Origin: Blasia pusilla | Taxonomy: Eukaryota | NCBI GenBank assembly: GCA_050084515.1 | Contig: CM114271.1 | Coordinates: 23,746,001-23,810,000 of the forward strand | Length of the DNA: 64,000 bases | Direction of reading: 5' to 3' | Shown here: positions 1-64,000 of the stretch, piece by piece | Numbering within the stretch: the first letter of the stretch is position 1 | How the letters are laid out: each line of letters opens with the position of its first letter | Position numbers and translations under genes: made by a program | The notes under the pieces: generated by a model | Told to the model about the DNA's origin: nothing | The model's database searches: none | Seen by the model: only the letters and a program-made list of their open reading frames with translations

Positions 1-122
1 CATTCTGGCATATGGCTAAGGTCGTTTTGGTCCCGAATCTACGTCTTGGACGATCCAATCCTTGTTGATACCGCATCCACTACTTTTCAGTCGTAATGCT
101 AATTGGTTAGGCTCATTTGCAG

Positions 123-2020
123 GGCTATGGTTTGACAGAGTCCACTGGCACCGCAACCGTAGTTGATTTGGTTGATTCAGAATATTCGTATGTCAACGGG
201 TCTTGTGGGAAGTTATGCGGGCGGATTCAAGCCAAGATAGTCGACCTAGACTCTGGGAGGCCGCTGCCCCCCAATCAAAGGGGAGAAATATGGTTGCGTG
301 GACCGAACATTATGACAGGTGATGCATATGATCTCTGTTGTGGATGTGGTGGGGGTTTTGCATTCCTGAATTGTCACTTGTTTTGTCCTTGGAGGGTAAA
401 GTGATAGATCTTGCTACTCACCGTAAGTGTTACAATTGAAACTTGGTGATAGTCACTTCGAATTTTGTTTGTCTATTCCGTCCCACTTCAGAATACTTGA
501 ACAATGCGAAGGCAACAGCAGATACTCTGGATAAGGAAGGTTGGCTGCATACGGGAGACTTAGGCTATTTCGACGAGAGGGGATTTCTGTATATTGCTGA
601 CAGAATCAAAGAGTTGATAAAGTACAATGCATATCAGGTAAGAACTCTCATTAGCCATTGGAGGACATTCTCCAAAGACTCATTCGCTAATTTTGTGTCA
701 ACGCAGAAAATCCTACGGCTGATGCGAATGCATCAACAAACAGATGCCTTCTATTGTCTATGAAGACCCAAAGGCCAAAGGACAGCAAGAGCTTGCAAAC
801 AGCTCAACCTAGACAGTTTCTGAAGAGGGTTTCGTGTGTTTCTTTCTGTCTTATCGGTCGTACTCCTTTTCCTGCAGACTTCGTACTGAATATAGTGCTC
901 GACTCTCTGACTTGTCATTTTAGTTCTATGATTGATATTCCTACAGCATTCTCTGTCTAGTTTCGCTCAAGGGGAGAGCAGTTGTAGTGATGACATAGTG
1001 GAGTTTCCTCTGTGCAGATCGCTCCTGCAGAGTTGGAGTCTATTCTTCTCTCACATCCCCACGTTTTGGATGCAGCTGTCGTACCGTAAGTGGTCCTTGT
1101 TCTATTCTTTCGAGAAATAGTTGCTTAGATATGCAACTTTGGATACCACTGGCTTATACTAGAAAACAACCATTCAGGAAGATGTTTGAATTTATGGTTG
1201 CTTTCCAGGTTTCCGGATGAGTTGGCGGGAGAGATACCTCTGGCTTTCATAGTGAGGCGTCCGAATCATGCCCTGAATGAGGATACTGCTTTGAAATTTG
1301 TTGCTGAAAGGGTGAGTTTCCTGCAAAGCCTTGTCAATCTGCTTTTTTGGAGAACTTTCCATGCCGTCTATTGCAAATGTTGTACCACCTCACATTCGGT
1401 GGGGTTGGTTTTAGGGAGTGCAAAGGTCATTTGAGAAATATGATACATGAGAAGACCATGTTAAGCTAAAACCTAGTGGCAACTGAATCTTTTTACTGAG
1501 TTGTGCTCCCTTCAAGGTTTAACCAGATCTCTGGCTTATCAAGGTTCAGAGTAGTCAAAGTAAGACCCATTGGGGAGTTCCTTCTTGCATTCTGAGCCAC
1601 GGTCTGATGATTCTTAGGCTAGGATGTGTATGATTTATGTTAATATTCCCGAGTCACAAAACCTTGAAGGTGCGTCATGGCTCCATGCTACAAAAACTTG
1701 AAGGTTCCGAAATTACTACTTGACTTCCTGCATGGTCAAGGACTATGTACTTCCAAACACTGGCAGAGAATTCAAGCGAGTTGTTTCTGTGACATGGACC
1801 AGAAGTATGTGTTATAATTTCTGGATCTATGCCACGCTTGGTGAATTGTTGAAAGACCATACGCCGGTGCACTCTCATCTGGTGGTCTCTTGTGTGGTAG
1901 GTGGCCCCGTTCAAGAAGATTAGGAGAGTTATCTTCGTGGACAGTATTCCCAAGAGTGCTGCAGGGAAAACCCTTCGACGAGAGTTAATCACGATGTTGC
2001 GGCCCACATCCAAACTTTGA
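123..2020 (+). CDS. 4-coumarate:CoA ligase-like / OPCL-type peroxisomal acyl-CoA synthetase, copy 1 (5' exon outside window); exons 123-318, 492-637, 1018-1085, 1209-1311, 1901-2020
   Basis: Spliced translation gives [39 protein letters not shown] and [12 protein letters not shown]. All introns are GT-AG. The protein ends PTSKL* (PTS1). Confidence 0.92.
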
Positions 2021-3736
2021 TATCCTGACGCTCATTCCATTGAGGTAAGCTCCCATATCTTACCAGATGTACAAGCCTAGACGCACTGTGACAGCCACGA
2101 TTATGGGATGCCTCCTGGTTTACCAATTCATCCTCTGAAACCTGGAAACTGCTCCTGAGGTGGAATCCTTTCTATCGGATTTGACCTGTTCATCTGCTTC
2201 ACACTTCAGCTATCATGACATAAACGCTTTACAAAGAGGCAAGAGAGGAACTGTGGATGAAGGATGATCTATTGATGACTAGATTGAAGCAGAGAATGTA
2301 GGAGGTAGGAATAACACCCAACTTGCTCCCTACTGTACTTGCAGGAGGTCAAATCTCTGCATTGTCTGTAAAGAAAGGCATAAATAGTGCATTTAGGCAG
2401 CAGTTGCATCTGTTTGCAGAATGAGAAGATGCACGGACTTTCTTTTGTACGTTAAGGGACATACTTTGTATAATTTCATCACTTTGTAACATACATGGAA
2501 TCTTTACAAATTCTTGAGCTGGATCTTTCTTTTTCCACCAGAAAAGGAGAATGAGATAGCAGTCCATATGACCCCTTCTGTGTGTGGGCGTAGATCGTGG
2601 AGGATTTCTTATGAAAGAGTTGCAGGTGAGGAAGGAAAATGGACCATATCCAACTCCTCTTAAAAAGATCCTCATGGAGCGTTTTGACAATTTTTTTCTT
2701 GAAAAATATAGAGCCCATTTTGTAATCAATGGAACCACATGGGTATCCATCTAACTAGCCATCTAAAAGCACATAAAAAGGTGTTATTCCACATGAGTCT
2801 TCATTGACAAGGCACATGCCCATCCCAATTGTACGGTTCAGATAAACCCTGCAAGGTTTCTATTACAAAGAGTTAAACAAAATATAGGATAGTGCCTAAA
2901 TATAAAATTTTTGTCACATACATAGTGATTCATATGCTTAGGAACGAACTCTAACATGTCGTGCACATACATGTCGTTACGTAACATATATAAATATCCA
3001 ATAAGCTCAATAATTTGGAAATTAGAATCATTCATGGGAACAAAAGACACACACATAAATAATCATATATTAAAAAGTCTCTAATGAATTTTAAATACAC
3101 CAACAGAATGAGATCATAAAGCTCTCTCTTATATCAAACCAAACTCATTCTCATAATGAGAGGTTGGAATTTAGTCACAAGGCAAGAGAAAACTTTAGCT
3201 ACTTTGTATGATGGAAATACATTCAACAAAAAGAGAATGAACTCCTATGCAAATTTTTTCTCATTTAAGTATTGTCGCGATACTCATAACCAAACGAGTG
3301 CTAAACGAAACATCAGAACTATAGCGGACTCACGTTAGGATGGTTTGTGTGTTGGAGAGGTCTCTTGGGAAGAGATGCAAGAAACACAAGAGATGAGACG
3401 CGAACAAGCTTGGGCATTTCATGCGTTTATGGTCACGACTAGGAAATTGACTCATTTAGTTGGGTCTCGGTTTGGGGCTCATGCAAGGTCCATTGGACAG
3501 TTGGGACCACTAGCCGTTCGAACGTCGTTTTAGATGCTTGGACTAACCAGAGAGTCTCTCCCAAGTCTTGAAAGACTTGCTTGTGTTGGGAAGTGAGGAA
3601 TTAGGAAGGTTGAGCTTGATGAGATACCGAGTTGAGAACGCAGTGAGTTGGAAAGTTGATTGATCCAGTCCAGACTAATGTGAGTGTATTTGGGTGCAGA
3701 TCAATAGCGAGAGCGTGCCCTATTGAACGTACGCTT

Positions 3737-6700
3737 TGTCACGTCTTTTAGGATAAATCGGTGAGATCTAGTATAGCGTCTTCAAGAGTAGTGGAGGACA
3801 GGCCTAGGAGGTCGAGGATGATCTGCTGAGGCCCCAGGAAAGCTGAGAGAGCAGATTTCCTTTTCGTTTTGGCTCATTTGGAGCTATATTGAGGAACTTA
3901 TTATTTTAGGTAAGTACCATTTTGAGCATATGATCGACTTTCTATTTTTGATAAGTGGCCCATGACCTCCTACATCAGGTCAAGAGCCAAAGATGTGACT
4001 TGGGAGAATAGGCTACCATGCAGAGAGCTTGGGAGAGGAGAGGGATATATATCCCAAGGAGATAGAGCTTGAGAGCTCGTTCTCTCTTTGTTGAACCTCT
4101 TGGCATGAGGCGGCGGAGTTATGGTCCGTTGCCTTGTGAGTGTAACCCAAGCCTCTCATTAGGAGAGCGGGTTTGGTTTGACATGAGAGAGAATGCACAC
4201 CTTTGAGAGCTATGGTGTGAGATTGTGTAGAGAGAGATTGGATCTTACTTTACAAAGAGAGAATCAGAGAAGGAGAGAAAGAGAGAATGCGAGAATGAGA
4301 GAGCTTCATGGGGGAGCTCGCTGGTCACTCGCTGTTTTTGCAGGTTGGGGACCATGTTCCCCGTTCAACGGCTCATGGGAGTGCTTATCAGAGCAAGGGT
4401 TGTTTGGATTGTTCTTTGCATTTGCCGATCTTTCGTGTGGAAGAGTGGCGCACGGAAGCGTTGCCCAATTTCTGATAGGGATTGAGTATGGAGGCGGGTT
4501 GCCCTATGCCGATGCTTTCGGGAGCACCATGTCGTTTGCTGATTTACATTTTTACAGGTTTTATATTTTTTTTGGAAGGAATCAGCGCGGAAGCGTTGTC
4601 GAATGTTGGGTAGAAGAAAGAGATATTAGGCTTTACGACAGTCCTTGTCAGTTTTTACTGGAATGTCCGATTCAAATATTTTTTGATGCTGGCGTAGATC
4701 GTGAAGTTGTGCACGCTGTGCAACAAACAGTGCGCAATTTAGAGTTACGAACAAAAAGTTATGGTCAATCTTGCAAAACTGTCATTATTAGGCAATTTTT
4801 AGGGTCAAATTGTGCAAACCTAAACCAGCCGCCACACTGGCGGTGGCCGTCGCCGTCATAGTCACAGTCAACGGTCAATCGTCACCAGCGACGATCAACC
4901 GTCATCATCATTGCTTGTCTGTCACCATCAACGGTCATCTGTCACCGTCAATGGTCCACCGTCTGTTGTCCACCCTTGGTTGCCATTGCCGTCGTTACGG
5001 AGTGGAGGGTCTTCCACAACGTTCGTTGATTCTCGGACTTGCGTCGCCATCACGTACTTTGTTTTGACCGCCACCGTCATCAATCTGTGATGGCATATGA
5101 CCTCATGTTATAGTGTTTGAGTTTTGATTTCCTGCTGTTATGTTGTGATTGGTAACCGCTCAACGACGATCGGATACCGTGCTGCGACGCCTATAACCGC
5201 AACGCGCCGCCGATTGTGGCGTGCCGCTCGTGGCCGCACCGCACCGTCTTGATCGCGGAGCCGCTCCGGTATTGTGGAGCAGAGTGTGGATTTATTGTTG
5301 ATTGAGGAGGGTATGCCGCCGAATGCCGCATCCCATCATCGAGGGCCGCCCCGTTCGTAGCCGTTCCGTGCCGCCTGCTACGCCGCACCGTTCCGCGGGA
5401 ATTGCATCGTCTATCGAGGAGTTTTGAGCAACGTCAGTACGGGAGGAGTATGACTGGCTGATTGGAGGAGTTGTCTCCACGACTGAGTTGGGATGGAGAT
5501 TCGTTGTTGCTGAGGAGCGACATCGACATGTGTTCAGGTTATTCTGGTTCTTTATCCTATACGTGTGAGGGATTCTGGGATTTGGGTAGTTTATTTGGGG
5601 ATATTGGGTGTGTGGATGCTGAGAGCATTATTTATGTATGTGATTTAGGGGACATAGGCCTGTGTGGAATGTTGGAGTTGAGGGTAGCTTGTCGATGAGA
5701 TGATAGTCTTGGTCGATTTGTCGCACCACGCCGCTTATTGTCGCACATTACATGTCTCGGGGAGGGAGAGTGTAGATCGAGTGCCGCATGTTTGGGATGA
5801 GTGATTGAGGGATTACTCGCAAGGCTACGGACGTCACGGCACGGTACCCGATCGTCGTTGAGCGATTACCAATCGCAACATAGGAACATGAAATCAAAAG
5901 TCAAACACTATAACAGGAGGTCATATTCCATCACAGATTGATGACGGTGGCGGCCAAAACAAAGTACGTGATGGCGACGTAAGTCCGAGAATCAATGAAC
6001 GTTGTGGAAGACCCTCCACTCCGTAACAACGGCAATGGCAACCAAGGGTGGATAACGGACGGTGGACCATTGACGGTGACGGATGACCGTTGATGGTGAC
6101 GGACAAACGGTGACGGTGACGGTTGACCGTTGCTGGTGATAATTGACCGTCGACGGTGAAATTTGACCGTTGACTGTGACTATGACGGCGACGACCGTCG
6201 CCGGTGTGGCGGCTGGTTTAGGTTTGCACAATTTAACCCTAAAAATCGCCTAGTAATGGCAATTTTTCAAGATTGACCATTACGTTTAGCTCGCAACTCC
6301 AAATTGCGCACTGTTTGTTGCACAGCGTGCAGAACTTCACGATCTACGCCAACATCAAAAAATATTTGGAATCGGACATTCCAGTAAAAAATGACAGGGA
6401 CTGTCGTAAAGTACAATATCTCTTTCTTCTACCCAACATTCGGCAGCGCTTTCCCGCTGCTTCTTCCCAAAAAAAATATAAAACTTGTAAAAAATGTAAA
6501 TCAGCAAGCGACATGGTGCTCCCGAAAGCACCGGCATGGGGCAACCCGCCCCATATTCAATCCCTATAAGAAATTGGGCAGCGCTTCCGTGCGCCACTCT
6601 TCCACACGAAAAATCGGCAAATGCAAAGAACAATCCAAGCAACCCTTGCTCCGATGAGCACTCTCATGAGCCGTTGAACGGGGAACACGGTCTCCAACGT

Positions 6701-6889
6701 GCAAAAACAGCGAGTGACCATCGAACTCCCCCATGAAGCTATCTCATTCTCGCATTTTTTCTTTCTCTTATTCTCTCATTCTAAAGACTACGTGTCTCGT
6801 TGGTACTTTGTGTCTCGTTGTAAGAATGCCATGAGTTAGCATGGGATCGTGGGTGTTTGTGTGTGTATTCGGTGATAGCGATGTGGACA
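3737..6889 (+). mobile_element. Non-autonomous, internally rearranged derivative of the DNMT-PHD Gypsy family: block A 3737-4254, leader to 5825, inverted leader copy 5823-6782, block-B-like end 6800-6889
   Basis: 3737-5825 aligns by eye with 33663-35655. 6800-6889 resembles 42984-43108. Starts TGTC and ends GACA. No TSD seen. Confidence 0.8.
4260..6782. repeat. Long inverted repeat, arms ~4260-5198 and ~5823-6782, spacer ~620 bp
   Basis: The reverse complement of 5823-6782 matches 4260-5198. The same peptides (e.g. GLPQRSLILGL, FFAFAD.SCGRVAHGS) appear on opposite strands in the ORF track. Confidence 0.9.
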
Positions 6890-8464
6890 CAAAATGGAAG
6901 GGCAACCATGTAAAGGAGACAAATTGGATTACGAAGGAAAATTTGGAATATTCCCAAGAGTTCTTAGAGGACTTCAAACAGATGTAAGGGAAGCTCTTAA
7001 GTTTGTACATAGATATACTAGAGACTTGTCTAATTATTGTTGGAAGCTAGGGGCTTGAGAGCTGTTTTAACTAGAGTGAGTTAGTTTTTTAAATAAAGCG
7101 ATGCATGAGTTTGGAGAATTACGATCAATACATGGTTGGATGATGGAAATTTTTTTGTGGCAATTCAATGACAATCAATATTTCTTCATGAGCTTAGGAT
7201 ATATGTCAAGAAGAGATGCAAGGAATATTTGAGGAAAGTATGTGGCTTGATTTGGATAAGCACACTCAACAAGACTACGTATTGGATGACCAATGCTTAG
7301 GCTCGCCCTCGTGTCGGTAAGGCATGTGGTTCTATCTTGGGGTAATCTTATATGTGAAGTGATGGGTAAAAGTAAGGACATCCCTAAGTAAAATTCTACG
7401 ATGATTCAAACATAATACACATATGCAACTGCGAGCTTATAAATATGTAGGATGTTTGGATGTTATGAGCAAGTGAAGTCTTGGATAGAAGTATTAGTTG
7501 GTAAGCTTATTAGTTTAGCTTCAATTAGCTTTGAAGAAGTCGGTCTAAGCTTGAGTATGTTGAAAAAAAGAAGCGTAATGTCTCTAAGTGTTGCATGGGA
7601 AAACTTAAGCCTTAAGTTATAAGAGGAATTGTGGGTTAATTATCATAACGTAATTGGATGTCGGAGGGTTTGGCTTCCTAAGTAGAACTTGACATAAAGT
7701 GTTTGCTTTGATGAGGGCATCATTTCTTTAAGAGGGATAAGTGTTGTGACCCCTATAACCAAACTCATGCTGACACAAGTAATCAAAATTCTACGTGGCT
7801 CACACTATAATCGAGGTGCTTCAAAGTCTCACAAACAAGATACGACTTAGAGAACATGCAACACGAGCCTAACATGCATATGAAACAATGAAGGCTGTAA
7901 CCTACAAGACCATGATCAAACACGGTGTGGAACTTTAGGAATTCCACAAGGGTTGGATTCCAACGAGGTTGCAACCTGGCTTGGAATCATGCCAAATTTT
8001 TGGTGTTTCTTTGTGTTTTGTGGAGTTGGAAAGTGTGTGTTTAGTCGGTTCCAATCCACTAAAGATATAGACAAACACACAACGGAGACCCCTAAAACAT
8101 GCATGGAACTGTCGGAATGATATTGGGTTGAGACTTGAGAGCCATAAGTAGCGGTCTCAATAGATGGGAAAAAAATTCATAACAGGAGCAAGAATTTTTT
8201 TTTGAATTTTAGGGCATCTTCAATATTGGTCACGAGTTATGCACATACGCTACACTAATTTTCATAAACAAATTGAAAATTCCAATATGAATAGGGAGGA
8301 GAGACGAAAAATAAAATTGCGAAAAACATGGAAATAAGATAGGGAAGAAATAATAGATTGGTCTTCCCTCTACATTCTAATTTCCTTAAAAGAATCTAGG
8401 AACAAAAGGACTCCTACCAATACAACCTTCTCCCCAAAAGTAGAAAAAATTCTCCTTAAGTTCA

Positions 8465-8693
8465 TCTATATTATTATGGGAGAGTACTTTCTTGATTTGT
8501 AAATACATATGTGTTTGACACGTGACAAGTGGGCAGCAAGAAAATGTTTCATATGCTACGGACATCAAGAAAAAAGTTTGAATTTGTGTGCAATATCATT
8601 AATCCCTTCCCTTCAAAGACTATACACTAACCAAAACTCTTTAAACACTTTTTATTTATTTATTTCCCGTGTATAGCATGAGCACCGCACTAA
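8465..8693 (+). mobile_element. Non-autonomous Helitron-like element (~200-bp family)
   Basis: A|TCTATATTATTATGGGAGAG start and CTAA|T end. Homologous to copies at 15938, 20803, 30375 and 58530. Confidence 0.6.
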
Positions 8694-9882
8694 TAATTAT
8701 TGAAAGAAACCCTCTTAGTGGTAGTCATGTTTTTTAAATGTAATTGATATTTTATGTGAGTTTAAGAACACGGTGTCCCCTTTTTTCACCTTTTTATGAT
8801 CCGGTGAATAAAAAGCATTATGGACTCCTCGGGTCCCCTTCTTTTGTATTTTTACCCTTTTAGGCAAACTTTCTTTACTTCACTCTTCATGGGTGAAATA
8901 AAAAACGGATCCATCTCTCTACTCATCGGATCCCTCTTCTTTCATATTTTCACCATTCATTCATGCTATTTTCGTTGAGATTATTAAAAGAAATGCAATC
9001 GTCCATAAGAAGAAAAGCACTTTCTACGAATCTATTCCAATCTACAGCATGTGCAGGCACCGTAAAAGGGGCAATGGGGTTGTTTGTAGCTAAAAGTAGG
9101 AATAGAAAAAGGGGCCAGCAGGTGAAAATAGGATTAGAAAAAATGAAAAGGGGTAATAGAAAACCCATCAGGGAGGGGGAAAAAAAACCATAACGGTTAT
9201 GATTATTACCAACTCATTAGAAAAGAAGGGCAATGAGGGCGTTGGTAGCCTCTTATTATATTTATTTGTTCGTTTCACTCTCTGTTTTTCTCCATCTGGG
9301 CTATCCACGTGTCCACCACACGCGTCACTACTTATTTGTCTCCCACTGGTTGCATATTAGCTCGTTTTCTTCGTTGTGAATGTGCGGATGCACATCCAGA
9401 ACTCGGCAATTACCACGAGGGGTGCCGGCGACGTGGATTATGGATCGTCTCGCTTTCGCCGGCGAGACGCCTTACGTCCGCACTGTCGGCGAGAGTCTGT
9501 CTGGGACTCGCGGGGGACCGCTAGCGCAGCAGTCCCGGATTGAGACGATTCTTAAGGCGCTGGGTCGTTAGTGTGCACAGCGCTGTGCAGGAGCGCGCGG
9601 GCTCACTCTATGGTCTGCGCTGCTGCGGAAGCGAGCTGGAGTCGCGATAGTCGGGAGGATGCGATCGACGAATTGTGGGGATTGCTGGCGAGTGAGAGAG
9701 ACGAGATTCACAGGTAGACTGTAGCTGGAAGGCTGAATTCTCTGCTGCACACCGATTACAAGTCTCTGAGCGGATGTGAGGGGAGTGTGTGTCGGACTTG
9801 GGAGGTGCGATTTCTTGGCGGGTCTTCGTGACAATTGGATTTCGTTCCTGTGCGCTGTTTTGGTGCTGTTGCTGGAGAAGTT

Positions 9883-12860
9883 ATGGCCAGCTACGAAAAC
9901 AGTGGATATGATGGCGGAATCTATCATAGTTTGCTACCGTCGTTCCCGATGCCCAATGAAACTTATTTGGACTGGGCGAGCTTCATTTTTGGCGGTGATT
10001 GGGCCTCTGATCGCGTAGTTCTAGTCGATGCTCACAGTGGAAACAGTTTCACATATCGAGAGCTGAAAAGGAGAGTGTACTCTGTGGCTGCGGGCCTTGC
10101 CCAAGCTGGAGTGAAGCAGGGTGATATTGTATTGCTTGTAGCTCCCAACTCGATCCACTACCCTGTTTTGGCATTTGGGGTTATATCCTTGGGAGCTATA
10201 GTCACGACAGCAAATACGACGAACACCATCATGGAATTTGAGAAGCAGGTTAAAGACTCGAATTCACGTTTCCTGGTCACAGTCCCGGAGTTGGTGGGGA
10301 AATTGGCCCAGCTCAAGCTACCTCTCATTTTGATCGATGGGTCTGAACGTACGGCAGTTACGAATGCTCATCCAATTGCCTACATGTCCCATCTCTTGAA
10401 AACAGATCCCAACAAGGCTCCAAAAGCAAAAATCAGGCAGACTGATCCTGCAGTCTTGATGTATTCGTCCGGAACAACAGGACCCAGCAAAGGGGTGCTT
10501 CTCTCTCATAGGAGTTTTATATCTTCAACTCTTCAACGAAAGGACATAGCTGCTGTTAATGCTAACGAGCAGACTGTGCTGTGTGGTATAGTTCCCTTCT
10601 TTCATATAATGGGTCTGGCCGTAGTTTTGGGTGATACGCTATTGTGGCGCAATAAATTAATTGTATTCGCAAGATATGATTTCACCGAGTTGCTTCAATG
10701 TATCGAACGCTACCACATAACGCATGTTCCTGTTGTTCCTCCAATCTTGGTCGCCCTGACGAAGAGTCCGCTCGTGAACAATTATGACGTCAGTTCAATC
10801 AAGGCCATTCTGTTTGGAGCAGCTCCTGCGGGAAAGCAGCTTCTAATAGAGTGCGCTGAGAGATTCAAAGGCGTTTCTCTTCTACAGGTGCACATCGACA
10901 TCGCTTCTGCAAGCTCACAGTCCGTTGATTTCTTTCTACCATGCAGAGTTGACAAACTAACGTGCAGGTCTCGAGGGATCAGTGGACTGGGCTATATCAT
11001 TCTTTCTGTCATGGCCAAGTTCACTGCTTCTTCTCGAATCTCTGTCTTGTACTATTCCATCCACGTTGGAACCATGTGACGACAGTCAACATAGTTTCAA
11101 CGTAGTACCCATTAGTACCACAGTCGCAATACTAATAGGTCGCCTGATTTGCAGGGCTATGGTTTGACAGAGTCAGCTGGTGCCGCTACTGGGGTACCGT
11201 GGGGTGATGCAGAATATGCGTATCTCAGAGGGTCTTGTGGGAAGTTACACGGGCAGGTTCAAGCCAAGATAGTCGACATCGACTCTGGGAGGCCGTTGCC
11301 TCCCAATCAGAAGGGAGAAATATGGCTGCGTGGACCGAATATTATGATAGGTGATGCATGTGATTTCTGGTGTGGGGTGTGGTGGGGGTTATGCATTCCT
11401 GAGTTGTCACAGGTTTTGTCCCTGGAGGTGAAATACTAGATCTTCGTTTTTTCCAAAAGTACACAATTCAAAATTCGTGATCGTCACTACTAATTCTGCT
11501 TCTCGATTCCGTTCCCCTTCAGAATACTTGAACAATGCCAAGGCGACAGCAGATACTCTGGATAAGGAAGGTTGGCTGCATACAGGAGATCTCGGCTACT
11601 TCGACGAGAGAGGGTTTCTTTATATTGTTGATAGAATCAAAGAGCTGATTAAGTACAATGGATATCAGGTAACGACCTTATGTAGCCACTGGAGGACCTT
11701 TCCTAAAGAATCTGGTCAAAGCATACCTCGCAGCTTTCATGGTCGATGGGAATGGATTGATAAACGGATGGCTTCTATTAGCTATGGAGACCCAAGGGCA
11801 AAAACGCAGCAAGAGTTTTCAAACAGCAAAATCAAGACCGTTTCTGAAGAGGATCTCCTGTACTCCTTTTCTTTCTTCTTTTTTCCTGCAGGTTGTGTAC
11901 TGTAGACAGTGTTCAACTGGGTTCATATTTGCGTCTGTGATTGATAGTCCTACGGCACTCTGTCTCTACGTGAGCTCATATGGGGAACAATTGTAGTGAT
12001 GTAGAGAATTTTCTTCTGCGCAGGTCGCTCCTGCAGAGTTGGAGTCAATTCTCCTATCACACCCCCAAGTTCTGGATGCAGCTGTAATACCGTAAGTGTT
12101 CCTTGTTGTATTTTTCGATGGACTGGTGGTTGGATTGGATATGCATACTTCGGAGACTGATGGCTTATACTAGGAATTCTCTCAGAAAGATGTTTGAATT
12201 TGTGGAGGTGGTCCAGGTTTCCGGATGAGGTGGCCGGGGAGATACCTTTGGCTTGTATAGTGAGGGTTCCAAATCATTCCCTCAATGAAGATGCTGCCAT
12301 GAAATTTGTACCTGAAAAGGTCCGTTTTCTGAAAGGCATTGTCACTCTGCTTCCTTAGACGACTTCCCATGCTGTCTATTGCAAATGTGTGACCACCTTG
12401 CATCATGTGGTGTTCGTTTTAGGGACTGCGAAGGTCGTTTGTAATATACGATACCTAAGAATACCATGATTTTGGGCATAGGATTTGTGTTTGCATTCCC
12501 GATGAGCAAAAACTTTAAGGTGCTGCGTGACTCCATGCTACCAAAACTTGAAGGTTCCAAAATCACTGCTTGGCGTCCAGCTGGGATGACGACTAAGTAC
12601 TTCCAGCCACTGGCAGGGAATCTAAGGGAGTTATTTTTTGTGACATGGCCAAGAAGTAGGTGTTCTTCTCGCCACATCTATGTCACATTGGGTGGATTGT
12701 CCAGAGGCACATTCTCATCTGATGGTCTTTTGTGTGATAGGTGGCTCCGTTCAAGAAGATTAGGAAAGTTGTATTCCTGGACAGCATTCCCAAGAATGCT
12801 GCTGGGAAAGTTCTTCGACGAGAGTTGATCACGCTGTTGCAGCCAAAATCCAAACTTTGA
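9883..12860 (+). CDS. 4-coumarate:CoA ligase-like / OPCL-type peroxisomal acyl-CoA synthetase, copy 2 (complete); exons 9883-10887, 11155-11350, 11523-11668, 12024-12091, 12217-12319, 12741-12860
   Basis: AMP-binding motif [12 protein letters not shown], plus [21 protein letters not shown] and GWLHTGD. Same intron positions as copy 1. C-terminal PKSKL*. Confidence 0.95.
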
Positions 12861-13989
12861 GATGCTGAACCTGGCTCCATTGAACTCAACCTACATTTCA
12901 CAATGCGCTGGCCAAGTTCACACCACCCGATGAGACCTGTCACTGCTACGGGCACTACCAACCAAGTTTCTTCCAAATCTCATGGCATGCCTTCTTCCAT
13001 CCTCTGAAATCTGGGGATTGCTCCTGAGCTTGAACTCTACTATCCGATTTGACCTATTCATGTGCTTCACACATGAATAGGTCAAATCGGATAGTAGATG
13101 AAATAGGTTCCTGTGTTGTTTACAAAGAAGCAACACAGGAACTGTGGACCAAGGGTGATCCATTCCCAATTAGATTGAATTACAAAATGTAGAATGCAGG
13201 AATAACACTCAAGTAGCTCTCCAGTTCTTGAGAGGAAGTAAAATCTCAGCATTGTCTGGCAAAGAAAGACCGAAAGTGTGATTTTAGACGCAATTTCCTT
13301 CTTCAATGAAGGGGCAGAGTTTGTATATTCACTATTGAAAATTACTTTGTGCCGTCTGCATTTGTTCTGTAACCAAAGAATGTTGGGGTCAGCATATGAC
13401 CCTAGTCGGTGCAGCCTGTTATAAGCCTCCTCACAACTGAAAGTGGTTGCCAATTTGATGGTAGGGTTGATGAGATAGTACACATTTGTGCGATTGTGGT
13501 GCCAATCAATTCTTCTTCACTGTGCTTGAAATGAAGTGTTTCCATACCTCTCCAGGTACGATCGTCGTAGAGCTGCATATCATCTGAGCGGCCCCATAAT
13601 CCAAAGACACTTCCGAACGGGTCCCTGGAGATTACCACAATCACCATAGTTTGGCGTCCAACAACCGTTAACGAGGCTATCTCTTTTCATTATCTCCTAT
13701 TTTGCTCATCACAATATCTCTCTCCAAAAGTAGTGTTAGTTCAATATGAAGCAAACGAGACTGGGAAAATGAGGAATCTTCTCGACGTTACCCCTGATAT
13801 CTGAGAAGGGGAGAAGTATAATTCAATTGGATGCGAGAGAATCCAATCTCGTGGAATTTACCCCGTACATCATCCCGTCGGAAGGGAGGCAGAAAGAGGT
13901 GTGGTGAAGAACCTTGGGGACCCACAATATGTGCACATTGATTCAGAATCCCCAAGGCCGTTGTAGCTGGACATAAAGCTTCTAGAGCC

Positions 13990-14320
13990 TTGCAGCTGTC
14001 TCCTAAACGCCATAAATGTCAGTTTGACATTCGCGCTCGCCCGATCGCAGCTCATGGTTCAGCGATTGGAGACGGACCTGTAGCTAATTGCAAAGTGCGC
14101 CGGCTTGGAGAAAGGCTGCACTTGTCTCCGGCATGAATATTACTTTGACATCCGCATTCGCCCGATAGGAGATTACGGTGCAGCGGTGAGAGACGGACCT
14201 GTGGCTGTACGAAATCCGGCAGTTGGGAAGAAATCTTGCAGCTGTCTCCGCCATGACTGTTACGTTCGGTATCGATTGCAGCTTATGGTGCAGCGATTAA
14301 AAACGGGACTGTAGCCGTAT
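13990..14320. repeat. Degenerate tandem repeat, ~3 units of ~120 bp
   Basis: Recurring tgcagctgtctcc...tttgacat.cgc..tcgcccgat...ggtgcagcg...gagacggacctgt at ~13990, ~14118 and ~14236. Confidence 0.6.
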
Positions 14321-14648
14321 AACCGGGGTTGAGTTAGTTGACTCTGGTCCCTCATGATAAGAATAAACTTTTTATGTTCTCGTTGCTAGTGTGCAGGAGA
14401 CATTAACTCTATGGGCAACCACCATCGATGCGAAATAGGAGGTGTTGTGTTTGACTATGCTTGAACTCTTTTTGAACTATGATGAATACGTTTGCGCGAG
14501 TGCCACTCTCGGCTTAACTTGACTGTCACTTGATTGATGAATAGGCGTGAGGGTACAAATTGGCCACTCGGGAAGAAAGCTTGCAATGGTCTCCGCCATA
14601 ATGCTAGTGTGACATTCTCAATCCTCCTAGTGGTAGTGCACCAATAGG

Positions 14649-15015
14649 TTTTGATGCACGTAAGGATAATTTCGTTTAGTTTTAGAATTATATGGTTGCA
14701 CAACAACGGACAAATTCGGCACTATGACAATTAAGTCCGAACATGTCCACGGCATGGATTGCAAGAGGTGGGAGCTAGATTTCATTGCATGTAAGGATAA
14801 TTTTGTTTAGTTTTAGGATTATATAATTACGCAAAAACGGACAAGTTCGTCACTATGACAAATAAGTCCGGGCATGGATTGCAAGAGGTGTGAGCTAGAT
14901 TTTGATGCATGTAAGGATAATTTCGTTTAGTTTTAGAATTATATAGTTACGCAAAAATGGACAAATTTGTCATTATAACAAATAAGTCCGGACATGAATT
15001 GCAAGAGGTGGGGCT
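14649..15015. repeat. Tandem repeat, 3 units of ~120 bp
   Basis: gcaagaggtg recurs at 14761, 14881 and 15001. A gtaaggataattt(c/t)gtttagttttag core is present in each unit. Confidence 0.9.
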
Positions 15016-15937
15016 CACACTTGTATTCATGATGGAAGGTAGATAAAAGGGAAGGAAGTGGAGGAAGGAAAAATGGGAAAGTATGAAAAAGAAGTGAAAA
15101 GTGAGACCCATATGCACAAATCTTGTCATAAGACGGACCTAAGTCCACATGCAACCCTATCGCTCTACCACATACGACATAAGCCCACATGCAACCCACA
15201 TGGACTTATGTCATATAGAAGGAGTTTGGAGGACATGTCCACACACACGGACTTTATCCACATACAACCTTGATGAATTGCTCAACGTCTAGAGGGAGTG
15301 GGGATGCTCGGATCTGGAAGAGGAATGGAAAGCAAAGCAAGAACGCTACCCACGAGCATGAAATGGATATAGATTCAGACGAAGATGACACTTATAATAT
15401 GTGGTAGGTAGCTCTCTCTTGTCATACTACTTGCTTTGCAGGTTACCTTGACATATTACTTGCTTTGCATGTTACCTTGTCGTCCATATGCCTATGATAT
15501 CTGGCATAGTCTAGAATCTTTATAGTGGTCACTTTGAAGGTTTGTATGATTGGATTTTCAGTACAATACGTATTCTAAAGTCTATGATGAGGGCATTTTG
15601 TTGGTTTACAACATCTCTTTAGTGGGGTAAGGAGGAGATTTAAGAGAAATCATTTGCATGTCTTTGCATTTGCACTTTTGAAACATCATCACCACAAATT
15701 GTTGAAATCCTCAAATACGAATCCCACATAAAGTCTAAAGCTTTTTGGAACGTGATGATTAGAGAAGATTTTTCAGACTACGGGAGGTTTTCAATTAGAT
15801 GAGAGTTTTGATTGCCAAAAATACTGAAACAAATTCCTTAAACAAGGAATGTGTACAAGGAGTAAGTTTAGATGTCGGGGATTAGTGACAACGACGACAT
15901 CCGTGAAAATGTCCATATGTTAAAGATGGACTTCATA

Positions 15938-16089
15938 TCTATATTATTATTGGAGAGTGCCTCCTTGATTTGCAAACGCCTCTTTGCTTGATATATGGCA
16001 ATCGGGAACAAGAATATGTATTATACGGGCAAAAGAATTTTATTTTTTTATGTAGAACATGATTAGTCCCTCGCGTGCTGCCACGCTAG
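15938..16089 (+). mobile_element. Helitron-like family copy (truncated or diverged)
   Basis: A|TCTATATTATTATTGGAGAG start shared with the family. Ends near gcgtg..cacgCTAG|T. Confidence 0.45.
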
Positions 16090-16203
16090 TACTGACCCAC
16101 AATTTTAGATAATTTAGAATTGATTTTTAGAAAGGAATTTTAAATTAGTTTCAAGTGAAGGGGAATAATCTTATCTGGTGAAAGAACACTCTCCCATAAT
16201 AGA

Positions 16204-16369
16204 GAAGGCCACTTGTCAACCATAGGATAGATATATAGGTGATTGGCATGCAAAGTAGTCACAGATTTTTTACTCTTGACTAAGAATGGTGCTAGTCATC
16301 TATATATATCTACAACCATATAGATATATATATATACCATATATATCTATATGGTTGAAAGTGGCCTTC
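16204..16369. mobile_element. MITE-like element with ~20-bp terminal inverted repeats and an internal AT-rich hairpin
   Basis: gaaggccacttgtcaaccata (16204) versus tatggttgaaagtggccttc (16350-16369). Internal arms caaccatatagatatata / tatatatctatatggttg. Confidence 0.5.
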
Positions 16370-16753
16370 CTCCTTTTATCTTTCACCATTAGACCATGCA
16401 TGGTCTAATGATGAAAATTCATTTGGTAGAGTATTTCAATTGAAAGATGATAATTATTGATGGGGATTGGTACTTCTTAGTGGAAGTAAATAAAAAATAA
16501 AGGAACTAAAAAATTGGGATCATGGTGAAAGAATGAGATATTTCTTTAAATTATGTAATCCAAAGAAATTGCTCCGTAACGTCGCAAAGAAACATGTAAG
16601 CTTCCCACGAGAAAAGAAGAGTTTCAACGTTCGAGTAAGTAGTTCCACTAGTAGAACTAACTATCTTCGTCTTCGTCCTCCATCAACCAGTCCAGTCGAC
16701 TGCCACTACATCCTCCGAAACGAACAAACGAACGAATCACCCATTTCTTCGAA

Positions 16754-19700
16754 TCACGTTTCGCTCACAACGGTTGCAGTCGTCAGAGGGCGGCGTCGCG
16801 AGGGAGAAGCGCACGAGCGAAATCGTCGGAGCTCGTCCGGGACAACGTCGGCAGAGGCCGCGGATTCGGTTTCGAGAGAGCAGCACGAGGGCACCGGAGC
16901 GATTCCCACACGCTCGTTGGCCTGGTCGTACAGAATGTAGAGATTCTGCTGCTGAACGTTCCCGATGATGGAGAAGTCGGACGTGCCCGCGACTGCCGTT
17001 GTATCCTCTTGAATAAAATATATAAACGTAGAAAAAGGATGGGAAACCCATCATGATACAAAAGAGGGTTGTTAAGGGGGCCTTCCCCCTAACAACCAAA
17101 ATCACCAACAGCAGAGACAATATCAGAAACATCTAGAAAATCATGACTACTACTAAGTGGGCCTCTAGCATTCGTGTCTCCAACCGCCTGAGCCCGCCAC
17201 AGAAGCCCATTTGCCTGGGCGCACTGCAAAGCTATGGAGACACGTTGACTACAATAAAGTATCGCAGTGGCTAAGGACAATCCATTTCTCGACTGGAGAT
17301 GATGGGCGCAATCCGTAAGGAACGAGTCAAACCTCTCCCCCATCCCCCCGTACATCTCAATGGCTAGGGGGATAAATCAATGTCCGTCATGAAGTCGACT
17401 ATAAATGTGGGTCTTCTTGACCGCCGCCGCCGCCGCTCCTTGTAGCAATCTCCCTTGTGCTACTACTTGGGCTCGCACAGCCTCCCGCGTAGGATCCGTC
17501 ACTACAAAATCCGCTACCTCCACCTCAGACTCCCTCGTCATGTACAGATCAGCACGGATGAGGGAATCCCGCATGGAATAGTGCCTCTCCCTTTGTATAT
17601 GGAATCCACTCTCCCGAGCAATAGAGAACATAATATCCCGCACTGCATCGTGAGTGGCTATCCTCTCACCCCCAACTGGACACCGTGCCAAATGCACACC
17701 AAGTGGATCCAGACTCCGGTGACACTCGCAATGTGTCGAACCAACCACCGTCGGTTGGGCAGGCCCAGTCGGAACCTCATCGCTGTAGTGTAGGTAAGTG
17801 GTGCGATGCAGAAATCCGGGATGAGGGGACGAGCCCCCACCCATGAGCCTGCCTTCTTTCCGGAGCAAGAGCGAATACGGGCCCGAACCTCCATGGGGAT
17901 ATTCCCGTCCAACATAATAGCTCTAAACAATGCATCAAAGTGGACTTCCATCAAAGAAGATTGGAGCCCAGACTATCCGGAGGTAACTAGGGAAGAGAAA
18001 GCGGGAAGAACTGCTCTAGCCTCAACAAGAAGGGAGTCTCTACAAGCTGTGAGTGAAGACTGAAGTGGAAAAAGACCATCCTCAACCTAGGAAACGTACT
18101 GTAAAAGTAGCCGTCTCTCCCTAACCAAAAATCGGGAGCGGAGGAGGGGTGCTACAGTGGCCCAACTCCCTAAAAAGGCTGAAGACGCCACTAACCCAAT
18201 CGCTATGAGACCTACTCCACCAAAGGCAATTGGCCAAGAAGCCTGTCTACGAGCTAACTCCCCCGCGGGGCACTCTAATGAGCCGGGTCCTAGAAGATCC
18301 CCAAACGCCTGCATAATCTTTCTATCAAAAGATCTATACAAGGAAGAAATATGGCTAGTCGTCCACATGATTCTACACAGATAACCAGATTTACGGGCAA
18401 AACATGACGAGAGGATTCCATAAGCTACTTGAGGGTCACCAATCCTCGTGAGATCGTCGACATGAAGAAGATCCTCGGTAAGAGCTGCCGCCACAAAACT
18501 CGATACAAAGTCCTGGCTCCCGAGTGGGACTCCCAAGACGCGAAGCCCTCCAACATGTGTCAAAAAACCGTCGGGTAAATGAATATTCGTTGACAAGCCT
18601 AATGAAGACCAAGCCGTGCACTTTCCCACCTTCACCGCGAGGCCGACGTGTGTCAAAAGTGTTGAAATGCATGAACAACCAAGTCTCCAGGACCGACAAT
18701 ATGAGTATCATCTACCAACGAAGGGAAAATGCAACTCGGGAAAGCCTCCACCGTAAAAAGAACTGCTCCAAAGCAAACGCATGGAGGAAGACATTATTCG
18801 CGGGAAGAGCCACGTCTACATTGTGGAACCGGAAGGTAACCCAAGGGAAATGGGGGTGCGGACGTCGGACAAGAAGTACCGGATGAGAGACTGCAATCGT
18901 CGAAGGAAAGGCCCATAGGCGGACTCGATGAGGTAAGTGAGAGTGGTTCCGGAATCCAGAATCACACCGCCTTCACCAGATCGCTCGAGGTCGAACGCGC
19001 CCGTCGGAATGCTCACCCGTTCGGCGTTCACCTCGATGCCTTTCAGCTTCACGTAGTAGAAAGTGCGCGCAGCAGGGTTGCGGATCAGGGGTGTGTACTC
19101 CGAATTCAAGCCGCTGGCGGTAGTCGACGCAGCTGCACCGAAGATCAGCGGACTGGACTGGGAGGCGGAGCTCGAGATGTCCACCAGACAGTAGGAGAAT
19201 TGATCGCCGATCTAGGCCCCGATCTGCTCGTTGAAGGAGATGGAGCCGCGGCCCAGACCCACGACCCCGTCGATCCCGGAGAAGGAGCCCTCATTCGCGT
19301 GGCCACATCCAAACGCGAAATCGGGGAACGCGTGAGTATCTTCGGAGGCGATCGTCGACGTGAGGGTTTCAGTGGCGAAGTCGCCCTGCCCTGTTTGCTG
19401 GACCTGTCTCCATATCCGTATCGGTAGCGGCAGAACCCGCCGCTGTCGAGTCCGTGTGGAAGCTCCGCGCAGAGGCCGCTTGAGAACGGGATCCGCTGGA
19501 AGGTGGACGAATTGCTCGGATCCAGGTCTGGATCCGGTTGCTTGTAGCAAGCTTCGCACGGAGCGCACTGCAGCCACATGAGGTCCACGATCGCACTTCT
19601 CGTCTGCGGAGGCGTTCCCAGAGAAATGCTCATGAAGAAACTTCCTGGGAGCGAGGAGACGTGTGAAACGAAGCTGCTGGAGTCCGGCGAGATTTCCGTC

Positions 19701-20114
19701 CCCGAAGGCAAATGCACCCCTCTTTCTTCTGTCACTCCACTCGCGATGACATTCTGCAACCCTTCCACGCGCCGATTGGTCCTCCGGATGGCATTCTGAA
19801 ACCTCTCGTAGAATCCAGCCTCCGAGTCGAACGGTGGCGAATGGACGTGCCGGTCCAAGTGCATCAGCTCCGCTTTGAGACCTCCGAATCGGGCACCGGA
19901 TTTTCCACCATGAGATCTCGACCCCAGCTCCTCGACATCAGTCTCCGCTTCGAATTCGCGCCGACGGTGCAAGTGCTCATCATCGGTAGTGCGCGTCGAC
20001 CTCGCGATTCCTTCGTGAATGTTGAGACCCAGTGCTGGTGCTGCTACTGACTGTTGGCGTCAGTAGCAGCACCAGCACCGCAGGCAGCACTGCGAATGCA
20101 TGGACGGGGAGCAT
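16754..20114 (-). pseudogene. Nepenthesin/CDR1-like (A1B) aspartic protease pseudogene, interrupted by a non-LTR retrotransposon
   Basis: Signal-peptide-like start MLPVHAFAVLPAVLVLLL, then ISLGTPPQ, WLQCAPC, FAFGCG, GVVGLGRG, FSYCLV, VILDSGTT and C-terminal IIGNVQQQNLYILYD (16900-16975). The first catalytic DTGSD is reduced to a single D. Also a frameshift ~19385, in-frame TAG ~19212 and a deletion beside the insertion. Confidence 0.88.
17011..18875 (-). mobile_element. 5'-truncated CRE-clade (restriction-like endonuclease) non-LTR retrotransposon
   Basis: RT tail FPSLVDDTHIVG, GLRVLGVPLG and P..FGGVGL; RFRLGLP; zinc motif CEC..LDPLGVHLARC; THDAVRD, RADLY and ADFVVTDP; FIPLAIEMYG. Frameshifted. 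Confidence 0.8.
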
Positions 20115-20802
20115 GATGGATCGCTTGCTAGATCATCAGAGGATGGGTGAATGAATGACTCAGGATAACTGACAGAAGGAGTACATGCATGACGTCGAAG
20201 GAAATCGTCAAATTTATGCTCCATCTTCGGGGCTCGCGTTCGTCTCCAGCTACGACGAAGAATCTCCGAAAGATGAAAGCGAACATCTGGAGAATCACTG
20301 AATATGTGCCTTGTGTCGTGCGAGTACAATCGCGCAGTACCTACCACTCAACAACCGTCCTATCTCCACATTCTCAAACACGCATCCTTTTTCCCACTTC
20401 TCCGTCTTCGGCCTCACACGCAATTCATCGATCTCTCCTGCCATCTGGCTTCCGTCTGTGCGCAAGGAATCGAAGCTTTCCATCTCCAAAGATGGCGTGC
20501 GCGCTCCATTTTTTCTGGGAATCATGGTCGATCCTGCTCCGGAGAGAATATGCACGACAAATCATATTCTCACGTTTTTCATCCCCTCCAGATTTCGTCA
20601 TCGCTAGTAGTTATGGACCTTTACGATAGGCCTGTGCTCAAAGCTGTCTACTCCTAGACTAGCACGTGGAAGAAAACTTTTTGATACTTGCGGAGGCTCG
20701 TTATTAGAAGACTAATATACACATCGTGGGAAAGGGCACATCACCTCTAAACCTATTAAGAAAACTAGGAATGTAGGTGGGTTTTCAAATATACTCTTTT
20801 CA

Positions 20803-21010
20803 TTTATATTATTGTGGGAGAATGTTTTCTTAATTTGTAAATACTTTTATGTTTGACACGTGGCAACTGGGTAACCACAAAATGTTTCACATGCAGCAGG
20901 AAAAAAATTGAATTTATGTTTAACATCATTAATATCTTCCCTTAATGAATTATACATTAGTTCTTCAAACACTTTTTTTTTTGCTATGCATTGCACAAGC
21001 ACCTTATTAA
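20803..21010 (+). mobile_element. Helitron-like family copy
   Basis: Full-length homology to 8465-8693 and 30375-30569. Termini are degraded (TT..TTAA). Confidence 0.55.
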
Positions 21011-21779
21011 TAACATAGATTGTCGATGACCAACGGATCTGGAAGATCTGGCTGTTGTATCATGAACATCTCACCGATCAAGTCAGGTTCGATGCGGCCG
21101 GCTACCTGCCCAATCGGGTCACTACGATCGTCGTATAGTAACCGTGTTATCTCCTTCTCGTCGGTTGGAAATAGGTGGTAACATGGTCGCAAAACTTACG
21201 CCCTGTGTTTGACGGCGTGAATTCTATTGAGGTCCCATGAATGCCATCTTCCGGATCAACAAAGATCCAAAACCTAGGGCCGGGTCCTTATGATCTCAAT
21301 TGCATGGGACAAGGTCCTCAAATTTGCGAAATTCAGTAGTCACATTGTAAATTCTGGGAGTGCTAGCTGCGAATGACAAAAATCAAATAAAAACTTGCAA
21401 GATGAGAATCATAATATCACACTTGTCAATGGCTAAAAGATCAATAGTTTGGCTGAGGGGAATGGGACATAAGTGCTTCTTACATGGACCCTTTGATCTA
21501 GGTACTTACCTTCAATGAAATGGTCATTTTACAGCGCAAATGGCCCGTTAGTGTTGACCATGAAGTTTTGTTTTCATTATAAAGGACGCCATTGCCACAC
21601 ACCAATCATTCTGGCAAAAATTTGATTTAGATCTTAGTCTATCTGTTAAATCAGTTTCGGATGATCCTGTTAGTTGGAATCACGTAATGTCATGCATGTG
21701 TAGGACTAAACACAAAATTTTGGTAAAAAACTAAAGAAGACAACAAGAAAATGCGGAGGAAACTATGATGCTGTTAAAT

Positions 21780-22035
21780 TGATCATAAACCTTATCCAAC
21801 CCACGCCTCGCACGGATCGGCCATAAAATTCCTTATGGAATCAGGGCCTATTCATCCTCGGGTTAGAAGCCATAAAATTCCTTGTGGTCTCATGCCTATT
21901 CATCCTCGGGTTAGGGGTACGTGGATTATGTTTGAAGAAGAGCTCGTGTTAAACAAACCACCTCCGGGGGACTCGAACATAGGACCTGCACCTGCACAAT
22001 GAGCGAACCGTCTACTCCACTAGAATCCCCTGCTA
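21780..22035 (-). mobile_element. Candidate tRNA-derived SINE containing a ~50-bp tandem duplication (21820-21915)
   Basis: The minus strand has an A-box-like TAGTGGAGTAG and a B-box-like GTTCGAGTCC about 40 nt apart, followed by the duplicated gccataaaattcctt...cctattcatcctcgggttag segment. Confidence 0.35.
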
Positions 22036-23444
22036 GCGACCTGTTTGCGACTAAAAGGCAAAGTATTAATAAAACTCTTAATCTGTCATCCAAAATAGAA
22101 CCTGTGGCTTCAAGGTCTTGACCTCGGGTTAACTCACCCGAGAGTGAATAGGCGCAAAGGTCTCAAGGCATAACTCCCGGAAACTGTACAGGAACTTTGG
22201 GCGGCCAGAAGCTGGCTGGCGTTATTTATACATGCTGGCCTGCACTCGCTCGAAGACGAAACCTTTGGAGGATAAACGCTAAAAGATGAGAGACCCAACA
22301 TTTCTAGCTTTAAGCTTGATGCATACAGAATGCTCTTGCGGGTCTCTTGAGAAACTGAAATGTATTCGGTCCACCCCATTGACGAGTACTAAAAGTTCTT
22401 GTCCGAGCCTTGATCTAAACTTACTTATTGTACTATGCATTCAGAGCTTCCACCCAGATTAGGACCTGCTTAAGTAGATATTGGAGATAGGGGAGGTAGG
22501 AAATGATCTATAGGCTCTATGATGTTCACTCTCTAGCTCTATAATGGATAATAGATCCACCTATAATCAAACGAAAATCTTGGGGGATAATCGAAAAAAT
22601 TCTTCATCTGTAAACCCATTGTTCTATATACCCATATATATAGGTGTGGCAGTGCCCCAAAGAACTAAAATCAAGGCAATACGTGAATATGTTTGAACGC
22701 CCAGAACACAGATATCATGGATCTCTTTGTCTCCGACTTTATCAAGAAATAACCATCACACCACATGATTATCACTGAGGCTTCCTGAGTGGCGCACTAC
22801 CCAAACGAAGAGTCCACTAACCTCAGGTAAGTTCTAGTACTGCGTATATATAGCCGATATTATTAGGACACATAGTGACATCTGAGCTTGTCAACTCATC
22901 ACAAACACTTTGTTTGTAATTCACAAACTCCAACTTCAACCAGGAACAAAAATCATTGTGCACGTTCGATGTGTGAAATTCCTCTTGATCTGCCATGGGT
23001 GGTGTGCAGTCTAAATTTGGAATGGAGCCACCTGAGGATACATGTGACGTCAAATTGGAATGGCAGGGCCAGCTCAGAGCAACAGACGCCCATAGCTATC
23101 CTAAAGCATTGATAGAGACGAAGTTTTAGGACTACACTGCCATCAGTCTAACACGGTCATGGATTCCTTCACACAACTACGAGGGGCATGCCCCCTCCAG
23201 CCGCTGCCTAGATCTGGAGTGCACTGTAAATGACATACACATGGCACTAGGAAGTTCATTCAGGGCATGCTCTTACTACAGGTTGTGTTTTAACAATGCA
23301 GAGGAAAATTACAAAGCAAATGACACTCTGCCAGACATTAAGTTTCCCACACTTCCTTGTTGCAGACCTTTAGGTTTGCAGTCCCGAACCAAATGTCCTT
23401 CTCCTGCAGCATCACCAAAACAAGGTTGGTTTGACTGATTACTT

Positions 23445-26400
23445 TCATCTGATGACTTCATTGTGGCTGTAATAGAGAACTTGAAATGTCTCCTACAAAG
23501 GCATATGTGCATGTGGGGAATCATACAAATTCCGTTGCTTCCATCCACAATATAGTTTTCCAACATGGAAACAGGCATTTATAGCAAGTTACAAAGATGA
23601 CCATATTGGCCCAAACTTGAAGATGCAGTTTTTTGTAAGAAACAAAACAAAATTTCTACGGTGCTGGTTGCCAGGATTTGAACCCACTCAAAACTGAATC
23701 CCCGGCTGAGCCTAACATTATTACATCAACCGAGTATCAGTCACAATATTCTGCTCATACCATGTGAACACATCACAGCCACGACACCCAAACCCTTGTG
23801 TCTACTTGCTCCCCTGTTCCATGAAAACAGAAGAAAACTAGTGACGTGAATAAAGATAAAGCGTCTTCACATGGAAATCAGAGTACTCACAGCTACAAGT
23901 TCACTTCATACAGAGCTGGAAAGATGGTTGTAAAATCTTGGTTTATTTCTCCAGATCGTCCATGGCCATCCGCTGCATTGTGGAAACAAACTTTAGGAAC
24001 CACCAGAGCAGCTATGACTGGAAAAGGACAGGAGATTAATGTAACAACTCAGACTAGATATTTATACGCACCTGTCGCTTGCTGATATAAGGTCGAATTG
24101 ACTCCCTATTTGAAGTACCATAGCTTGTCCTCTTTCCCATACTGGAGCCCCGCTTAAGACCATTAGAACGTTTTTCAGCCTCAAACTCTTTCCTAGTTTC
24201 TCGTCGTGACCCACTTTGCCAGACACTCCCAAAACTGGGTAACCATGAAGAGCTGTCTGGATAACTTCTCTCCACAATTTCCCCCCTCTGCTCTCTCTCA
24301 AGCTCAGCCCTTCGTTGCTCTGACCATGCTGCTCCTACTCTCTTTGGGTTCCTGAGCTTTGCTAACTTTCTCTCCTGAGTTCTAGATAGAGGCAATGAAT
24401 GACTAGGCAAGGACATCTGGGATCCATTTCCTAGAGAATTGCTCTTCTTCAGCCATGGTGGAAGAGCTCCTGTGTGCACGTTTCCCTCCCCAGGATTCAA
24501 AGACGACACTTGGATAGCCGTAAGATCTGTGTCAACCAAGAGATGGGCCAAGACAAGACTTAGTTTGCTTTTTGACACATTCTGACCAGGCCAACAAATC
24601 ATGTAAATCAAAAGCTCCTCAACTCCTCGAAGCATGTAGGATGTCTAATGGACTTGTTTGCTTATGAAGCGAGTCTCCAATTCTTCAAACTATGCAATAT
24701 GAATCCATCAGATGAAGTGAATGAGGTCACAAGGAAATACTTTGTCCAAGTTCCACGTCTGTTCGTTGAACAGTCTCTGGAGCTCCTCTAACGGATTGAT
24801 CCATCTGACTCTTGATGAGACCAGATACCTCCTCTCTGCTAACAATAGGCTGAGGGATTTTGTTCAGACCAGGTGTATCTAGCGTCTGCACAATAATCTC
24901 AAACTCTTAATCCTTAAAATCAAAGATATCTATCACAAAAGAATTGAGAGAATTCACGTGAGTGAGAGCTCAGACTCAAGTTGCCACAAGGCTTTCGTAT
25001 TAGCATGTGCACCAGTGAGCATGGAGCTAAGCACAGAACTACCGCCGACAAATCAAACGAAAATCAAGAATATGGTGTGAAAACTAACCCTTGACATGCC
25101 TCCAATCTTCCCATTACTCACCCGTGGAATCACTTGCAGAAGAATCTGTGAACTCATGACAGGCCTTGGCTCTGAAGATAATGCCAGGTTATTCAGAACT
25201 TGATTCATAGTACTGGAAGGTTGAAATTCACAATACCTCAGGCGAAACATCATGAAGAACTTGTTACTGACAAGGATTGCCCACATGTGCACTAACGAAT
25301 GACCCCCATGTACACGGATATCTGTCAAAGCAAGTTATTCACATATACATAGGAAAGCACTCTGGCTATTTTGATGTTCCTACTCACAAAGCAATGTAAC
25401 TCAACCCATGAATATGAAAGCAGGTCAGCGCAGACCTTCCCAAGCAGTAGACTGAAGTTCCGAGTGCATCTGATCAAGACTTTCTTGTGTATCCTGCATT
25501 AAACTTTTGCCCTTTTGCTGTGAGAAACCTGAGATATGTTGCTGTTGCAGGACTGGGGTTGCCATCGAGTGCAAGGTTTCCCGCGCAGATGCAGAAGCAT
25601 AGCGAACAGAGCCACTTGACAGATTACCATCCTGGAAACTTTGATCCGTAAGGACTGATAAAGGCTTAACAGCTAAAGAAGAACCAATTACAACAGAGTT
25701 GCTAATAACGTTTTCAGTAGAAGCCGCATCAGTAGAACTTCGGTCAGAGTGGATATTATTTATCTTGATGTACCCAGTGTCATCCACTCCTGCGAGCACT
25801 GGCGCCACCTTACAGGCCTCCTCCCACTGTCAGCCCAAATTACCACACGAATTGGCGTTAGAATACTGGCATCTTGATCTTGCCAAATGTTCCCACCGAA
25901 TGAAATCTCCTTAGATCGTTCGTTATAGGGGGTTCGTTCCAAAAAGCTCCAATTACGTATTCGGAGAAAGATGAACTTTCCCGGAAATTTTTATTCGTTC
26001 ATCACCAAATGAAATTCCAGACGCAAGGCTCTTATCTTTACATAGCAAACCCATGCTCATAGACGTATTACGATATGGCCGGGTAGAGTGCAGAGTACCT
26101 TCTCCAAAGAGTCTGCTGCGATAATATACAGATTTCGTTTCTCAATATCCCCTCCATTATCGAACCAAAACTTCTTCACGGCCTCCACGTGATGTTTGCT
26201 CGCAAGATGGCCAATCGCCTCTGCACTGTTGGATGAAGCCAAGCGAAACAAATCAACTATCCTTGGGATCGCAGCAGTGCTCTTGCATATGGTCTTAGGG
26301 TAAATGAAAATTAAAGTTTAACCGCTTGCCCACGATTCAAGTTTAACCGCTTGCAACACGATGCACTTTCCACAACTACGAAGGCAGAAGGGCGTGAAAA

Positions 26401-26832
26401 CATCCGAAGAACCATGGCTCTCAGTCCTATTTCTGCGGTGGACATGAAACTACTCGCGAACAGTCCTCTAATTTCGGAGAGGTGTAGCAATTAGATGAGG
26501 GACAATGTTTTCAAAGTAAGAAATGAGATTGCTAAGTTGTCGTCCATTCATAACGAAGGCAGCGACTTCTCTTCTCGAATCGAAGTTTACCATGCAAAAA
26601 CACTGCTTTGCTCTTTGATTTCCTGCTCACAGAAATGACACCAAAATTTGTTTCGATCCCGAGCATCCTCAGTCAAACGAACGACATTCTTCACGAAGAA
26701 TCTGACTTCTTGAACTTTCTTTAGAATCTTCCCCAGCAGAACGTCCAGGCGTTGCTTATGCGTCGCGGCGTAGCGATGGGCTCTTCCTCTATTGTGGTTT
26801 TGCCGGCAAACTTGACAGAACTGGAACTGCAT
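23445..26832 (-). CDS. TTL: TITAN-LIKE / CCDC84 (CENATAC) zinc-finger protein; exons 26832-26591, 26225-26099, 25826-25529, 24526-24072, possible last exon 23492-23445
   Basis: N-terminal CQVC..H..GRAHRY...H, FWCHFC and AIGHLASKHH; C-terminal GNVHTGALPPWL, NPKRVGAAW and WLPSFGSVWQSG. Splice phases are compatible. The exon 3 end and the last exon are uncertain. Confidence 0.85.
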
Positions 26833-29668
26833 TGGAATCCCTTGTTCGAGTTTTATGTGAGATAATCAGATTTCAACCTTCCTTTGAAACCCTACAACAA
26901 ATTCGTCAGCTGCATAGGACCATCAAACCTCAACGGGGCACCAGTCCAGAAATCCAGCATTGCCTGCAGATGCCTTTCACATGGTAGGCGTCCATAATCG
27001 AAAGGACCGGCAAGGTTGTCTTTGGGATGACATCCTTCTTCTCCAGAGACCAGGCTTTCCCAGATGCGTTTCATACAACAGGCTTCCGGAATCTGAATTG
27101 TCTTTGAAAAGACCGGCTTCCGGCATATCTACACTTCTGCACGCCAAATTGCGTACGGAGATAACTCGAACGCTCCCAGTCGGCTGGGAGCGCATTCGTT
27201 AGTCTTCGAAGAATAGAAAGGAAAACAGAATCTGTCCGCTCGTACGATTTGGCGACTACGCACCATGAAAACAAAGATCCCTGCGGGAATCGCGTTTCTT
27301 AATCGCCCTCCAAAGGGACAAAAATAAACACCCAAACGCCCCCCTCCGTGAATCGCCCCCCTTCTTGGTCGCCCCCGCACCGGTGAATGGGAGTTTCTGG
27401 TATGTTCTTGATCCTATGGAGTAACCCGAATCTATACTATTATGGGCAAGTGGCCTCTCATTTCGCAAACACTTCACTTTGCGACACGTGGCATTTTTGG
27501 CCACGAGATGCATGCATGCCTTTAGAGTCGGACATTTTAGGTTTTTAACATGCCCGTTGGAAGGCGTCCTTCGCAAATTATTGTAATGATTTGGTAAGTC
27601 ATGCATTCAATTTTTTTTGACCCACTTATGATCGTCATGAGGATGTCCACTTTTTCGAAGCCAATATCCGTTTTGTCCGAAGACAGTTACGGTTGTGGCA
27701 GGGGACATCTGTTGATGTAAATGCCCTCTCCCTTGGACGGCATATCTTAGGGTTTGAGTTCTTAGTGGAGTGTCCAGGTCCAATTCTATTTATACGTTCT
27801 ACAACTTCGAGCATTGGATACAGTGAGCATTTCAATCACATATTCATACCACACAGGTTTTGATCTATTCAATGCAAGGTGTTTGCCATTGATGCTTACT
27901 ATGAAGCTTTATTCAAGTGTATGCTTTGACAATACTCTTTCAAATAGTCTTTCATAGTACCACTCTACTCTTACATGTATGTTTTGTGGATTGCAGATAC
28001 TACAGTAGCTAGCAGTTGCACATTGCGGAAGGCGTCATAAAGCAACTCCCAGTTGAAGCCACCGAATGTCTCCCTAAAGCTCTCAATTCGAGAGTTGCTA
28101 GGTTCAGCTCTAAGTGTTGCAGCTCTCGGATCACCTCCTCTGGTCTACTTCAGCTTCTTCGTTGCAGGTACTCCAGAAAGTGGCAGCTACCGATCGCAGA
28201 TCAGGTTCATGTGGCCTCCTGTCTCAATCCAACAGTTGGTCTACGTTCAGCTCCAGCTATTGCAACTCCCACCTCCAAGCCTCATGTGTTCAAGGTGCAG
28301 GACAGATCGCTGGTGCATAATCATATCATCCAGAATAAGAGAAAAAAATCCAAACATGGGAAAGGGAAGAGTGTTGCCAAAGTCACTTCGTCGAATAAGC
28401 ATTATGGCGTAAAGAATGCTGATTCTGAATTGTTGGAGAGTTCCAAGTGGTCTAGGGTCCAAGGGAGCCCCGAGTATCGCCTTAAGAGGCCCAACAACGA
28501 AGTAGAGTTCGAAGCTACCTCAATGAAAAAAGCTTCGCAGGAAACCCACTATGGACGAGGACTGCTCGCTATCTCCAAAGAGCTCCCCAAAAGTCCAAAA
28601 CATGACCCCACATCCGCATGTGACAGTAAGGGCCCCAAAAAATGGGCAAAAGCGTCAAGATGTTGTAGTCAACATTCATATTGTACTCTAAGTTTGAGGG
28701 GAATAAAATATTTTCTTTGTAACTATCTATAGGAATGTCTATTTGCCTCATTTCGGCTCCTGGTAGTACTCAACTCGAGTACAAGTGGACATGAGTAACC
28801 ACGAAACAACAACAACAAGGAGTTGCACTGCGTCCGCAAGTATGAAGAGAACAGCCGCGACCCTGAAACCTAAACGCTACTCTCAGAAGGAACACAAATC
28901 CAAGAAACTATCGAGAGAGCGGAGGAGGCTATGGACAGAGAGTAGCCACGACCCTAAATCACGTAAGCACGCAATCGGCCTAGTAGTGCCTTTTCAAATC
29001 CATCCCCAACCACAATTTCCATTGAGGCGAGGCCAAGCCCAGCTCCTACAATGCTACAAAAGATCCCAACCTACATCTGAGCAAGAACGAATTGAGATCA
29101 GAGCTACATCAATCCGCAGTGAGAGCATAAGGAGTTGAATGAGAGCCAGTGATAAAAAATGAGGATCGACATTGAGTGAGAGCCAACTATTAGAAATGAA
29201 GATGAGGGCACGTGTGGCGGCAAGGACCTGAGGAATTCAGAGAAGGTCTTCTCGAGGTGCTTGAGTAAGGTGCCCGCGCAAACTGCAGGGAAGAGTAAGG
29301 TGCATGCCTTGGTGCTTGCACGAACTTGCAGCAAAAGAATGCAGACCGCAGGAGGTTGCATGAAGTTGCCGCAAAGGAGCCCTTGAGGAGAGCTCCAAGA
29401 GTGCTTGAGGAGGGGGTGACTAGAGCGCCCATGTGGAGAGCGCGTGAGGGAGTCTCGACAAGGCATACTAGAGCGCGTGGAGCATCGAGACGCGGAAGAG
29501 TGCAGTGTAGGTTGAAGTGAGGGAAGGGAAATGGCGGGGTAGAGGAGGAGGGGGTTAGGGAGGTGGAGTGGGAGGGCGGGGGAAGAGGGTTGGCGTAAGG
29601 CCGCGCAGTGCGCTGCACGGCTGCAGAGGTGCATTACGTGCCTATGCAAACCGGAAGACCCTATAAAG

Positions 29669-29730
29669 GCCCCTATCTCTTTGTGTCACGCAGCACGTTA
29701 GCGAATTGCGCGGCACAAAGAGATAGGGGC
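29669..29730. repeat. Hairpin with perfect 17-bp stem (extends to ~24 bp)
   Basis: gcccctatctctttgtg / cacaaagagataggggc. Confidence 0.9.
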
Positions 29731-29826
29731 TATTAGATTTTTCATCCAACCCCTAACACGTGGAGGTGGCGGTTTAGGCGGTCGGTAGGACTAGGGTCGT
29801 GCCCGGTCGGCTCGGGAGTAGGGACG

Positions 29827-29880
29827 GGTTAGGTTAGGGTTAGGGTTGGGTACGTGCCCAACCCTAACCCTATCCAAACC
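29827..29880. repeat. Hairpin built from TTAGGG-like repeats (16-bp perfect stem)
   Basis: tagggttagggttggg-tacgtg-cccaaccctaacccta. Confidence 0.85.
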
Positions 29881-30374
29881 TGTTATTTTTTTAATCAAAT
29901 TTTTTTTTAAACCCCCTTCTACTTTTACTTTATTTCCTCTTTCTCTCTTTTGTAAAAAAATTTCTCTCATTTCTTTTTTTTCCTTTTTCATATCCTACTT
30001 GGATAGGTTATCGCCTTTGTCCTCAACCTAACCTAAAATTATTTTCAAATTAAGATTCCTGAAAATAGGATTTTCCTAGAATAAAAGGATTTTTCTAATT
30101 TTCTCTTGATTTTTATCTCGCCCTGTAAGTAGATATTTCTTTTTTTTCCTCTTTCTTAATAATTCATGTCAAATTCTCATGTTTATCTAATATTTTTGGG
30201 GTGTGTAATGTAGATGGTCAATGTCGATGGATCATTATTACACGCGCAGAGGCACCCACCTGATGATATCACAAATATACCGGTTGGGCAACATATTTCA
30301 AGGAGATATATAAACGTAGAAAAGAAAATTTCTCCGATGTAAGCATCTTTCTTTCTTTTATATCTTAATTTACA

Positions 30375-30569
30375 TCTATGTTATTATGGGAGAGTGACTT
30401 CATGATTTGCAAACAACTCTATGCTCGACAAGTGATAACTGGGCAGGAATGAAAGGTTTCACATGAAAAAAAATAAAATTGTATGGAGAATCATTAATCT
30501 TTTCCCTTGGCTTCACGAGGCATACATATACGTTGTTATCTCGTGTGCATCGCACGAACACCTTACTAG
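30375..30569 (+). mobile_element. Non-autonomous Helitron (best-preserved copy)
   Basis: Inserted between A and T. Has a 5' TC, a subterminal hairpin tcgtg-tgcatcg-cacga and a 3' CTAG. Confidence 0.75.
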
Positions 30570-31353
30570 TCCCTATGGAGGTTACAACTCTTGTGTGGTG
30601 TTAGAACCATTGGGTTTACTGTTTGAGAGTTTACAGTCTTATCCCTGAACGCTAGGTCGAACCCAAACTACCCCACCACAACCCTAAGGGCTTGGTTCCA
30701 TACTTGCAGGGTAGCGACGACCATAGAAGGTCGTTAATTTTTTTGCATCCAAAACTTTTGGGCGCTAAACTAGCCCAATGTCCTCGTGACGTTATTTAGC
30801 AGAGGACCGACAATACTTAGTTTAAAAGCTCTCCATAAATTGTAGGATAACCATTTTGGGCGTAGAAAATGGGTCTCCATCACCTCCACGGGTGTCCAAG
30901 GAATCACACCCTAAGGGTTCGATTCCATGGCCAAGTTCTTAGGGTCGCACGTGACCACAAGATACTTTATCCGACTACAACACGTGACAGGTTCAACCAT
31001 AACTTGCAGAATGGCACTAATCTCCCTGTTAGCTAATTCTGTAACTGAAAATGAGATTTCCAATTACGGAAACTACAATTGAAATTCCCTCTTCCATTTC
31101 CAAGAAAAATTCCCCCTCCCCCCTCCCCTAACCTTTCAAACAAAAATTCCCTCTTTACCCCGCATCATCCCCTCCCACGATACATACTCGGAACTATTAC
31201 CATTCTTCTATGAGGATGTGTGTGGAGAGGTCTTTTGGTTGACTAAAGGGGACATGGCACATACTAAACCCTAAACCTTAAACGTTCCACACTCCAAAAA
31301 CAATCAATTTGATTGTTTTCAGAGTGTGGAACGTGGCGTGGCGGTGCAGCCAG

Positions 31354-31355
<2 letters not shown>

Positions 31356-31417
<62 letters not shown>
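31356..31417. repeat. (CT)31 microsatellite
   Basis: Pure CT run. Confidence 0.98.
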
Positions 31418-31420
<3 letters not shown>

Positions 31421-33662
31421 GCTCAGTGATTTGAAGATGTTTACAAGCCCAACTTACAACCACTACCAAAGATGATCTTTGCTACTTGTGTTCTTCATAA
31501 TATTATAATAGACATGGATGATCCTATTGTTGATAATCTCATAGATCACCATCCTCGGGAGGGATGCATGGTGCATAAGGTCGTAACCTTCCTCCAAACA
31601 ATGAAGCAATACATGATGGGAGGAGAAATTGCGATATGATTCCTCTTTTTGATCATGTCATGGGTGCAATTCCATAGTAATTTCAATATTTCAATAATAT
31701 ATGATTGCATAAGTGCACCATAGTTTGTCACTTGTCTCATTATGAATTCTTCTTGAATGTAAGAGCTAACAATCTTCCTTCAAAACTTCTCCCAATGACT
31801 AGAGATCATTGTGAAAGCATCTCCATTGTGTTGTAGGACTTGTAATTCCAATTTCCTTTGGTAACAATCCTCTTTGTATCCACGATCTATAACATCAATT
31901 ATGGAATGAGTGGATTATTGCATAGCTTGGCCCAAAGAGCTCCTTCTTTGATGTTTACCTCTAATCCCAACACCAAGGCTCCTCTTTTTCAAATTTCCCT
32001 CTTTAGTTATAGAGGCCTTTCACGTGTTGGAATATGCATTACTATGTACACAAGACGACAAAATTCATTATTTGAATTGCAAACATCCCATTATTGTGAA
32101 AAACATTGGAAATACATAAACACATGAAAGGAAAAAACAAAGGTATTATAAGCACCTTGAATAGGAGGAAAGGATGGTGGTGGAGTGATTGGAGGCGCAT
32201 TGGTAGGCATCCCTTCTGGAGCCATTGGGGTCTCAAATAGCTCTTCCTCTATATTAACAAATAATGAATTAGTAACATCCCATATATTCATCATATGTAA
32301 TGTTAAGCAACAAAGAAACATTAGCATTCATATTGATGTATCTGGAGTCACAGGAGAATGTATGATAGTGATGGGTGGAGTTTCTGTTGTATTTGAAGTT
32401 CCCTCCTTCAATAGGTATCCATAAGTACCTCAAAGGTCATCATTAAGATCAGGAAGGAGAGATGTATCAAAGTTTCATACTCCCATGCTCTGTGGATCCA
32501 CGTCTTGTTGCTTAGGATGCTAGTCTACTAGATCCTTATAAAACATCTCATCAAAGATTGAAGGTAGACCTCGTTCTTTTCGATCCTTTTTTGACATACA
32601 TGTGTCAATAAAAGATAATGCCTCCCTTCCGTTCCTAATCATGAACCTGAAAATTACATAAGTGTTAGATTTACAAAATGAATTAAACCATATGATATTT
32701 AAATTTTTTTTTCCCTATGACCAACTTACTTTTTTGAAGTCTTTGAAGAGAGCACTCCACTTCTTTTTGCATGTATGCCCATGACAAATGGGTTGTGTCA
32801 TTCCTTTGTTGAAACAATAGTCCACCATTTTTTTCCATTTCATTTTTACGCTGGCCATAGTAGATTGAGTTGTGTGATTTCAGTTCTACTACTTCCATCT
32901 CGTGTCGTTTTTCCGCGATCAACATTTTGATCTTCGTAGGCGTTCATGTAATCAACTTGTCCTTTTGTTGTGGTACTTGAGAGTCAAGTATGACACAATC
33001 ATCATCTACAAGACTTGCTTGTTACAATGAGAAAGACACAAAATGAAAATGAGTACTAAAATTTTCAGGAATGAAAAGTAGTGGAAAGGTACAAATATAT
33101 ATTATAATTATAAGAATTTAAAAAATGGACTTGCCCAAGTTTTCATCATGAAAATTAGTACAAAACTTTATTATAATTAAAATGAGTAGCTATAAAACTA
33201 GAGCTTCCCTCTAGGTCTCTCCTCTTTACCTTGCAATTCTCTATTCACAAAAAATTTAAAATAATAAAAATTTCAAGAAGTTCCACTAAGACAAATTATT
33301 CATAATACCTTCTCCATATTGTAAATGTAGTCCTCACTTGGAAAGCCTAAAGTGCAGAAAGGAAATTTGGTGAGGGCAAACCTACACTTGAAGATACCTA
33401 AACGCATCCTTTCAAACACTTGAAGATAAGGGGTGTAAGAGTTCTCTAAAATTGGAAAAGGTGTTTAAAGTACAAATGAAGCATCTGTGAAAGTTGCCCC
33501 AATTGCAATTTGAAGAAGATTCTCTACTTTTGCAAGCAAATGACAAACATGGTTTTCACGTCTTTTAGGATAGATCGGTGAGATCTAATAGAGCGCCTTT
33601 GCAAGTAGTGGAGGACAGACTCAAGAGGTTGATGATGACCTACTGAGGCTCCGAGAAACGTG

Positions 33663-34116
33663 TGTCACGTCCTTTAGGATAGATCGGTGAGATCTAGTGG
33701 AGCGTCTTCAAGAGTAGTGGAGGACAGGCCTAGGAGGTCGAGGATGACCTGTTGAGGCCCTGGGACTCATTTGGGCTCATTTGGAACCATATTGAAGAAC
33801 TTACTATTTTAGGTTATTACCATTTTGAGTATATGATCGACTTCCTATTTTTGGTAAGTGGCCCTTGACCGCCTATATCAGGTCAAGAGCCAAAGAGGTG
33901 ACTTGGAAGAATAAGTTACCATGGAGAGAGCTTGGGAGAGGGGAGGGGTATATATCCCAAGGAGAGAGAGCTTGAGAGCTCATTCTCTCTTTGTTGAATC
34001 TCTTGGCATGAGGCGGCGGAGCTATGGTCCCTTGCCTTGTGAGTGTAACCTAAGCCTCTCATTAGGAGAGCAGATTTGGTTTGACATGAGAGAGAGAAAT
34101 TGGATCTTACTTTACA
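33663..34116 (+). repeat. Terminal repeat block A1
   Basis: Direct repeat of 43111-43628 apart from two small indels. TG...CA ends. Confidence 0.9.
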
Positions 34117-35663
34117 AAGAGAGAATGAGAGAATGAGAGAAAGAGAGAATGCGAGAATGAGAGAGTGAGAGAGCTTCATGGGGGAGCTCGCTGGTCACTT
34201 GCTGTTTTTGCAGGTTGGGGACCGTGTTCCCCGTTCAACGGCTCATGGGAGTGCTCATTGGAGCAAGGGTTGCTTGGATTGTTCTTTGCATTTGCCGATT
34301 TTTCGTGTGGAAGAGTGGCGCGCGGAAGCGCTGCCGAATTTTTGATAAGGATTGAGTATGGGGGCGTGTTGCCCCATGCCGGTGCTTTTGGGAGCACCAT
34401 GTCGCTTACTGATTTGTATTTTTACAGGTTTTACATTTTTGTTGGGAGGAATCAGCGCGGAAGCGTTGCCGAATGTTGGGTAGAAGAAAGAGACATTGGA
34501 CTTTACGACAATCCCTGTCAATTTTTACTGGAATGTTTGATTCCAAATATTTTTTGATACTAGCGTAGATCGTGAAGCTATACACGCTGTGCAACAAACA
34601 ATACACAATTTGGAGTTGCGAGCAAAAAGTTATGGTCAATCTTGCAAAACTTCCATTGCTACACGATTTTTAGGGTTAAATTGTGCAAACCCTAAACCAG
34701 CCGCCACACCGGCGGCGGCCGTCGCCGTCATAGTCATCGTCAACCATCAACGGTCAACTTTCATCGTCGATGGTCAACCATCACCGTCAATGGTCCACCG
34801 TCCGTTGTCCACCCTTGGTTGCCATTGCCGCCGTTACGGAGTGGAGGGTCTTCCACAACGTTCATTGATTCTCGGACTTGCGTCGCTATCACGTACTTTT
34901 TTTGGCCGCCACCGTCATCAACCTGTGATGGCATATGACCTATTGTTATAGTGTTTGAGTTTTGAGTTCCAGCTGCTATGTTTTGATTGGTAGCCGGTCA
35001 ACGACGACCGGGTACTCTGCCGTGACGCCCGTAGCCGCAACGCGCCGCCGATTGCCGCGTCGTGCCGCTCGTGGCCGCACTGCACCGTCTTGATCATGGA
35101 GCCGCTTCCGCATTGTGGAGCTGAGTGTGGGTTTATTGTTGATTGAGGAGGGTATGACGCCGAGTGCCGCATCCCATCATCGAGGGCCGTTCCGTGCCGC
35201 CTGCAACGCCGCACCGTTCCGCTGGAATTGCACCGTCTATCGAGGATTTTTTAGCAACGTCAGTACGGGAGGAGTATGACTTGCTGATTGGAGGAGTTTT
35301 CTCCACGATCGAGTTGGGGTCGAGATTCGTAGTTCCTGAGGAGCGACATCAACATGTGTTCAGGTTACCCATTCTGGTCCTTTACCCTGCACGTGTGAGG
35401 GATTCTGGGATTTGGGTAGTTTATTTGAGGATATTGGATGTGTGGATGCTGAGAGCATCATTTATGTATGTGATTTAGGGGACATAGACTTGTGTGTGAT
35501 GTCCGGAGTTGAGGGTAGGTTGTCGATGAGATGATAGCCTTGTCGATTTGCCGCACCACACCGCTTATTGCCGCACGTTACATGTCTCAGGGAGGGAGAG
35601 TGTAGATTGAGTGCCGCATGTTTGGGATGAGTGATTGAGGGATTACTCGCGAGGCAAGATTGA

Positions 35664-37669
35664 TTGGGTAAGAAGGGCACGAGGTTCATCACGGCGTCCA
35701 TTCAGGACTTTGAGAGGCGAGGTGGTGAACCCGAGAGTAGCTCTAGAGGTTTTACGCGGAGTGGCGTGAGGTTCCGAGGGTCTTCACTTCAGGGACCACC
35801 TCGACCTCCTTCTGTGTCATCGTCAGACAAGGGGGAGGGTGTAGAGGAATTTGTGAGCACATCGCCACACATTGTGAGTGGTCCTACCAGTTGGGCGTAC
35901 GAGATGGACGACCGGGGTAGAGGACCGCATAGGTTTTCAGGTACAGTAGGTACGATTGAGTTGCACGATTTCATGGCAGAGTTTAGGAGTTCGTGCGACT
36001 CCCAACGGGCCCGGAACTATAGAGAGTTCAACCCGTTTACAGCATGGAACGATATGTTCCAGCATTTAGAGGGGGCACCCATGGACGATAACCATGAGTT
36101 TTCCCACACATATGCCTGTGAGATTGAGGCATGGCGACTCTACTACGACCCACACTATGTGTCATGGACGGAGCCGTTCCCAGATGAGGAGGAAGAGTCA
36201 AGAGAGGCTACTTCCTCTTCCACTAGTGATGTTTTAGGAGGGGTCACTCGCACTGGAGCAGTTGCACCGTCTAGTCAGGTTCGTCCTAGGTCAACCCCGT
36301 GGTTGAGTTCTTTGCTGAGTTGAGGGCGAGCTACCAAGGGGTATGGACGGAAATTTTGTGGAGCATCCACAACTTCCAGAGGCGCTCGGGTGAGAGTTTA
36401 CGTGAGGCTTACACTCGATTGCGCCGGTTTCGGGGTGACAGAGGCTATCAGTTAGCATGGTCATGGATGGACCCTCACGGCCACGGGTGCGGAAGGGTGC
36501 TTCTTATGAACACCTCCCCTACGTTGAGAGATGATTTTAGGACCGCCAAGAACATTGAGCGCAACATGGCGGAGGAGAGCGTAGCCACCATGGGTTCTGG
36601 GCGAGAGCAATCGCGATTGGTGCACCACCTATGGAGCAACGTGGACTCCGAGATAGGTCGTGTGGCACCACGAGCTGGGGGAGGATACCGGGAGCCCGGG
36701 CACGGAGACTGCGCCTTCATATGCGGCTCAATAGCAGCCGCCTACTATTACTTGTTGGTCATGTGGTGGAGCCCATCGCCGCCATTGTCGTGGGTCATGG
36801 ACGTATGCCTCAAAGATGGAGGAGGAGATGGTGCCGCACCAAGAGGTTATCGTGTGACTATTGTCGAGGTATGGTCACACGCGCAGGTGTTTGATTTACA
36901 TCCCGAGTTACGTTCGGACCGAGGGCCAGAGAGGGCACCGGAGCGAGTAGCCGGTCCGGATGGGCCTAAAGATCGTGCACCAGGTGGTCACGTTGGGGGA
37001 CGAGGAGCTGGAGTTTCCCGACAGGATGGTGAAGCTGCCCGTGGAGGAGGTAGAGTACTACCACCTAGACACGCCGAGGGAGACGCCAAACGTGAGGATG
37101 GGATGGTTGCTCAGATATAGGAGCAGATTGCTGATATGGGATTGAGGTTATTCGATGCCGGATCCGTGGCATCGACATCATATGGAGCAGCTAGAGATCT
37201 GGAGGATCCTTGTTGGATGTGCGAGGTTGCCCAGATGGAGGCCGCCGCAGTTGTGACGCGTGGAGCAGCCGCAGAGTTGGATCCACAGTGAGGGGAAGCC
37301 AGAAAATAGAGTAGGCTTCCTCAGTCTTTCACGTTGTCCGAAGCGATGAGGACCCCATCGATGGGTCCTCATCAAAGTTCCTTGAGCGTTGGTGATGTTG
37401 TTGGTGTGCAGGCACGGAGGGCAATGGGAGAAGCGAGTGTGATGACTCCTATTGTTGATGCTCATGAGAGACATATGTCGAGCACATTGTTGGGGGCGGC
37501 CACCGTTGTGTACCGCACTCCTTTATTTTCTGCTTCCGATGTTATGACGTTGGGGGGTACGCCCGCCGAGGCTTTTCGGCTGGCCACGTCGCTATGTGAG
37601 CGCGGGGTTGGAGTTCTTGCATCACGTTCAGAGGTGATTGCAGAGAAGGTGATGGACTGCCGCCTTTGA
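35664..37669 (+). pseudogene. gag-like region of the inner Gypsy element
   Basis: RFSG....LHDF..EFR and FQRRSGESLREAYTRLRR; a frameshifted CCHC knuckle (tgtgactattgt...ggtcacac..tgt) at ~36855 that is intact in the relative at ~58100-58170. Confidence 0.7.
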
Positions 37670-37799
37670 GCGGATGCTCGGACCGTCACGCCGTCGAGAA
37701 TCATGGCGGTCATGGTCGCTAGAATGGCGGAGATGCCCGCTAGGCCCGCGATAGAGCGTGTCATGGCTTCTCCTGGTGTTGTGTTGCTGGATAACCAAG

Positions 37800-38150
37800 G
37801 AGAGGTCTTCCAGTTGGTGAGTCCAAGAGGTAGAGCTTTTAGTCCGCAGCGCGTCTTGTTGGATTCAAGAGCGCAACCCTTGATGTTAGGAAAAGCATCA
37901 TTTAGAGGATTGGGCTTGACGAGAGCCGATGTGGAGTGTTGTCCATTCCGGATAAAGACATCCTTGGATGGAGCGAGTAACACACAGTATATCACCCGAC
38001 ATGAGGTCGTGGTGAGGATTCTCCCGGGACATCCTACTGATGAGTCTGTGGTGCGCGCCAAGGCGATACTGATTGATGCAGAGTCCTACGACATCTTGGT
38101 TGGTGGAGCAGTGTTATACCCGATGGGGTTTTCCTTGGATTACTGGGAGG
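37800..38150 (+). pseudogene. Retropepsin-like aspartic protease domain
   Basis: RVLLDSRAQPLML (the catalytic DSG appears as DSR) and C-terminal YDILVG. Confidence 0.75.
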
Positions 38151-38569
38151 AGCCAACATCCTACAGACCAGGATGGCAGTCAAGTGATGGGCACCTTAGC
38201 TCATTACCCGTTCGATTCACTGGTGTAGTGATCGAGCAACGGCCAGGAGAGATGGCGACCTTAGCAGCATTTAGCAGTGCCATCACTTGGCCTAGTGATT
38301 TGATTGAGGGAGATGTCCATGCAAAGGATACTCTCGTTCTTGACATTTCTATTGAGAGGAGTGTTATGGTAGCTGCATCATTCCGTGGAGGAGAGGTGCC
38401 GTTGTGGGACTCGACTGAGGAGCTTCGACGATTGGCAAATGAGCACGTGCAGACCGCATGGAGCGAAGCGTTTGCATCGGAGCGTGACGGGTCTGAGGAA
38501 CCCGAGGTAGCAGGGAGTGCTACAATGACACCCTTGGATACAACACCCATTGTGTGGTGTATCCCGGAG

Positions 38570-39490
38570 GAGGGTATTCGAGTATTAGATCTCTTTGGAG
38601 GGTTTAGCACTGGGTTAGCTGCTGTTTTGCAGGCAAGAGTGCGAGTACAACAGTACATGTATGTGGAGAGTGATGATGTTGCAAGGCGCGTCTCACTACG
38701 ACATGTGGCGCAGTTACGCCTACGTTTTCCCGACTTATTGTCTGGTCAGCAAGACATGGGTTGAGTTCCCTACCGAGGGATATTTCGTTGTTGGGGGCGC
38801 AAGACTTAGAGCGGGTAGGGACCATTGATTTGGTCATTTCCGGTTGGCCATGTCAAGGCCAATCGAGTGCTGGACGAGGTAGCGGGTTGGTCGACACTCG
38901 GTCCAGGTTGTTTTGGGAGATGTTGAGGGTCTTACGACGGTGGCGGGGAGCACCGCCTCGTTCTTGACCTACATTCGGAGAATGTGCCGATCTTAGAGAC
39001 TCAGTCACGGGTGGTGACGAGTGGTCATCATGTGCGTGCGTGGATCGGCCCAGCAGTTGTTCTTGATGCGGCGAGTGTAGGTTCTAGAGCCCATCGCCCC
39101 GCGTCTATGATGGACCAACTTGGTGCCCCATGCGGTGTTGGGCGTATGGGAGAGTGGGCGCCCCTCCCATTTGTTAGTGGATTCCATTCTAGATCCAGTC
39201 GCCGATCACAAACAAGTGAGGCACGATGATCGACCACCGCTGGATCGTGGTCAATGTCAGGTAGGCCGCGAGCGGCCTTGCCCACATTTGTGAGTTTTCC
39301 GCTTCCTACTCATACAAGGAGGTCGGGCCTCGCTTGGTTTGGGATGACCATGTCCATCGGTTGGTGGAGCCCAACGCCGATGAGAGAGAGCCCAGAGTGA
39401 CGGCAAGATCGGTGTTAGAGGCATCACGACGCTATGTCTTGGGTCAGCGATGGACTGAATCGCTTGACATGGATCCTCGGCTTGGGAGTG
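38570..39490 (+). pseudogene. DNMT3-like C5 cytosine DNA methyltransferase domain within pol (frameshifted)
   Basis: Motif I VLDLFGG..TG; II YVE; III DI; IV DLVISGWPCQGQS; V G.GL...RSRLFWE; VI ENV; VIII AHRP; IX-X EPNADERE...LGQ.MD. Confidence 0.9.
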
Positions 39491-39799
39491 GCGAGAGAGC
39501 GTCGTATGAGATCGCGGATCATAGCGGTTGCGTTGGTGAGCCCCATGCCTCATCGAGACAGTGGAGGCGTGGTGGGGCGAGACCCGAGGAGATCTACACA
39601 CCGGGGAGATCGGGAGAGACACCTTGGACTTCTTGGGATGTTTTTGTACGCTGAAGATGATAGCCACAACATCGAGCGTGGTTTTTGCAATCTTTGTATA
39701 TGGAGGAGATCGAGTTTGTAGTTGGTCAGAGAAGAGCAGCCAAGCGTTGTTGTTCGAGACAGGGTTGCACCATTGCAGAGAGTCCTACCGTAGTCACGA

Positions 39800-41230
39800 T
39801 GGAGACTTGAGAGCCGATATGGGCCCTAAGTTGAAAGGAGGAGAGCGGCGCGGATACATTAGTTCCTCACGAGTTATAGGAGCTGCTTTCTATTTAGCAT
39901 GGAGGATTTGGGTACGCTAAAGGGACCGGGGGTCCGCATTGAGTTGTCGAGTGATACGCCGATCTTCCGACGACCCTACAGGTACAGTGATATTGAGAGG
40001 GGTGTGATTCAGAGTAGGAGCCAGGACTTGGGTGAGCGGGACTAGTGGAGATGTCCCATGGGGAGTATCTCCATTTCATGCCCGCCGAGAAGGACGTGCA
40101 TGGCAACTGGACGGATAGGCGGATGTGTGGGGATTACCAACCTATCAATCGACAGACGAAGTCCAATAGGTATGGCATGCCTACCCCTGAGGAGATCTTT
40201 GATGCAATTGGTCATGCAAAGGTCTTCAGTTCATTGGATTTGCGAGCCGGATACCATCAACGCCTATCAGATTGGAGGACAAGCGTAAGACGGCATTTTG
40301 GGGCATCGATCCTCACGGGAAGGATTGTTTGTACTAGTGGCGGTTCTTACCATTTGGGTTAAAAAATGCCCCGGCTGAGTTTCAAAGGGTCATGGATAGG
40401 ATCTTGGTTGGTCTGGATTTTGCTAGGTGTTATATTGATGATATCATAGTCTTTAGCGCCACGGTTGAGGAGCATGAGCGATAGCTAGAGGAGGTGTTTC
40501 GACGATCGCAATTACATGGGCTGAAGCTACATCCAGGCAAGTGCAAGTTCTTCTATGACCAAATTGAGTACTTGGGTCATACGATATACCCCAAGGGGCC
40601 TTGGTGTTCAACAAACGAAGGTAGAGGCTATCTCACGCATTCCATGCCCTACACATGTGAGCCAGGTTCGCGCATTCATGGGATTGGTGAACTTCTATCG
40701 GCGATATGTCAAGGGATTCAGTTTGATTGCGAAGCCACTGACCTTGCTGACCAAGGTGGATCATGAGTGGCACTGGGGGGATAAGCAGGAGCAAGCATTT
40801 TAGTTGACGTCTGCGCCCATCTTGAGGAGACCGATCAGGGGGCGTCCTTTCTAGTTGCACACAGATTGGAGCATGTTGGGCCTTGGATCAGTGCTCACCC
40901 AGCATGATGATGAGGAAAGAGAGTTCGTGGTGGCTTACACTAGCCGCTCAAACAACGCTGTAGTACACCTCGTATGAGGGTGAGTGCTTGGCTGCGGTGT
41001 GGGCTGTCGCGTATTTCAAGTGTTACTTATTCGGCAACCCCTTTACCATCATCACTGATCATCAACCACTGAATTGGTTGATGGAGTCCGACAAGCTTAC
41101 TAGAAAGCTTGCGAGATGGGCTCTGTTGTTGCAGGAATATGATTTTCAGGTGGTACATAAACGTGGGACGCTCAACCAAGATGCAGATGGGTTGAGTTGT
41201 AACCCATGCCCGAGTCAGCGAGATGCGACT
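39800..41230 (+). pseudogene. Gypsy reverse transcriptase and RNase H
   Basis: [66 protein letters not shown]. Confidence 0.93.
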
Positions 41231-41539
41231 TGAGCTCGATGGCATGGAGAGAGTGATGAGGAGTCGGTGTCGAATTCGGCCCTATTTAGGCATGTTGGCG
41301 ATGGCGAGGTCTAATGGAGAGTCCTGGATCCCGAGGCGGTGAGAAGACGACAGTGGCCGAGATATTCATGATGATGGAGAAGTCTTGGAGTACCTTCGAT
41401 CTTGGCAGGTGCAGCACTGTGGGTGCTAGAGAGCGAGATCGATCCTCTGACCGGGAGGCGGTTCCGTTGGGAGGGGACACATGTTTTGAGGGTTTGGGAG
41501 GATGGCAGAGTACGCGAGGCCGATCCTTTGCAGAGAGCA

Positions 41540-42794
41540 CGACTAGTGCAAAGATGCCCACGAGGAGTTGGGTCACTTTGGGATGAAGCGAACGCATGCC
41601 TTGCTCCAGATTCGATATTGGTGGCAAGGTATGCAGATCGGCGTTCAACGCTTTGTTGCTAGGTGCATGGTGTGTGATTGCGTCCGAGCATCGTTCAATG
41701 CTCGACTCCGATTGCATCCATTACCGATCATGGGCTTAGGGTATAGATGGAGTTTGGATTTTGCAAGACCTTTACCTTTGACAGAGCGTCAGAGTCGTTA
41801 TGTGTTGGTGATGGTCGAGCACTTCTCGAAGTGGATCGAGTTGGTTGCATTGCGTGACAAAGCAAGTGAGGGAGTAGCTTATGCCTTCGTTGACAGAGTG
41901 CTAAGTCATTATGGCGCACCGGCTGAGGTGTTGTCAGACCAGGGTGCCGAGTTTTGGGGTGAGTTCCAAGCCTTTTGTGATCAAGCGCTGATCGACCACC
42001 GCATGACTTCGCAAGATCATCCCGAGGCGGATGGATTAGCAGAGAGTGTTGTGTAGACGGTGAAGAGGGGTTTACGCAAGTATGGCTTACAGAGAGGTCA
42101 CCTACGAGATTGGGACCTCCTGTTGCCATGGTTGGCGATGGGATACAGATTCAGCAAGCAGACATCCTTAGCGTCTTTTTCACCGTACTTGCTACTTTAT
42201 GGCCAAGAGCGAGATTCACCAGCGGCCATTCGTCGAGATGCTGGTGAGGTGCTGGACCTTGATGACCCAGATGTATGGGTGCGAGCATGTTCTCAGAGGG
42301 CTGAGTTATTTCAGAGAGTGATGCCCATGGCGTTCGAGAACTTGGCGATTGTGCAACATCGGGATACGTTGAGATATGCGACTATTCGGGGTGGTGGTTA
42401 TCGACCAATTATCCAGAAGTTTCATCAAGGAGATTACGTCTACTTGCAGCAGACGGCACCGACGAGGTTGGATGTGACTGCAGGACGCACTATCCTGAGA
42501 GTGCATGACGTTTTGCCATCCGGTGTTCTTTTGCTAGAGGGACGCGATGGTATGGTATGGAAGAACCATGTGCGTAATTGTGCACCATATCACCTTCCTA
42601 ACATTGATAGTACATTGGATCCGAGCTTAGCAGTAGTTCCTGCAGGCTTGCGTTGTATGTTGTGTGGTTATGTCCGTGGTGCGGCCACGATGCTAGTCTA
42701 CGATGGTTGTTCGAGAGGTTGGCATATGGCATGTCTGACCCCCCCTCTCACTAGGGTTCCAAGGGGACGATGGATGTGTACCAGATGTACATAG
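41540..42794 (+). pseudogene. DDE integrase with C-terminal PHD finger (42654-42791)
   Basis: HHCC zinc finger (H..LGH...CMVC); WSLDF / LSDQG / GLAE triad; C4HC3 pattern CMLC...(C>Y)DGC...WHMAC...WMCTRC. Confidence 0.92.
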
Positions 42795-42971
42795 AAGAGA
42801 TACTAGGTAGGTTTCGATCCCGACTTTTTCTCTGACATGGATGACAGGAAGGCGAGTAACGATGGGGCCACATGAGCACCAGGCCTTCTTGCTCTTAGCG
42901 TCCGAGAGATGTATGTCATGGTAGGTAGGAATAGATGGCTATCTGGAATTAGAGGGACCTAACCACCAACT

Positions 42972-42982
42972 AGGGGGGGCGA
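42972..42982 (+). other. Polypurine tract
   Basis: agggggggcga lies immediately before block B1. The equivalent aggggggcgg precedes the B-like block of the minus-strand copy (55920-55929). Confidence 0.7.
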
Positions 42983-42983
42983 T

Positions 42984-43108
42984 TGGAGATATTTGGTACT
43001 TCTTGTCTTGTTGTTTGGATGCCATGAGTTAGTATGGGATCGTGCGTGTTTGTGTGTGTGTTCGGTGACAACGATGTATGTTGTGTAGCGATGTGTATAC
43101 GCACGACA
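42984..43108 (+). repeat. Terminal repeat block B1
   Basis: Direct repeat of 43630-43754. TG...CA ends. Confidence 0.9.
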
Positions 43109-43110
43109 GT

Positions 43111-43754
43111 TGTCATGTCCTTTAGGATAGATCGGTGAGATCTAGTAGAGCGTCTTCAAGAGTAGTGGAGGACATGCCTAGGAGGTCGAGGATGACTTGC
43201 TGAGGCCCCGAGAAACCTGAGAGAGCAGGTTTCCCCTTCGTTTTGGCTCATTTGGAGCCATATTGAAGAACTTACTATTTTAGGCTATTACCATTTTGAG
43301 TATATGATCGACTTTCTATTTTTGGTAAGTGGCCCTTGACCTCCTACATCAGGTCAAGAGCCAAAGAGGTGACTTGGAAGAATAGGTTACCATGGAGAGA
43401 GCTTGGGAGAGGGGAGGGGTATATATCCCAAGGAGAGAGAGCTTGAGAGCTCATTCTCTCTTTGTTGAATCTCTTGGCATGAGGCGGCGGACCTATGGTC
43501 CCTTGTCTTGTGAGTGTAACCCAAGCTTCTCATTAGGAGAGTGGGTTTGGTTTGACATGAGAGAGAGTACACACCTTTGAGAGCTATGGTGTGAGATTGT
43601 GTAGAAAGAGTTTGGATCTTACTTTACATTGGAGATATTTGGTACTTCTTGTCTCGTTGTTTGGATACAATGAGTTAGCATGGGATCATGCGTGTTTATG
43701 TGTGTGTTCGGTGACAACGATGTATGTTGTGTAGCGATGTATATGCGCACGACA
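43111..43754 (+). repeat. Terminal blocks A2 (43111-43628) and B2 (43629-43754)
   Basis: A2 repeats 33663-34116 and B2 repeats 42983-43108. Confidence 0.9.
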
Positions 43755-46198
43755 CGTGAGAGAACAGGTTTCCCCTTCGTTTCGGCTCATTTGGAGCCAT
43801 ATTGAAGAACTTACTATTTTAGATAAGTACTATTTTGAGTATATGATCAACTTTATATTTTTGGCAAGTGACCCTTCACCTCCTACATCAGGTCAAGAGC
43901 CAAGGAAGTACTTGGGACCAGGTCATCATGATGAGAGCTTGGGAGAGGGGAGGGGTATACCTCAAGGAGAGAGAGCTTGAGAGCTCAATTCTCTTTTTGT
44001 TGAACCTCTTGGCATGAGGCGGCGGAGCCATGGTCTTGTTTGCCTTGTGTGTGTAACCCAAGTCTCTCATTAGGAGAGTGGGTTTGGTTTGACATTAAGA
44101 GAGACATGTGAGAGTGCACACATGTGAGAACTATGGTGTTGTGAGAGAGATTGGATCTTATTTTACAAAGAGAGAATGAGTGAATGATAAAGCTTCATGG
44201 GGGAGCTCGCTGGTTGCTTGATGTTTGGTGCAGGTTGGGGGACCGTATTCCTCGCTTCATGGCTTATGGGAGTGCTCACCGGAGCAAGAGTCGTGCGAGT
44301 TTGATGTTTTGCTTTGCTGATTTTTTTTGTAGGGGAGAATGACACGCGGAAGCGCTTCCGAATTTTCGATAGGAATTGAGTATGGGGACGGATTGCTCCA
44401 TGCCGGTGCTCTCAAGAGCACCATGTAACTTGCTGATTTGTTTTCTCACACGTTTTATATTTTTTTGGGAGAAATCAGCGCGGAAGCGCTACCAAATTTT
44501 GTGTAGGAGAAAGAGACGTTGGGCTTTACGACCATCCCCATAAGTTCTTACTAGAATGTCCAATTCAAAATATCTTTTGATAGTGTTGTAGATCATGAAG
44601 TTATGCACACTCTACTATAGATAATGCACGATTTGGAGTTGCGAACAAAACGTTACGGTCAATCTTGCAAAATTTCCATTGCTACGTGATTTTTAGGGTT
44701 AAATTGTTCAAACCCTAAATGACCCGCCGCCCCGGCGGCCCGTCGCCGTCAAAGGCACCGTCACCATCAACAATCAACGTTCCACCATCACCATCAATGG
44801 TCAACCATCACCGTCAACGGTTCACCTTCCACCGTCGGCCGCCACCGCCGCCTAGTGTTGCTTAGAGCCGCGTTCGGCCGTTGTCCACCCTTGGTTGCCA
44901 TTACCGCCACTACAGAGTGGAGGGTCTTCCACGATAGCCGTTATTTCTCTAACTTGCGCCGCCACCACGTACTTTGTTTTGGCCCCCACCGTCATTGCAG
45001 TTTCGTCATCAACCAGTGATGGCAGGTGACCTCGGGTTATGGTGTTTGAGTTTTTATTTCATGGTGCTATGTTGTGATTGGTAGCCTCTTGACGATGATC
45101 AAGTACTTTGCCGTAACGCCCATAGCCACAATGCGCCACTGATTGCCGCCTCGTGCCGCTCGTGGCCGCACCGCACTGTCTCGATCGCGGAGCCGCTCCT
45201 TCACTAAGGAGCAGAGTGTGTGAATTGTTGATTGAGGAGGGTATGCCGCTGAGTGCCATATCCCATTCTCCAGTGCCGTGCCGTTTGTAGCCATTCCATG
45301 CCGCCAATGCCGCACCGGACTGTTAGACCTGCACTTCACATCAAGGAGGTTTGAGCAATGTCAGTACGAGAGCAGTTTGACTTGCTGATTGGAGGAGTTA
45401 TCTTCATGACCGAGTTGGGGTCGAGATTTGCAGTTCCCGAGGAGCGACATCAACATCATTTTCAGGTTATCCATTCTAGTCTCTTACCCTGTACGTGTGA
45501 GAGATTTCTGGATATTGGGAAGTTATTTGAGATATTGGGTTTCGTGGTGATTGAGAGCATCGATGATGTATGGGTTTAGGGGACATAGACGTATGTGGGA
45601 TATCCAGAGTTGAGGATGGTTTATCGATGAGACGATAGATCAGTTGATTTGCCGCACCATGGATGATGTAAGGGTTTAGGGGACATAAACTTGTGTGGGA
45701 TGTCTAGAGTTGAGGATGGTTTGTCGATGAGATGATAGATCAGTTGATTTTCTGCACCATACTCCTTGTTGCCACACAACACACATCTCAGTGAGAGAGT
45801 GTAGATTGAGTGTCGCATGTTTAGTTTTAGTGATTGAGGGATTACTTGCGAGATTGAGAGTGATCATGTGAGAGGGGCACGAGGGCCATCACAACGTCCT
45901 TTCAAGATTTTGAGAGGCGAGGTAGTGGACCTGAGAGTAGCTCTAGAGGATTTACTTGGAGTGGTGCGAGGTTTCGAGGGTCTCCACGTGAGAGACTACC
46001 TCGATCATCTTATGTGTCATCTTCAAACAAGAGGAAGCATGTAGAGGAGTGTGTTAGTGATCCACCGTACACATTGAGTGGTCCTACCAGTTGGGCATAC
46101 GAGATGGACGACCGGGTTAGAGGATCGCGTAGGTTTTCGGGTGCTGCAGATACTCTAGAGCTACATGACTTCATTGTGGAGTTTAGGAGTTGGTGTGA

Positions 46199-49100
46199 CT
46201 CACACACATACCACCATGGAGAATAAAATTTGCAATGAGAGATTGAGTGGAGGCTAGTCCTCTTCTCAATTATATAGGGTATGTACAAGAAACCCTAACC
46301 CTACCCTTAACCATAGTCTCGAGCTAGACTAACTTCGATTAACTAACCCTAGTTAAGATAATCGTGCTTAACTAACTAACCAAGATTAAGCTTCCCTACT
46401 TCGTGTGAGTACCAAATATAGCAGTTCACGTGTCTCATAAGCTTGACTCTAATTCAATCTTCAATACTCCCCCTCAAGCTCATATCGATATCTGTAACGC
46501 CTAAATCCTTTCTAAACATCTCAAACTTATCTCTAGACAATGCCTTTGTAAAGATGTCAGCAATTTGTTGATCTGTACATATATACAGAAGATCAATTTC
46601 TCCTACAAGCACTTTCTCTCTGGATAAATGATAGTGCACCTCAACATGCTTTGTACGAGCATGAAACACAGGGTTATTAGCAAGCTTGATGCTACTAACA
46701 TTGTCTGCATATATTACACTAGGTCCTAAGTTACTAACACCAATCTTAACAAAGTAATCGATGAAGCCACACCGTCTCACATGGTGCATTGGTTGCTCAT
46801 CTGCACTCAGCCTCTATTGAAGATAAAGCAAATGTAGGTTGCTTCTTTGAAGCCCAACTTATAGCTTCCCAAAGTAAAGGAATATCCAGATGTGGAATGT
46901 CGATTAGACACACTTCTTGCCCAATCAGCATCTGTGAATTCCTATAATTGAAAACTCGGAGAAGGTTCAAATTGAAGCTCGAATTGAATAGAGAATTTCA
47001 CATACTGCATAATCCTCCTCACAACATCAAGGTGAGATTTTCGAGGTGCTTGCATAAACTGGCTCACTAGGCCAACAACATAGCTCAAATCTGGTTTGGT
47101 TATTGTTAGATAGATCAAACTTCTAACCATGTGTCTTTACATATTAGAATCTGCAAGCAGTTCTCCTTCATCCACTCTTAGCTTCACGCTGTGGTCTAAT
47201 GGTGTAGAGATTGGCTTACAAGCCGTCATACCATATTTTGAAAGCATATGAAGAGCATATTGTTGTTGTAGTAACCACATGCTCTCTCCAACCTTGATAA
47301 ACTCAATACTAAGGAAGTACTCGAGTTCTCCCAAATCCTTCATATAAAATTCTGCTTGTAACTTAAGCTTGACTCATTGTACAATTTCTTCAGTATTCCC
47401 AGTAATCAAGAGATCGTCAACATACAACACAATGAGAATTGTATGATCTTGTCCTCTCGAGACATATAACGAGGAGTTAAAATCATATACCCTAAAACCT
47501 AACTCTTGTAAGATGTATGTAATCTTGCCATACAAGCTCTTGGAGCTTATTTGAGCCCGTATAGAGCTTTCTTCAACTTGTACACGCGAAATGGAAACTT
47601 AGGATGCTCGTATCCAGGTGGTTGAGTCATATATACCTCCTCGTATAGATCTTCATTCAAGAAAGCATTCTTGATGTCCATATGATGTAATCTTCACTTC
47701 TTACATACTACAACTGCAACCACTGTTCTCATAGTCACAATCTTTGCAACAAAGCTAAATGTTTCCTTATAATCAATACCATATTGTTGTGCATAGCCCT
47801 TAGCCATCAATCTCGCTTTGTATGTGTTAATTGTACCATCTTGATTGCGCTTGATTTTATAAACCCATTTGCAACCAATAGATTCATAGATGAATCTATT
47901 AATTGGATATGTATTTCTACTTGATCTACGAAGTTGTTGTTAAGAGGTAGATGCCTCTAACACCTAATTCGAGCTCTGACTAGTGTCAACAGACTGAATA
48001 CGTACTCTTGCCATCCATGGACTCACAGATTTAACTGATGAATCTAGGACCTCTCCTAATCCTGCACTAGTACTTGGGAAAGTTGAAGACAATGTCTGTT
48101 GGTTTATACTCATATTTTTCCCCTCAACAGACAAGTTTAGAGGTGGAATAGGCTACAATGGAGCATACCATAACTTATGCTCATCAAAGGCAACATCCCA
48201 ACTAAAAATACGCTGCCTAGAGGATGGAATGTAGCACTTATACCCCTTAGTTCCATCAACATAGCCAATGAAGATACATCTTTCAGACTTGGGGTCTAAT
48301 TTCTGACGTCTCTCAGAAGGAACAAGAGCATAACAAATACAGCCAAATCCTTTCAAGAAGGAAAAATCAGGTTTACTTCCTGTGAAGACTTCGAATGGAG
48401 TTTTATCATGAACTCTTGCTGTTGGAGTTCGGTTGATTAAGAAGACTGTACATGCTACAACCTTTGCCCAATATACCTTAGGCATGTTCTTCTCATTCAG
48501 CATAGCTCGTGCCGCTTCAATAATATGTCGATTCTTCCTTTCAACCACTCCATTTTGCTGTGGAGTGTAACGGCAAGTCACTTGACGTTGGATGCCATTC
48601 TGACGTAAATAGTCATCAAACTCTATTGAAAGATACTCTCCTCCTCCATCACAACGCAATTTGAGAATGTGTTGTCGAATCTACTTGTCTAGTAGAACTC
48701 TAAATGTTTGGAACACTGAGAATACCTCTGACTTGGCTTTCAGAAAGTATACCCATATATACCTAGAGAAGTCATCAATAAATGAAACAAAGTAGTGAAA
48801 ACCACTAAGGCTATTTTGTGATGCTGTCCACACTTCACCGTGGATCAACTCAAATATCTTGGATGCTCTTCCACCTTGCTTTGGAAAAGGAAATCTAGCT
48901 TGTTTTCCTAATAGGCAAGCAGAACATACCTCTAACGTAGTAGGACTCGCTAATTTAGGGAGTCATATTACTATATTAGATGATGAAAGACTCACTAAAC
49001 TTTGAAGATTCATATGTCCAATTATTTTATGCTACATATTTAGATCTATGACATGTTGGTCGGTTTGATCATACATTGATGTTTGAATCTCTGGCATAGA

Positions 49101-50834
49101 AATGTCTAATTTGAACTTTCTGCCAGATCTAGTTCTTTTGGCTATCGTAGTCTGGTCATCCATTGTTTCAATGAAACAACCATCTGCGTTAAAATTCACT
49201 TGATAACCGTGTTCTACTATTTGTCCTACAGAGATTAGATTTCTTGCAATCGTAGGGACATAAAGAGCATTTCCAAGAGCACAAAGACCATCTGATGTTA
49301 TTGGAACTTTACCGATATGCGTGATATGATGTTGAGTGCCTCTTCATCCATATGCTTGATATCCACCACGACCACAGAAGTTTCTGCCACGACCCCCGCC
49401 TCTGTTTGATCCATAACTTGCAAATAGCGCACTCTCTTGCAGACTAGATGAGCTACCGCTACATACTAGGCGCATCTCTTCACTGATCAATACATGAATT
49501 GACTCTTGAAAGGTTGGATACTTCTTTCTCATAGAGATAGAAGTCTGAAAGGATTTATAATCCTTTGGAAGACCTTAAAGAGTGAAAAAAATCAGATCAT
49601 CTTCTAATTTCACTCCAATGCTATTCAATTGATCAACAATATGACTAATACTCAAAATATAATCATTGATGCCCTATGATCCTTTCCTCACTTCGTTCAA
49701 TTGCTGTTTGAATTGAAGCTTTATGGACTTTGTAGATGTCTGGGAACAGCTTTTCCAATGCATCCCATGTCTCCTTTGGAGTATCAACATCTTGAATGTG
49801 ACCTATTATTGGCGAACTGATCGTTATTCAAATGTAGTGGATTACTTGCCTTGCGCGTTCGTTCCAAGCGCGAACATTCAAGTTTGTTGAGTCACCTTCT
49901 GACTAAGCCTCATCACTTGTGACAAGCTCCCATAATTCTTGACCCATGACAAATTGTTTCATGCAAAACTTCCAGACATTGTAATTCTGTTTGTCTAGCT
50001 TCTCGCTTGTGATTGCTGTTGAGGAATACTCCATGATAAACGATTTCACTCACAAAAACATAATTTCAGGATTTCTACTACTCCAACTGAAGCATAGACC
50101 ACTCCTACACAGAAATCAACCTGAAATTTGCCAAAATTGATCAACTGTATGAAAGAACTAGTTGAAATTGGCTTGTAGAGACCAAACTACACACTAATTG
50201 CACTTTCTTACACTGAAATTGCTATTGCAGGAGCTTAGAGTGTCCGAATCAAGCGATTTTAGGTGCGTTGGAAAGCTCTCAACGAGCTCTACAAGAAGGC
50301 TAGAACCAACTTTTAGCATTGTTCTAGCTGAAGCGGACTCAGACGGCTGAATCGGCCGGGAAAGCCCTAAAAATTGCCTCCAAAGTTTTATCACCGTCAA
50401 AGCTCCACCTGAAATTTGCACCGAATTTCTTCTCCCAATCTGAATTTTTTCCTTCTCTTGCCTCTCTTCTCTTTCCAAACACCAAGAATTTCAAGTGATG
50501 TTCTCCTTCCGCTCTGATATTATGTAGAAAACTGTTACACAAGCATAATTGGTGGTAAACGGCTCTCTCACACATACACCACCATGGAGAACAAAATTTG
50601 AAATGAGAGATTGAGTGGAGGTTGGTCCTCTTCTCAATTCTATAGGGTATGTACAAGAAACCATAATCCTACCCTTAACCATAGTCTCGAGTTAGACTAA
50701 CTGTGATTAACTAATCATAGTTAAGATAATCGTGCTTAACTAACTAACCAAGATTAAGCTTCCCTACTTTGTGTGAGTACCAAATGTAGCAGTTCATAGA
50801 TCTCATGAGCTTGACTGTAACTCAATCTTCAATA
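46199..50834 (-). mobile_element. Degenerate Ty1/Copia LTR retrotransposon; 5' LTR 50523-50834, 3' LTR 46199-46466 (end deleted), PBS remnant 50511-50522
   Basis: Integrase RCDGGGEY...YTPQQNGVVERKNR and SERCIFIGY lies upstream of RT (YKARL.AKGY.Q, VLYVDDLLI) and RNase H (NPVFHARTKHVEVHYH, QIADIFTKAL). PPT GAGGGGGAG. PBS TAATATCAGAGC resembles tRNA-iMet TGGTATCAGAGC. Confidence 0.93.
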
Positions 50835-51864
50835 GTTATGACGTTGGATGGTACGCCCGCCGAGGTTTCCTGGCTGGCCGCTACGCTATCTGAGCGTGGA
50901 GTTGGAGTTCCTACATCATGTTCAGAGGTGATTGTAGAGGAGGTGATGGACATGCCCTTGGAGTTGATGCTTGGGCCATCCACGTCAGATTCATGGCAGG
51001 CTGCAGCTGCTAGGATGACAGAGATGCCCGCTAAACCCGCCATAGAGCGTGCCATGGCTTCTCTAGGCGTTGTTTTGTTGGATAACCGGGGAGAGGTCTT
51101 TTAGTTGGTGAATCCAAGAGGTAGAGCTTTTAGTTTGCACCGCGTCTTGTTGGATTCAAGAGCGCAACCCCTAATGTTGGGGAAAGCGTCATTCAGAGGA
51201 TTGGGCTTGACGATAGCCGATGTGGAGCGTTGTCCATTTCGGATACAGACATCCTTGGGTGGAGCGAGTACCACACAGTATATCACCCGACAAGAGGTTG
51301 TGGTGAGGATTCGCTCGGGACATCCTACAGATGAGTTTGTGGTGCAAGCCAAGACAATAGTGACTGATGTAGAGTCCTACGACGTCTTGGTTGGTAGAGC
51401 AATGTTATACCCAATGGGGTTTTCCCTGGATTACTGAGAGGAGTCAGTGTCCTACAGACTAGAATGGCAGTCAAGTGATGAGAGCCTTAGCTCATTACCC
51501 ATTCGATTCACAGATGTAGTGATCGAGCAACGGCCAGGACAGATGGCGACCTTAGCAATATTTTGCAGTGCCATCACTTGGCCTAGTGATTTGATTGAGG
51601 AACATGTCCATGCAAAGGATACTCTCGTTCTTGACATTTCTAGAGGGGTGTCATGGTATCCGCATCAGTCCATCCATGGAGGAGAGGTGCCACTTTGGGG
51701 CTCGACTGAGGAGCTTCGACGCTTAGCCACTTAGCATGTGCAGAACGCGTAGAGCGAGACGTTTGCACTAGAGTGTGACGGGTCAGAGGAACCCTAGGTA
51801 GGCAAGAGTGCTCTTATGACCCCTTTGGACACCGCCCCGATTGTGTGGTGCATCCCAAAGGAGT

Positions 51865-52760
51865 GTATTCGGGTGTTGGATCTCTTTGGAGGGATCAACA
51901 CTGGATCAACAATGTGGAGATTGATGATGTTGCGAGGCGCGCTTCACTTCACCATGTGATGCATTTATGCTTCCATTTTTCCCACTTGTTGTCTGCGTCC
52001 GCCATTCAGGGTTACCAAAGTTCCCTATCGAGGGACATTTAATTGTTGGGGACGTAGGACTTGGAGCGGGTAGGGACCATAGACTTGGTCATTACTGGTT
52101 GGTCATGTCAAGGCCAGTTGAGTGCTGGATGGGGTAGCGGATTAGTTGACTCTTGGTCTAGGTTGTTTTGGGAGATGTTGCCGATCTTGCGACACTTGCA
52201 AAAGCATCAGTCTCGTCCTCCCGTATACATTCTGGAGAATGTACCGATTTTGAGCGATTCGAGGTGTCGTGTGATGACAAGTGCACATCAAGTGCGCACA
52301 TGGATCAGCCCGGTAGTTTTGTTGGATACGGCGAGTGTGAGTTCACAAGCACATCGCCCACGTCTTTGGTGGAACAACTTGGTACCATACGAGGTGTTGC
52401 CGAGGGCATATGCGAGAGTGGAGCGCCCCTCCAATTTGTTGGTGGATTCTATACTGGATCCGGGCCGTCGATCACACGCAGTGAGGCTAGATGATCGACC
52501 GTCATTGATTGTGGTCAACAGGATTGGCACGCCACGAGCAACCTTTCCCACATTGGTGAGTTTTCCCTCTTCCTATGCATTCAAGGAGGCCGTACCTGGC
52601 TTGGTTTGGGATGACCAAGAACAAAGGTTGGTGGAGCCTAACGCCGATGAGCGAGAGCAAGCGATGGGATTCCCCACAGGAGTGACGGTATTACCGTCAC
52701 TATCATAGGCATCACAACATCATGTCTTGGGTCAGGCGATGGACATGAACTGCTTGACAT
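51865..52760 (+). pseudogene. DNMT3-like methyltransferase domain, second copy
   Basis: VLDLFGGINTG, DLVITGWSCQGQ, YILENVP, SQAHRPRLWWNNL, EPNADEREQAMGFPTGVT, VLGQAMDMNCL. Confidence 0.9.
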
Positions 52761-55700
52761 GGATTTTCAGCTTAGGAGTAGATGAGCAACGTCGTTTGAG
52801 GATGCAACAGATCACAGCTATTGTGTTGGTGAGCCCCATGCCTACCGAGACTGTTGAGGCAGTGGCTGGGGGCAAGACTCGAGGAGATCGACACACTAGG
52901 GGTGATCGGGAGAGACACCCTTGGACTTCTTGGGATGTTTTGCAAGTACGTTAGGAGATGATAGCCAGAGCATCGAGCGTGGTTGCGGGTACTACATTGG
53001 AGATGAGAGTTCTATTGTCCAAGATAGGGTTGCACCATAGCAACCATCAACATCCACGTCGGAGAGTCCTACCGTAGTCACGATGGAGACTTGGGAGCCA
53101 GATATGGGCCCTAAGTTTACAGGAGGAGAGCGGCGTCGGATACACTAGTTCCTTAGGAGTTATAGGAGTTGTTTTGCATTAAGTATGCATGATTTGGGTA
53201 CGTTGAAGGGTCCATGGATCCACATTGAGTTGTTAAGTGACACGCCAATCTTTTGATGACCCTATAGGTATATGTGACATGGAAAGTGCTCTGATTCATA
53301 GTAGGAGCCAAGACTTGGTTGGAGTAGGACTAGTGGACATGTCGCATGGAGAGTATGCATGTGCCACTGTCATGCCCACCAAGAAGGATGTGCATGCCAA
53401 TTGGACGGATAGGCGGATGTGTGGAGATTACTGACTTATCAATCGGCACATAAATTTTGATAGTATGCCATGCCCAACCTTGAGGAGATCTTTGATGCCA
53501 TTGGGCATGCAAAGGTCTTCAATTTATTGGATTTGTGAGCCGGATACCATCGATTGTCTATCAGATTGGAGCACATGCAGAAGACAACATTTTGGGGCAT
53601 CGATCCTCACGGGAAAGATTGTTTGTACCAATGGCGGATCTTACCATTTGGGTTAAAGAACGCCCCGGCTGAGTTTCAGAGGGTCATGGATAGGATCTTG
53701 GCAGGTTTGGATTTTTCTAGGTATTATATTGATGACATCATAGTCTTTAGCGCCACGGTGGAGGAGCATGAGCGACATCTAGAGGAGATGTTTCGACGAT
53801 TGCAGTTATATGGGTTTCATCTAGGCAATTGCAAGTTCTTCTACGACCTCATTGAGTACTTGGGTCATACGATATACCTAGGGGGCCTTGGTGTGCAACA
53901 GACGAAGGTAAAGGCTATTTCACGCATTCCACACCCTATAGATGTGAGTCAAGTTCGTGCATTCATGGGATTGGTGAACTTCTATTGATGGTACGTCAAG
54001 GGTTTCGGTTTGATCGCGAAGCCGCTAACTTTGCTGACCAAGGTGGACTAGGAGTGGCACTTGGGGGATGAGCGGGAGAGATCATTTCAGATGCTCAAGG
54101 ACATATTGACGTCCGTGCCTATATTGAGGAGACCGATCAAGGGACGTCCTTTCCAGTTGCATACCGATTGGAGCATGTTGGGGCTTGGAGCCGTGCTTAC
54201 CTAGCATAATGATGATGGTAAAGAGTTCGTGGTGGCTTACGCTAGTCGCTCAAACAACGCTGAAGAGGCGAAGTATAGCTCGTATGAGGATGAGTGCTTG
54301 GCTGCAGTGTGGGCTGTCGTATATTTCAAATGTTATCTATTCAGCAATCCCTTTACCATCATTATTGATCATCAACCACTTAAGTGGTTGATGGAGTCCG
54401 ACAAGCTTTCAGGGAAGCTTGCGAGGTGGGATCTTTTGTTGTAGGAATAAATATGACTTCCAAGTGGTGCATAGACCTGAGACGCTCAACCGAGATGCAA
54501 ATGGTTTGAGCCGTACCCCATGCCGGAGTCAACAAGATGCGGTTGGAGCTCGTTGGCATGGTGAGAGTGATGAGGAGTTGGTTCCGAGATGGCATGCGTT
54601 AGCCTATTTGGGCTTATTGGCTGTGGAGAACCAGATTTCCACGACTTTGATGGCGAGGTCTGATGGAGAGTCCTTAGATCCACAGGCCGATGCGGAGACG
54701 ACAGGTGGCCGAGACATTTACAACGATGGAGTGGTCTTGGAGTACTTGCGTACTGGCAGCGTTGCGAGCACAGTGGGTATAGAGAGCGGGATCGAATCCT
54801 AGAGCGAGCCGGACGGTTTCGGTGGGAGGGGACACATGTGTTGCAAGTGTGGAAGGATGGTAGAGTGTGTGTAGTGCCTCATCCTTTGTAGAGAGCACGT
54901 TTGGTGCGTCATGCCCACAAGGAGTTGGGTCATTTTGGAGTAAAGTGGACGTACAACTTGCTCCAGATTCAGTATTGGTGGCGAGACATGTAGGTTGGCG
55001 TTCAGTAGTCTGTTACCAGATGCATGGTGTGTGATCAAGTCCGAGCATCTTTCAATGCTCTGACTCCACAATTGCATCCACTTCCGATCATGGGTTTAGG
55101 TTATAGATGGAGTTTAGATTTTGTAGGACCTTTGCCTTTGACGGAGCGTCATAGTCGTTATGTGTTGGTGATGGTCGAGCACTTCTCGAAGTGGATAGAT
55201 TTGGTTGCATTGCCTGACAAAGCGAGTGAGGGAGTAGCGTATGCCTTCCTAGATGAGTGCTGAGTCATTATGGCGCACTAGCTGAGGTGATGGTGAGGTG
55301 TTGAACCTTGATGACCCTCATGTATGGATGCGAGCATGTTCTCCGAGGGCTGAATTGTTTTGGAGAGTGATGCCCATGGCATTTGAGAACTTGACGATTG
55401 CGCAACATCGGGATATATTGATGTATGCGACTATTCAGGGAGGTGGTTATCGACCTACTATCCGAAGGTTTCATTAGGAAGACTATGTCTACTTGCAGCA
55501 GACGGCATCCACGACCTTGGATGTGACTGCAAGGCGCACCATCTTGAGAGTGCGTGAGATTTTTCCATCTGGTGTTCTCTTATTGGAGGGACATTATGGT
55601 ATGGTTTGGAAGGACCATGTGCGTAACTACGCACCATGTCATCTTCCGAACATTGACGGTACAGTTGATCCGAGCTTAGCAGTAGTTCCTGCAAAGAACT

Positions 55701-55782
55701 TCAAACAAGAACTTCAATGGAACCTGAACATGGAGATAACTCGACATACAAGAATATGCTACCGTCGTGGCTCTCCAGTATT

Positions 55783-56805
55783 TATCGTGCGCGTATATAT
55801 CGCTACATAGCATACATCGCTGGTAACATCTACACCACACAACACCGATCTTCCCCACACATGGGTCAATCCACACATGTACAAAAATCAACTCATACAT
55901 ATACATGGAGATCACACAACCGCCCCCCTAGCTGGCAGTTGGATCCCCCCCACTCTAGATAGAAAATATCACATCTTTCTGACATGACCTACTACCGTAT
56001 ACACATCTCGGACACATCCATCGTCTCGTGGGAACCACATCAAGAGGGGGGGTTGGACATGACATATGCCACCCTCGAGAACAACCATCACATACCAACA
56101 TGGTGGTTGCATCCCTTGCAGATCCGCACAACATACACCTCAAGCCTGCAGGTACCACTGCCACGCTCGGATCCACCATCCCATCTACGTTCGGAAGATG
56201 AAATGGCGTACAATTTCGCACATGATCCTTCCAAACCATACCATCCCATCCCTCCAACATGAGGACTCTGATCGGTAATACCTCGCGCACACGTAGGATC
56301 GTGCGCCCTGCAGTGACTCTAGCGTCGTGGGTGCCGCCTGCTGTAAATACACGTAATCTCCAAGATGAAACCTCCTAATCCCTGGACGGTAACCTCCTCC
56401 ACGAATGGTCGCGTACCTCAATGTATCTCTATGCTGGGCAATAGATAAGTTCTCAAAGGCTATAGGCATAACTCTACGAGAAATCTCCGCCCTCTGAGAA
56501 CATGCTTGTACCCACACATCTCGATCATCAAGATCTAACACCTCTGCCATGTCACGTCGAATTGCTGGTGGTAAATCTGGCTCTCTCCCAAAGAGCAAAA
56601 AGTACGGTGAAAATGACGCCAAGGATGTCTGCCGACTAAAGCGATAACCCATAGCCAACCATGGCAACTGTAGGTCCCACTCCCTCAATTGTCCCCGGTG
56701 CAAGCCATACTTGCGCAATCCTCTCTTCATCGTATGTTCCACTCTCTTCGCCAACCCATCCGCCTCAGGATGACCTCTGGACGTGGTGCGGTGATCTATC
56801 AGCGC
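55783..56805 (-). mobile_element. 3' fragment of a third, related Gypsy copy: integrase C-terminus, intact PHD finger, PPT, B-like terminus
   Basis: IDHRTTSRGHPEADGLA...; PHD CMLC..CDGC..WHMSC..WMCPRC; PPT at 55920-55929; end ...gcgcacgata at 55783. Confidence 0.88.
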
Positions 56806-58246
56806 TGTCACATTTGAATAGCCGATAGGCCGAGATCTATCGTGGATAGGGCGTAGGAGCCAGCGGACTATCTTGAGTGTAACTTTGTTCCACGTTGTCG
56901 GATGAGGTTGAGGATAGGTCCATTGTGTTAGGAACCTCATTTTTATAACTTTCATGTTGAGGTCTTTCACAGCCGGGTGACTTGTTGACCAGGTCACCCG
57001 CCCCTGGTAACCTGTGCCCGCAGGTTACCAAGGGGAGGGTTATTTTTAGGGGAAGAGCCAAAAATTTTAGCTCTTCCCAACTCTATATAAGAGAGGAAGA
57101 TGGCTTTCCTAAGCCATCTTTCTCATGTTGGGCCGTTGGAGCACCTCCCTTGCATGTGTGTGAGATAGGACTAGGGTGCTAGCGTCCGGATTCCTTGATA
57201 GCACAAGGTGGACGAGGCTCGATATGTCGATATACAGGGTTTTGGACCGAGAACTACGGAGGAGAGTCTGAGATACGGTGGTGATTCACACAGCGAAGCC
57301 CACATTGAAGGTGGTCTTTGAATTGTCTGAGCGTATTGAGCTCAACATGAGTGAGGAGCAGGTAGTGACCGCTAGATTTTCTCGAGAGTCGACGAGCGAC
57401 GGTGACCCCACAGGTGCCACAGCGAGCACCAGTACCACGGGAGCGGGCCAGTGTGCCCAGAGAGCAAGGCACGTACCGTGAGCCTATGAGGCAATGACCC
57501 GTACCTACATATGTTGCCCAGCAGGGATCGATGTGGTCTTGTTGGACGTGTGGAGGGGCCCATAGGCAGAGAGACTGCCCACATCATGGGAGAGGACCAC
57601 TAGCGCCTCTGATTGCTCACGAGCCACAGAGGATGGCCCCACCATAGCACCAGTGTGACTATTGCCACAGATATGGTCACACTAGGGATAGATGTTTTGA
57701 CCTTCGCCAAGGGGCACGTCCAGAGGTAGGCTGAGGGCCTAGGGGCGGTCGTCCTGGAGGAGGTCGGGGAGTTCTCCCTGGACGTGGTGGTAGAGGACCA
57801 CCACCAGCCAGAGGAGATGGAGCAAAAGCACCAAAGCCGGCACTTCTCGAGTAGAAGCTGGAGCTGGTAAAATCTGGAGTCACACTAGCTGCTCGCAGCT
57901 CCGTGCCTTCCCTAAGCTGCATCATCGTCATGGCAGCAATCCTCTGCTCCAACTGATCGATGCATGAGAGAAGCTTCCGGCTCTGGTGCTCTTGCTCCAT
58001 CTCCTCTGGCTGGTGGTGGTCCTCTATCACCACGTCCAAGAAGAACTCCCCGACCTCCTCCAGGACGACCGCCCCCAGGCCCTTGGCCTACCTGTGGACG
58101 TGCCCCTCGGCGAAGGTCAAAACATCTATCCCTAGTGTGACCATATTTGTGACAATAGTCACACTGGTGCTGTGATGGGGCCATCCTCTATGGCTCCTAC
58201 GCCTTATCCACGATAGATCTCGCCTATCGGCTACTCATATCTGACA
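56806..58246. mobile_element. Fold-back composite of two converging 5' fragments (terminus plus gag) of a related Gypsy subfamily
   Basis: Inverted ~56-bp termini (TGTCACAtttgaatagccgataggccgagatctatcgtgg versus the reverse complement of 58191-58246). Inner inverted arms 57621-57840 and 57977-58196 encode the CCHC knuckle CDYCH.YGHTRDRC. TATA-like tatataag at ~57085. Confidence 0.8.
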
Positions 58247-58529
58247 TATTTCACTACTCGGGAAACTAGGGTTTTTTACCTAATTTTCTTCATTTCTATT
58301 TATAATTTTTTTTCGACCCTAAACCCGAACCCCCGCGACGCATGAAGGTGCCCCACACCGTGATGCAATATAGGATTAGATAATCCTAGTAACGCTACTC
58401 CATAAATCACTTACGTCATATAACTATGACTCCTTCGACGTCTAAATCGGAATCATCAATCTAGGCTTGTCCTCATATTGGGGGGCCGATCAGATTAATG
58501 GTGTTGAGAGAAGTGGATGTACAGATTCC

Positions 58530-58661
58530 AACACGTGTAGCAAGAATTTTTTTAATTTATGAATAGCATCATTATTCCTTTCATTATTTCCTTCACGGGC
58601 ACTAGCAAAAGCTCTTCAAACAATTTTTTATTTCCCATGCATCGTGCGGGCACCTTGCTAG
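58530..58661 (+). mobile_element. 3' part of a Helitron-like family copy
   Basis: ctcttcaaac...ttatttcccatgcatcgtgcgggcaccttgCTAG|T matches the 3' ends of the other copies. Confidence 0.55.
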
Positions 58662-60433
58662 TATATACTATTAACGAAACACATGAGGGTTATGATGAGG
58701 ATTATAATAAGTAAGAGGATGAAAAGAAAAACATGAAGCGAGGGAACACCTTATGTTGTGAATTTCTTTTTATCTACACAAATATTTAAATAATTTTGTG
58801 AAGTGTCTCCAAAGATACCAACCACTCTATGGTTGGGCATAGCACAACGATCTTACTAGTAGTGAGTTTCAAAATTTAAGGGGCCCTAATCGAATGCATA
58901 ATTTTGAAAATCGTAGACTATGGGATCTCGTTAATCCCTTACTAGTATAATGCCCGTGTTATCCGTGGGTGAAAGTCATCCATGAGAAAGGCATCTCGTA
59001 CGCTAATTTAAGTTGTGTTATATTAATTTAGTTCTTCGTTACACGTGTCATCACAAGAGGAGGCAAAAATATATGCGGATCATCACCAATGAAGGGGTCC
59101 TCAAACCCCATCCTCTTTTAATTATATAAATTAAATAAAAAACAAAAGTAGAATTTTTAAATTGACATATTAACTTTGGGAAATGCATCTGAGTGGCCTT
59201 ACAACGCGCACAAGTCATGGCATTCATACGTCGTGCGGAGGTGGTGGGGGCTCCCTTGCCTCGTCGCCTGTTCACGTCTGACCAACAACTAATGTTCTTG
59301 TTATATTTGTTTCATACTATCAATCGTTTAGCTCATTGAGTTTGGGTTGGCTAGTTGCATTTTTCTTTTTCAATTCCATTATGCATCTTTTCATTCCTCT
59401 TTTGAGATTTTATCACCTTTCTTTGTCCTCTTTTGAGGTTTATAAAAAAGTGGTTTTGGACCTTCTATCGACTTCTTCATTAAAAAGGTTGTCAAGATGA
59501 TAATTATCTTAAGACGCTTACTGTGTTCATTCAATTTCAGAGATAGTTGACGTCTTTCGATGTGGGACTCCGCCGCTCCGGTGCTTCATCAGATGATCAG
59601 ACAGATACGAGCGCACAGTGACCCTATCCAGGTGATTGCACCATTGGAATTGATTCGCCTGCTGCACTTTGCAACCAAACGATACCTCTGGAGCGGGCAG
59701 TGGCGCAATAGCGAATTCAGATAGTGGTGTTTTCCAGCGCTTTGGAGAGGAGAATGAGCGAGCATCGGCTAACTTGCGAATGTAGCACTGCAAAGATGGT
59801 TTAGGAATTGAGAACACAGAAGAGTAGGGGAGGGCCAGTTAAGAAACTAGCAAATGTAGGGCTATGGATTGAGGCACAGAGCTCCATTTGGCATCATTGC
59901 GCACCTGTGCAGGTAAGATGGGGCAGTTGAATCGAAAGGTCTGCCACGGGCCAAAGAATTCACGCCTCACCTCGCCTTTACATTAGGAGTGTTTGGGAGG
60001 CCCAAACGTTTCATATCTGAATTTTTTACTGACTTGAATCGCAGGATGGGGAAGTTTGTGCGAAGAGAATGACAGCTCTGCTGGCACCTGCTTTTCCCAG
60101 CGCCGGATTGTTTAAATGTCATGAAGAGTTGGCTCTTTTTCGCTGAGAAGAAGCCAATTGAATCACTTTCCACAGAATTGCAGGAGTATCTGTTGTCCAG
60201 ATGCCTTGAGCGAAGTATGTCATTCTATTTCTTCGTTTAAAATGGTTTTTGCTTTGGCTGCAGAATAGCAAATCTCAGCTGGGAGCTCTCACCTTCTCTT
60301 TATCATTAAACTCATATGAGTCAATTACTTGAGCTGTAATTGACTCATATTTATATCGTATCCAGCATCTCAGAATTGAACTTAAATTTCTACTCAGCTC
60401 TGGGAACTGGGAACTGGGAACTATTTGGGGGAT

Positions 60434-63400
60434 ATGGTGGGAGCTGGAGCAACATCCGTGTGCACTCTGCGAGCAGTGTCGCTTTGGTGCACGAATTCCT
60501 TGTCTTCAAATCCCGTCTTCTCGCAGTTTCCATCAGGTCTACGCGGGGATAAGGTTGGGTTGAGCTGGGCACAGAGAAGATGTTCATGGTTGGTGTCAGT
60601 CCCAAAGAATACGGGCAGTTTCAATCGGAGGTGGCACAAAGCATATTGTACGTTAGACAGCTCTGGACATGGAAATGCTCCTAGTAGGGCTTTTGGAATC
60701 CCTGTGCTTGACAGAGATGAGAATGGAAATATAGTTATTAGACAAAAGAGTGCAGTAAGGGAAAGGTTAAGCACGAGGTCAGCTGAAAATGAGGCGTCCA
60801 GTTCAAAGCTGGGTACTTTCAAGCCGACCACTGCTCAGTCAAGTAAGCCAACTTCTACGACCAAGGTGAAGGACAATAACCGTGGCAAGGCACAAGTTCC
60901 GAAGACCTTGTCGACTGGTACATCAAAAGACACCTCAAATTCAAGGATAACTAAAGATATCGCAAATGCAAGAAGGGTCTCCCGTGTGAAGGCGACAACA
61001 GGGCCACCTCAATACTCGAAGGCTGCTAGACGATTCTACAACGAAAAGTTTCGACAGCCGGAAAGGCTCAGCAAGGTGTTAGCTGCGGCTGGAGGTACTT
61101 CCCTGTGTCCCGTTCTTTCACTCTCTTTTTGGAACGCGGCTCTTAAGAAATACTTCAGATTGAATGAGAATTGACTAGTGTCCATGGGGATCCAAGAGGT
61201 CTATCAGGATTAAAATCACTATGCTTCTAGTATCTGTGTAGACCATATCATGCAAGACTCCGGAGATGGAAGCAATAGGAAACAGATGTGTCCTAAAGAG
61301 CTTACAGAACTCGGTGTTTTACTCTAGCACCTGCATATTAATTCATGTAGAAACTTAGCTATTTGAACCTGATTTCACGGATCATAGAAATGCCCACATT
61401 GTAGGAACCGGGTTGGAAGAATTCACGGAACTTCCTTCTAGCTTTCTCATGGAAGAATGAAGACTGTAATATATGATATAGGTGAAACCTGGTTTGTTGG
61501 AACGTCTCGATGAAATAGGGTTTGTTGAAAAATGGAATTTATAATGAGATTTGAATCAACCAGATTTATTCTGAGTGCCATCTGATACAAAGATAGAGCC
61601 AAAAAAAATTTACCCTCTTTTTCATGTCTTCAATTGCATTTCCAACTTGAACCACAAGATGATGAGTGTTTGTTCTGTGAATGTGATCAGTATTATCAGT
61701 CTCTGCTTGATCTCAAGCTTTCCTGGTTCATATGTACATCTACCATATTTTATTTCCTCCTCTCACTGTGCTATGACTCATCTTAGTGGCCTCAAGAAGA
61801 GGAAGCGAGGAGATCATATTTGCAGGGCGAGTATCGGTCAATGGCAACATATGCTTAGTTCCGCAGGTATTTATACCAGTGAGGAAGAAACCAGCTTGTT
61901 TTCAAGATTATCATACACCTTGCATTCAGGCAATACCTATCATCTACTATTTCCTTAGTTGTATAGCCTGTTGAGAACCTTTATTTCTCATTTTCCTTCT
62001 CATGGACTATCCTACCTTTGTTGTCTTGATGTTTGGAATAGAAATTGAAATTTTCTGGAACTTTTTCACTTTTCTTATTGTGTCAATGGACTACTGAACT
62101 GTCCACAGCGCACCCTGTCTCGATCTCATTCTCTTCTTCTGAAGCAATCTAGTGCAATTTGGGATCATCTTGTGGCAACACACAATCAACCTGTCTGAAA
62201 GCTTTTCAACACTTTTTGCTAGCTTTATAGCTTCATCGCCAGCCTTTTGATATGCCATTTCTTACATGTTTGCTATGTAATGGCAATTTGGCAGACTCCA
62301 GTGGACCCTCTAATAGATTTAATCTACGTTGATGGAAATTCTTTACCAAAAAAGGTGGCGTCCAAGATGTACTTTGCTCTCAACAAGCCAAAGGGGTAAA
62401 TTATTACCTGCTTCTATTATCCTCAGAAATTTCCTATTCCCGCTGCTTTTACTTGTTTGAATCTTTGGAAAGGAAGGATAGATTCACTCCCATGTCTTTA
62501 TTGAAGATGGGCATGAATGACATCTTTCAGAATAGAACTGGTTTTGAATTATCCCTGTTTAGATAGTGTGTGCTTCAAGCACTGGCCCCTGTTTAGATAG
62601 TGATAGCTTCGCTGGAGATATGGTCCTTTTGCAGGTACATTTGTTCGAATGGTGGAGAAGGAACGAAACCAGTGTTGTCACTGTTTGATGACTACTTCAA
62701 AATCTGGGTTCGTTTTCTGACCATCATAAGTTGTGGTATTCCTGAGAATGTTCGACATGCTGGACATATTTCTGCAGTTCACAATCAGGACTTGAACTTG
62801 TCTTGGATTTGGGCTTCCTACAAGGATGCACAAGCTGAATGTTTTATCACTCCAAGATTGTTCTTACTCTCCAATTTCGAGGCTAACTGGGTACGTGCTA
62901 AGCTAAAAGAATGCTTAGCATTTTAGTGAAGGGGGGTTGCGTTATGAAGTGAAGGTTAAGAGAAGAGGGTAATAAAGTTTACAAAACATTTGAGCTGAAG
63001 GCGGAGAGACTTTTCGTCAGAGAAATCTTTGGACGTGTTGGACTGATTCTGCTGTCGTTGCAGTCCCAGAGAAATCCAGGACTATCTAGGCCACGGATGT
63101 TCACTGTGGGACGACTTGATGTGGCTACTTCAGGTCTCTTACTGGTGACAAATGATGGTAATCTCGACAATCCCTTCTCCTGTCTGGAGACCTGCCTTAG
63201 TGAAGCCAACTTCAAACTTCTCATGGTTCGTTCCATTTGAATTTTTTTTCTCGGGACCACGTTTTTATGATAGATGATCCATTAGAGTGGAACATTGGAG
63301 TTCCTTGACCTTGATCATTGTTTGCAATTGCACATGTACACACCATGCAGGGGAGTTTGGGAACAAGGTGTCACATCCATCATCGGGTCTGACCAAAGAG

Positions 63401-63847
63401 TACGTAAAATTAGTGCTACCCATACGGTTCTTTGAATGTGCCCTGCAAATGAACAAGGACTAGGTTGTAATGAGGTTGATCGAAGTCTTTCACAAGCACT
63501 CACGCACGGACAAGCTCTTGGCAGTTCCCTCGTTGAGGAGTTCCATTTCAAATCTGACTCAAAGCGCCAAACCACATCTCTATGCATGTTCAATTTTGAA
63601 AGATCAAATTTTGTGAGTGGAGCAAAGATGGAGCGGATTTCTCCTTATGGGGAAAGGCTGGAGAGGGAGTCGTAACCTCCTCTGTATTGTTTGCAGGTAT
63701 GTTGTAACTCTAGAAGAGAAGGCCAGTCGACGGCAACTGACAGTAATTGCAGCAGGAACGGTGGTTCAAGGAGTGAAGTGTGTGCCTGCACTCGTTGAAG
63801 CTATTGAAATGGAGCCGGGTGATATCCGCCAACGGATTAGAATTGTT
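60434..63847 (+). CDS. SVR1: Plastid-type rRNA pseudouridine synthase (RsuA/RluB family, SVR1-like), 3'-partial; exons 60434-61094, 61787-61866, 62295-62395, 62635-62707, 63064-63157, 63351-63399, 63697-63847
   Basis: S4 domain RLSKVLAAAGVASRR..EE.I..GRVSVNG; YFALNKPKGYIC; catalytic VGRLDVATSGLLLVTNDG; HPS....KEY. Ser-rich transit-peptide-like N-terminus. Consistent splice phases. Confidence 0.9.
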
Positions 63848-64000
63848 GTATGACACTCGGCCCTTCTCTTGCTGGGCTTGTTTGGATTCCTTTTTCTTAT
63901 TACTGATAGGGTGTGCCAGAGAAGAATGTGAATGAATTACTGATATGGTGTTGATTTGGTATGCTTCGCTTCTAGATTTCAAGTATGCTAATCTCCCTGA

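Follow-up and report, generated by a model that had tools for sequence, protein, structure and literature searches.

A Gypsy-type retrotransposon with split A-body-B-A-B repeats and a DDE integrase

The segment at positions 33663-43754 of the window (the whole 64,000-nucleotide stretch of DNA analysed here) is a decayed copy of a Gypsy-type retrotransposon of plant or algal type. Its direct repeats are split into two blocks, A and B, in the order A-body-B-A-B, which is the norm of its family and not a one-off. The copy is a further member of a kind that is already in print (KnitGypsy-Dnmt3, PMC5890265) but is left unexplained in the passages that describe it there. Textbooks link split direct repeats with tyrosine-recombinase elements and identical LTRs with integrase elements, a link that this clade breaks. 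Its anatomy poses a precise and testable problem: the polypurine tract (PPT) and a predicted self-priming primer-binding site (PBS) define one set of ends, and a palindromic GACA-RY-TGTC joint defines another, to which are added 4-bp target duplications and the concerted evolution of both repeat pairs.

Anatomy and insertion of the 33663-43754 unit

Self-BLAST and direct reading reproduced the order of blocks given in a preliminary description of this DNA, and resolved a single unit running A1, PBS, body, PPT, B1, GT, A2 and B2:

33663-34116, +, A1, the 5' repeat, TGTCA...TTTACA (self-BLAST and direct reading)
33949-33955, +, TATA box within A1
33979-33994, +, anti-PBS and predicted RNA start within A1
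34114-34129, +, predicted self-priming PBS, 16 nt, perfect complement of 33979-33994
34117-42971, +, body: leader, open reading frames, then decayed Pol
42972-42981, +, polypurine tract aggggggg(cg), directly 5' of B1
42982-43108 (start 42982/3), +, B1, 3' terminus ...CGACA (self-BLAST and reading)
43109-43110, +, GT spacer of 2 nt inside the end-to-end joint GACA-GT-TGTC
43111-43628, +, A2, a full copy of A, longer than A1
43629-43754, +, B2, abutting A2 without extra bases; the inserted unit ends at 43754

The PBS shares the final 3 nt of A1 and is followed by the GA-rich leader. A1 and A2 are 90% identical over 457 columns, two deletions in A1 accounting for its shorter length, and B1 and B2 are 93.7% identical over 127 nt; base 43628 (a) can be assigned either to the A end or to the B start. 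The end of B1 at 43108 stands as first described, but its start moves from 42984 to 42982/3. Reading also bore out that the PPT precedes B rather than A and that the joint is GACA-GT-TGTC. The reported absence of B from the 5' region held as well: BLAST finds no copy there, and for each of the three A starts in the window the preceding 200 nt score against B at the level of shuffled sequence.

The unit sits within block A of another copy (copy 3), which it interrupts:

33552-33662, +, 5' part of the host copy 3 block A (A positions 1-111)
43755-44167, +, remainder of the host copy 3 block A

Together these two segments rebuild one A of copy 3, and the 4-bp CGTG flanks the unit on the left (33659-33662) and on the right (43755-43758). 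The duplication-bounded unit of the preliminary description is thus real, and on firmer ground than was stated. The A1...B2 unit inserts whole and with a 4-bp duplication, its ends being TGTCA... (start of A) and ...GACA (end of B).

With the unit itself counted as copy 2, the window holds three further copies:

3737-6889, +, copy 1, a defective derivative (A at 3737-4254, PBS and leader to 5825)
44168-55693, +, copy 3 body, 75-84% identical to copy 2
55783-56806, -, copy 4, of which only the 3' part is present (integrase end, PPT, and B with its end at 55783)

Copy 1, which shows no target duplication, continues with an inverted copy of its leader (5832-6782) and then an internally shortened B (about 6800-6889). 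Copy 3 holds a nested unrelated LTR element (46199-50834, with 268-bp LTRs) and is truncated at its 3' end. In copy 4 the PPT is read as the reverse complement at about 55920-55935, and no A follows B; copies 3 and 4 are arranged tail to tail. Two other copies had been said to end at a B-like block: position 6889 is indeed the shortened B of copy 1, but 55783 belongs to the minus-strand copy 4 and is not the end of copy 3.

Recurrence of the layout among related loci

The family was surveyed in 80 related metagenome loci from independent assemblies, distinct insertions being counted after loci with a common downstream flank had been merged. The series integrase-PPT-B-A-B was found in 26 of the 80 loci, representing 13 distinct insertions that span at least four lineages, and in all 26 the PPT abuts the start of B1. 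Across the window and the related loci the joint reads GACA/GATA/AACA-NN-TGTCA/TATCA, where NN is always purine-pyrimidine (GT, AC, GC or AT; window and 13/13 distinct loci). Every readable 5' end (9/9) begins exactly at TGTCA with unrelated DNA upstream, and no B lies within 200 nt upstream of A in any of these nine; at the other end, 15 distinct loci have a B that stops precisely at GACA and gives way to unrelated DNA. Duplications of 4 bp flank the span from A start to B end in five of six complete units (CGTG in the window, CATA in L027 and in L049, TACA in L008, ACTA in L033), the sixth, L074, being without one. At the A2|B2 joint of L049 there are two extra bases (GG).

A single complete B forms the 3' end of 15 distinct related insertions. 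Such single-B copies (15 distinct and two in the window) are about as frequent as B-A-B copies (13 distinct and one), and show no greater decay (Mann-Whitney p = 0.33). B1 and B2 sequences form no separate lineages; A1/A2 and B1/B2 evolve in concert, as LTRs do. Ordinary identical LTRs with an adjacent PBS, which would have marked the locus as a one-off, were seen in no related copy. The layout may nevertheless not hold clade-wide, since no B or repeat pair was found in six loci, the most divergent ones (L018, L055, L056 and L063-65), each with 1 kb or more of sequence downstream.

Priming signals and encoded proteins

All three A ends in the window continue into a GA-rich tract without TGG, and for this tract the preliminary description had noted no visible PBS. 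The GA-rich character stands, but the tract is itself the predicted self-priming PBS, complementary to the predicted 5' end of the element's own RNA. The complement is 16 nt long and perfect in copy 2 and 12 nt long in copy 1, neither being matched by any of 1000 shuffles; it reaches 13 nt in L074 (0/1000 shuffles) and 10 nt in L003 (2/1000), and falls short of significance in six degraded copies (W3, L008, L027, L044, L049 and L070). When the best-preserved A copies in each lineage are used for comparison, it extends over 12-13 nt in G1, 13 nt in G2 and 13-16 nt in G3. The pairing covaries, four lineages having four different sequences. The anti-PBS segment of A begins 30-33 nt past the TATA box and lies in a hairpin with the PBS sequence repeated on its 5' arm, and the RNA fold of R-U5-PBS closes on the PBS/anti-PBS stem (z = -2.37). 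On these sequence grounds, the bases abutting the A end are identified as a predicted Tf1-like self-priming PBS, the RNA start being predicted from its distance to the TATA box. Taken as reverse-transcription signals, the PBS at the end of A and the PPT at the start of B delimit B-NN-A as the LTR.

The body encodes the following:

35664-37120 and 37670-38764, +, open reading frames without Pfam match
38677-38967, +, C5 cytosine DNA methylase fragment inside Pol (PF00145, E 1.9e-9)
40338-41233, +, reverse transcriptase (40338-40766) and RNase H (40855-41233), frameshifted (PF00078, PF17917, PF17919)
41547-42056, +, DDE integrase: H2C2 zinc domain and rve core (PF17921, PF00665)
42057-42794, +, integrase C-terminus with PHD finger (PF00628)

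One in-frame stop separates the integrase core from its C-terminal part. The Pol order reverse transcriptase, RNase H, DDE integrase (H2C2 and rve) is common to the window and the intact relatives P0015, P0009 and P0026, and the reverse transcriptase and RNase H domains of the window and intact relatives are of Ty3/Gypsy type. In P0015 the full order is DNMT-RT-RH-IN-PHD; the methylase equivalent in copy 3 (51860-52774) matches the N-terminus of this protein (E 5e-27), and the methylase region is found in most related loci with enough upstream sequence. No match to a tyrosine recombinase (Phage_integrase, PF00589) was obtained in the 39 open reading frames of the window or in the three relatives scanned.

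Formation of the permuted provirus and comparison with known elements

The integration ends lie inside the B-NN-A LTR, at the near-palindromic GACA-RY-TGTC joint, and the provirus is therefore a circular permutation; how a retroviral-type integrase inserts such a permuted cDNA is the question posed. We favour the following reading and give it an even chance: these elements form a clade of Ty3/Gypsy type whose Pol combines a DDE integrase ending in a PHD finger with a Dnmt-like domain, whose normal form is A1-PBS-body-PPT-B1-NN-A2-B2 and whose provirus becomes permuted through joined cDNA ends. Reverse transcription of the usual LTR style would yield a cDNA with LTR B-NN-A, in which U3 would consist of B and the first 315 nt of A, and R-U5 of the remaining A. 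The cDNA ends would then be joined, A end to B start (A|B), as in a 2-LTR circle, and the integrase would cut after each CA to open one internal B|NN|A joint. Such cuts would produce recessed 3'-OH ends with 2-nt 5' overhangs, and the permuted linear DNA would then be inserted. B2 may act as a GU-rich downstream element for 3'-end formation at the A2 end, and single-B copies could be either B1xB2 deletion products or the result of cutting at two joints. Random opening of either joint of a 2-LTR circle would give A-B-NN-A-body-B equally often; this form was seen at 0/9 5' ends, so that a bias or its fast loss must be assumed.

A broader claim, that the whole clade in green algae and bryophytes never integrates linear LTR-to-LTR cDNA and always joins the ends before integrase cuts the palindromic joint inside the LTR, is put forward only tentatively, and we think it less probable than its negation. 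If true, the mechanism would resemble the junction intermediates of IS3/IS30, with the provirus as a fixed circular permutation A-body-B-A-B, and a repeat layout of DIRS type would be set by a joined-ends replication intermediate, not by a tyrosine recombinase.

Only the observed orientation, in keeping with 0/9 reversed 5' ends, is predicted if the ends were instead restored in the manner of DIRS, which we consider unlikely. A sub-genomic transcript would start inside A1 and end inside A2 or B2, B1-NN-A2 would template the missing outer ends like the internal complementary region of DIRS-1, and the DDE integrase, in place of a tyrosine recombinase, would insert the product. B1-NN-A2 does consist of exactly the two outer ends side by side, and the repeat layout is that drawn for PAT-like/Ngaro elements (PMC7192593; legends of Fig. 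1e and 4c in PMC5890265). Against this, the element has a PPT abutting B1 and a predicted PBS abutting A1, the two primers of the ordinary LTR scheme; they would leave cDNA ends at the B start and A end, which are not the integration ends, and the reverse transcriptase and RNase H are of Ty3/Gypsy type. To our knowledge, none of the steps in the DIRS model has been demonstrated for an element with an integrase.

The preliminary description had left two alternatives. Its first, replication by a non-standard scheme in an element with a DDE integrase, gains support from the 13 distinct insertions in which PPT-B-NN-A-B recurs. Its second, in which an LTR-less A...B element is the real unit and the locus combines it with a tandem, internally deleted A+B mini-element, is highly improbable. 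The 15 distinct copies ending at a single B, along with copies 1 and 4 of the window, speak for it, as do the clean duplications of the single-B loci L008 and L033. However, one duplication spans the whole of A1...B2 and CGTG does not recur around B1|GT|A2, which marks a one-piece insertion; both repeat pairs evolve in concert; and the tandem, found in at least four lineages, keeps a constant 2-nt spacer and, save in L049, a blunt A|B joint. By the standard LTR reverse-transcription scheme, moreover, an A...B provirus without a downstream A could supply RNA with neither a 3' R copy nor the first 315 nt of A. A third idea starts from ordinary LTR elements (LTR = B-NN-A) whose 5' B has been lost, or else takes the locus for an artefact of assembly or rearrangement. 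It could draw on the age and rearrangement of the window copies (the inverted leader of copy 1, the tail-to-tail copies 3 and 4), but is refuted for practical purposes by exact, recurrent 5' and 3' ends next to unrelated DNA and by the same B-A-B structure in independent assemblies.

With Ty3/Gypsy elements the present ones share the Pol order given above, TG...CA-type ends (TGTCA...GACA), the short 4-bp duplication, and a PBS adjoining the 5' repeat and a PPT adjoining the 3' repeat, the latter here at B1 and not at A2; unlike them, they have no identical block at both ends, with A only at the 5' side and B-NN-A-B at the 3' side. For Tf1/sushi and the plant element Tcn1, the PBS beside the 5' repeat is described as complementary not to a tRNA but to the start of the element's own RNA (PMC6317226), a start that is predicted in the present elements. 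Tf1/sushi and Tcn1 carry two ordinary identical LTRs, and the present elements are further set apart by the hairpin in which the PBS sequence recurs on the 5' arm. Tyrosine-recombinase elements of DIRS order typically insert without a staggered-cut target duplication. The order A1-body-B1-A2-B2, with the outer ends side by side at an internal B|A joint, is shared with PAT-like/Ngaro elements as they are depicted (PMC5890265, PMC7192593), from which the present elements differ in their DDE integrase, 4-bp duplication, LTR-type PPT and PBS positions and Ty3/Gypsy-type reverse transcriptase and RNase H.

IS3/IS30-type insertion sequences use abutted-end junction intermediates: a DDE enzyme acts on two ends a few bp apart in a circle or tandem dimer. 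The likeness is an analogy only, these being bacterial DNA-only elements without reverse transcription. A precedent for an integrase opening a palindromic LTR-LTR joint is reported for foamy virus and HIV-1 in vitro (PMC1180852; PMC1905944), where the abutted-ends palindrome CA-spacer-TG of 2-LTR circles is cut into integration-ready ends; in retroviruses this joint exists only in the circle, outside the provirus, whereas here each genomic copy has it internally, as the point about which the provirus is permuted. How an integrase comes to insert a permuted cDNA bears on the way DIRS-like elements rebuild their ends and on what joined-end (2-LTR-type) DNA contributes to integration. In annotation, LTR finders that seek two identical terminal repeats will misread A-body-B-A-B elements.

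That the layout is typical of Ngaro/PAT and not of Gypsy, as first noted, is true in general, with one printed exception: the legend of Fig. 4c in de Mendoza et al. 2018 (PMC5890265) remarks on the DIRS-like repeats of KnitGypsy-Dnmt3 from Klebsormidium nitens, a host different from the present one. In print, the clade's layout has so far had this single line only. As published, that element resembles ours in having a cytosine DNA methyltransferase domain within a Gypsy-type Pol and in its DIRS-like repeats; the paper's passages on KnitGypsy-Dnmt3 give no PBS, PPT, target duplication, joint sequence or mechanism, and the PHD finger present here has no occurrence in its main text. Among the homologues of the present integrase is a K. 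nitens protein (P0037, 45% identity), and the nearest named homologous proteins come from liverworts.

Block structure and coding content of the window copies

Self-comparison and direct reading of the 64 kb revealed four copies of one Gypsy-type retrotransposon family with the layout A1-PBS-body-PPT-B1-NN-A2-B2, in which A and B are repeat blocks and NN is a 2-nt spacer. The split arrangement initially described for 33663-43754 (copy 2) was confirmed by both approaches with two small corrections, and the B-like block at 55783, previously taken for the end of the third copy, was found to belong to a fourth one on the minus strand.

Features of the retrotransposon copies in the window
3737-6889: copy 1, a defective derivative made of A, leader, inverted leader copy and shortened B
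33663-34116: A1 of copy 2, starting TGTCA and ending TTTACA (self-comparison and direct reading)
between A1 and the polypurine tract: body of copy 2
38677-38967: C5 DNA methylase fragment (Pfam), copy 2
40338-40766: reverse transcriptase (Pfam), copy 2
40855-41233: RNase H (Pfam), copy 2
41547-42056: integrase zinc and core domains (Pfam), copy 2
within 42057-42794: PHD finger at the integrase C-terminus (Pfam), copy 2
42972-42981: polypurine tract (PPT) of copy 2
42982/3-43108: B1 of copy 2, end CGACA
43109-43110: spacer GT of copy 2, between B1 and A2
43111-43628: A2 of copy 2
43629-43754: B2 of copy 2
extending to 55693: copy 3, 3' end lost, with a nested LTR element
55783-56806, minus strand: copy 4, with its own PPT; B end abuts unrelated sequence

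Within copy 2 the repeats are 90% (A1/A2) and 93.7% (B1/B2) identical. The unit lies in block A of copy 3, which it divides into A positions 1-111 (33552-33662) and the remainder (43755-44167), and CGTG flanks it on either side, indicating that the whole A1...B2 unit was inserted at once, generating a 4-bp target duplication. No target duplication was found for copy 1, and B is absent upstream of every A start in the window, as judged by self-comparison and scoring of the 200 nt upstream.

Copy 3 additionally harbours a nested, unrelated element of ~4.6 kb (46199-50834) whose direct terminal repeats are of the ordinary kind, 268 bp long and 91% identical. The window also contains a second dispersed repeat of ~2.2 kb (88-2396 and 11121-13287, 70-78% identical) and four copies of a ~93-200 bp repeat (8463-8555, 15936-16028, 20801-20893 and 30373-30465; 65-83% identical), which is possibly a small non-autonomous element.

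Pfam scans of 39 single ORFs of copy 2 detected no tyrosine recombinase; all frames are broken and the copy is therefore dead. Its integrase-PHD ORF matches 43 longer proteins. The best named matches are liverwort proteins (Marchantia polymorpha, 75% identity; Calypogeia fissa), with more distant ones in Klebsormidium nitens and volvocine algae. An intact relative, P0015 (1516 aa), has the domain order DNMT-RT-RNase H-integrase-PHD, and its DNMT-bearing N-terminus matches copy 3 (51860-52774) as well as most related loci with sufficient upstream sequence. Gypsy elements carrying a DNMT thus appear to extend beyond Klebsormidium, given that the closest named proteins come from liverworts. A cytosine-5 DNA methyltransferase-like domain precedes the reverse transcriptase in Pol at 38677-38967 and 51860-52774 of the window, and likewise in most related metagenome loci (L003, L004, L015, L018, L027, L034, L044 and others).

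The split-repeat layout in related loci

Metagenome contigs were scanned with the integrase-PHD alignment: 296 stretches matched, 191 of which encode a relative, and the A and B blocks were mapped on the best 80 of these 191 loci. An integrase-PPT-B-A-B end was found in 26 loci and a single B in 23, while in three (L039, L057 and L080) B-A is cut by the contig end or rearranged; in L080, A lies directly 3' of B at the contig end. The remaining 28 have no recognizable B, most with less than 1 kb past the integrase; six of these 28 (L018, L055, L056, L063-65), the most divergent ones, have at least 1 kb there. When loci sharing one downstream flank were merged and L005, which has no downstream room, was omitted, these best 80 of 191 yielded 13 distinct B-A-B insertions; a further 15 distinct ends have a single complete B, and in another 3 the B is truncated. 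In none of the 80 does the block that immediately follows the PPT also immediately precede the PBS, as it would in an ordinary LTR element; according to the preliminary description, such ordinary LTRs in most full-length copies would have made this locus a one-off rearrangement. With 13 distinct insertions the split-repeat layout is not a one-off. It is how elements of this little-studied Gypsy clade are normally built.

The PPT lies directly 5' of B1 in 26/26 B-A-B loci among the best 80 of 191. Their joint consists of a B end GACA (or GATA/AACA), a 2-nt spacer and an A start TGTCA (or TATCA). In the window and in 13/13 distinct B-A-B loci of the same set the spacer is GT, AC, GC or AT, always purine-pyrimidine, so that the core GACA-RY-TGTC forms a perfect or near-perfect palindrome. 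Four-bp duplications flank two complete A1...B2 units (L027 and L049, both CATA) and two complete A...B units (L008, TACA; L033, ACTA), while the complete A...B unit L074 has none. Pyrimidines and purines alternate in all of these duplications and in the CGTG of copy 2, a hint of a target preference that a sample of five is too small to judge.

The initial claim that B is missing from the 5' region holds: nothing B-like was detected within 200 nt upstream at any of nine readable 5' ends (six loci and three in the window), where B scored 7-14 against 15-21 for the best shuffles and 115 for the positive control. Neither a free-standing A+B unit nor a reversed A-B-NN-A form occurs in the window or the ~80 loci, a small sample of flanking DNA. 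Five loci with B-A-B ends (L028, L051, L053, L054 and L073) share a similar downstream flank, yet their A blocks differ by ~12%; they may represent one insertion shared by the genomes of related hosts, or the element may lie within a larger repeat.

A probable self-priming primer-binding site

The GA-rich tract following A, where no PBS had been recognized, is probably a self-priming PBS. In copy 2, 16 nt at 34114-34129 are perfectly complementary to 33979-33994, a segment beginning 30 nt after a TATA box at 33949, and copy 1 has a 12-nt complement. Among 1000 dinucleotide shuffles per copy, none reached the respective length. PBS/A complementarity is also present in three further lineages of quite different sequence: in G1 the PBS ACTCAAAGAACT pairs with AGTTCTTTGAGT (12-13 nt in the best-kept A copies), in G2 AATCACCAAAAGT pairs with ACTTTTGGTGATT (13 nt), and in G3 the complement spans 13-16 nt. 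In every lineage with a recognized TATA box the complementary segment begins 30-33 nt past it, the distance at which a transcription start is expected. The match has decayed in six degraded copies, where it is not significant in the shuffle test. The predicted R-U5-PBS RNA of copy 2 adopts a fold closed by the 16-bp PBS stem (z = -2.37). Self-priming is known from Tf1/sushi and plant Tcn1 elements (PMC6317226), which the present arrangement resembles, with an RNA start that is here a predicted one.

A tRNA-type PBS was rejected, as no window copy has a TGG in the first 27-60 nt 3' of A and ARAGORN detected no tRNA gene in the window; TGGGGGAGCTCGCTGG is found farther downstream of A at a varying distance.

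Just upstream of the predicted RNA start, A contains a hairpin (33949-33994) whose 5' arm repeats the PBS and whose 3' arm is the anti-PBS, the segment of A complementary to it. Four lineages of differing sequence all conserve this hairpin, which may prevent pairing by the internal copy of the anti-PBS, in A2.

Integration ends and possible routes of replication

If B-NN-A is read as the LTR, both primers are placed as an LTR element needs, the PPT at the first base of B and the PBS at the last base of A. U3 would then run from B through the spacer to nt 315 of A, leaving the last 139 nt of A1 as R-U5. Integration uses other ends, the A start and the B end, which are neighbours within B-NN-A. 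Relative to LTR-body-LTR, the provirus is accordingly circularly permuted, with the opening at the B|A joint of the left LTR. At the A2|B2 joint, the end of A runs into the start of B with 0-2 additional bases. Within elements, B1 and B2 are 86-98% identical, both pairs being as alike as LTRs, and the B1 and B2 of different elements do not fall into separate lineages, from which it follows that both pairs are remade in each cycle.

Most likely, judging from this anatomy, a cDNA with joined ends is opened by the integrase. Self-primed ordinary reverse transcription would produce a linear [B-NN-A]-body-[B-NN-A] cDNA, the ends of which would be joined; the integrase would then cut one internal joint after each CA, and the permuted DNA would be inserted with a 4-bp stagger. 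Given the 2-bp spacer, such a cut would leave two recessed 3'-OH ends with 2-nt 5' overhangs, the standard integration substrate. Retroviral integrases have been described as able to cut the palindromic joint of 2-LTR circles (PMC1180852; PMC1905944). A random choice between the two joints predicts the reversed form, and its absence (0/9 5' ends) weakens the joined-ends route. The single observed orientation is predicted by the main rival, a DIRS-like scheme with B1-NN-A2 as the internal template from which the ends are rebuilt, but this scheme leaves the LTR-type PPT and PBS unexplained. A further weakness is that, among the best 80 of 191 loci, copies with a single B match B-A-B copies in frequency and are not more decayed than these (p = 0.33), a result that speaks neither for nor against their origin by deletion; they may be deletion products or may have been inserted in this form.

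The layout itself is already in print, and copy 2 is a further member of it: Gypsy domains, DIRS-like repeats and a DNMT in Pol were briefly remarked upon for Klebsormidium nitens (Fig. 4c legend and section 9 of PMC5890265). The literature searched contains no other description of split repeats in an integrase element, nor the name 'KnitGypsy', outside that paper, whose supplement may hold more. Unlike members of the DIRS order, the window element lacks a tyrosine recombinase and makes a target duplication, which places it outside that order; it differs from LTR elements in having no identical terminal repeats, while sharing their remaining defining features. New here are the anatomy of the priming sites relative to the integration ends, the palindromic joint with its RY spacer, the 4-bp duplications, the concerted repeats, and how widely the clade extends among bryophyte-like sequences; taken together, these findings make the mechanism directly testable.

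Inverted duplications recur in defective copies: between leader segments of copy 1 (4260-5189 and 5832-6782), between copies 3 and 4, arranged tail to tail (55295-55693 and 56147-56544), and between A and an inverted partial A in L039 (1282-1798). Such duplications may have arisen by snap-back during reverse transcription.

Follow-up and report, generated by a model that had tools for sequence, protein, structure and literature searches.

Decayed retroelements of Blasia pusilla that combine Ty3/Gypsy-type enzymes with a DNMT3-like methyltransferase and a PHD finger

The window analysed here is a 64,000 nt stretch of the Blasia pusilla genome (assembly GCA_050084515.1, contig CM114271.1, positions 23,746,001 to 23,810,000 of the forward strand), and the retroelement features found in it are listed in Table 1. 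The whole element, copy 1, has the domain order gag, protease (PR), C5-methyltransferase (MT), reverse transcriptase (RT), RNase H (RH), integrase (IN) and PHD finger. Pfam searches of its unaltered ORF pieces matched Integrase_H2C2 and rve at 41547-42056 and PHD at 42057-42794 (E-value 5e-8), and tblastn comparisons revealed at least eight frame changes. The protease active site reads LLDSRAQP where the relatives have DSG, and a deletion at the ORF1/ORF2 boundary has removed the stop that relatives show. The sole ORF of at least 140 aa in the long leader gave no match in a Pfam search, and a reading of the leader as part of a 2-kb LTR was discarded.

Table 1. Coordinates of family copies, their parts and a nested foreign element in the window
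Feature	Position	Strand	Basis or remarks
Copy 1, whole dead element, 10,092 bp	33663..43754	+	termini TGTCA...ACGACA; CGTG 4-bp target duplication on both sides
Copy 1, repeat A1	33663..34116	+	89.9% identity with A2 (43111-43567), 457 aligned nt
Copy 1, long leader	34117..35915	+	75-85% shared with other copies
Copy 1, gag-like region, broken	35916..37600	+	tblastn: Marchantia P0168 residues 8-93 and residue 146 onward
Copy 1, aspartic protease region	37700..38220	+	active-site motif LLDSRAQP (37856-37879)
Copy 1, DNMT3-like MT domain, spread over several frames	38534..39577	+	Pfam, motifs
Copy 1, ORF1/ORF2 boundary site	39761..39790	+	comparison with copy 2 and 20 loci
Copy 1, RT and RNase H, with frame changes	40036..41263	+	Pfam, tblastn
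Copy 1, integrase (H2C2 zinc domain and rve core)	41550..42400	+	Pfam, tblastn
Copy 1, PHD finger	42654..42788	+	Pfam; third zinc ligand Cys to Tyr
Copy 1, polypurine tract	42968..42981	+	immediately 5' of B1
Copy 1, repeat B1	42982..43108	+	93.7% identity with B2, 127 nt
Copy 1, repeat A2	43111..43627	+	2-nt spacer GT (43109-43110) before A2
Copy 1, repeat B2 (right end)	43628..43754	+	repeat comparison, termini
Copy 2, start of A1 (~108 nt)	33555..33662	+	severed by copy 1 insertion; CGTG at 33659-33662 ends the piece
Copy 2, remaining A1, leader, start of gag	43755..46198	+	repeat comparison, tblastn
Nested Copia-type element inside copy 2, outside the family	46199..50834		268-nt LTRs; LTR comparison
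Copy 2, protease, MT, RT, RNase H, partial integrase	50835..55760	+	3' end truncated
Copy 2, DNMT3-like MT domain	51825..52876	+	Pfam, motifs; motif IV is SCQ
Copy 2, in-frame TAG at MT/RT boundary	53038..53040	+	CAA CCA next
Copy 3, inverted fragment: integrase C-terminus and intact-looking PHD finger (56003-56137)	56003..56811	-	comparison, Pfam
Further copy, gag fragment	57233..57719	+	tblastn
Another copy, A1 and leader	3737..5825	+	85% identity with 33663-35655

The preliminary description of this DNA counted two independent copies, and two copies do share the MT, but they do not lie side by side: copy 1 has inserted into copy 2, as is evident from the target duplication and from the A1 repeat of copy 2, which breaks off at 33662, resumes at 43755 and, when joined, aligns as a single A repeat with A2 of copy 1. 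Copy 2 is further interrupted by the Copia-type element, which has SH3_retrovirus and rve matches on the minus strand, and its own ORF pieces match RVT_1, RT_RNaseH and rve besides the methyltransferase profile PF00145. A minus-strand piece of copy 3 (55955-56374) matches PHD with an E-value of 1e-10, so that the placement of a PHD finger after the integrase, already proposed, is seen in Pfam matches of both copies 1 and 3. Beyond the A1 and leader segment near the left end of the window come a stretch of leader in inverse orientation (5823-6782) and then a piece resembling B (6800-6884). Every family copy in the window is broken, as had been claimed; in addition to the frame changes of copy 1, there are 21 stops in the 1060 codons that share a frame between copies 1 and 2, and no working element is left.

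Copy 1 has split direct repeats, A1...B1-A2-B2, instead of twin LTRs. Ends of this type, with A1 at the left and B1-A2-B2 at the right, were found in the window and in six of 40 loci of at least 9 kb, and five of these seven elements have a 4-bp target duplication (CGTG in the window, CATA in L016, GGTC in L040, CCAA in L050 and TTTT in L069); L042 has none and L077 is ambiguous. A polypurine tract likewise lies just 5' of B1 in L016, L040, L042, L050 and L069. The assignment to Gypsy in the preliminary description is correct for the enzymes, which have the Ty3/Gypsy order PR-RT-RH-IN (RVT_1, RT_RNaseH, Integrase_H2C2 and rve), and the TG...CA termini and short target duplication are also as in Ty3/Gypsy LTR retrotransposons, but two like long terminal repeats are absent from the element ends. 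Split direct repeats in the order A1...B1-A2-B2 are characteristic of Ngaro/PAT-like elements, whose repeat layout the family shares; in place of the tyrosine recombinase of DIRS and Ngaro elements it has a DDE (rve) integrase, with TG...CA ends and target duplications.

The C5-methyltransferase domain, reported earlier with its motifs in canonical order and a likeness to DNMT3, is recognized by PF00145 in both copies, at 38677-38967 of copy 1 (E-value 1.9e-9, 37.8 bits) and 52058-52708 of copy 2 (E-value 9.3e-6, 25.7 bits), above the curated cut-off of 22 bits. Copy 1 carries DLFGG (38588), GWPCQG (38842), ENVP (38978) and AHRP (39089), with frameshifts beyond, and copy 2 carries DLFGG (51879), GWSCQG (52097, Pro to Ser), ENVP (52235), AHRPRLWWNNL (52349), AMGFP (52661) and LGQAM (52727), its segment 51914-52876 being in a single frame with three in-frame stops. 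Of the catalytic motifs, PCQ and ENV can thus be read in the frameshifted copy 1, and PCQ is replaced by SCQ in copy 2. The domain is no chance match: with a 216-aa ORF of copy 2 as query, 793 representative proteins were found at E<=1e-3, of which 380 reached <=1e-10 and 30 reached <=1e-30. A profile built from 32 family MT domains matched human DNMT3A (5e-25), DNMT3C (9e-22) and DNMT3B (1e-21) ahead of NtDRM (1.6e-13), AtDRM2 (9e-10), M.HhaI (2e-9) and DNMT2 (5e-5 to 0.39), and matched no DNMT1, CMT or DNMT5 chain at E<=10. It aligns with DNMT3A in three collinear stretches, so that the motif order (I, IV, VI, VIII, IX, X) is that of host DNMT3A/3B/3C and is not circularly permuted, unlike that of DRM; the catalytic PCQ/ECQ, ENV and RxR are likewise common to both. 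The AlphaFold model of the MT of a Calypogeia relative (pLDDT 94.4) was compared by Foldseek, and the matches listed (33 rows, ranks 1-49) are all DNMT3A, B or C, with TM up to 0.84 and an E-value of 4e-19 at the top and TMt of 0.79-0.84 for catalytic-domain chains. By profile and predicted fold, the family MT is DNMT3-like and closer to DNMT3 than to other DNMT classes. It differs from host DNMT3A/3B/3C in sequence (~23 % identity), in the stretch that separates motif VIII from motif IX, which is longer, conserved and confidently folded, and in being embedded in a gag-PR polyprotein. The ADD and PWWP domains of animal DNMT3 were not found by Pfam in the gag-PR-MT ORFs; the polyprotein instead has its PHD finger at the opposite end.

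Although the MT of the window copies has decayed, its catalytic columns are well kept elsewhere. Across 139 typed relatives (32 type-A, 107 type-B) the motif IV cysteine is present in 29/32 type-A sequences (the other three being gaps) and 107/107 type-B sequences, the ENV glutamate in 32/32 and 107/107, and the two RxR arginines in 30/32 and 32/32 of type A and 106/107 each of type B. Between copies 1 and 2, omega for the MT is 0.39 (CI 0.24-0.66, 116 codons), with 0.41 for PR, 0.34 for RT, 0.19 for RH and 0.26 for IN, values that, as pairwise estimates from decayed copies, mix selected and neutral time. The dN of the MT in this pair (0.23, with few usable codons) is the highest among the domains. 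Median omega over 32 related loci is 0.55 for MT, 0.76 for PR and 0.37 for gag. The preliminary description had named a PF00145 search and a dN/dS comparison as tests, and since the domain was matched and its dN/dS is below 1, similar to protease and RT, neither refuted that description.

Relatives were all gathered with the MT as query, so that family members without it would be missed. The nearest named ones belong to Calypogeia, Sphagnum and Marchantia polymorpha, the last with at least 11 gene models; those of Closterium are farther away, and in the tree copy 2 falls within a 16-row clade (SH-aLRT 100) with nine Marchantia models, Calypogeia and Sphagnum fallax. For the chlorophytes Haematococcus and Hariotina a different architecture was seen, RT-RH-MT-IN-PHD, and the MT and RT-RH trees alike separate the two architectures with a single change.

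In both window copies that cover it, the MT follows the protease (LLDSRAQP at 37856 and 51147) and precedes RT, as the preliminary description noted. Its further statement that the MT lies inside pol needs to be qualified, since the ORF1 of relatives, gag-PR-MT, has the MT as its final domain, just 5' of a conserved in-frame stop; the MT is thus not simply embedded. The arrangement is clearest in L028, where a 1369-aa gag-PR-MT ORF is followed by TAG and, in the same frame, a 1047-aa RT-RH-IN-PHD ORF; in P0221 all domains form one 2358-aa ORF. In both, and in Marchantia P0168 and P0201, open natural ORFs read from gag-PR into the MT without a change of frame. Of 80 loci, 20 have a stop followed by CAACC at the MT/RT boundary, as does copy 2, and no stop is present there in P0020, P0221, L040 and L050. 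The GAG-PR-MT proteins end in conserved C-terminal peptides, and conservation at this boundary suggests that the stop may be read through. A stem is predicted 3' of the stop, but without covariation, and it is not preserved in the window copy.

The PHD finger was found in 85 of the 87 type-B proteins with enough sequence past the integrase and in one of three of type A. All eight C4HC3 zinc ligands (PF00628) are present in copy 3 and the relatives, and copy 1 has Tyr at ligand 3. Among solved structures the finger best matches PHF12, KDM5B/5A PHD1, CHD4, PHF21A, AIRE and UHRF1, which we take to be H3K4me0 readers.

Retroelement-borne methyltransferases of this type have been described, and the family of the window is of the same kind as KnitGypsy-Dnmt3 of the charophyte alga Klebsormidium nitens, an element whose domains are of Gypsy type, with DIRS-like repeats and a Ka/Ks below 0.2 (de Mendoza et al., 2018, PMC5890265), the comparison being with the published description. 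According to that description the two have in common Gypsy-type enzymes, a non-rearranged Dnmt3-type MT in the polyprotein, DIRS-like repeats in the order A-coding-B-A-B, an MT under purifying selection and a streptophyte host (PMC5890265). The published passages on KnitGypsy-Dnmt3 are silent on a PHD finger, MT position, a stop after the MT and target duplications, which may or may not be shared. The proposal of a land-plant family thus holds in that the nearest named relatives are bryophytes, but its novelty is lessened by the publication of the kind in 2018; the relatives extend the hosts from an alga to land plants, namely liverworts and peat mosses. No published record of this kind of element in land plants was found. 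SymbioDIRS-Dnmt3 of Symbiodinium, as described, similarly combines a Dnmt3-type MT, split repeats and two coexisting domain orders, and its enzyme gave de novo CG methylation in yeast (PMC5890265), but it has a tyrosine recombinase, whereas the family of the window has a DDE integrase (rve) and 4-bp target duplications. REM1 of Chlamydomonas is cited as a PHD-finger retrotransposon, and REM1-like elements resemble the family in having a PHD finger within a Gypsy-type polyprotein, to which a role in guiding integration is ascribed (PMC6673714).

It is very likely that the window holds at least three dead, nested or truncated copies of a family that is of the KnitGypsy-Dnmt3 kind and belongs to a clade whose named members are from bryophytes; it has Ty3/Gypsy-type enzymes, a DNMT3-like MT that separates PR from RT, and a PHD finger behind the integrase. 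How active relatives would work is put forward tentatively, at rather less than even odds. A single mRNA would code for gag-PR-MT, terminated by an in-frame stop (UAG or UAA) that precedes CAA-CC, and RT-RH-IN-PHD would be added by occasional readthrough; the MT would accordingly be made in Gag-like amounts and carried with the particle. It keeps the full set of DNA C5-methyltransferase catalytic residues and would most likely methylate the element's own cDNA or fresh insertion. The integrase-PHD would insert DNA with TG...CA ends and a 4-bp target duplication, probably at H3K4-unmethylated chromatin, and by analogy with what has been proposed for split-repeat DIRS/Ngaro elements, the internal B1-A2 junction, in which 2 nt separate a right end from a left end, may allow the termini to be restored in the course of reverse transcription. 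Identity and mechanism together form the best overall explanation, with a probability of about 0.55.

Action of the MT on RNA, placing m5C on genomic or primer RNA in the particle and so aiding packaging, stability or priming, is unlikely. It would fit the location of the MT in the gag-PR ORF of relatives, upstream of the stop, so that synthesis and packaging of the MT would be shared with Gag; the Klebsormidium enzyme, in the only published test, did not methylate DNA in yeast, a result its authors deem inconclusive, and they raise RNA methylation for a LINE-borne DNMT (PMC5890265). The best sequence and fold matches are nevertheless DNA enzymes, DNMT3A/B/C, with the tRNA enzyme DNMT2 reaching only the weak scores given above, and the conserved, confidently folded VIII-IX region also argues against an RNA substrate. 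An improbable alternative to self-methylation is action in trans, with host chromatin or rival elements as the target; the MT could, for example, silence competitors or mark neighbouring DNA, and would form a portable writer-plus-reader pair with the PHD finger. Writer and reader do share one polyprotein in both architectures, and the family has inserted into its own kind here, but the two domains lie at opposite ends with a stop between them, and protease cleavage would part them.

We give very little weight to the MT being passive cargo or to its having been retained, for its structure, as a DNA-binding module without catalytic activity. SCQ for PCQ, stops and frameshifts in the window copies are what such a module might display, but the near-invariant catalytic residues of the relatives and an MT omega that stays under 1 and does not exceed the protease value indicate that the MT is not passive cargo, and the single change separating the architectures in both trees is expected if the MT has long travelled with the element. 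Chimeric gene models are a general risk in repeat-rich DNA, and nothing beyond this favours a host DNMT3 gene that was disrupted by retroelement insertions, with the MT outside the element. That reading is refuted by the same MT position in two window copies and dozens of loci, by the open ORFs that join the MT in frame to gag-PR, and by the location of the MT within an element bounded by a target duplication.

The coding part of the retroelement at 35664-42794 does contain a C5 DNA methyltransferase, as the preliminary description had proposed, since an unaltered ORF piece of copy 1 matches PF00145; its domain reading of the element was right and the finding is real. The PHD finger that it had placed with the integrase in this family is likewise borne out by Pfam matches in copy 1 and in copy 3, an inverted fragment (E-value, 1e-10), and pieces of copy 2 also match RVT_1, RT_RNaseH and rve. 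When open natural relatives were used as tblastn queries, the order in copy 1 was gag (from 35916), protease (PR), methyltransferase (MT), RT, RNase H (RH), integrase (IN) and PHD (to 42788), and the same order was found in copy 2. The MT motifs lie in the canonical order in copies 1 and 2, again as described, with motif IV of copy 2 reading SCQ where the relatives have PCQ. Every copy had been called broken, and tblastn confirms at least eight frame changes in copy 1; the window copies are fossils without present function.

Features of the window, with positions and the evidence for each
Feature	Position	Strand or placement	Evidence
Host-like exon, AMP-binding enzyme	9832-11079	+	E 1.4e-57
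Host-like exon, TAXi_N aspartic protease	19145-20059	-	E 3.6e-15
Host-like exon, CCDC84	24054-24644	-	E 3e-29
Repeat A1, copy 1	33663-34116	left	self-comparison
Protease active site, copy 1	37856-37879		
MT domain, copy 1	38534-39577	+	tblastn with open natural relatives
PF00145 C5 DNA methylase, copy 1	38677-38967	+	Pfam E 1.9e-9, unaltered ORF piece
Integrase_H2C2 and rve, copy 1	41547-42056	+	Pfam, unaltered ORF piece
PHD, copy 1	42057-42794	+	Pfam E 5e-8, unaltered ORF piece
Repeat B1, copy 1 (127 nt)	42982-43108	directly 3' of polypurine tract	self-comparison
Repeat A2, copy 1	43111-43627	after B1	self-comparison
Repeat B2, copy 1	43628-43754	after A2	self-comparison
Copia-type element nested in copy 2	46199-50834		
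Protease active site, copy 2	51147-51170		
PF00145, copy 2	52058-52708	+	Pfam, 216-aa ORF

Copy 1 is 10,092 bp long and carries split direct repeats in the arrangement A1...B1-A2-B2, a pattern also present in 6 of 40 related metagenome loci of at least 9 kb. The unit starts with TGTCA and finishes with ACGACA, and 4-bp target duplications flank five of the seven split-repeat elements compared, namely those of the window (CGTG) and of loci L016 (CATA), L040 (GGTC), L050 (CCAA) and L069 (TTTT); among the same seven, none was found at L042 and L077 is ambiguous. At the B1/A2 junction the right end of the element is followed by 2 nt (GT, TC or AC) and then by the left end, both in the window (43109-43110) and in L016, L040, L042 and L050, and the junction has the look of joined termini stored as a copy within the element. 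L050 and L069 also show a 15-nt terminal duplication (CTACACGTCA[C/G]GACA) at the right end of B2, ahead of the target duplication. The flanks of copy 1 join into one A repeat, and copy 1 was therefore inserted in repeat A of copy 2; copies in tandem with a 2-kb LTR were ruled out, the shared 2 kb being repeat A plus leader. Copy 1 is old, because its A1 and A2 repeats are only 89.9 % identical and B1 and B2 93.7 %. Copy 2 is cut off near 55760, where it adjoins the inverted copy 3.

The 216-aa ORF of copy 2 matched only DNMT3A, DNMT3B and DNMT3C among solved structures (29 of 29 matches; best E-value, 3e-4). The class of the enzyme was examined further with a profile built from 32 MT domains of the family, for which the best E-values were to DNMT3A (5e-25), DNMT3C (9e-22) and DNMT3B (1e-21), followed by tobacco DRM (1.6e-13), Arabidopsis DRM2 (9e-10), M.HhaI (2e-9) and DNMT2 (5e-5), with no DNMT1, CMT or DNMT5 chain at E≤10 among the solved structures. 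The profile match is collinear and the domain is thus not rearranged, unlike that of DRM. For the Calypogeia MT domain, an AlphaFold model (pLDDT 94.4) gave Foldseek matches that are all DNMT3A, B or C among those listed through rank 49 (TM up to 0.84; E-value, 4e-19). Word-based and exhaustive homologue searches returned family members only, with no canonical DNMT enzymes among the results, and matches in the protein atlas were limited to generic PF00145 clusters for which no taxa are given.

The catalytic columns of the family MT are near-invariant in 139 domains, 32 of type A and 107 of type B (the types are defined below by domain order). The motif IV cysteine is present in 29/32 type-A domains, the other three being gaps, and in 107/107 of type B; the glutamate of ENV is found in 32/32 and 107/107, and the two arginines of RxR in 30/32 and 106/107 (first) and 32/32 and 106/107 (second). 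Motif counts by simple patterns were dropped in favour of these column counts, as they undercount type B, many members of which have ECQ and ENT or ENA. The dN/dS comparison among copies named in the preliminary description gave an omega of 0.39 for the MT of copy 1 against copy 2 (CI 0.24-0.66, from 116 shared-frame codons only), beside 0.41 for protease, 0.34 for RT, 0.19 for RNase H and 0.26 for integrase. Across 32 related loci the median omega was 0.55 for MT, 0.76 for protease and 0.37 for gag. Neutral decay since insertion has raised these values; the constraint on the MT is nonetheless no weaker than that on the protease.

An exhaustive homologue search returned 793 representative proteins at E≤1e-3. 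The named relatives are a protein of Calypogeia fissa at 63 % identity, at least 11 Marchantia polymorpha gene models (Mp_8g17980, Mp_4g09160 and Mp_6g11220 being three of these) and proteins of Sphagnum fallax, S. jensenii and Closterium. No Klebsormidium protein was present among the 30 relatives looked up by name or among the named matches. Related loci were gathered with the closer family alignment, the broad alignment having no conserved stretch. Domain order was typed in 253 proteins (78 of them too short): 53 have the window's order, PR-MT-RT (type A), and 122 the order RT-RH-MT-IN-PHD (type B), for which Haematococcus and Hariotina, both chlorophytes, are the named hosts. The two orders divide between named streptophytes (A) and named chlorophytes (B). 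The types are separated by one change in an MT tree of 168 rows, where all 32 type-A rows fall in one set (support 98), and an RT-RH tree of 53 rows has the same split (support 100). Copy 2 falls in a 16-row clade of the MT tree with Marchantia, Calypogeia and Sphagnum rows (support 100), and Closterium lies outside it, in another type-A branch. Precomputed annotations place a Chromo domain (PF00385) together with PHD in one type-B protein, P0233, and G-patch (PF01585) in two others, P0103 and P0184.

The coding region of type-A elements is apparently divided just after the MT. In locus L028 a gag-PR-MT ORF of 1369 aa is closed by a TAG, beyond which an RT-RH-IN-PHD ORF of 1047 aa continues in the same frame, each with the expected Pfam domains. 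In the Marchantia protein P0168 gag, PR and MT share one open ORF of 1248 aa, and its gag matches that of the window. Of 80 loci, 20 have CAACC after the TAG or TAA that closes the MT ORF, with the frame running on into RT; copy 2 keeps TAG CAA CCA at 53038 and copy 1 has a deletion at the same place. GAG-PR-MT proteins of several lineages end in conserved C-terminal peptides, and two proteins (P0020 and P0221) and two loci (L040 and L050) are without a stop at the MT/RT boundary. We read this pattern as probable programmed readthrough at the boundary stop, whose context we take to resemble the UAG-CARYYA of plant viruses. A predicted stem about 16 nt past the stop lends no support to readthrough: its covariation term is -0.03, and most of its pairing is lost in the window copy.

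Of the proteins that reach far enough, 85/87 of type B and 1/3 of type A have a PHD finger after the integrase; L028, P0221 and the window have one too. Among solved structures the finger is matched best by PHF12, KDM5B and KDM5A PHD1, CHD4, PHF21A, DPF3, AIRE, ATXR5 and UHRF1, many of which are presumably readers of H3 tails without K4 methylation. That PHD fingers occur in retrotransposons was already known, as stated in the text of PMC6673714.

The family is of a kind known since 2018, here from a land-plant-type genome. KnitGypsy-Dnmt3 of Klebsormidium nitens, described by de Mendoza et al. (2018; PMC5890265), has according to the text of that paper Gypsy-type domains, a non-rearranged Dnmt3 within the Pol ORF, Ka/Ks below 0.2 and a repeat arrangement 'the same as that of a DIRS retrotransposon'; its enzyme gave inconclusive results in a yeast assay, and de novo CG methylation was shown for a DIRS-borne Dnmt3 of Symbiodinium. 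Compared by description, the window family agrees with KnitGypsy-Dnmt3 in every comparable feature, and the order of the domains, a PHD finger or sequences from bryophytes may already be shown in the figures and supplements of PMC5890265. A 2026 preprint has the wording 'streptophytes (Gypsy-DNMT3)', and according to a 2019 opinion article land plants 'such as tracheophytes' lack transposons that encode methylases (PMC6338049). In our literature searches 'Gypsy-DNMT3' occurred only in the 2018 paper and the preprint, no paper contained Mp8g17980, and text queries on Marchantia, liverwort or bryophyte DNMT3 retrotransposons gave no description of the family; queries on Chlamyvir/PHD and green algae gave nothing relevant. 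Three features may be new: a split-repeat structure flanked by target duplications, an MT closing ORF1 ahead of a conserved stop, and the two architectures across green plants.

What we infer about the function of the family MT forms part of a tentative reading, to which we give a probability of about 0.3: that the family is the land-plant branch of a green-plant-wide superfamily coupling a DNMT3 writer with a PHD reader, perhaps active in bryophytes, and that the MT, made at Gag-like levels before a leaky stop, would methylate the element's own DNA. The branch may still be active because the Marchantia copies are near-identical and their gag-PR-MT ORFs are open. Plants defend themselves against transposons chiefly by cytosine methylation, which makes it paradoxical for a transposon to bring a de novo methyltransferase of its own. 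If the reading is true, transposons methylate themselves in a land plant that is amenable to genetics, and the reason for a transposon-borne DNMT becomes directly testable. The host alga of 2018 is difficult to work with experimentally, and activity of its enzyme could not be demonstrated; the family is now seen in the bryophyte-type DNA of the window, in many gene models of the model liverwort Marchantia polymorpha, in Calypogeia and in Sphagnum. Its anatomy yields concrete hypotheses, in the MT that ends the gag-PR ORF, the PHD finger, the split repeats with a 4-bp duplication and the two domain orders.

Some further observations concern the decay of the window copies and their surroundings. 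The protease active site reads D-S-R (codon AGA) in both copies, and 20 matches to this motif in 80 related loci comprise 18 D-S-G and 2 D-S-S. The change is older than the split of copies 1 and 2, and their lineage may thus have spread with an altered protease. Shared-frame codons of the two copies include 21 stops, most paired with CAG, CGA, TGG or CAA in the other copy, and transitions outnumber transversions in the aligned codons by 344 to 147; this pairing and excess fit deamination of methylated cytosines. CpG observed/expected in the window copies is 0.72-0.90, and GC skew on the sense strand of the elements is strongly positive (0.13 to 0.23) over 34001-46000, with lower or negative values in neighbouring DNA. 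The AMP-binding enzyme and the TAXi_N aspartic protease encoded elsewhere in the window are of plant type and agree with a plant source. Five antisense ORFs (140-207 aa) and two ORFs of the A/leader region are without a Pfam match and were taken as chance. The Copia-type element within copy 2 has 268-nt LTRs (91 % identical) and a minus-strand ORF with retroviral SH3-like and rve integrase domains, and in the leader of copy 2 a stretch of about 103 nt is duplicated in tandem (45558-45760; 89 % identical). Within 3737-6884 lies a further A-plus-leader copy, 85 % identical to 33663-35655, with an inverted piece of leader (5823-6782) and then a piece resembling B (6800-6884) behind it.

Follow-up and report, generated by a model that had tools for sequence, protein, structure and literature searches.

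Is the domain that ends the pol gene of a decayed Ty3/gypsy retrotransposon a genuine PHD finger, and, if so, what does a putative reader of histone tails do at the end of an integrase, where chromoviruses carry a chromodomain? The element in question is one of several in a 64-kb stretch of DNA (hereafter the window, which denotes the whole stretch that was analyzed). Self-comparison of the window and tblastn searches with a full-length relative (P0017) define three related Ty3/gypsy copies (A, B, and C; Table 1), which are mutually 75–84% identical and whose LTRs share 77–90% identity. All three are old, degenerate, and dead.

The internal part of copy A (35.6–42.8 kb) encodes, in this order, a C5 methyltransferase, reverse transcriptase (RT), RNase H, integrase, and the PHD finger, and its pol is interrupted by many frameshifts and stops. 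The upstream LTR is about 85% identical to another LTR copy at positions 3737–5825. The end of the integrase is preserved in an open frame of 245 codons (42057–42794, forward strand), which leads from the integrase core to the sequence GLRCMLCGYVRGAATMLVYDGCSRGWHMACLTPPLTRVPRGRWMCTRCT and a stop codon. The pattern of GLRCMLCGYVRGAATMLVYDGCSRGWHMACLTPPLTRVPRGRWMCTRCT is C-x2-C-x9-[Y]-x2-C-x4-H-x2-C-x12-C-x2-C, which is that of a C4HC3 finger whose third ligand is a Tyr (codon TAC), and residues 200–244 of the frame match the Pfam PHD family (PF00628) with an E-value of 5.1e-08 and 33.2 bits, above the curated cut-off of 24 bits.

Copy B follows directly after the downstream LTR of copy A (whole span 45666–55693, forward strand), and its 5′ part (45666–46466) is split from pol by a Copia-like insert (approximately 46466–50567). 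Homology to copy A is lost at position 55693, which corresponds to position 42644 in copy A and lies 10 bases before the start of the finger; copy B therefore lacks the PHD. Copy C (56806–56003, reverse strand) comprises only the C-terminal half of the integrase and the PHD, with neither an RT nor a methyltransferase upstream. Its finger scores higher in Pfam than that of copy A (E-value 7.7e-11, 42.3 bits) and is changed at two conserved positions, where CL has become CP and the P-x-G-x-W motif has R for G; it ends in a tail of 15 residues beyond the last Cys, instead of a Thr followed by the stop codon. A conserved CAPCH motif ahead of the PHD is damaged in both copies, and copy A reads CAPYH where this motif is expected, in the region of the SH3-like C-terminal domain of the integrase and the linker. 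A six-frame scan of the entire 64 kb for the finger motif with at most one altered ligand returned only the loci in copies A and C. The preliminary description had reported a C4HC3 finger with one Cys changed to Tyr at the end of copy A and an intact finger in a third copy on the reverse strand (approximately 56000–56140), and these coordinates are confirmed by the agreement of the open frame, the Pfam scores, and the six-frame scan. Since both PHDs in the window carry damage, neither is suited to direct functional testing.

Table 1. Positions of the three Ty3/gypsy copies in the window and of the parts recognized in them.
Feature	Position	Strand	Basis or remark
LTR upstream of copy A	33663..35655	+	77–90% identity to downstream LTR
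Copy A, C5 DNA methyltransferase remnant (motif IV region, PCQ), upstream of RT	38746..38940	+	PF00145, E 1.9e-09; tblastn
Copy A, RT and RNase H (frameshifted)	39887..41221	+	
Copy A, integrase: H2C2 zinc domain, catalytic core, and next region	41547..42473	+	Pfam PF17921 and PF00665; tblastn with P0017
Copy A, integrase C-terminal SH3-like domain and linker of ~17 residues before the PHD	42474..42653	+	
Copy A, PHD finger ending pol	42654..42791	+	7/8 zinc ligands, Cys3 changed to Tyr; stop codon 42792–42794
LTR downstream of copy A	43111..45659	+	Internal tandem duplications; internal region of copy B starts directly after
Copy B, pol (DNMT, RT, RNase H, integrase)	50835..55693	+	79–84% identity to copy A
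Copy B, DNMT3-like methyltransferase domain	51860..52774	+	tblastn; PDB matches all DNMT3A/B
Copy C, PHD finger, 8/8 ligands	56003..56137	−	
Copy C, C-terminal half of integrase, including SH3-like domain and linker	56138..56806	−	One frameshift near 56320

The domain is a genuine PHD, fused directly after the SH3-like C-terminal domain (CTD) of the integrase at the end of pol. In an AlphaFold2 model of the copy C segment (mean pLDDT 80.5), three SH3-like strands (residues 9–32) are followed by a poorly defined linker with block pLDDT values of 55–74 and by the finger at residues 61–108 (block pLDDT 85–96 over residues 61–110). The predicted fold of the finger is that of a PHD; Foldseek returns 42 PDB matches at E ≤ 0.001 and aligns it with PHD fingers at an rmsd of 1.0–1.5 Å over 48–51 columns. 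The SH3-like fold of the CTD in copy A is taken from this model of its equivalent in copy C. The succession of SH3-like strands, linker, and finger in the model puts the PHD in the position of the chromodomain of chromoviruses. Pfam scans of the window ORFs and of 30 relatives detected no chromodomain (PF00385), and all architectures seen have the PHD after the integrase CTD, with the methylase varying in position. To speak of a PHD “in place of” a chromodomain, as had been done before, is thus fair in the positional sense.

Evidence that the fusion is conserved comes from the databases and is stronger than that from the two fossil copies, on which the preliminary description had based its claim that the finger is retained across subfamilies. 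A search with the C-terminal 245 residues of the copy A integrase yielded 43 longer relatives, of which 39 have a precomputed Pfam PHD and 36 the full ligand pattern. Among the four relatives without a Pfam PHD, P0022 and P0027 stop before the finger, P0043 stops at the first C-x2-C, and P0039 is degenerate in this region. The top named relatives of this integrase end are from Marchantia polymorpha (75% identity) and Calypogeia fissa, and the taxonomic range, as far as defined by the named matches across the integrase and methylase searches, comprises Marchantia, Calypogeia, Sphagnum, Klebsormidium, Pleodorina, and Tetrabaena. When the copy C segment is aligned with 37 relatives (n = 38), all eight ligands and P96 are invariant, the invariance of the ligands being partly built in because the rows were chosen for having the motif; D77, G82, P90, and W100 reach a conservation of at least 90% in the same rows. 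A quick maximum-likelihood tree of this alignment (36 of the 38 rows after removal of two with less than half of the columns filled; midpoint root) places the 17 sequences with a terminal PHD, including that of the window, on one side of a branch with an SH-aLRT support of 99.

An exhaustive search with a 120-residue segment comprising CTD and PHD returned 5429 representatives at E ≤ 0.001, with 610 at 1e-10 and 6 at 1e-30. Among the best 150 of the 5429 clusters (50% identity), CTD and PHD are collinear in 108; the others are 24 clusters with a match confined to the finger (multi-PHD proteins), 16 truncated sequences whose ends fall within the match, and 2 ambiguous cases. All ligands are present in 93 of the 108 collinear clusters; the finger is terminal in 32 and followed by more than 25 residues in 76. 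The dN/dS of copies A and C is 0.20 across the 46 codons of the PHD and 0.14 across the 60 preceding codons, two close values obtained from a small sample of two copies. As judged from the sequences, the PHD is kept under purifying selection across a large clade.

The best cluster in the ESM Atlas (score 0.95) combines H2C2, rve, and PHD domains; it has 80 members and is commonest in Mollusca, which may be a lead to similar fusions in animals.

In sequence as well as in predicted fold, the closest solved relatives of the PHD are readers of the unmodified tail of histone H3. The best match to PDB sequences is KDM5B PHD1 (E-value 1.1e-12); the best 60 of 81 matches also include MLL3, PHF12, KDM5A PHD1, CHD4, DPF2/DPF3, BHC80 (PHF21A), ATXR5, UHRF1, BAZ2A/B, and AIRE. 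The fingers of ING, BPTF, and TAF3 are absent from the best 60 of these 81 matches. We take KDM5B PHD1, BHC80, and AIRE to be readers of the unmodified N-terminus of H3. The Foldseek search is led by BAZ2B, DPF2, UHRF1, ATXR5 with H3 (40% identity, rmsd 1.0 Å), DPF3, and BAZ2A, and its matches at an rmsd of 1.0–1.5 Å also include BHC80; the entry titles for BAZ2A, UHRF1, and ATXR5 describe complexes with an unmodified H3 tail, which in the case of BAZ2A is an unmodified H3K4 peptide.

The residues that contact the tail in such complexes provide a more differentiated picture. The PHD family lacks an aromatic cage: the residue two positions before the zinc-binding His, which is the position of the cage Trp in H3K4me3 readers (structures of BPTF and ING2), is a Gly in at least 90% of the 38 sequences and aromatic in none. 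The motifs for contact with the very end of the tail are kept; they comprise the Asp of C-D-x-C (D77) and W100, both at the conservation of at least 90% given above, and the invariant P96, and we take the Asp of C-D-x-C and the P-x-G-x-W motif to be the contacts to R2 and A1 of H3. The acidic patch that would contact K4, by contrast, is missing from the window clade. In KDM5B, BAZ2A, BHC80, and AIRE, unmethylated K4 is contacted by acidic residues before Cys1 and before strand β1. Over the corresponding 12 positions, the net charge is 0 to +3 in the terminal-PHD clade of the window (17 sequences), where neutral or basic residues replace the acidic ones at the contact positions (AGLRC, GDARRGY), whereas the long-tailed relatives have acidic residues and a net charge of mostly −5 to 0. 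In addition, one Foldseek match is the PHD of UHRF1 bound to H3K4me3 (3sow), which implies that a finger of this class can be insensitive to the methylation of K4. Binding of the H3 tail is a reasonable inference, but with the acidic patch lost in the window clade, it is uncertain which mark is read; a specificity of this clade for H3K4me0 is uncertain as well, also because the PHD of UHRF1 has been seen on H3K4me3.

The PHD is a selectively maintained C-terminal integrase module of a DNMT3-carrying Ty3/gypsy lineage of green plants and algae, and the copies in the window are fossils of this lineage. In active elements, the finger would bind nucleosomes by the N-terminal tail of histone H3, most likely when lysine 4 is unmethylated, or else whatever the state of K4. 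Binding of the tail would hold the complex of integrase and cDNA on chromatin, and this tethering would bias the landing of new copies away from promoters marked by H3K4me3, which would make the PHD the functional counterpart of the chromodomain of chromoviruses. We regard such tethering through the H3 tail, in either a K4me0-dependent or a K4-blind manner, as somewhat probable. It is the best-supported reading because the PHD is always located on the integrase, whatever else changes in pol, and a putative role of the PHD in steering integration is plausible.

The surroundings of the elements say nothing about the choice of target sites. The elements in the window are located a few kb from ordinary genes, in a neighborhood of transposable element copies and ordinary genes, and such a gene-adjacent cluster lends no support to a targeting of heterochromatin. 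An integration-site preference was also sought in the window itself, but a mixed neighborhood in a single window allows no inference.

In the relatives that are long enough to judge, the PHD is accompanied by a methylase. Copies A and B encode a C5 methyltransferase (PF00145) upstream of RT, RNase H, and integrase on the same strand. The PDB matches of the window methylase, although weak (E-values of 3e-4 to 9e-4), are without exception DNMT3A or DNMT3B (18 of 18), and its relatives are found in Marchantia, Calypogeia, and Sphagnum. In the window elements and in P0017, the methylase precedes RT, whereas the long-tailed relatives have it between RNase H and integrase; in relatives with the latter placement, it is approximately 430–550 residues ahead of the CTD. 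Pfam alone would suggest that the chlorophyte relatives have no methylase, which was ruled out by a gap profile, built from six stretches between RNase H and integrase with Pfam PF00145; the profile and the methylase of P0017 match all 16 gaps. Each of the 16 long pols has a stretch of approximately 600 residues between RNase H and integrase that is matched by the N-terminal methylase of P0017 with E-values of 2e-18 to 2e-44; PF00145 itself is seen in seven long pols.

The pairing of the two domains is consistent wherever it can be judged. CTD and PHD are collinear in 144 of the 201 proteins examined. Among these 144, a methylase is present in all 16 in which the CTD starts at residue 1100 or later and in 24 of the 35 in which it starts at residue 700 or later; the other 11, which do not allow a judgment, are ten models with a terminal PHD that start from RT and P0185, whose model begins inside RT and has a short gap. 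Among the relatives that are long enough to judge, none has a PHD demonstrably without a methylase (16 of 16 have both).

A zinc module of the PHD type also accompanies the catalytic domain of animal DNMT3 proteins: the ADD domain of DNMT3A, DNMT3B, and DNMT3L reads H3K4me0 and is part of the same gene product as the catalytic domain. The preliminary description had proposed that the PHD may stand in for this domain. In such a scenario, the PHD would work with the element's own DNMT3-like methylase, reading H3K4me0 and thereby licensing or directing the methylation of cytosines in the new copy or around it. The components of this proposal stand: pol contains a methylase whose PDB matches (E ≥ 3e-4) are exclusively DNMT3A and DNMT3B, the PHD belongs to a class of readers of unmodified H3, and the co-occurrence of methylase and PHD in 16 of the 16 relatives long enough to judge is striking. 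Their arrangement speaks against it. It is invariably the integrase CTD that carries the PHD, never the methylase, which moves within pol, and Pfam identifies a plain PHD and no ADD_DNMT3 domain; the acidic residues that would contact K4me0 are not conserved in the window clade. Whereas the ADD of DNMT3 is a composite of a GATA-like finger and a PHD located beside the methylase, the window elements have a plain PHD of 45 residues on the integrase, more than 1000 residues away from the methylase and at the far end of pol. The pol of other Ty3/gypsy elements is cleaved by a protease, and if the same applies here, methylase and PHD of the window clade would end up on different proteins. With the two domains distant from each other, a methylase that changes its place, and no composite of the ADD type, we consider an ADD-like cooperation unlikely. 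It is just as doubtful that a green-lineage clade of Ty3/gypsy elements with a fixed pair of DNMT3-type methylase and integrase PHD rebuilds the logic of animal DNMT3 by reading chromatin unmethylated at H3K4, inserting there, and methylating itself or its surroundings. If this were true, the pair of methylase and PHD would be ancient and would have survived into land plants (liverworts and Sphagnum) despite the relocation of the methylase within pol.

A function of the PHD other than histone reading has a slightly smaller chance of being correct. The finger could be a zinc-stabilized module that serves in the multimerization of the integrase or in the binding of host proteins or nucleic acids; folds of the PHD class do have non-histone partners, and one of the Foldseek matches is the TTD-PHD of UHRF1 bound to a Stella peptide. 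The loss of the acidic patch in the window clade and its gain of basic residues around the usual peptide groove would agree with such a role, but the features that recognize the N-terminus of H3 (the Asp of the CD motif and P-x-G-x-W) are kept, and all of the closest solved relatives, among the best 60 of 81 PDB sequence matches and in the Foldseek search, bind histone tails.

Some PHD fingers read H3K4me3, and a finger of this kind would send insertions to active promoters, which would be in line with the location of the window cluster near genes. We regard this as highly improbable, since the cage position is occupied by Gly in at least 90% of the sequences and by an aromatic residue in none, and no cage-type reader is found among the best 60 of 81 PDB sequence matches or among the Foldseek matches listed. 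That the Cys and His residues of the PHD fall into this pattern by chance in a decayed frame, as the degenerate state of the copies might suggest, is practically inconceivable in view of the Pfam E-values (5e-08 and 8e-11), the more than 100 database clusters, and the dN/dS of 0.20.

The proposed tethering of the integrase by a terminal reader has a parallel in the chromoviruses (MAGGY, Tf1), where a small reader of histone tails likewise follows directly after the GPY/F, SH3-like module of the integrase at the end of pol. Their reader is a chromodomain, whereas that of the window elements is a PHD, and the mark read is probably different; the likeness concerns the position of the reader and does not imply kinship. 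The chromodomain has been reported to direct integration to H3K9me chromatin (Gao et al. 2008, cited in PMC6673714).

The combination of a Ty3/gypsy pol with a Dnmt3-type methylase, intronless in this case, has been described for KnitGypsy-Dnmt3 of Klebsormidium nitens (de Mendoza et al. 2018, PMC5890265). The host of KnitGypsy-Dnmt3 is a charophyte alga, whereas that of the window elements is liverwort-like, and its legend refers to DIRS-like repeats, whereas the window elements have direct LTRs. A PHD is not mentioned in the text (figures apart) of the article and three supplements. Two proteins of K. nitens are among the relatives of the window integrase (P0039, 45% identity, and P0041, 43% identity), and both have remnants of a PHD.

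PHD fingers in transposable elements are already known, and the PHD in the window adds another case of a known domain type; the preliminary description passed over these precedents as well as the fact that the copies are dead. They are reported from CR1 LINEs (Kapitonov and Jurka 2003) and from Chlamys Penelope-like elements, both according to PMC8557442, which also lists the PHD as a common accessory domain of Chlamydomonas transposable elements; Gypsy-7a_cRei of Chlamydomonas is drawn with a PHD (legend to Fig. 6 of PMC9940879). Many retrotransposons are said to encode a PHD (PMC6673714), and a survey of 172 eukaryote genomes that includes PHD–TE fusions names PHD and Chromo as the readers with the most frequent fusions to retrotransposon domains (bioRxiv 10.1101/2021.11.30.470311). 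The passages of these sources that deal with CR1, Chlamys, Gypsy-7a_cRei, and the PHD–TE survey describe neither a fixed layout of integrase CTD followed by PHD nor a pairing with a methylase. REM1 of Chlamydomonas reinhardtii (Perez-Alegre et al. 2005) is likewise a Ty3/gypsy element of the green lineage and is cited for its PHD finger, but its architecture differs from that of the window elements: it is a chromovirus with a truncated integrase in reverse frame that keeps the GPY/F module and a chromodomain (PMC2774666). In the full-text literature, a scope that leaves out most subscription journals and bioRxiv supplements and makes the statement provisional, we found neither a test of binding or targeting by a retrotransposon PHD nor a description of the integrase–PHD clade or its pairing with a methylase.

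Chromatin readers borne by the integrase are among the few known ways in which retrotransposons choose their landing sites, and to our knowledge the chromodomain is the only one of these reader domains that has been tested experimentally. Because the copies in the window are dead, the value of the finding lies in the family and not in this locus. A PHD that occupies the position of the chromodomain in more than 100 diverged clusters would be a second, independent case for the principle of an integrase-borne reader. The part most worth attention is the consistent pairing of the PHD with a DNMT3-like methylase across the clade; with both domains encoded by the same elements, this clade could show how the reading of a histone mark, insertion, and DNA methylation are coupled.

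The DNMT3-like methylase occupies two different positions in pol. In P0017, the full-length relative that served as tblastn query, it is located upstream of the reverse transcriptase, which is the same arrangement as in the degenerate Ty3/gypsy copies of the window (see table), whereas in relatives with further residues after the PHD finger (P0054, P0109, P0114, P0128, P0151, and P0182) it lies between RNase H and the integrase. The two sites represent either a relocation of the domain within pol or two separate captures. A G-patch domain (PF01585) is present between methylase and integrase in P0114 and is also among the domains listed for P0020.

Most relatives (P0019-P0045, P0054) extend for 100-500 residues beyond the PHD finger, and this tail, which has no match in Pfam, shows the conserved pattern L.GR...G.v.Y.G; it is absent from the window's clade, in which the PHD finger is terminal. 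The SH3-like C-terminal domain (CTD) of the integrase, which directly precedes the PHD finger, carries the nearly invariant motif C-A-P-C-H-L-P, with P38, C39, H40, and L41 conserved at 90% or more in the alignment of relatives. The second Cys is altered in both window copies of the motif.

Features of the element cluster and its surroundings (window positions)
Feature	Position	Strand	Remarks
AMP-binding enzyme	112-2043; 9832-12883		PF00501, E 1e-57
Additional same-family LTR copy	3737-5825		85% to 33663-35655
Inverted LTR fragment, after additional LTR copy	5823-6782		
TAXi_N ORF, aspartic-protease-like	19145-20059	-	
CCDC84 homologue	24054-24644	-	
Methylase-bearing gypsy element cluster	33663-58200		
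DNMT3-like methylase	38746-38940; 51860-52774	+	5' of RT in pol
C-A-P-C-H-L-P motif, integrase CTD	42570-42590	+	
C-A-P-C-H-L-P motif, integrase CTD	56200-56220	-	
Tandem duplications, copy A	42982-44167		
Duplication pair, copy A	42982-43108; 43628-43754		94%
Duplication pair, copy A	43212-43628; 43751-44167		84%
Low-GC insertion, copy B	46466-50567		~4.1 kb
ORF in insertion	48153-48680	-	PF25597, E 6e-30
Sequence between copies B and C	55694-56002		

Copies B (plus strand) and C (minus strand) meet tail to tail, and the intervening ~300 bases match nothing else in a self-comparison of the window. Copy B lacks both the PHD finger and the 3' LTR, and copy C lacks anything downstream of pol. 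The insertion that interrupts copy B contains an ORF for a retroviral SH3-like integrase domain and probably represents a Copia-type element in the orientation opposite to copy B. In copy A, tandem duplications are found within and just upstream of the downstream LTR. No pol adjoins the additional LTR copy and the inverted fragment after it (region 3737-6884). Ordinary genes are located a few kb from the cluster, including that of an AMP-binding enzyme, whose flanks are repeated ~11 kb apart.

A literature search found no paper describing methylase-bearing gypsy elements of bryophytes, and relatives with a methylase occur in the liverworts Marchantia and Calypogeia and in Sphagnum (P0047, P0051, P0055, and P0056). 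The nearest ESM Atlas cluster (score 0.95) comprises 80 members with an H2C2+rve+PHD integrase. Because the commonest known phylum in this cluster is Mollusca, integrase-PHD fusions of a similar kind may be present also in animals.
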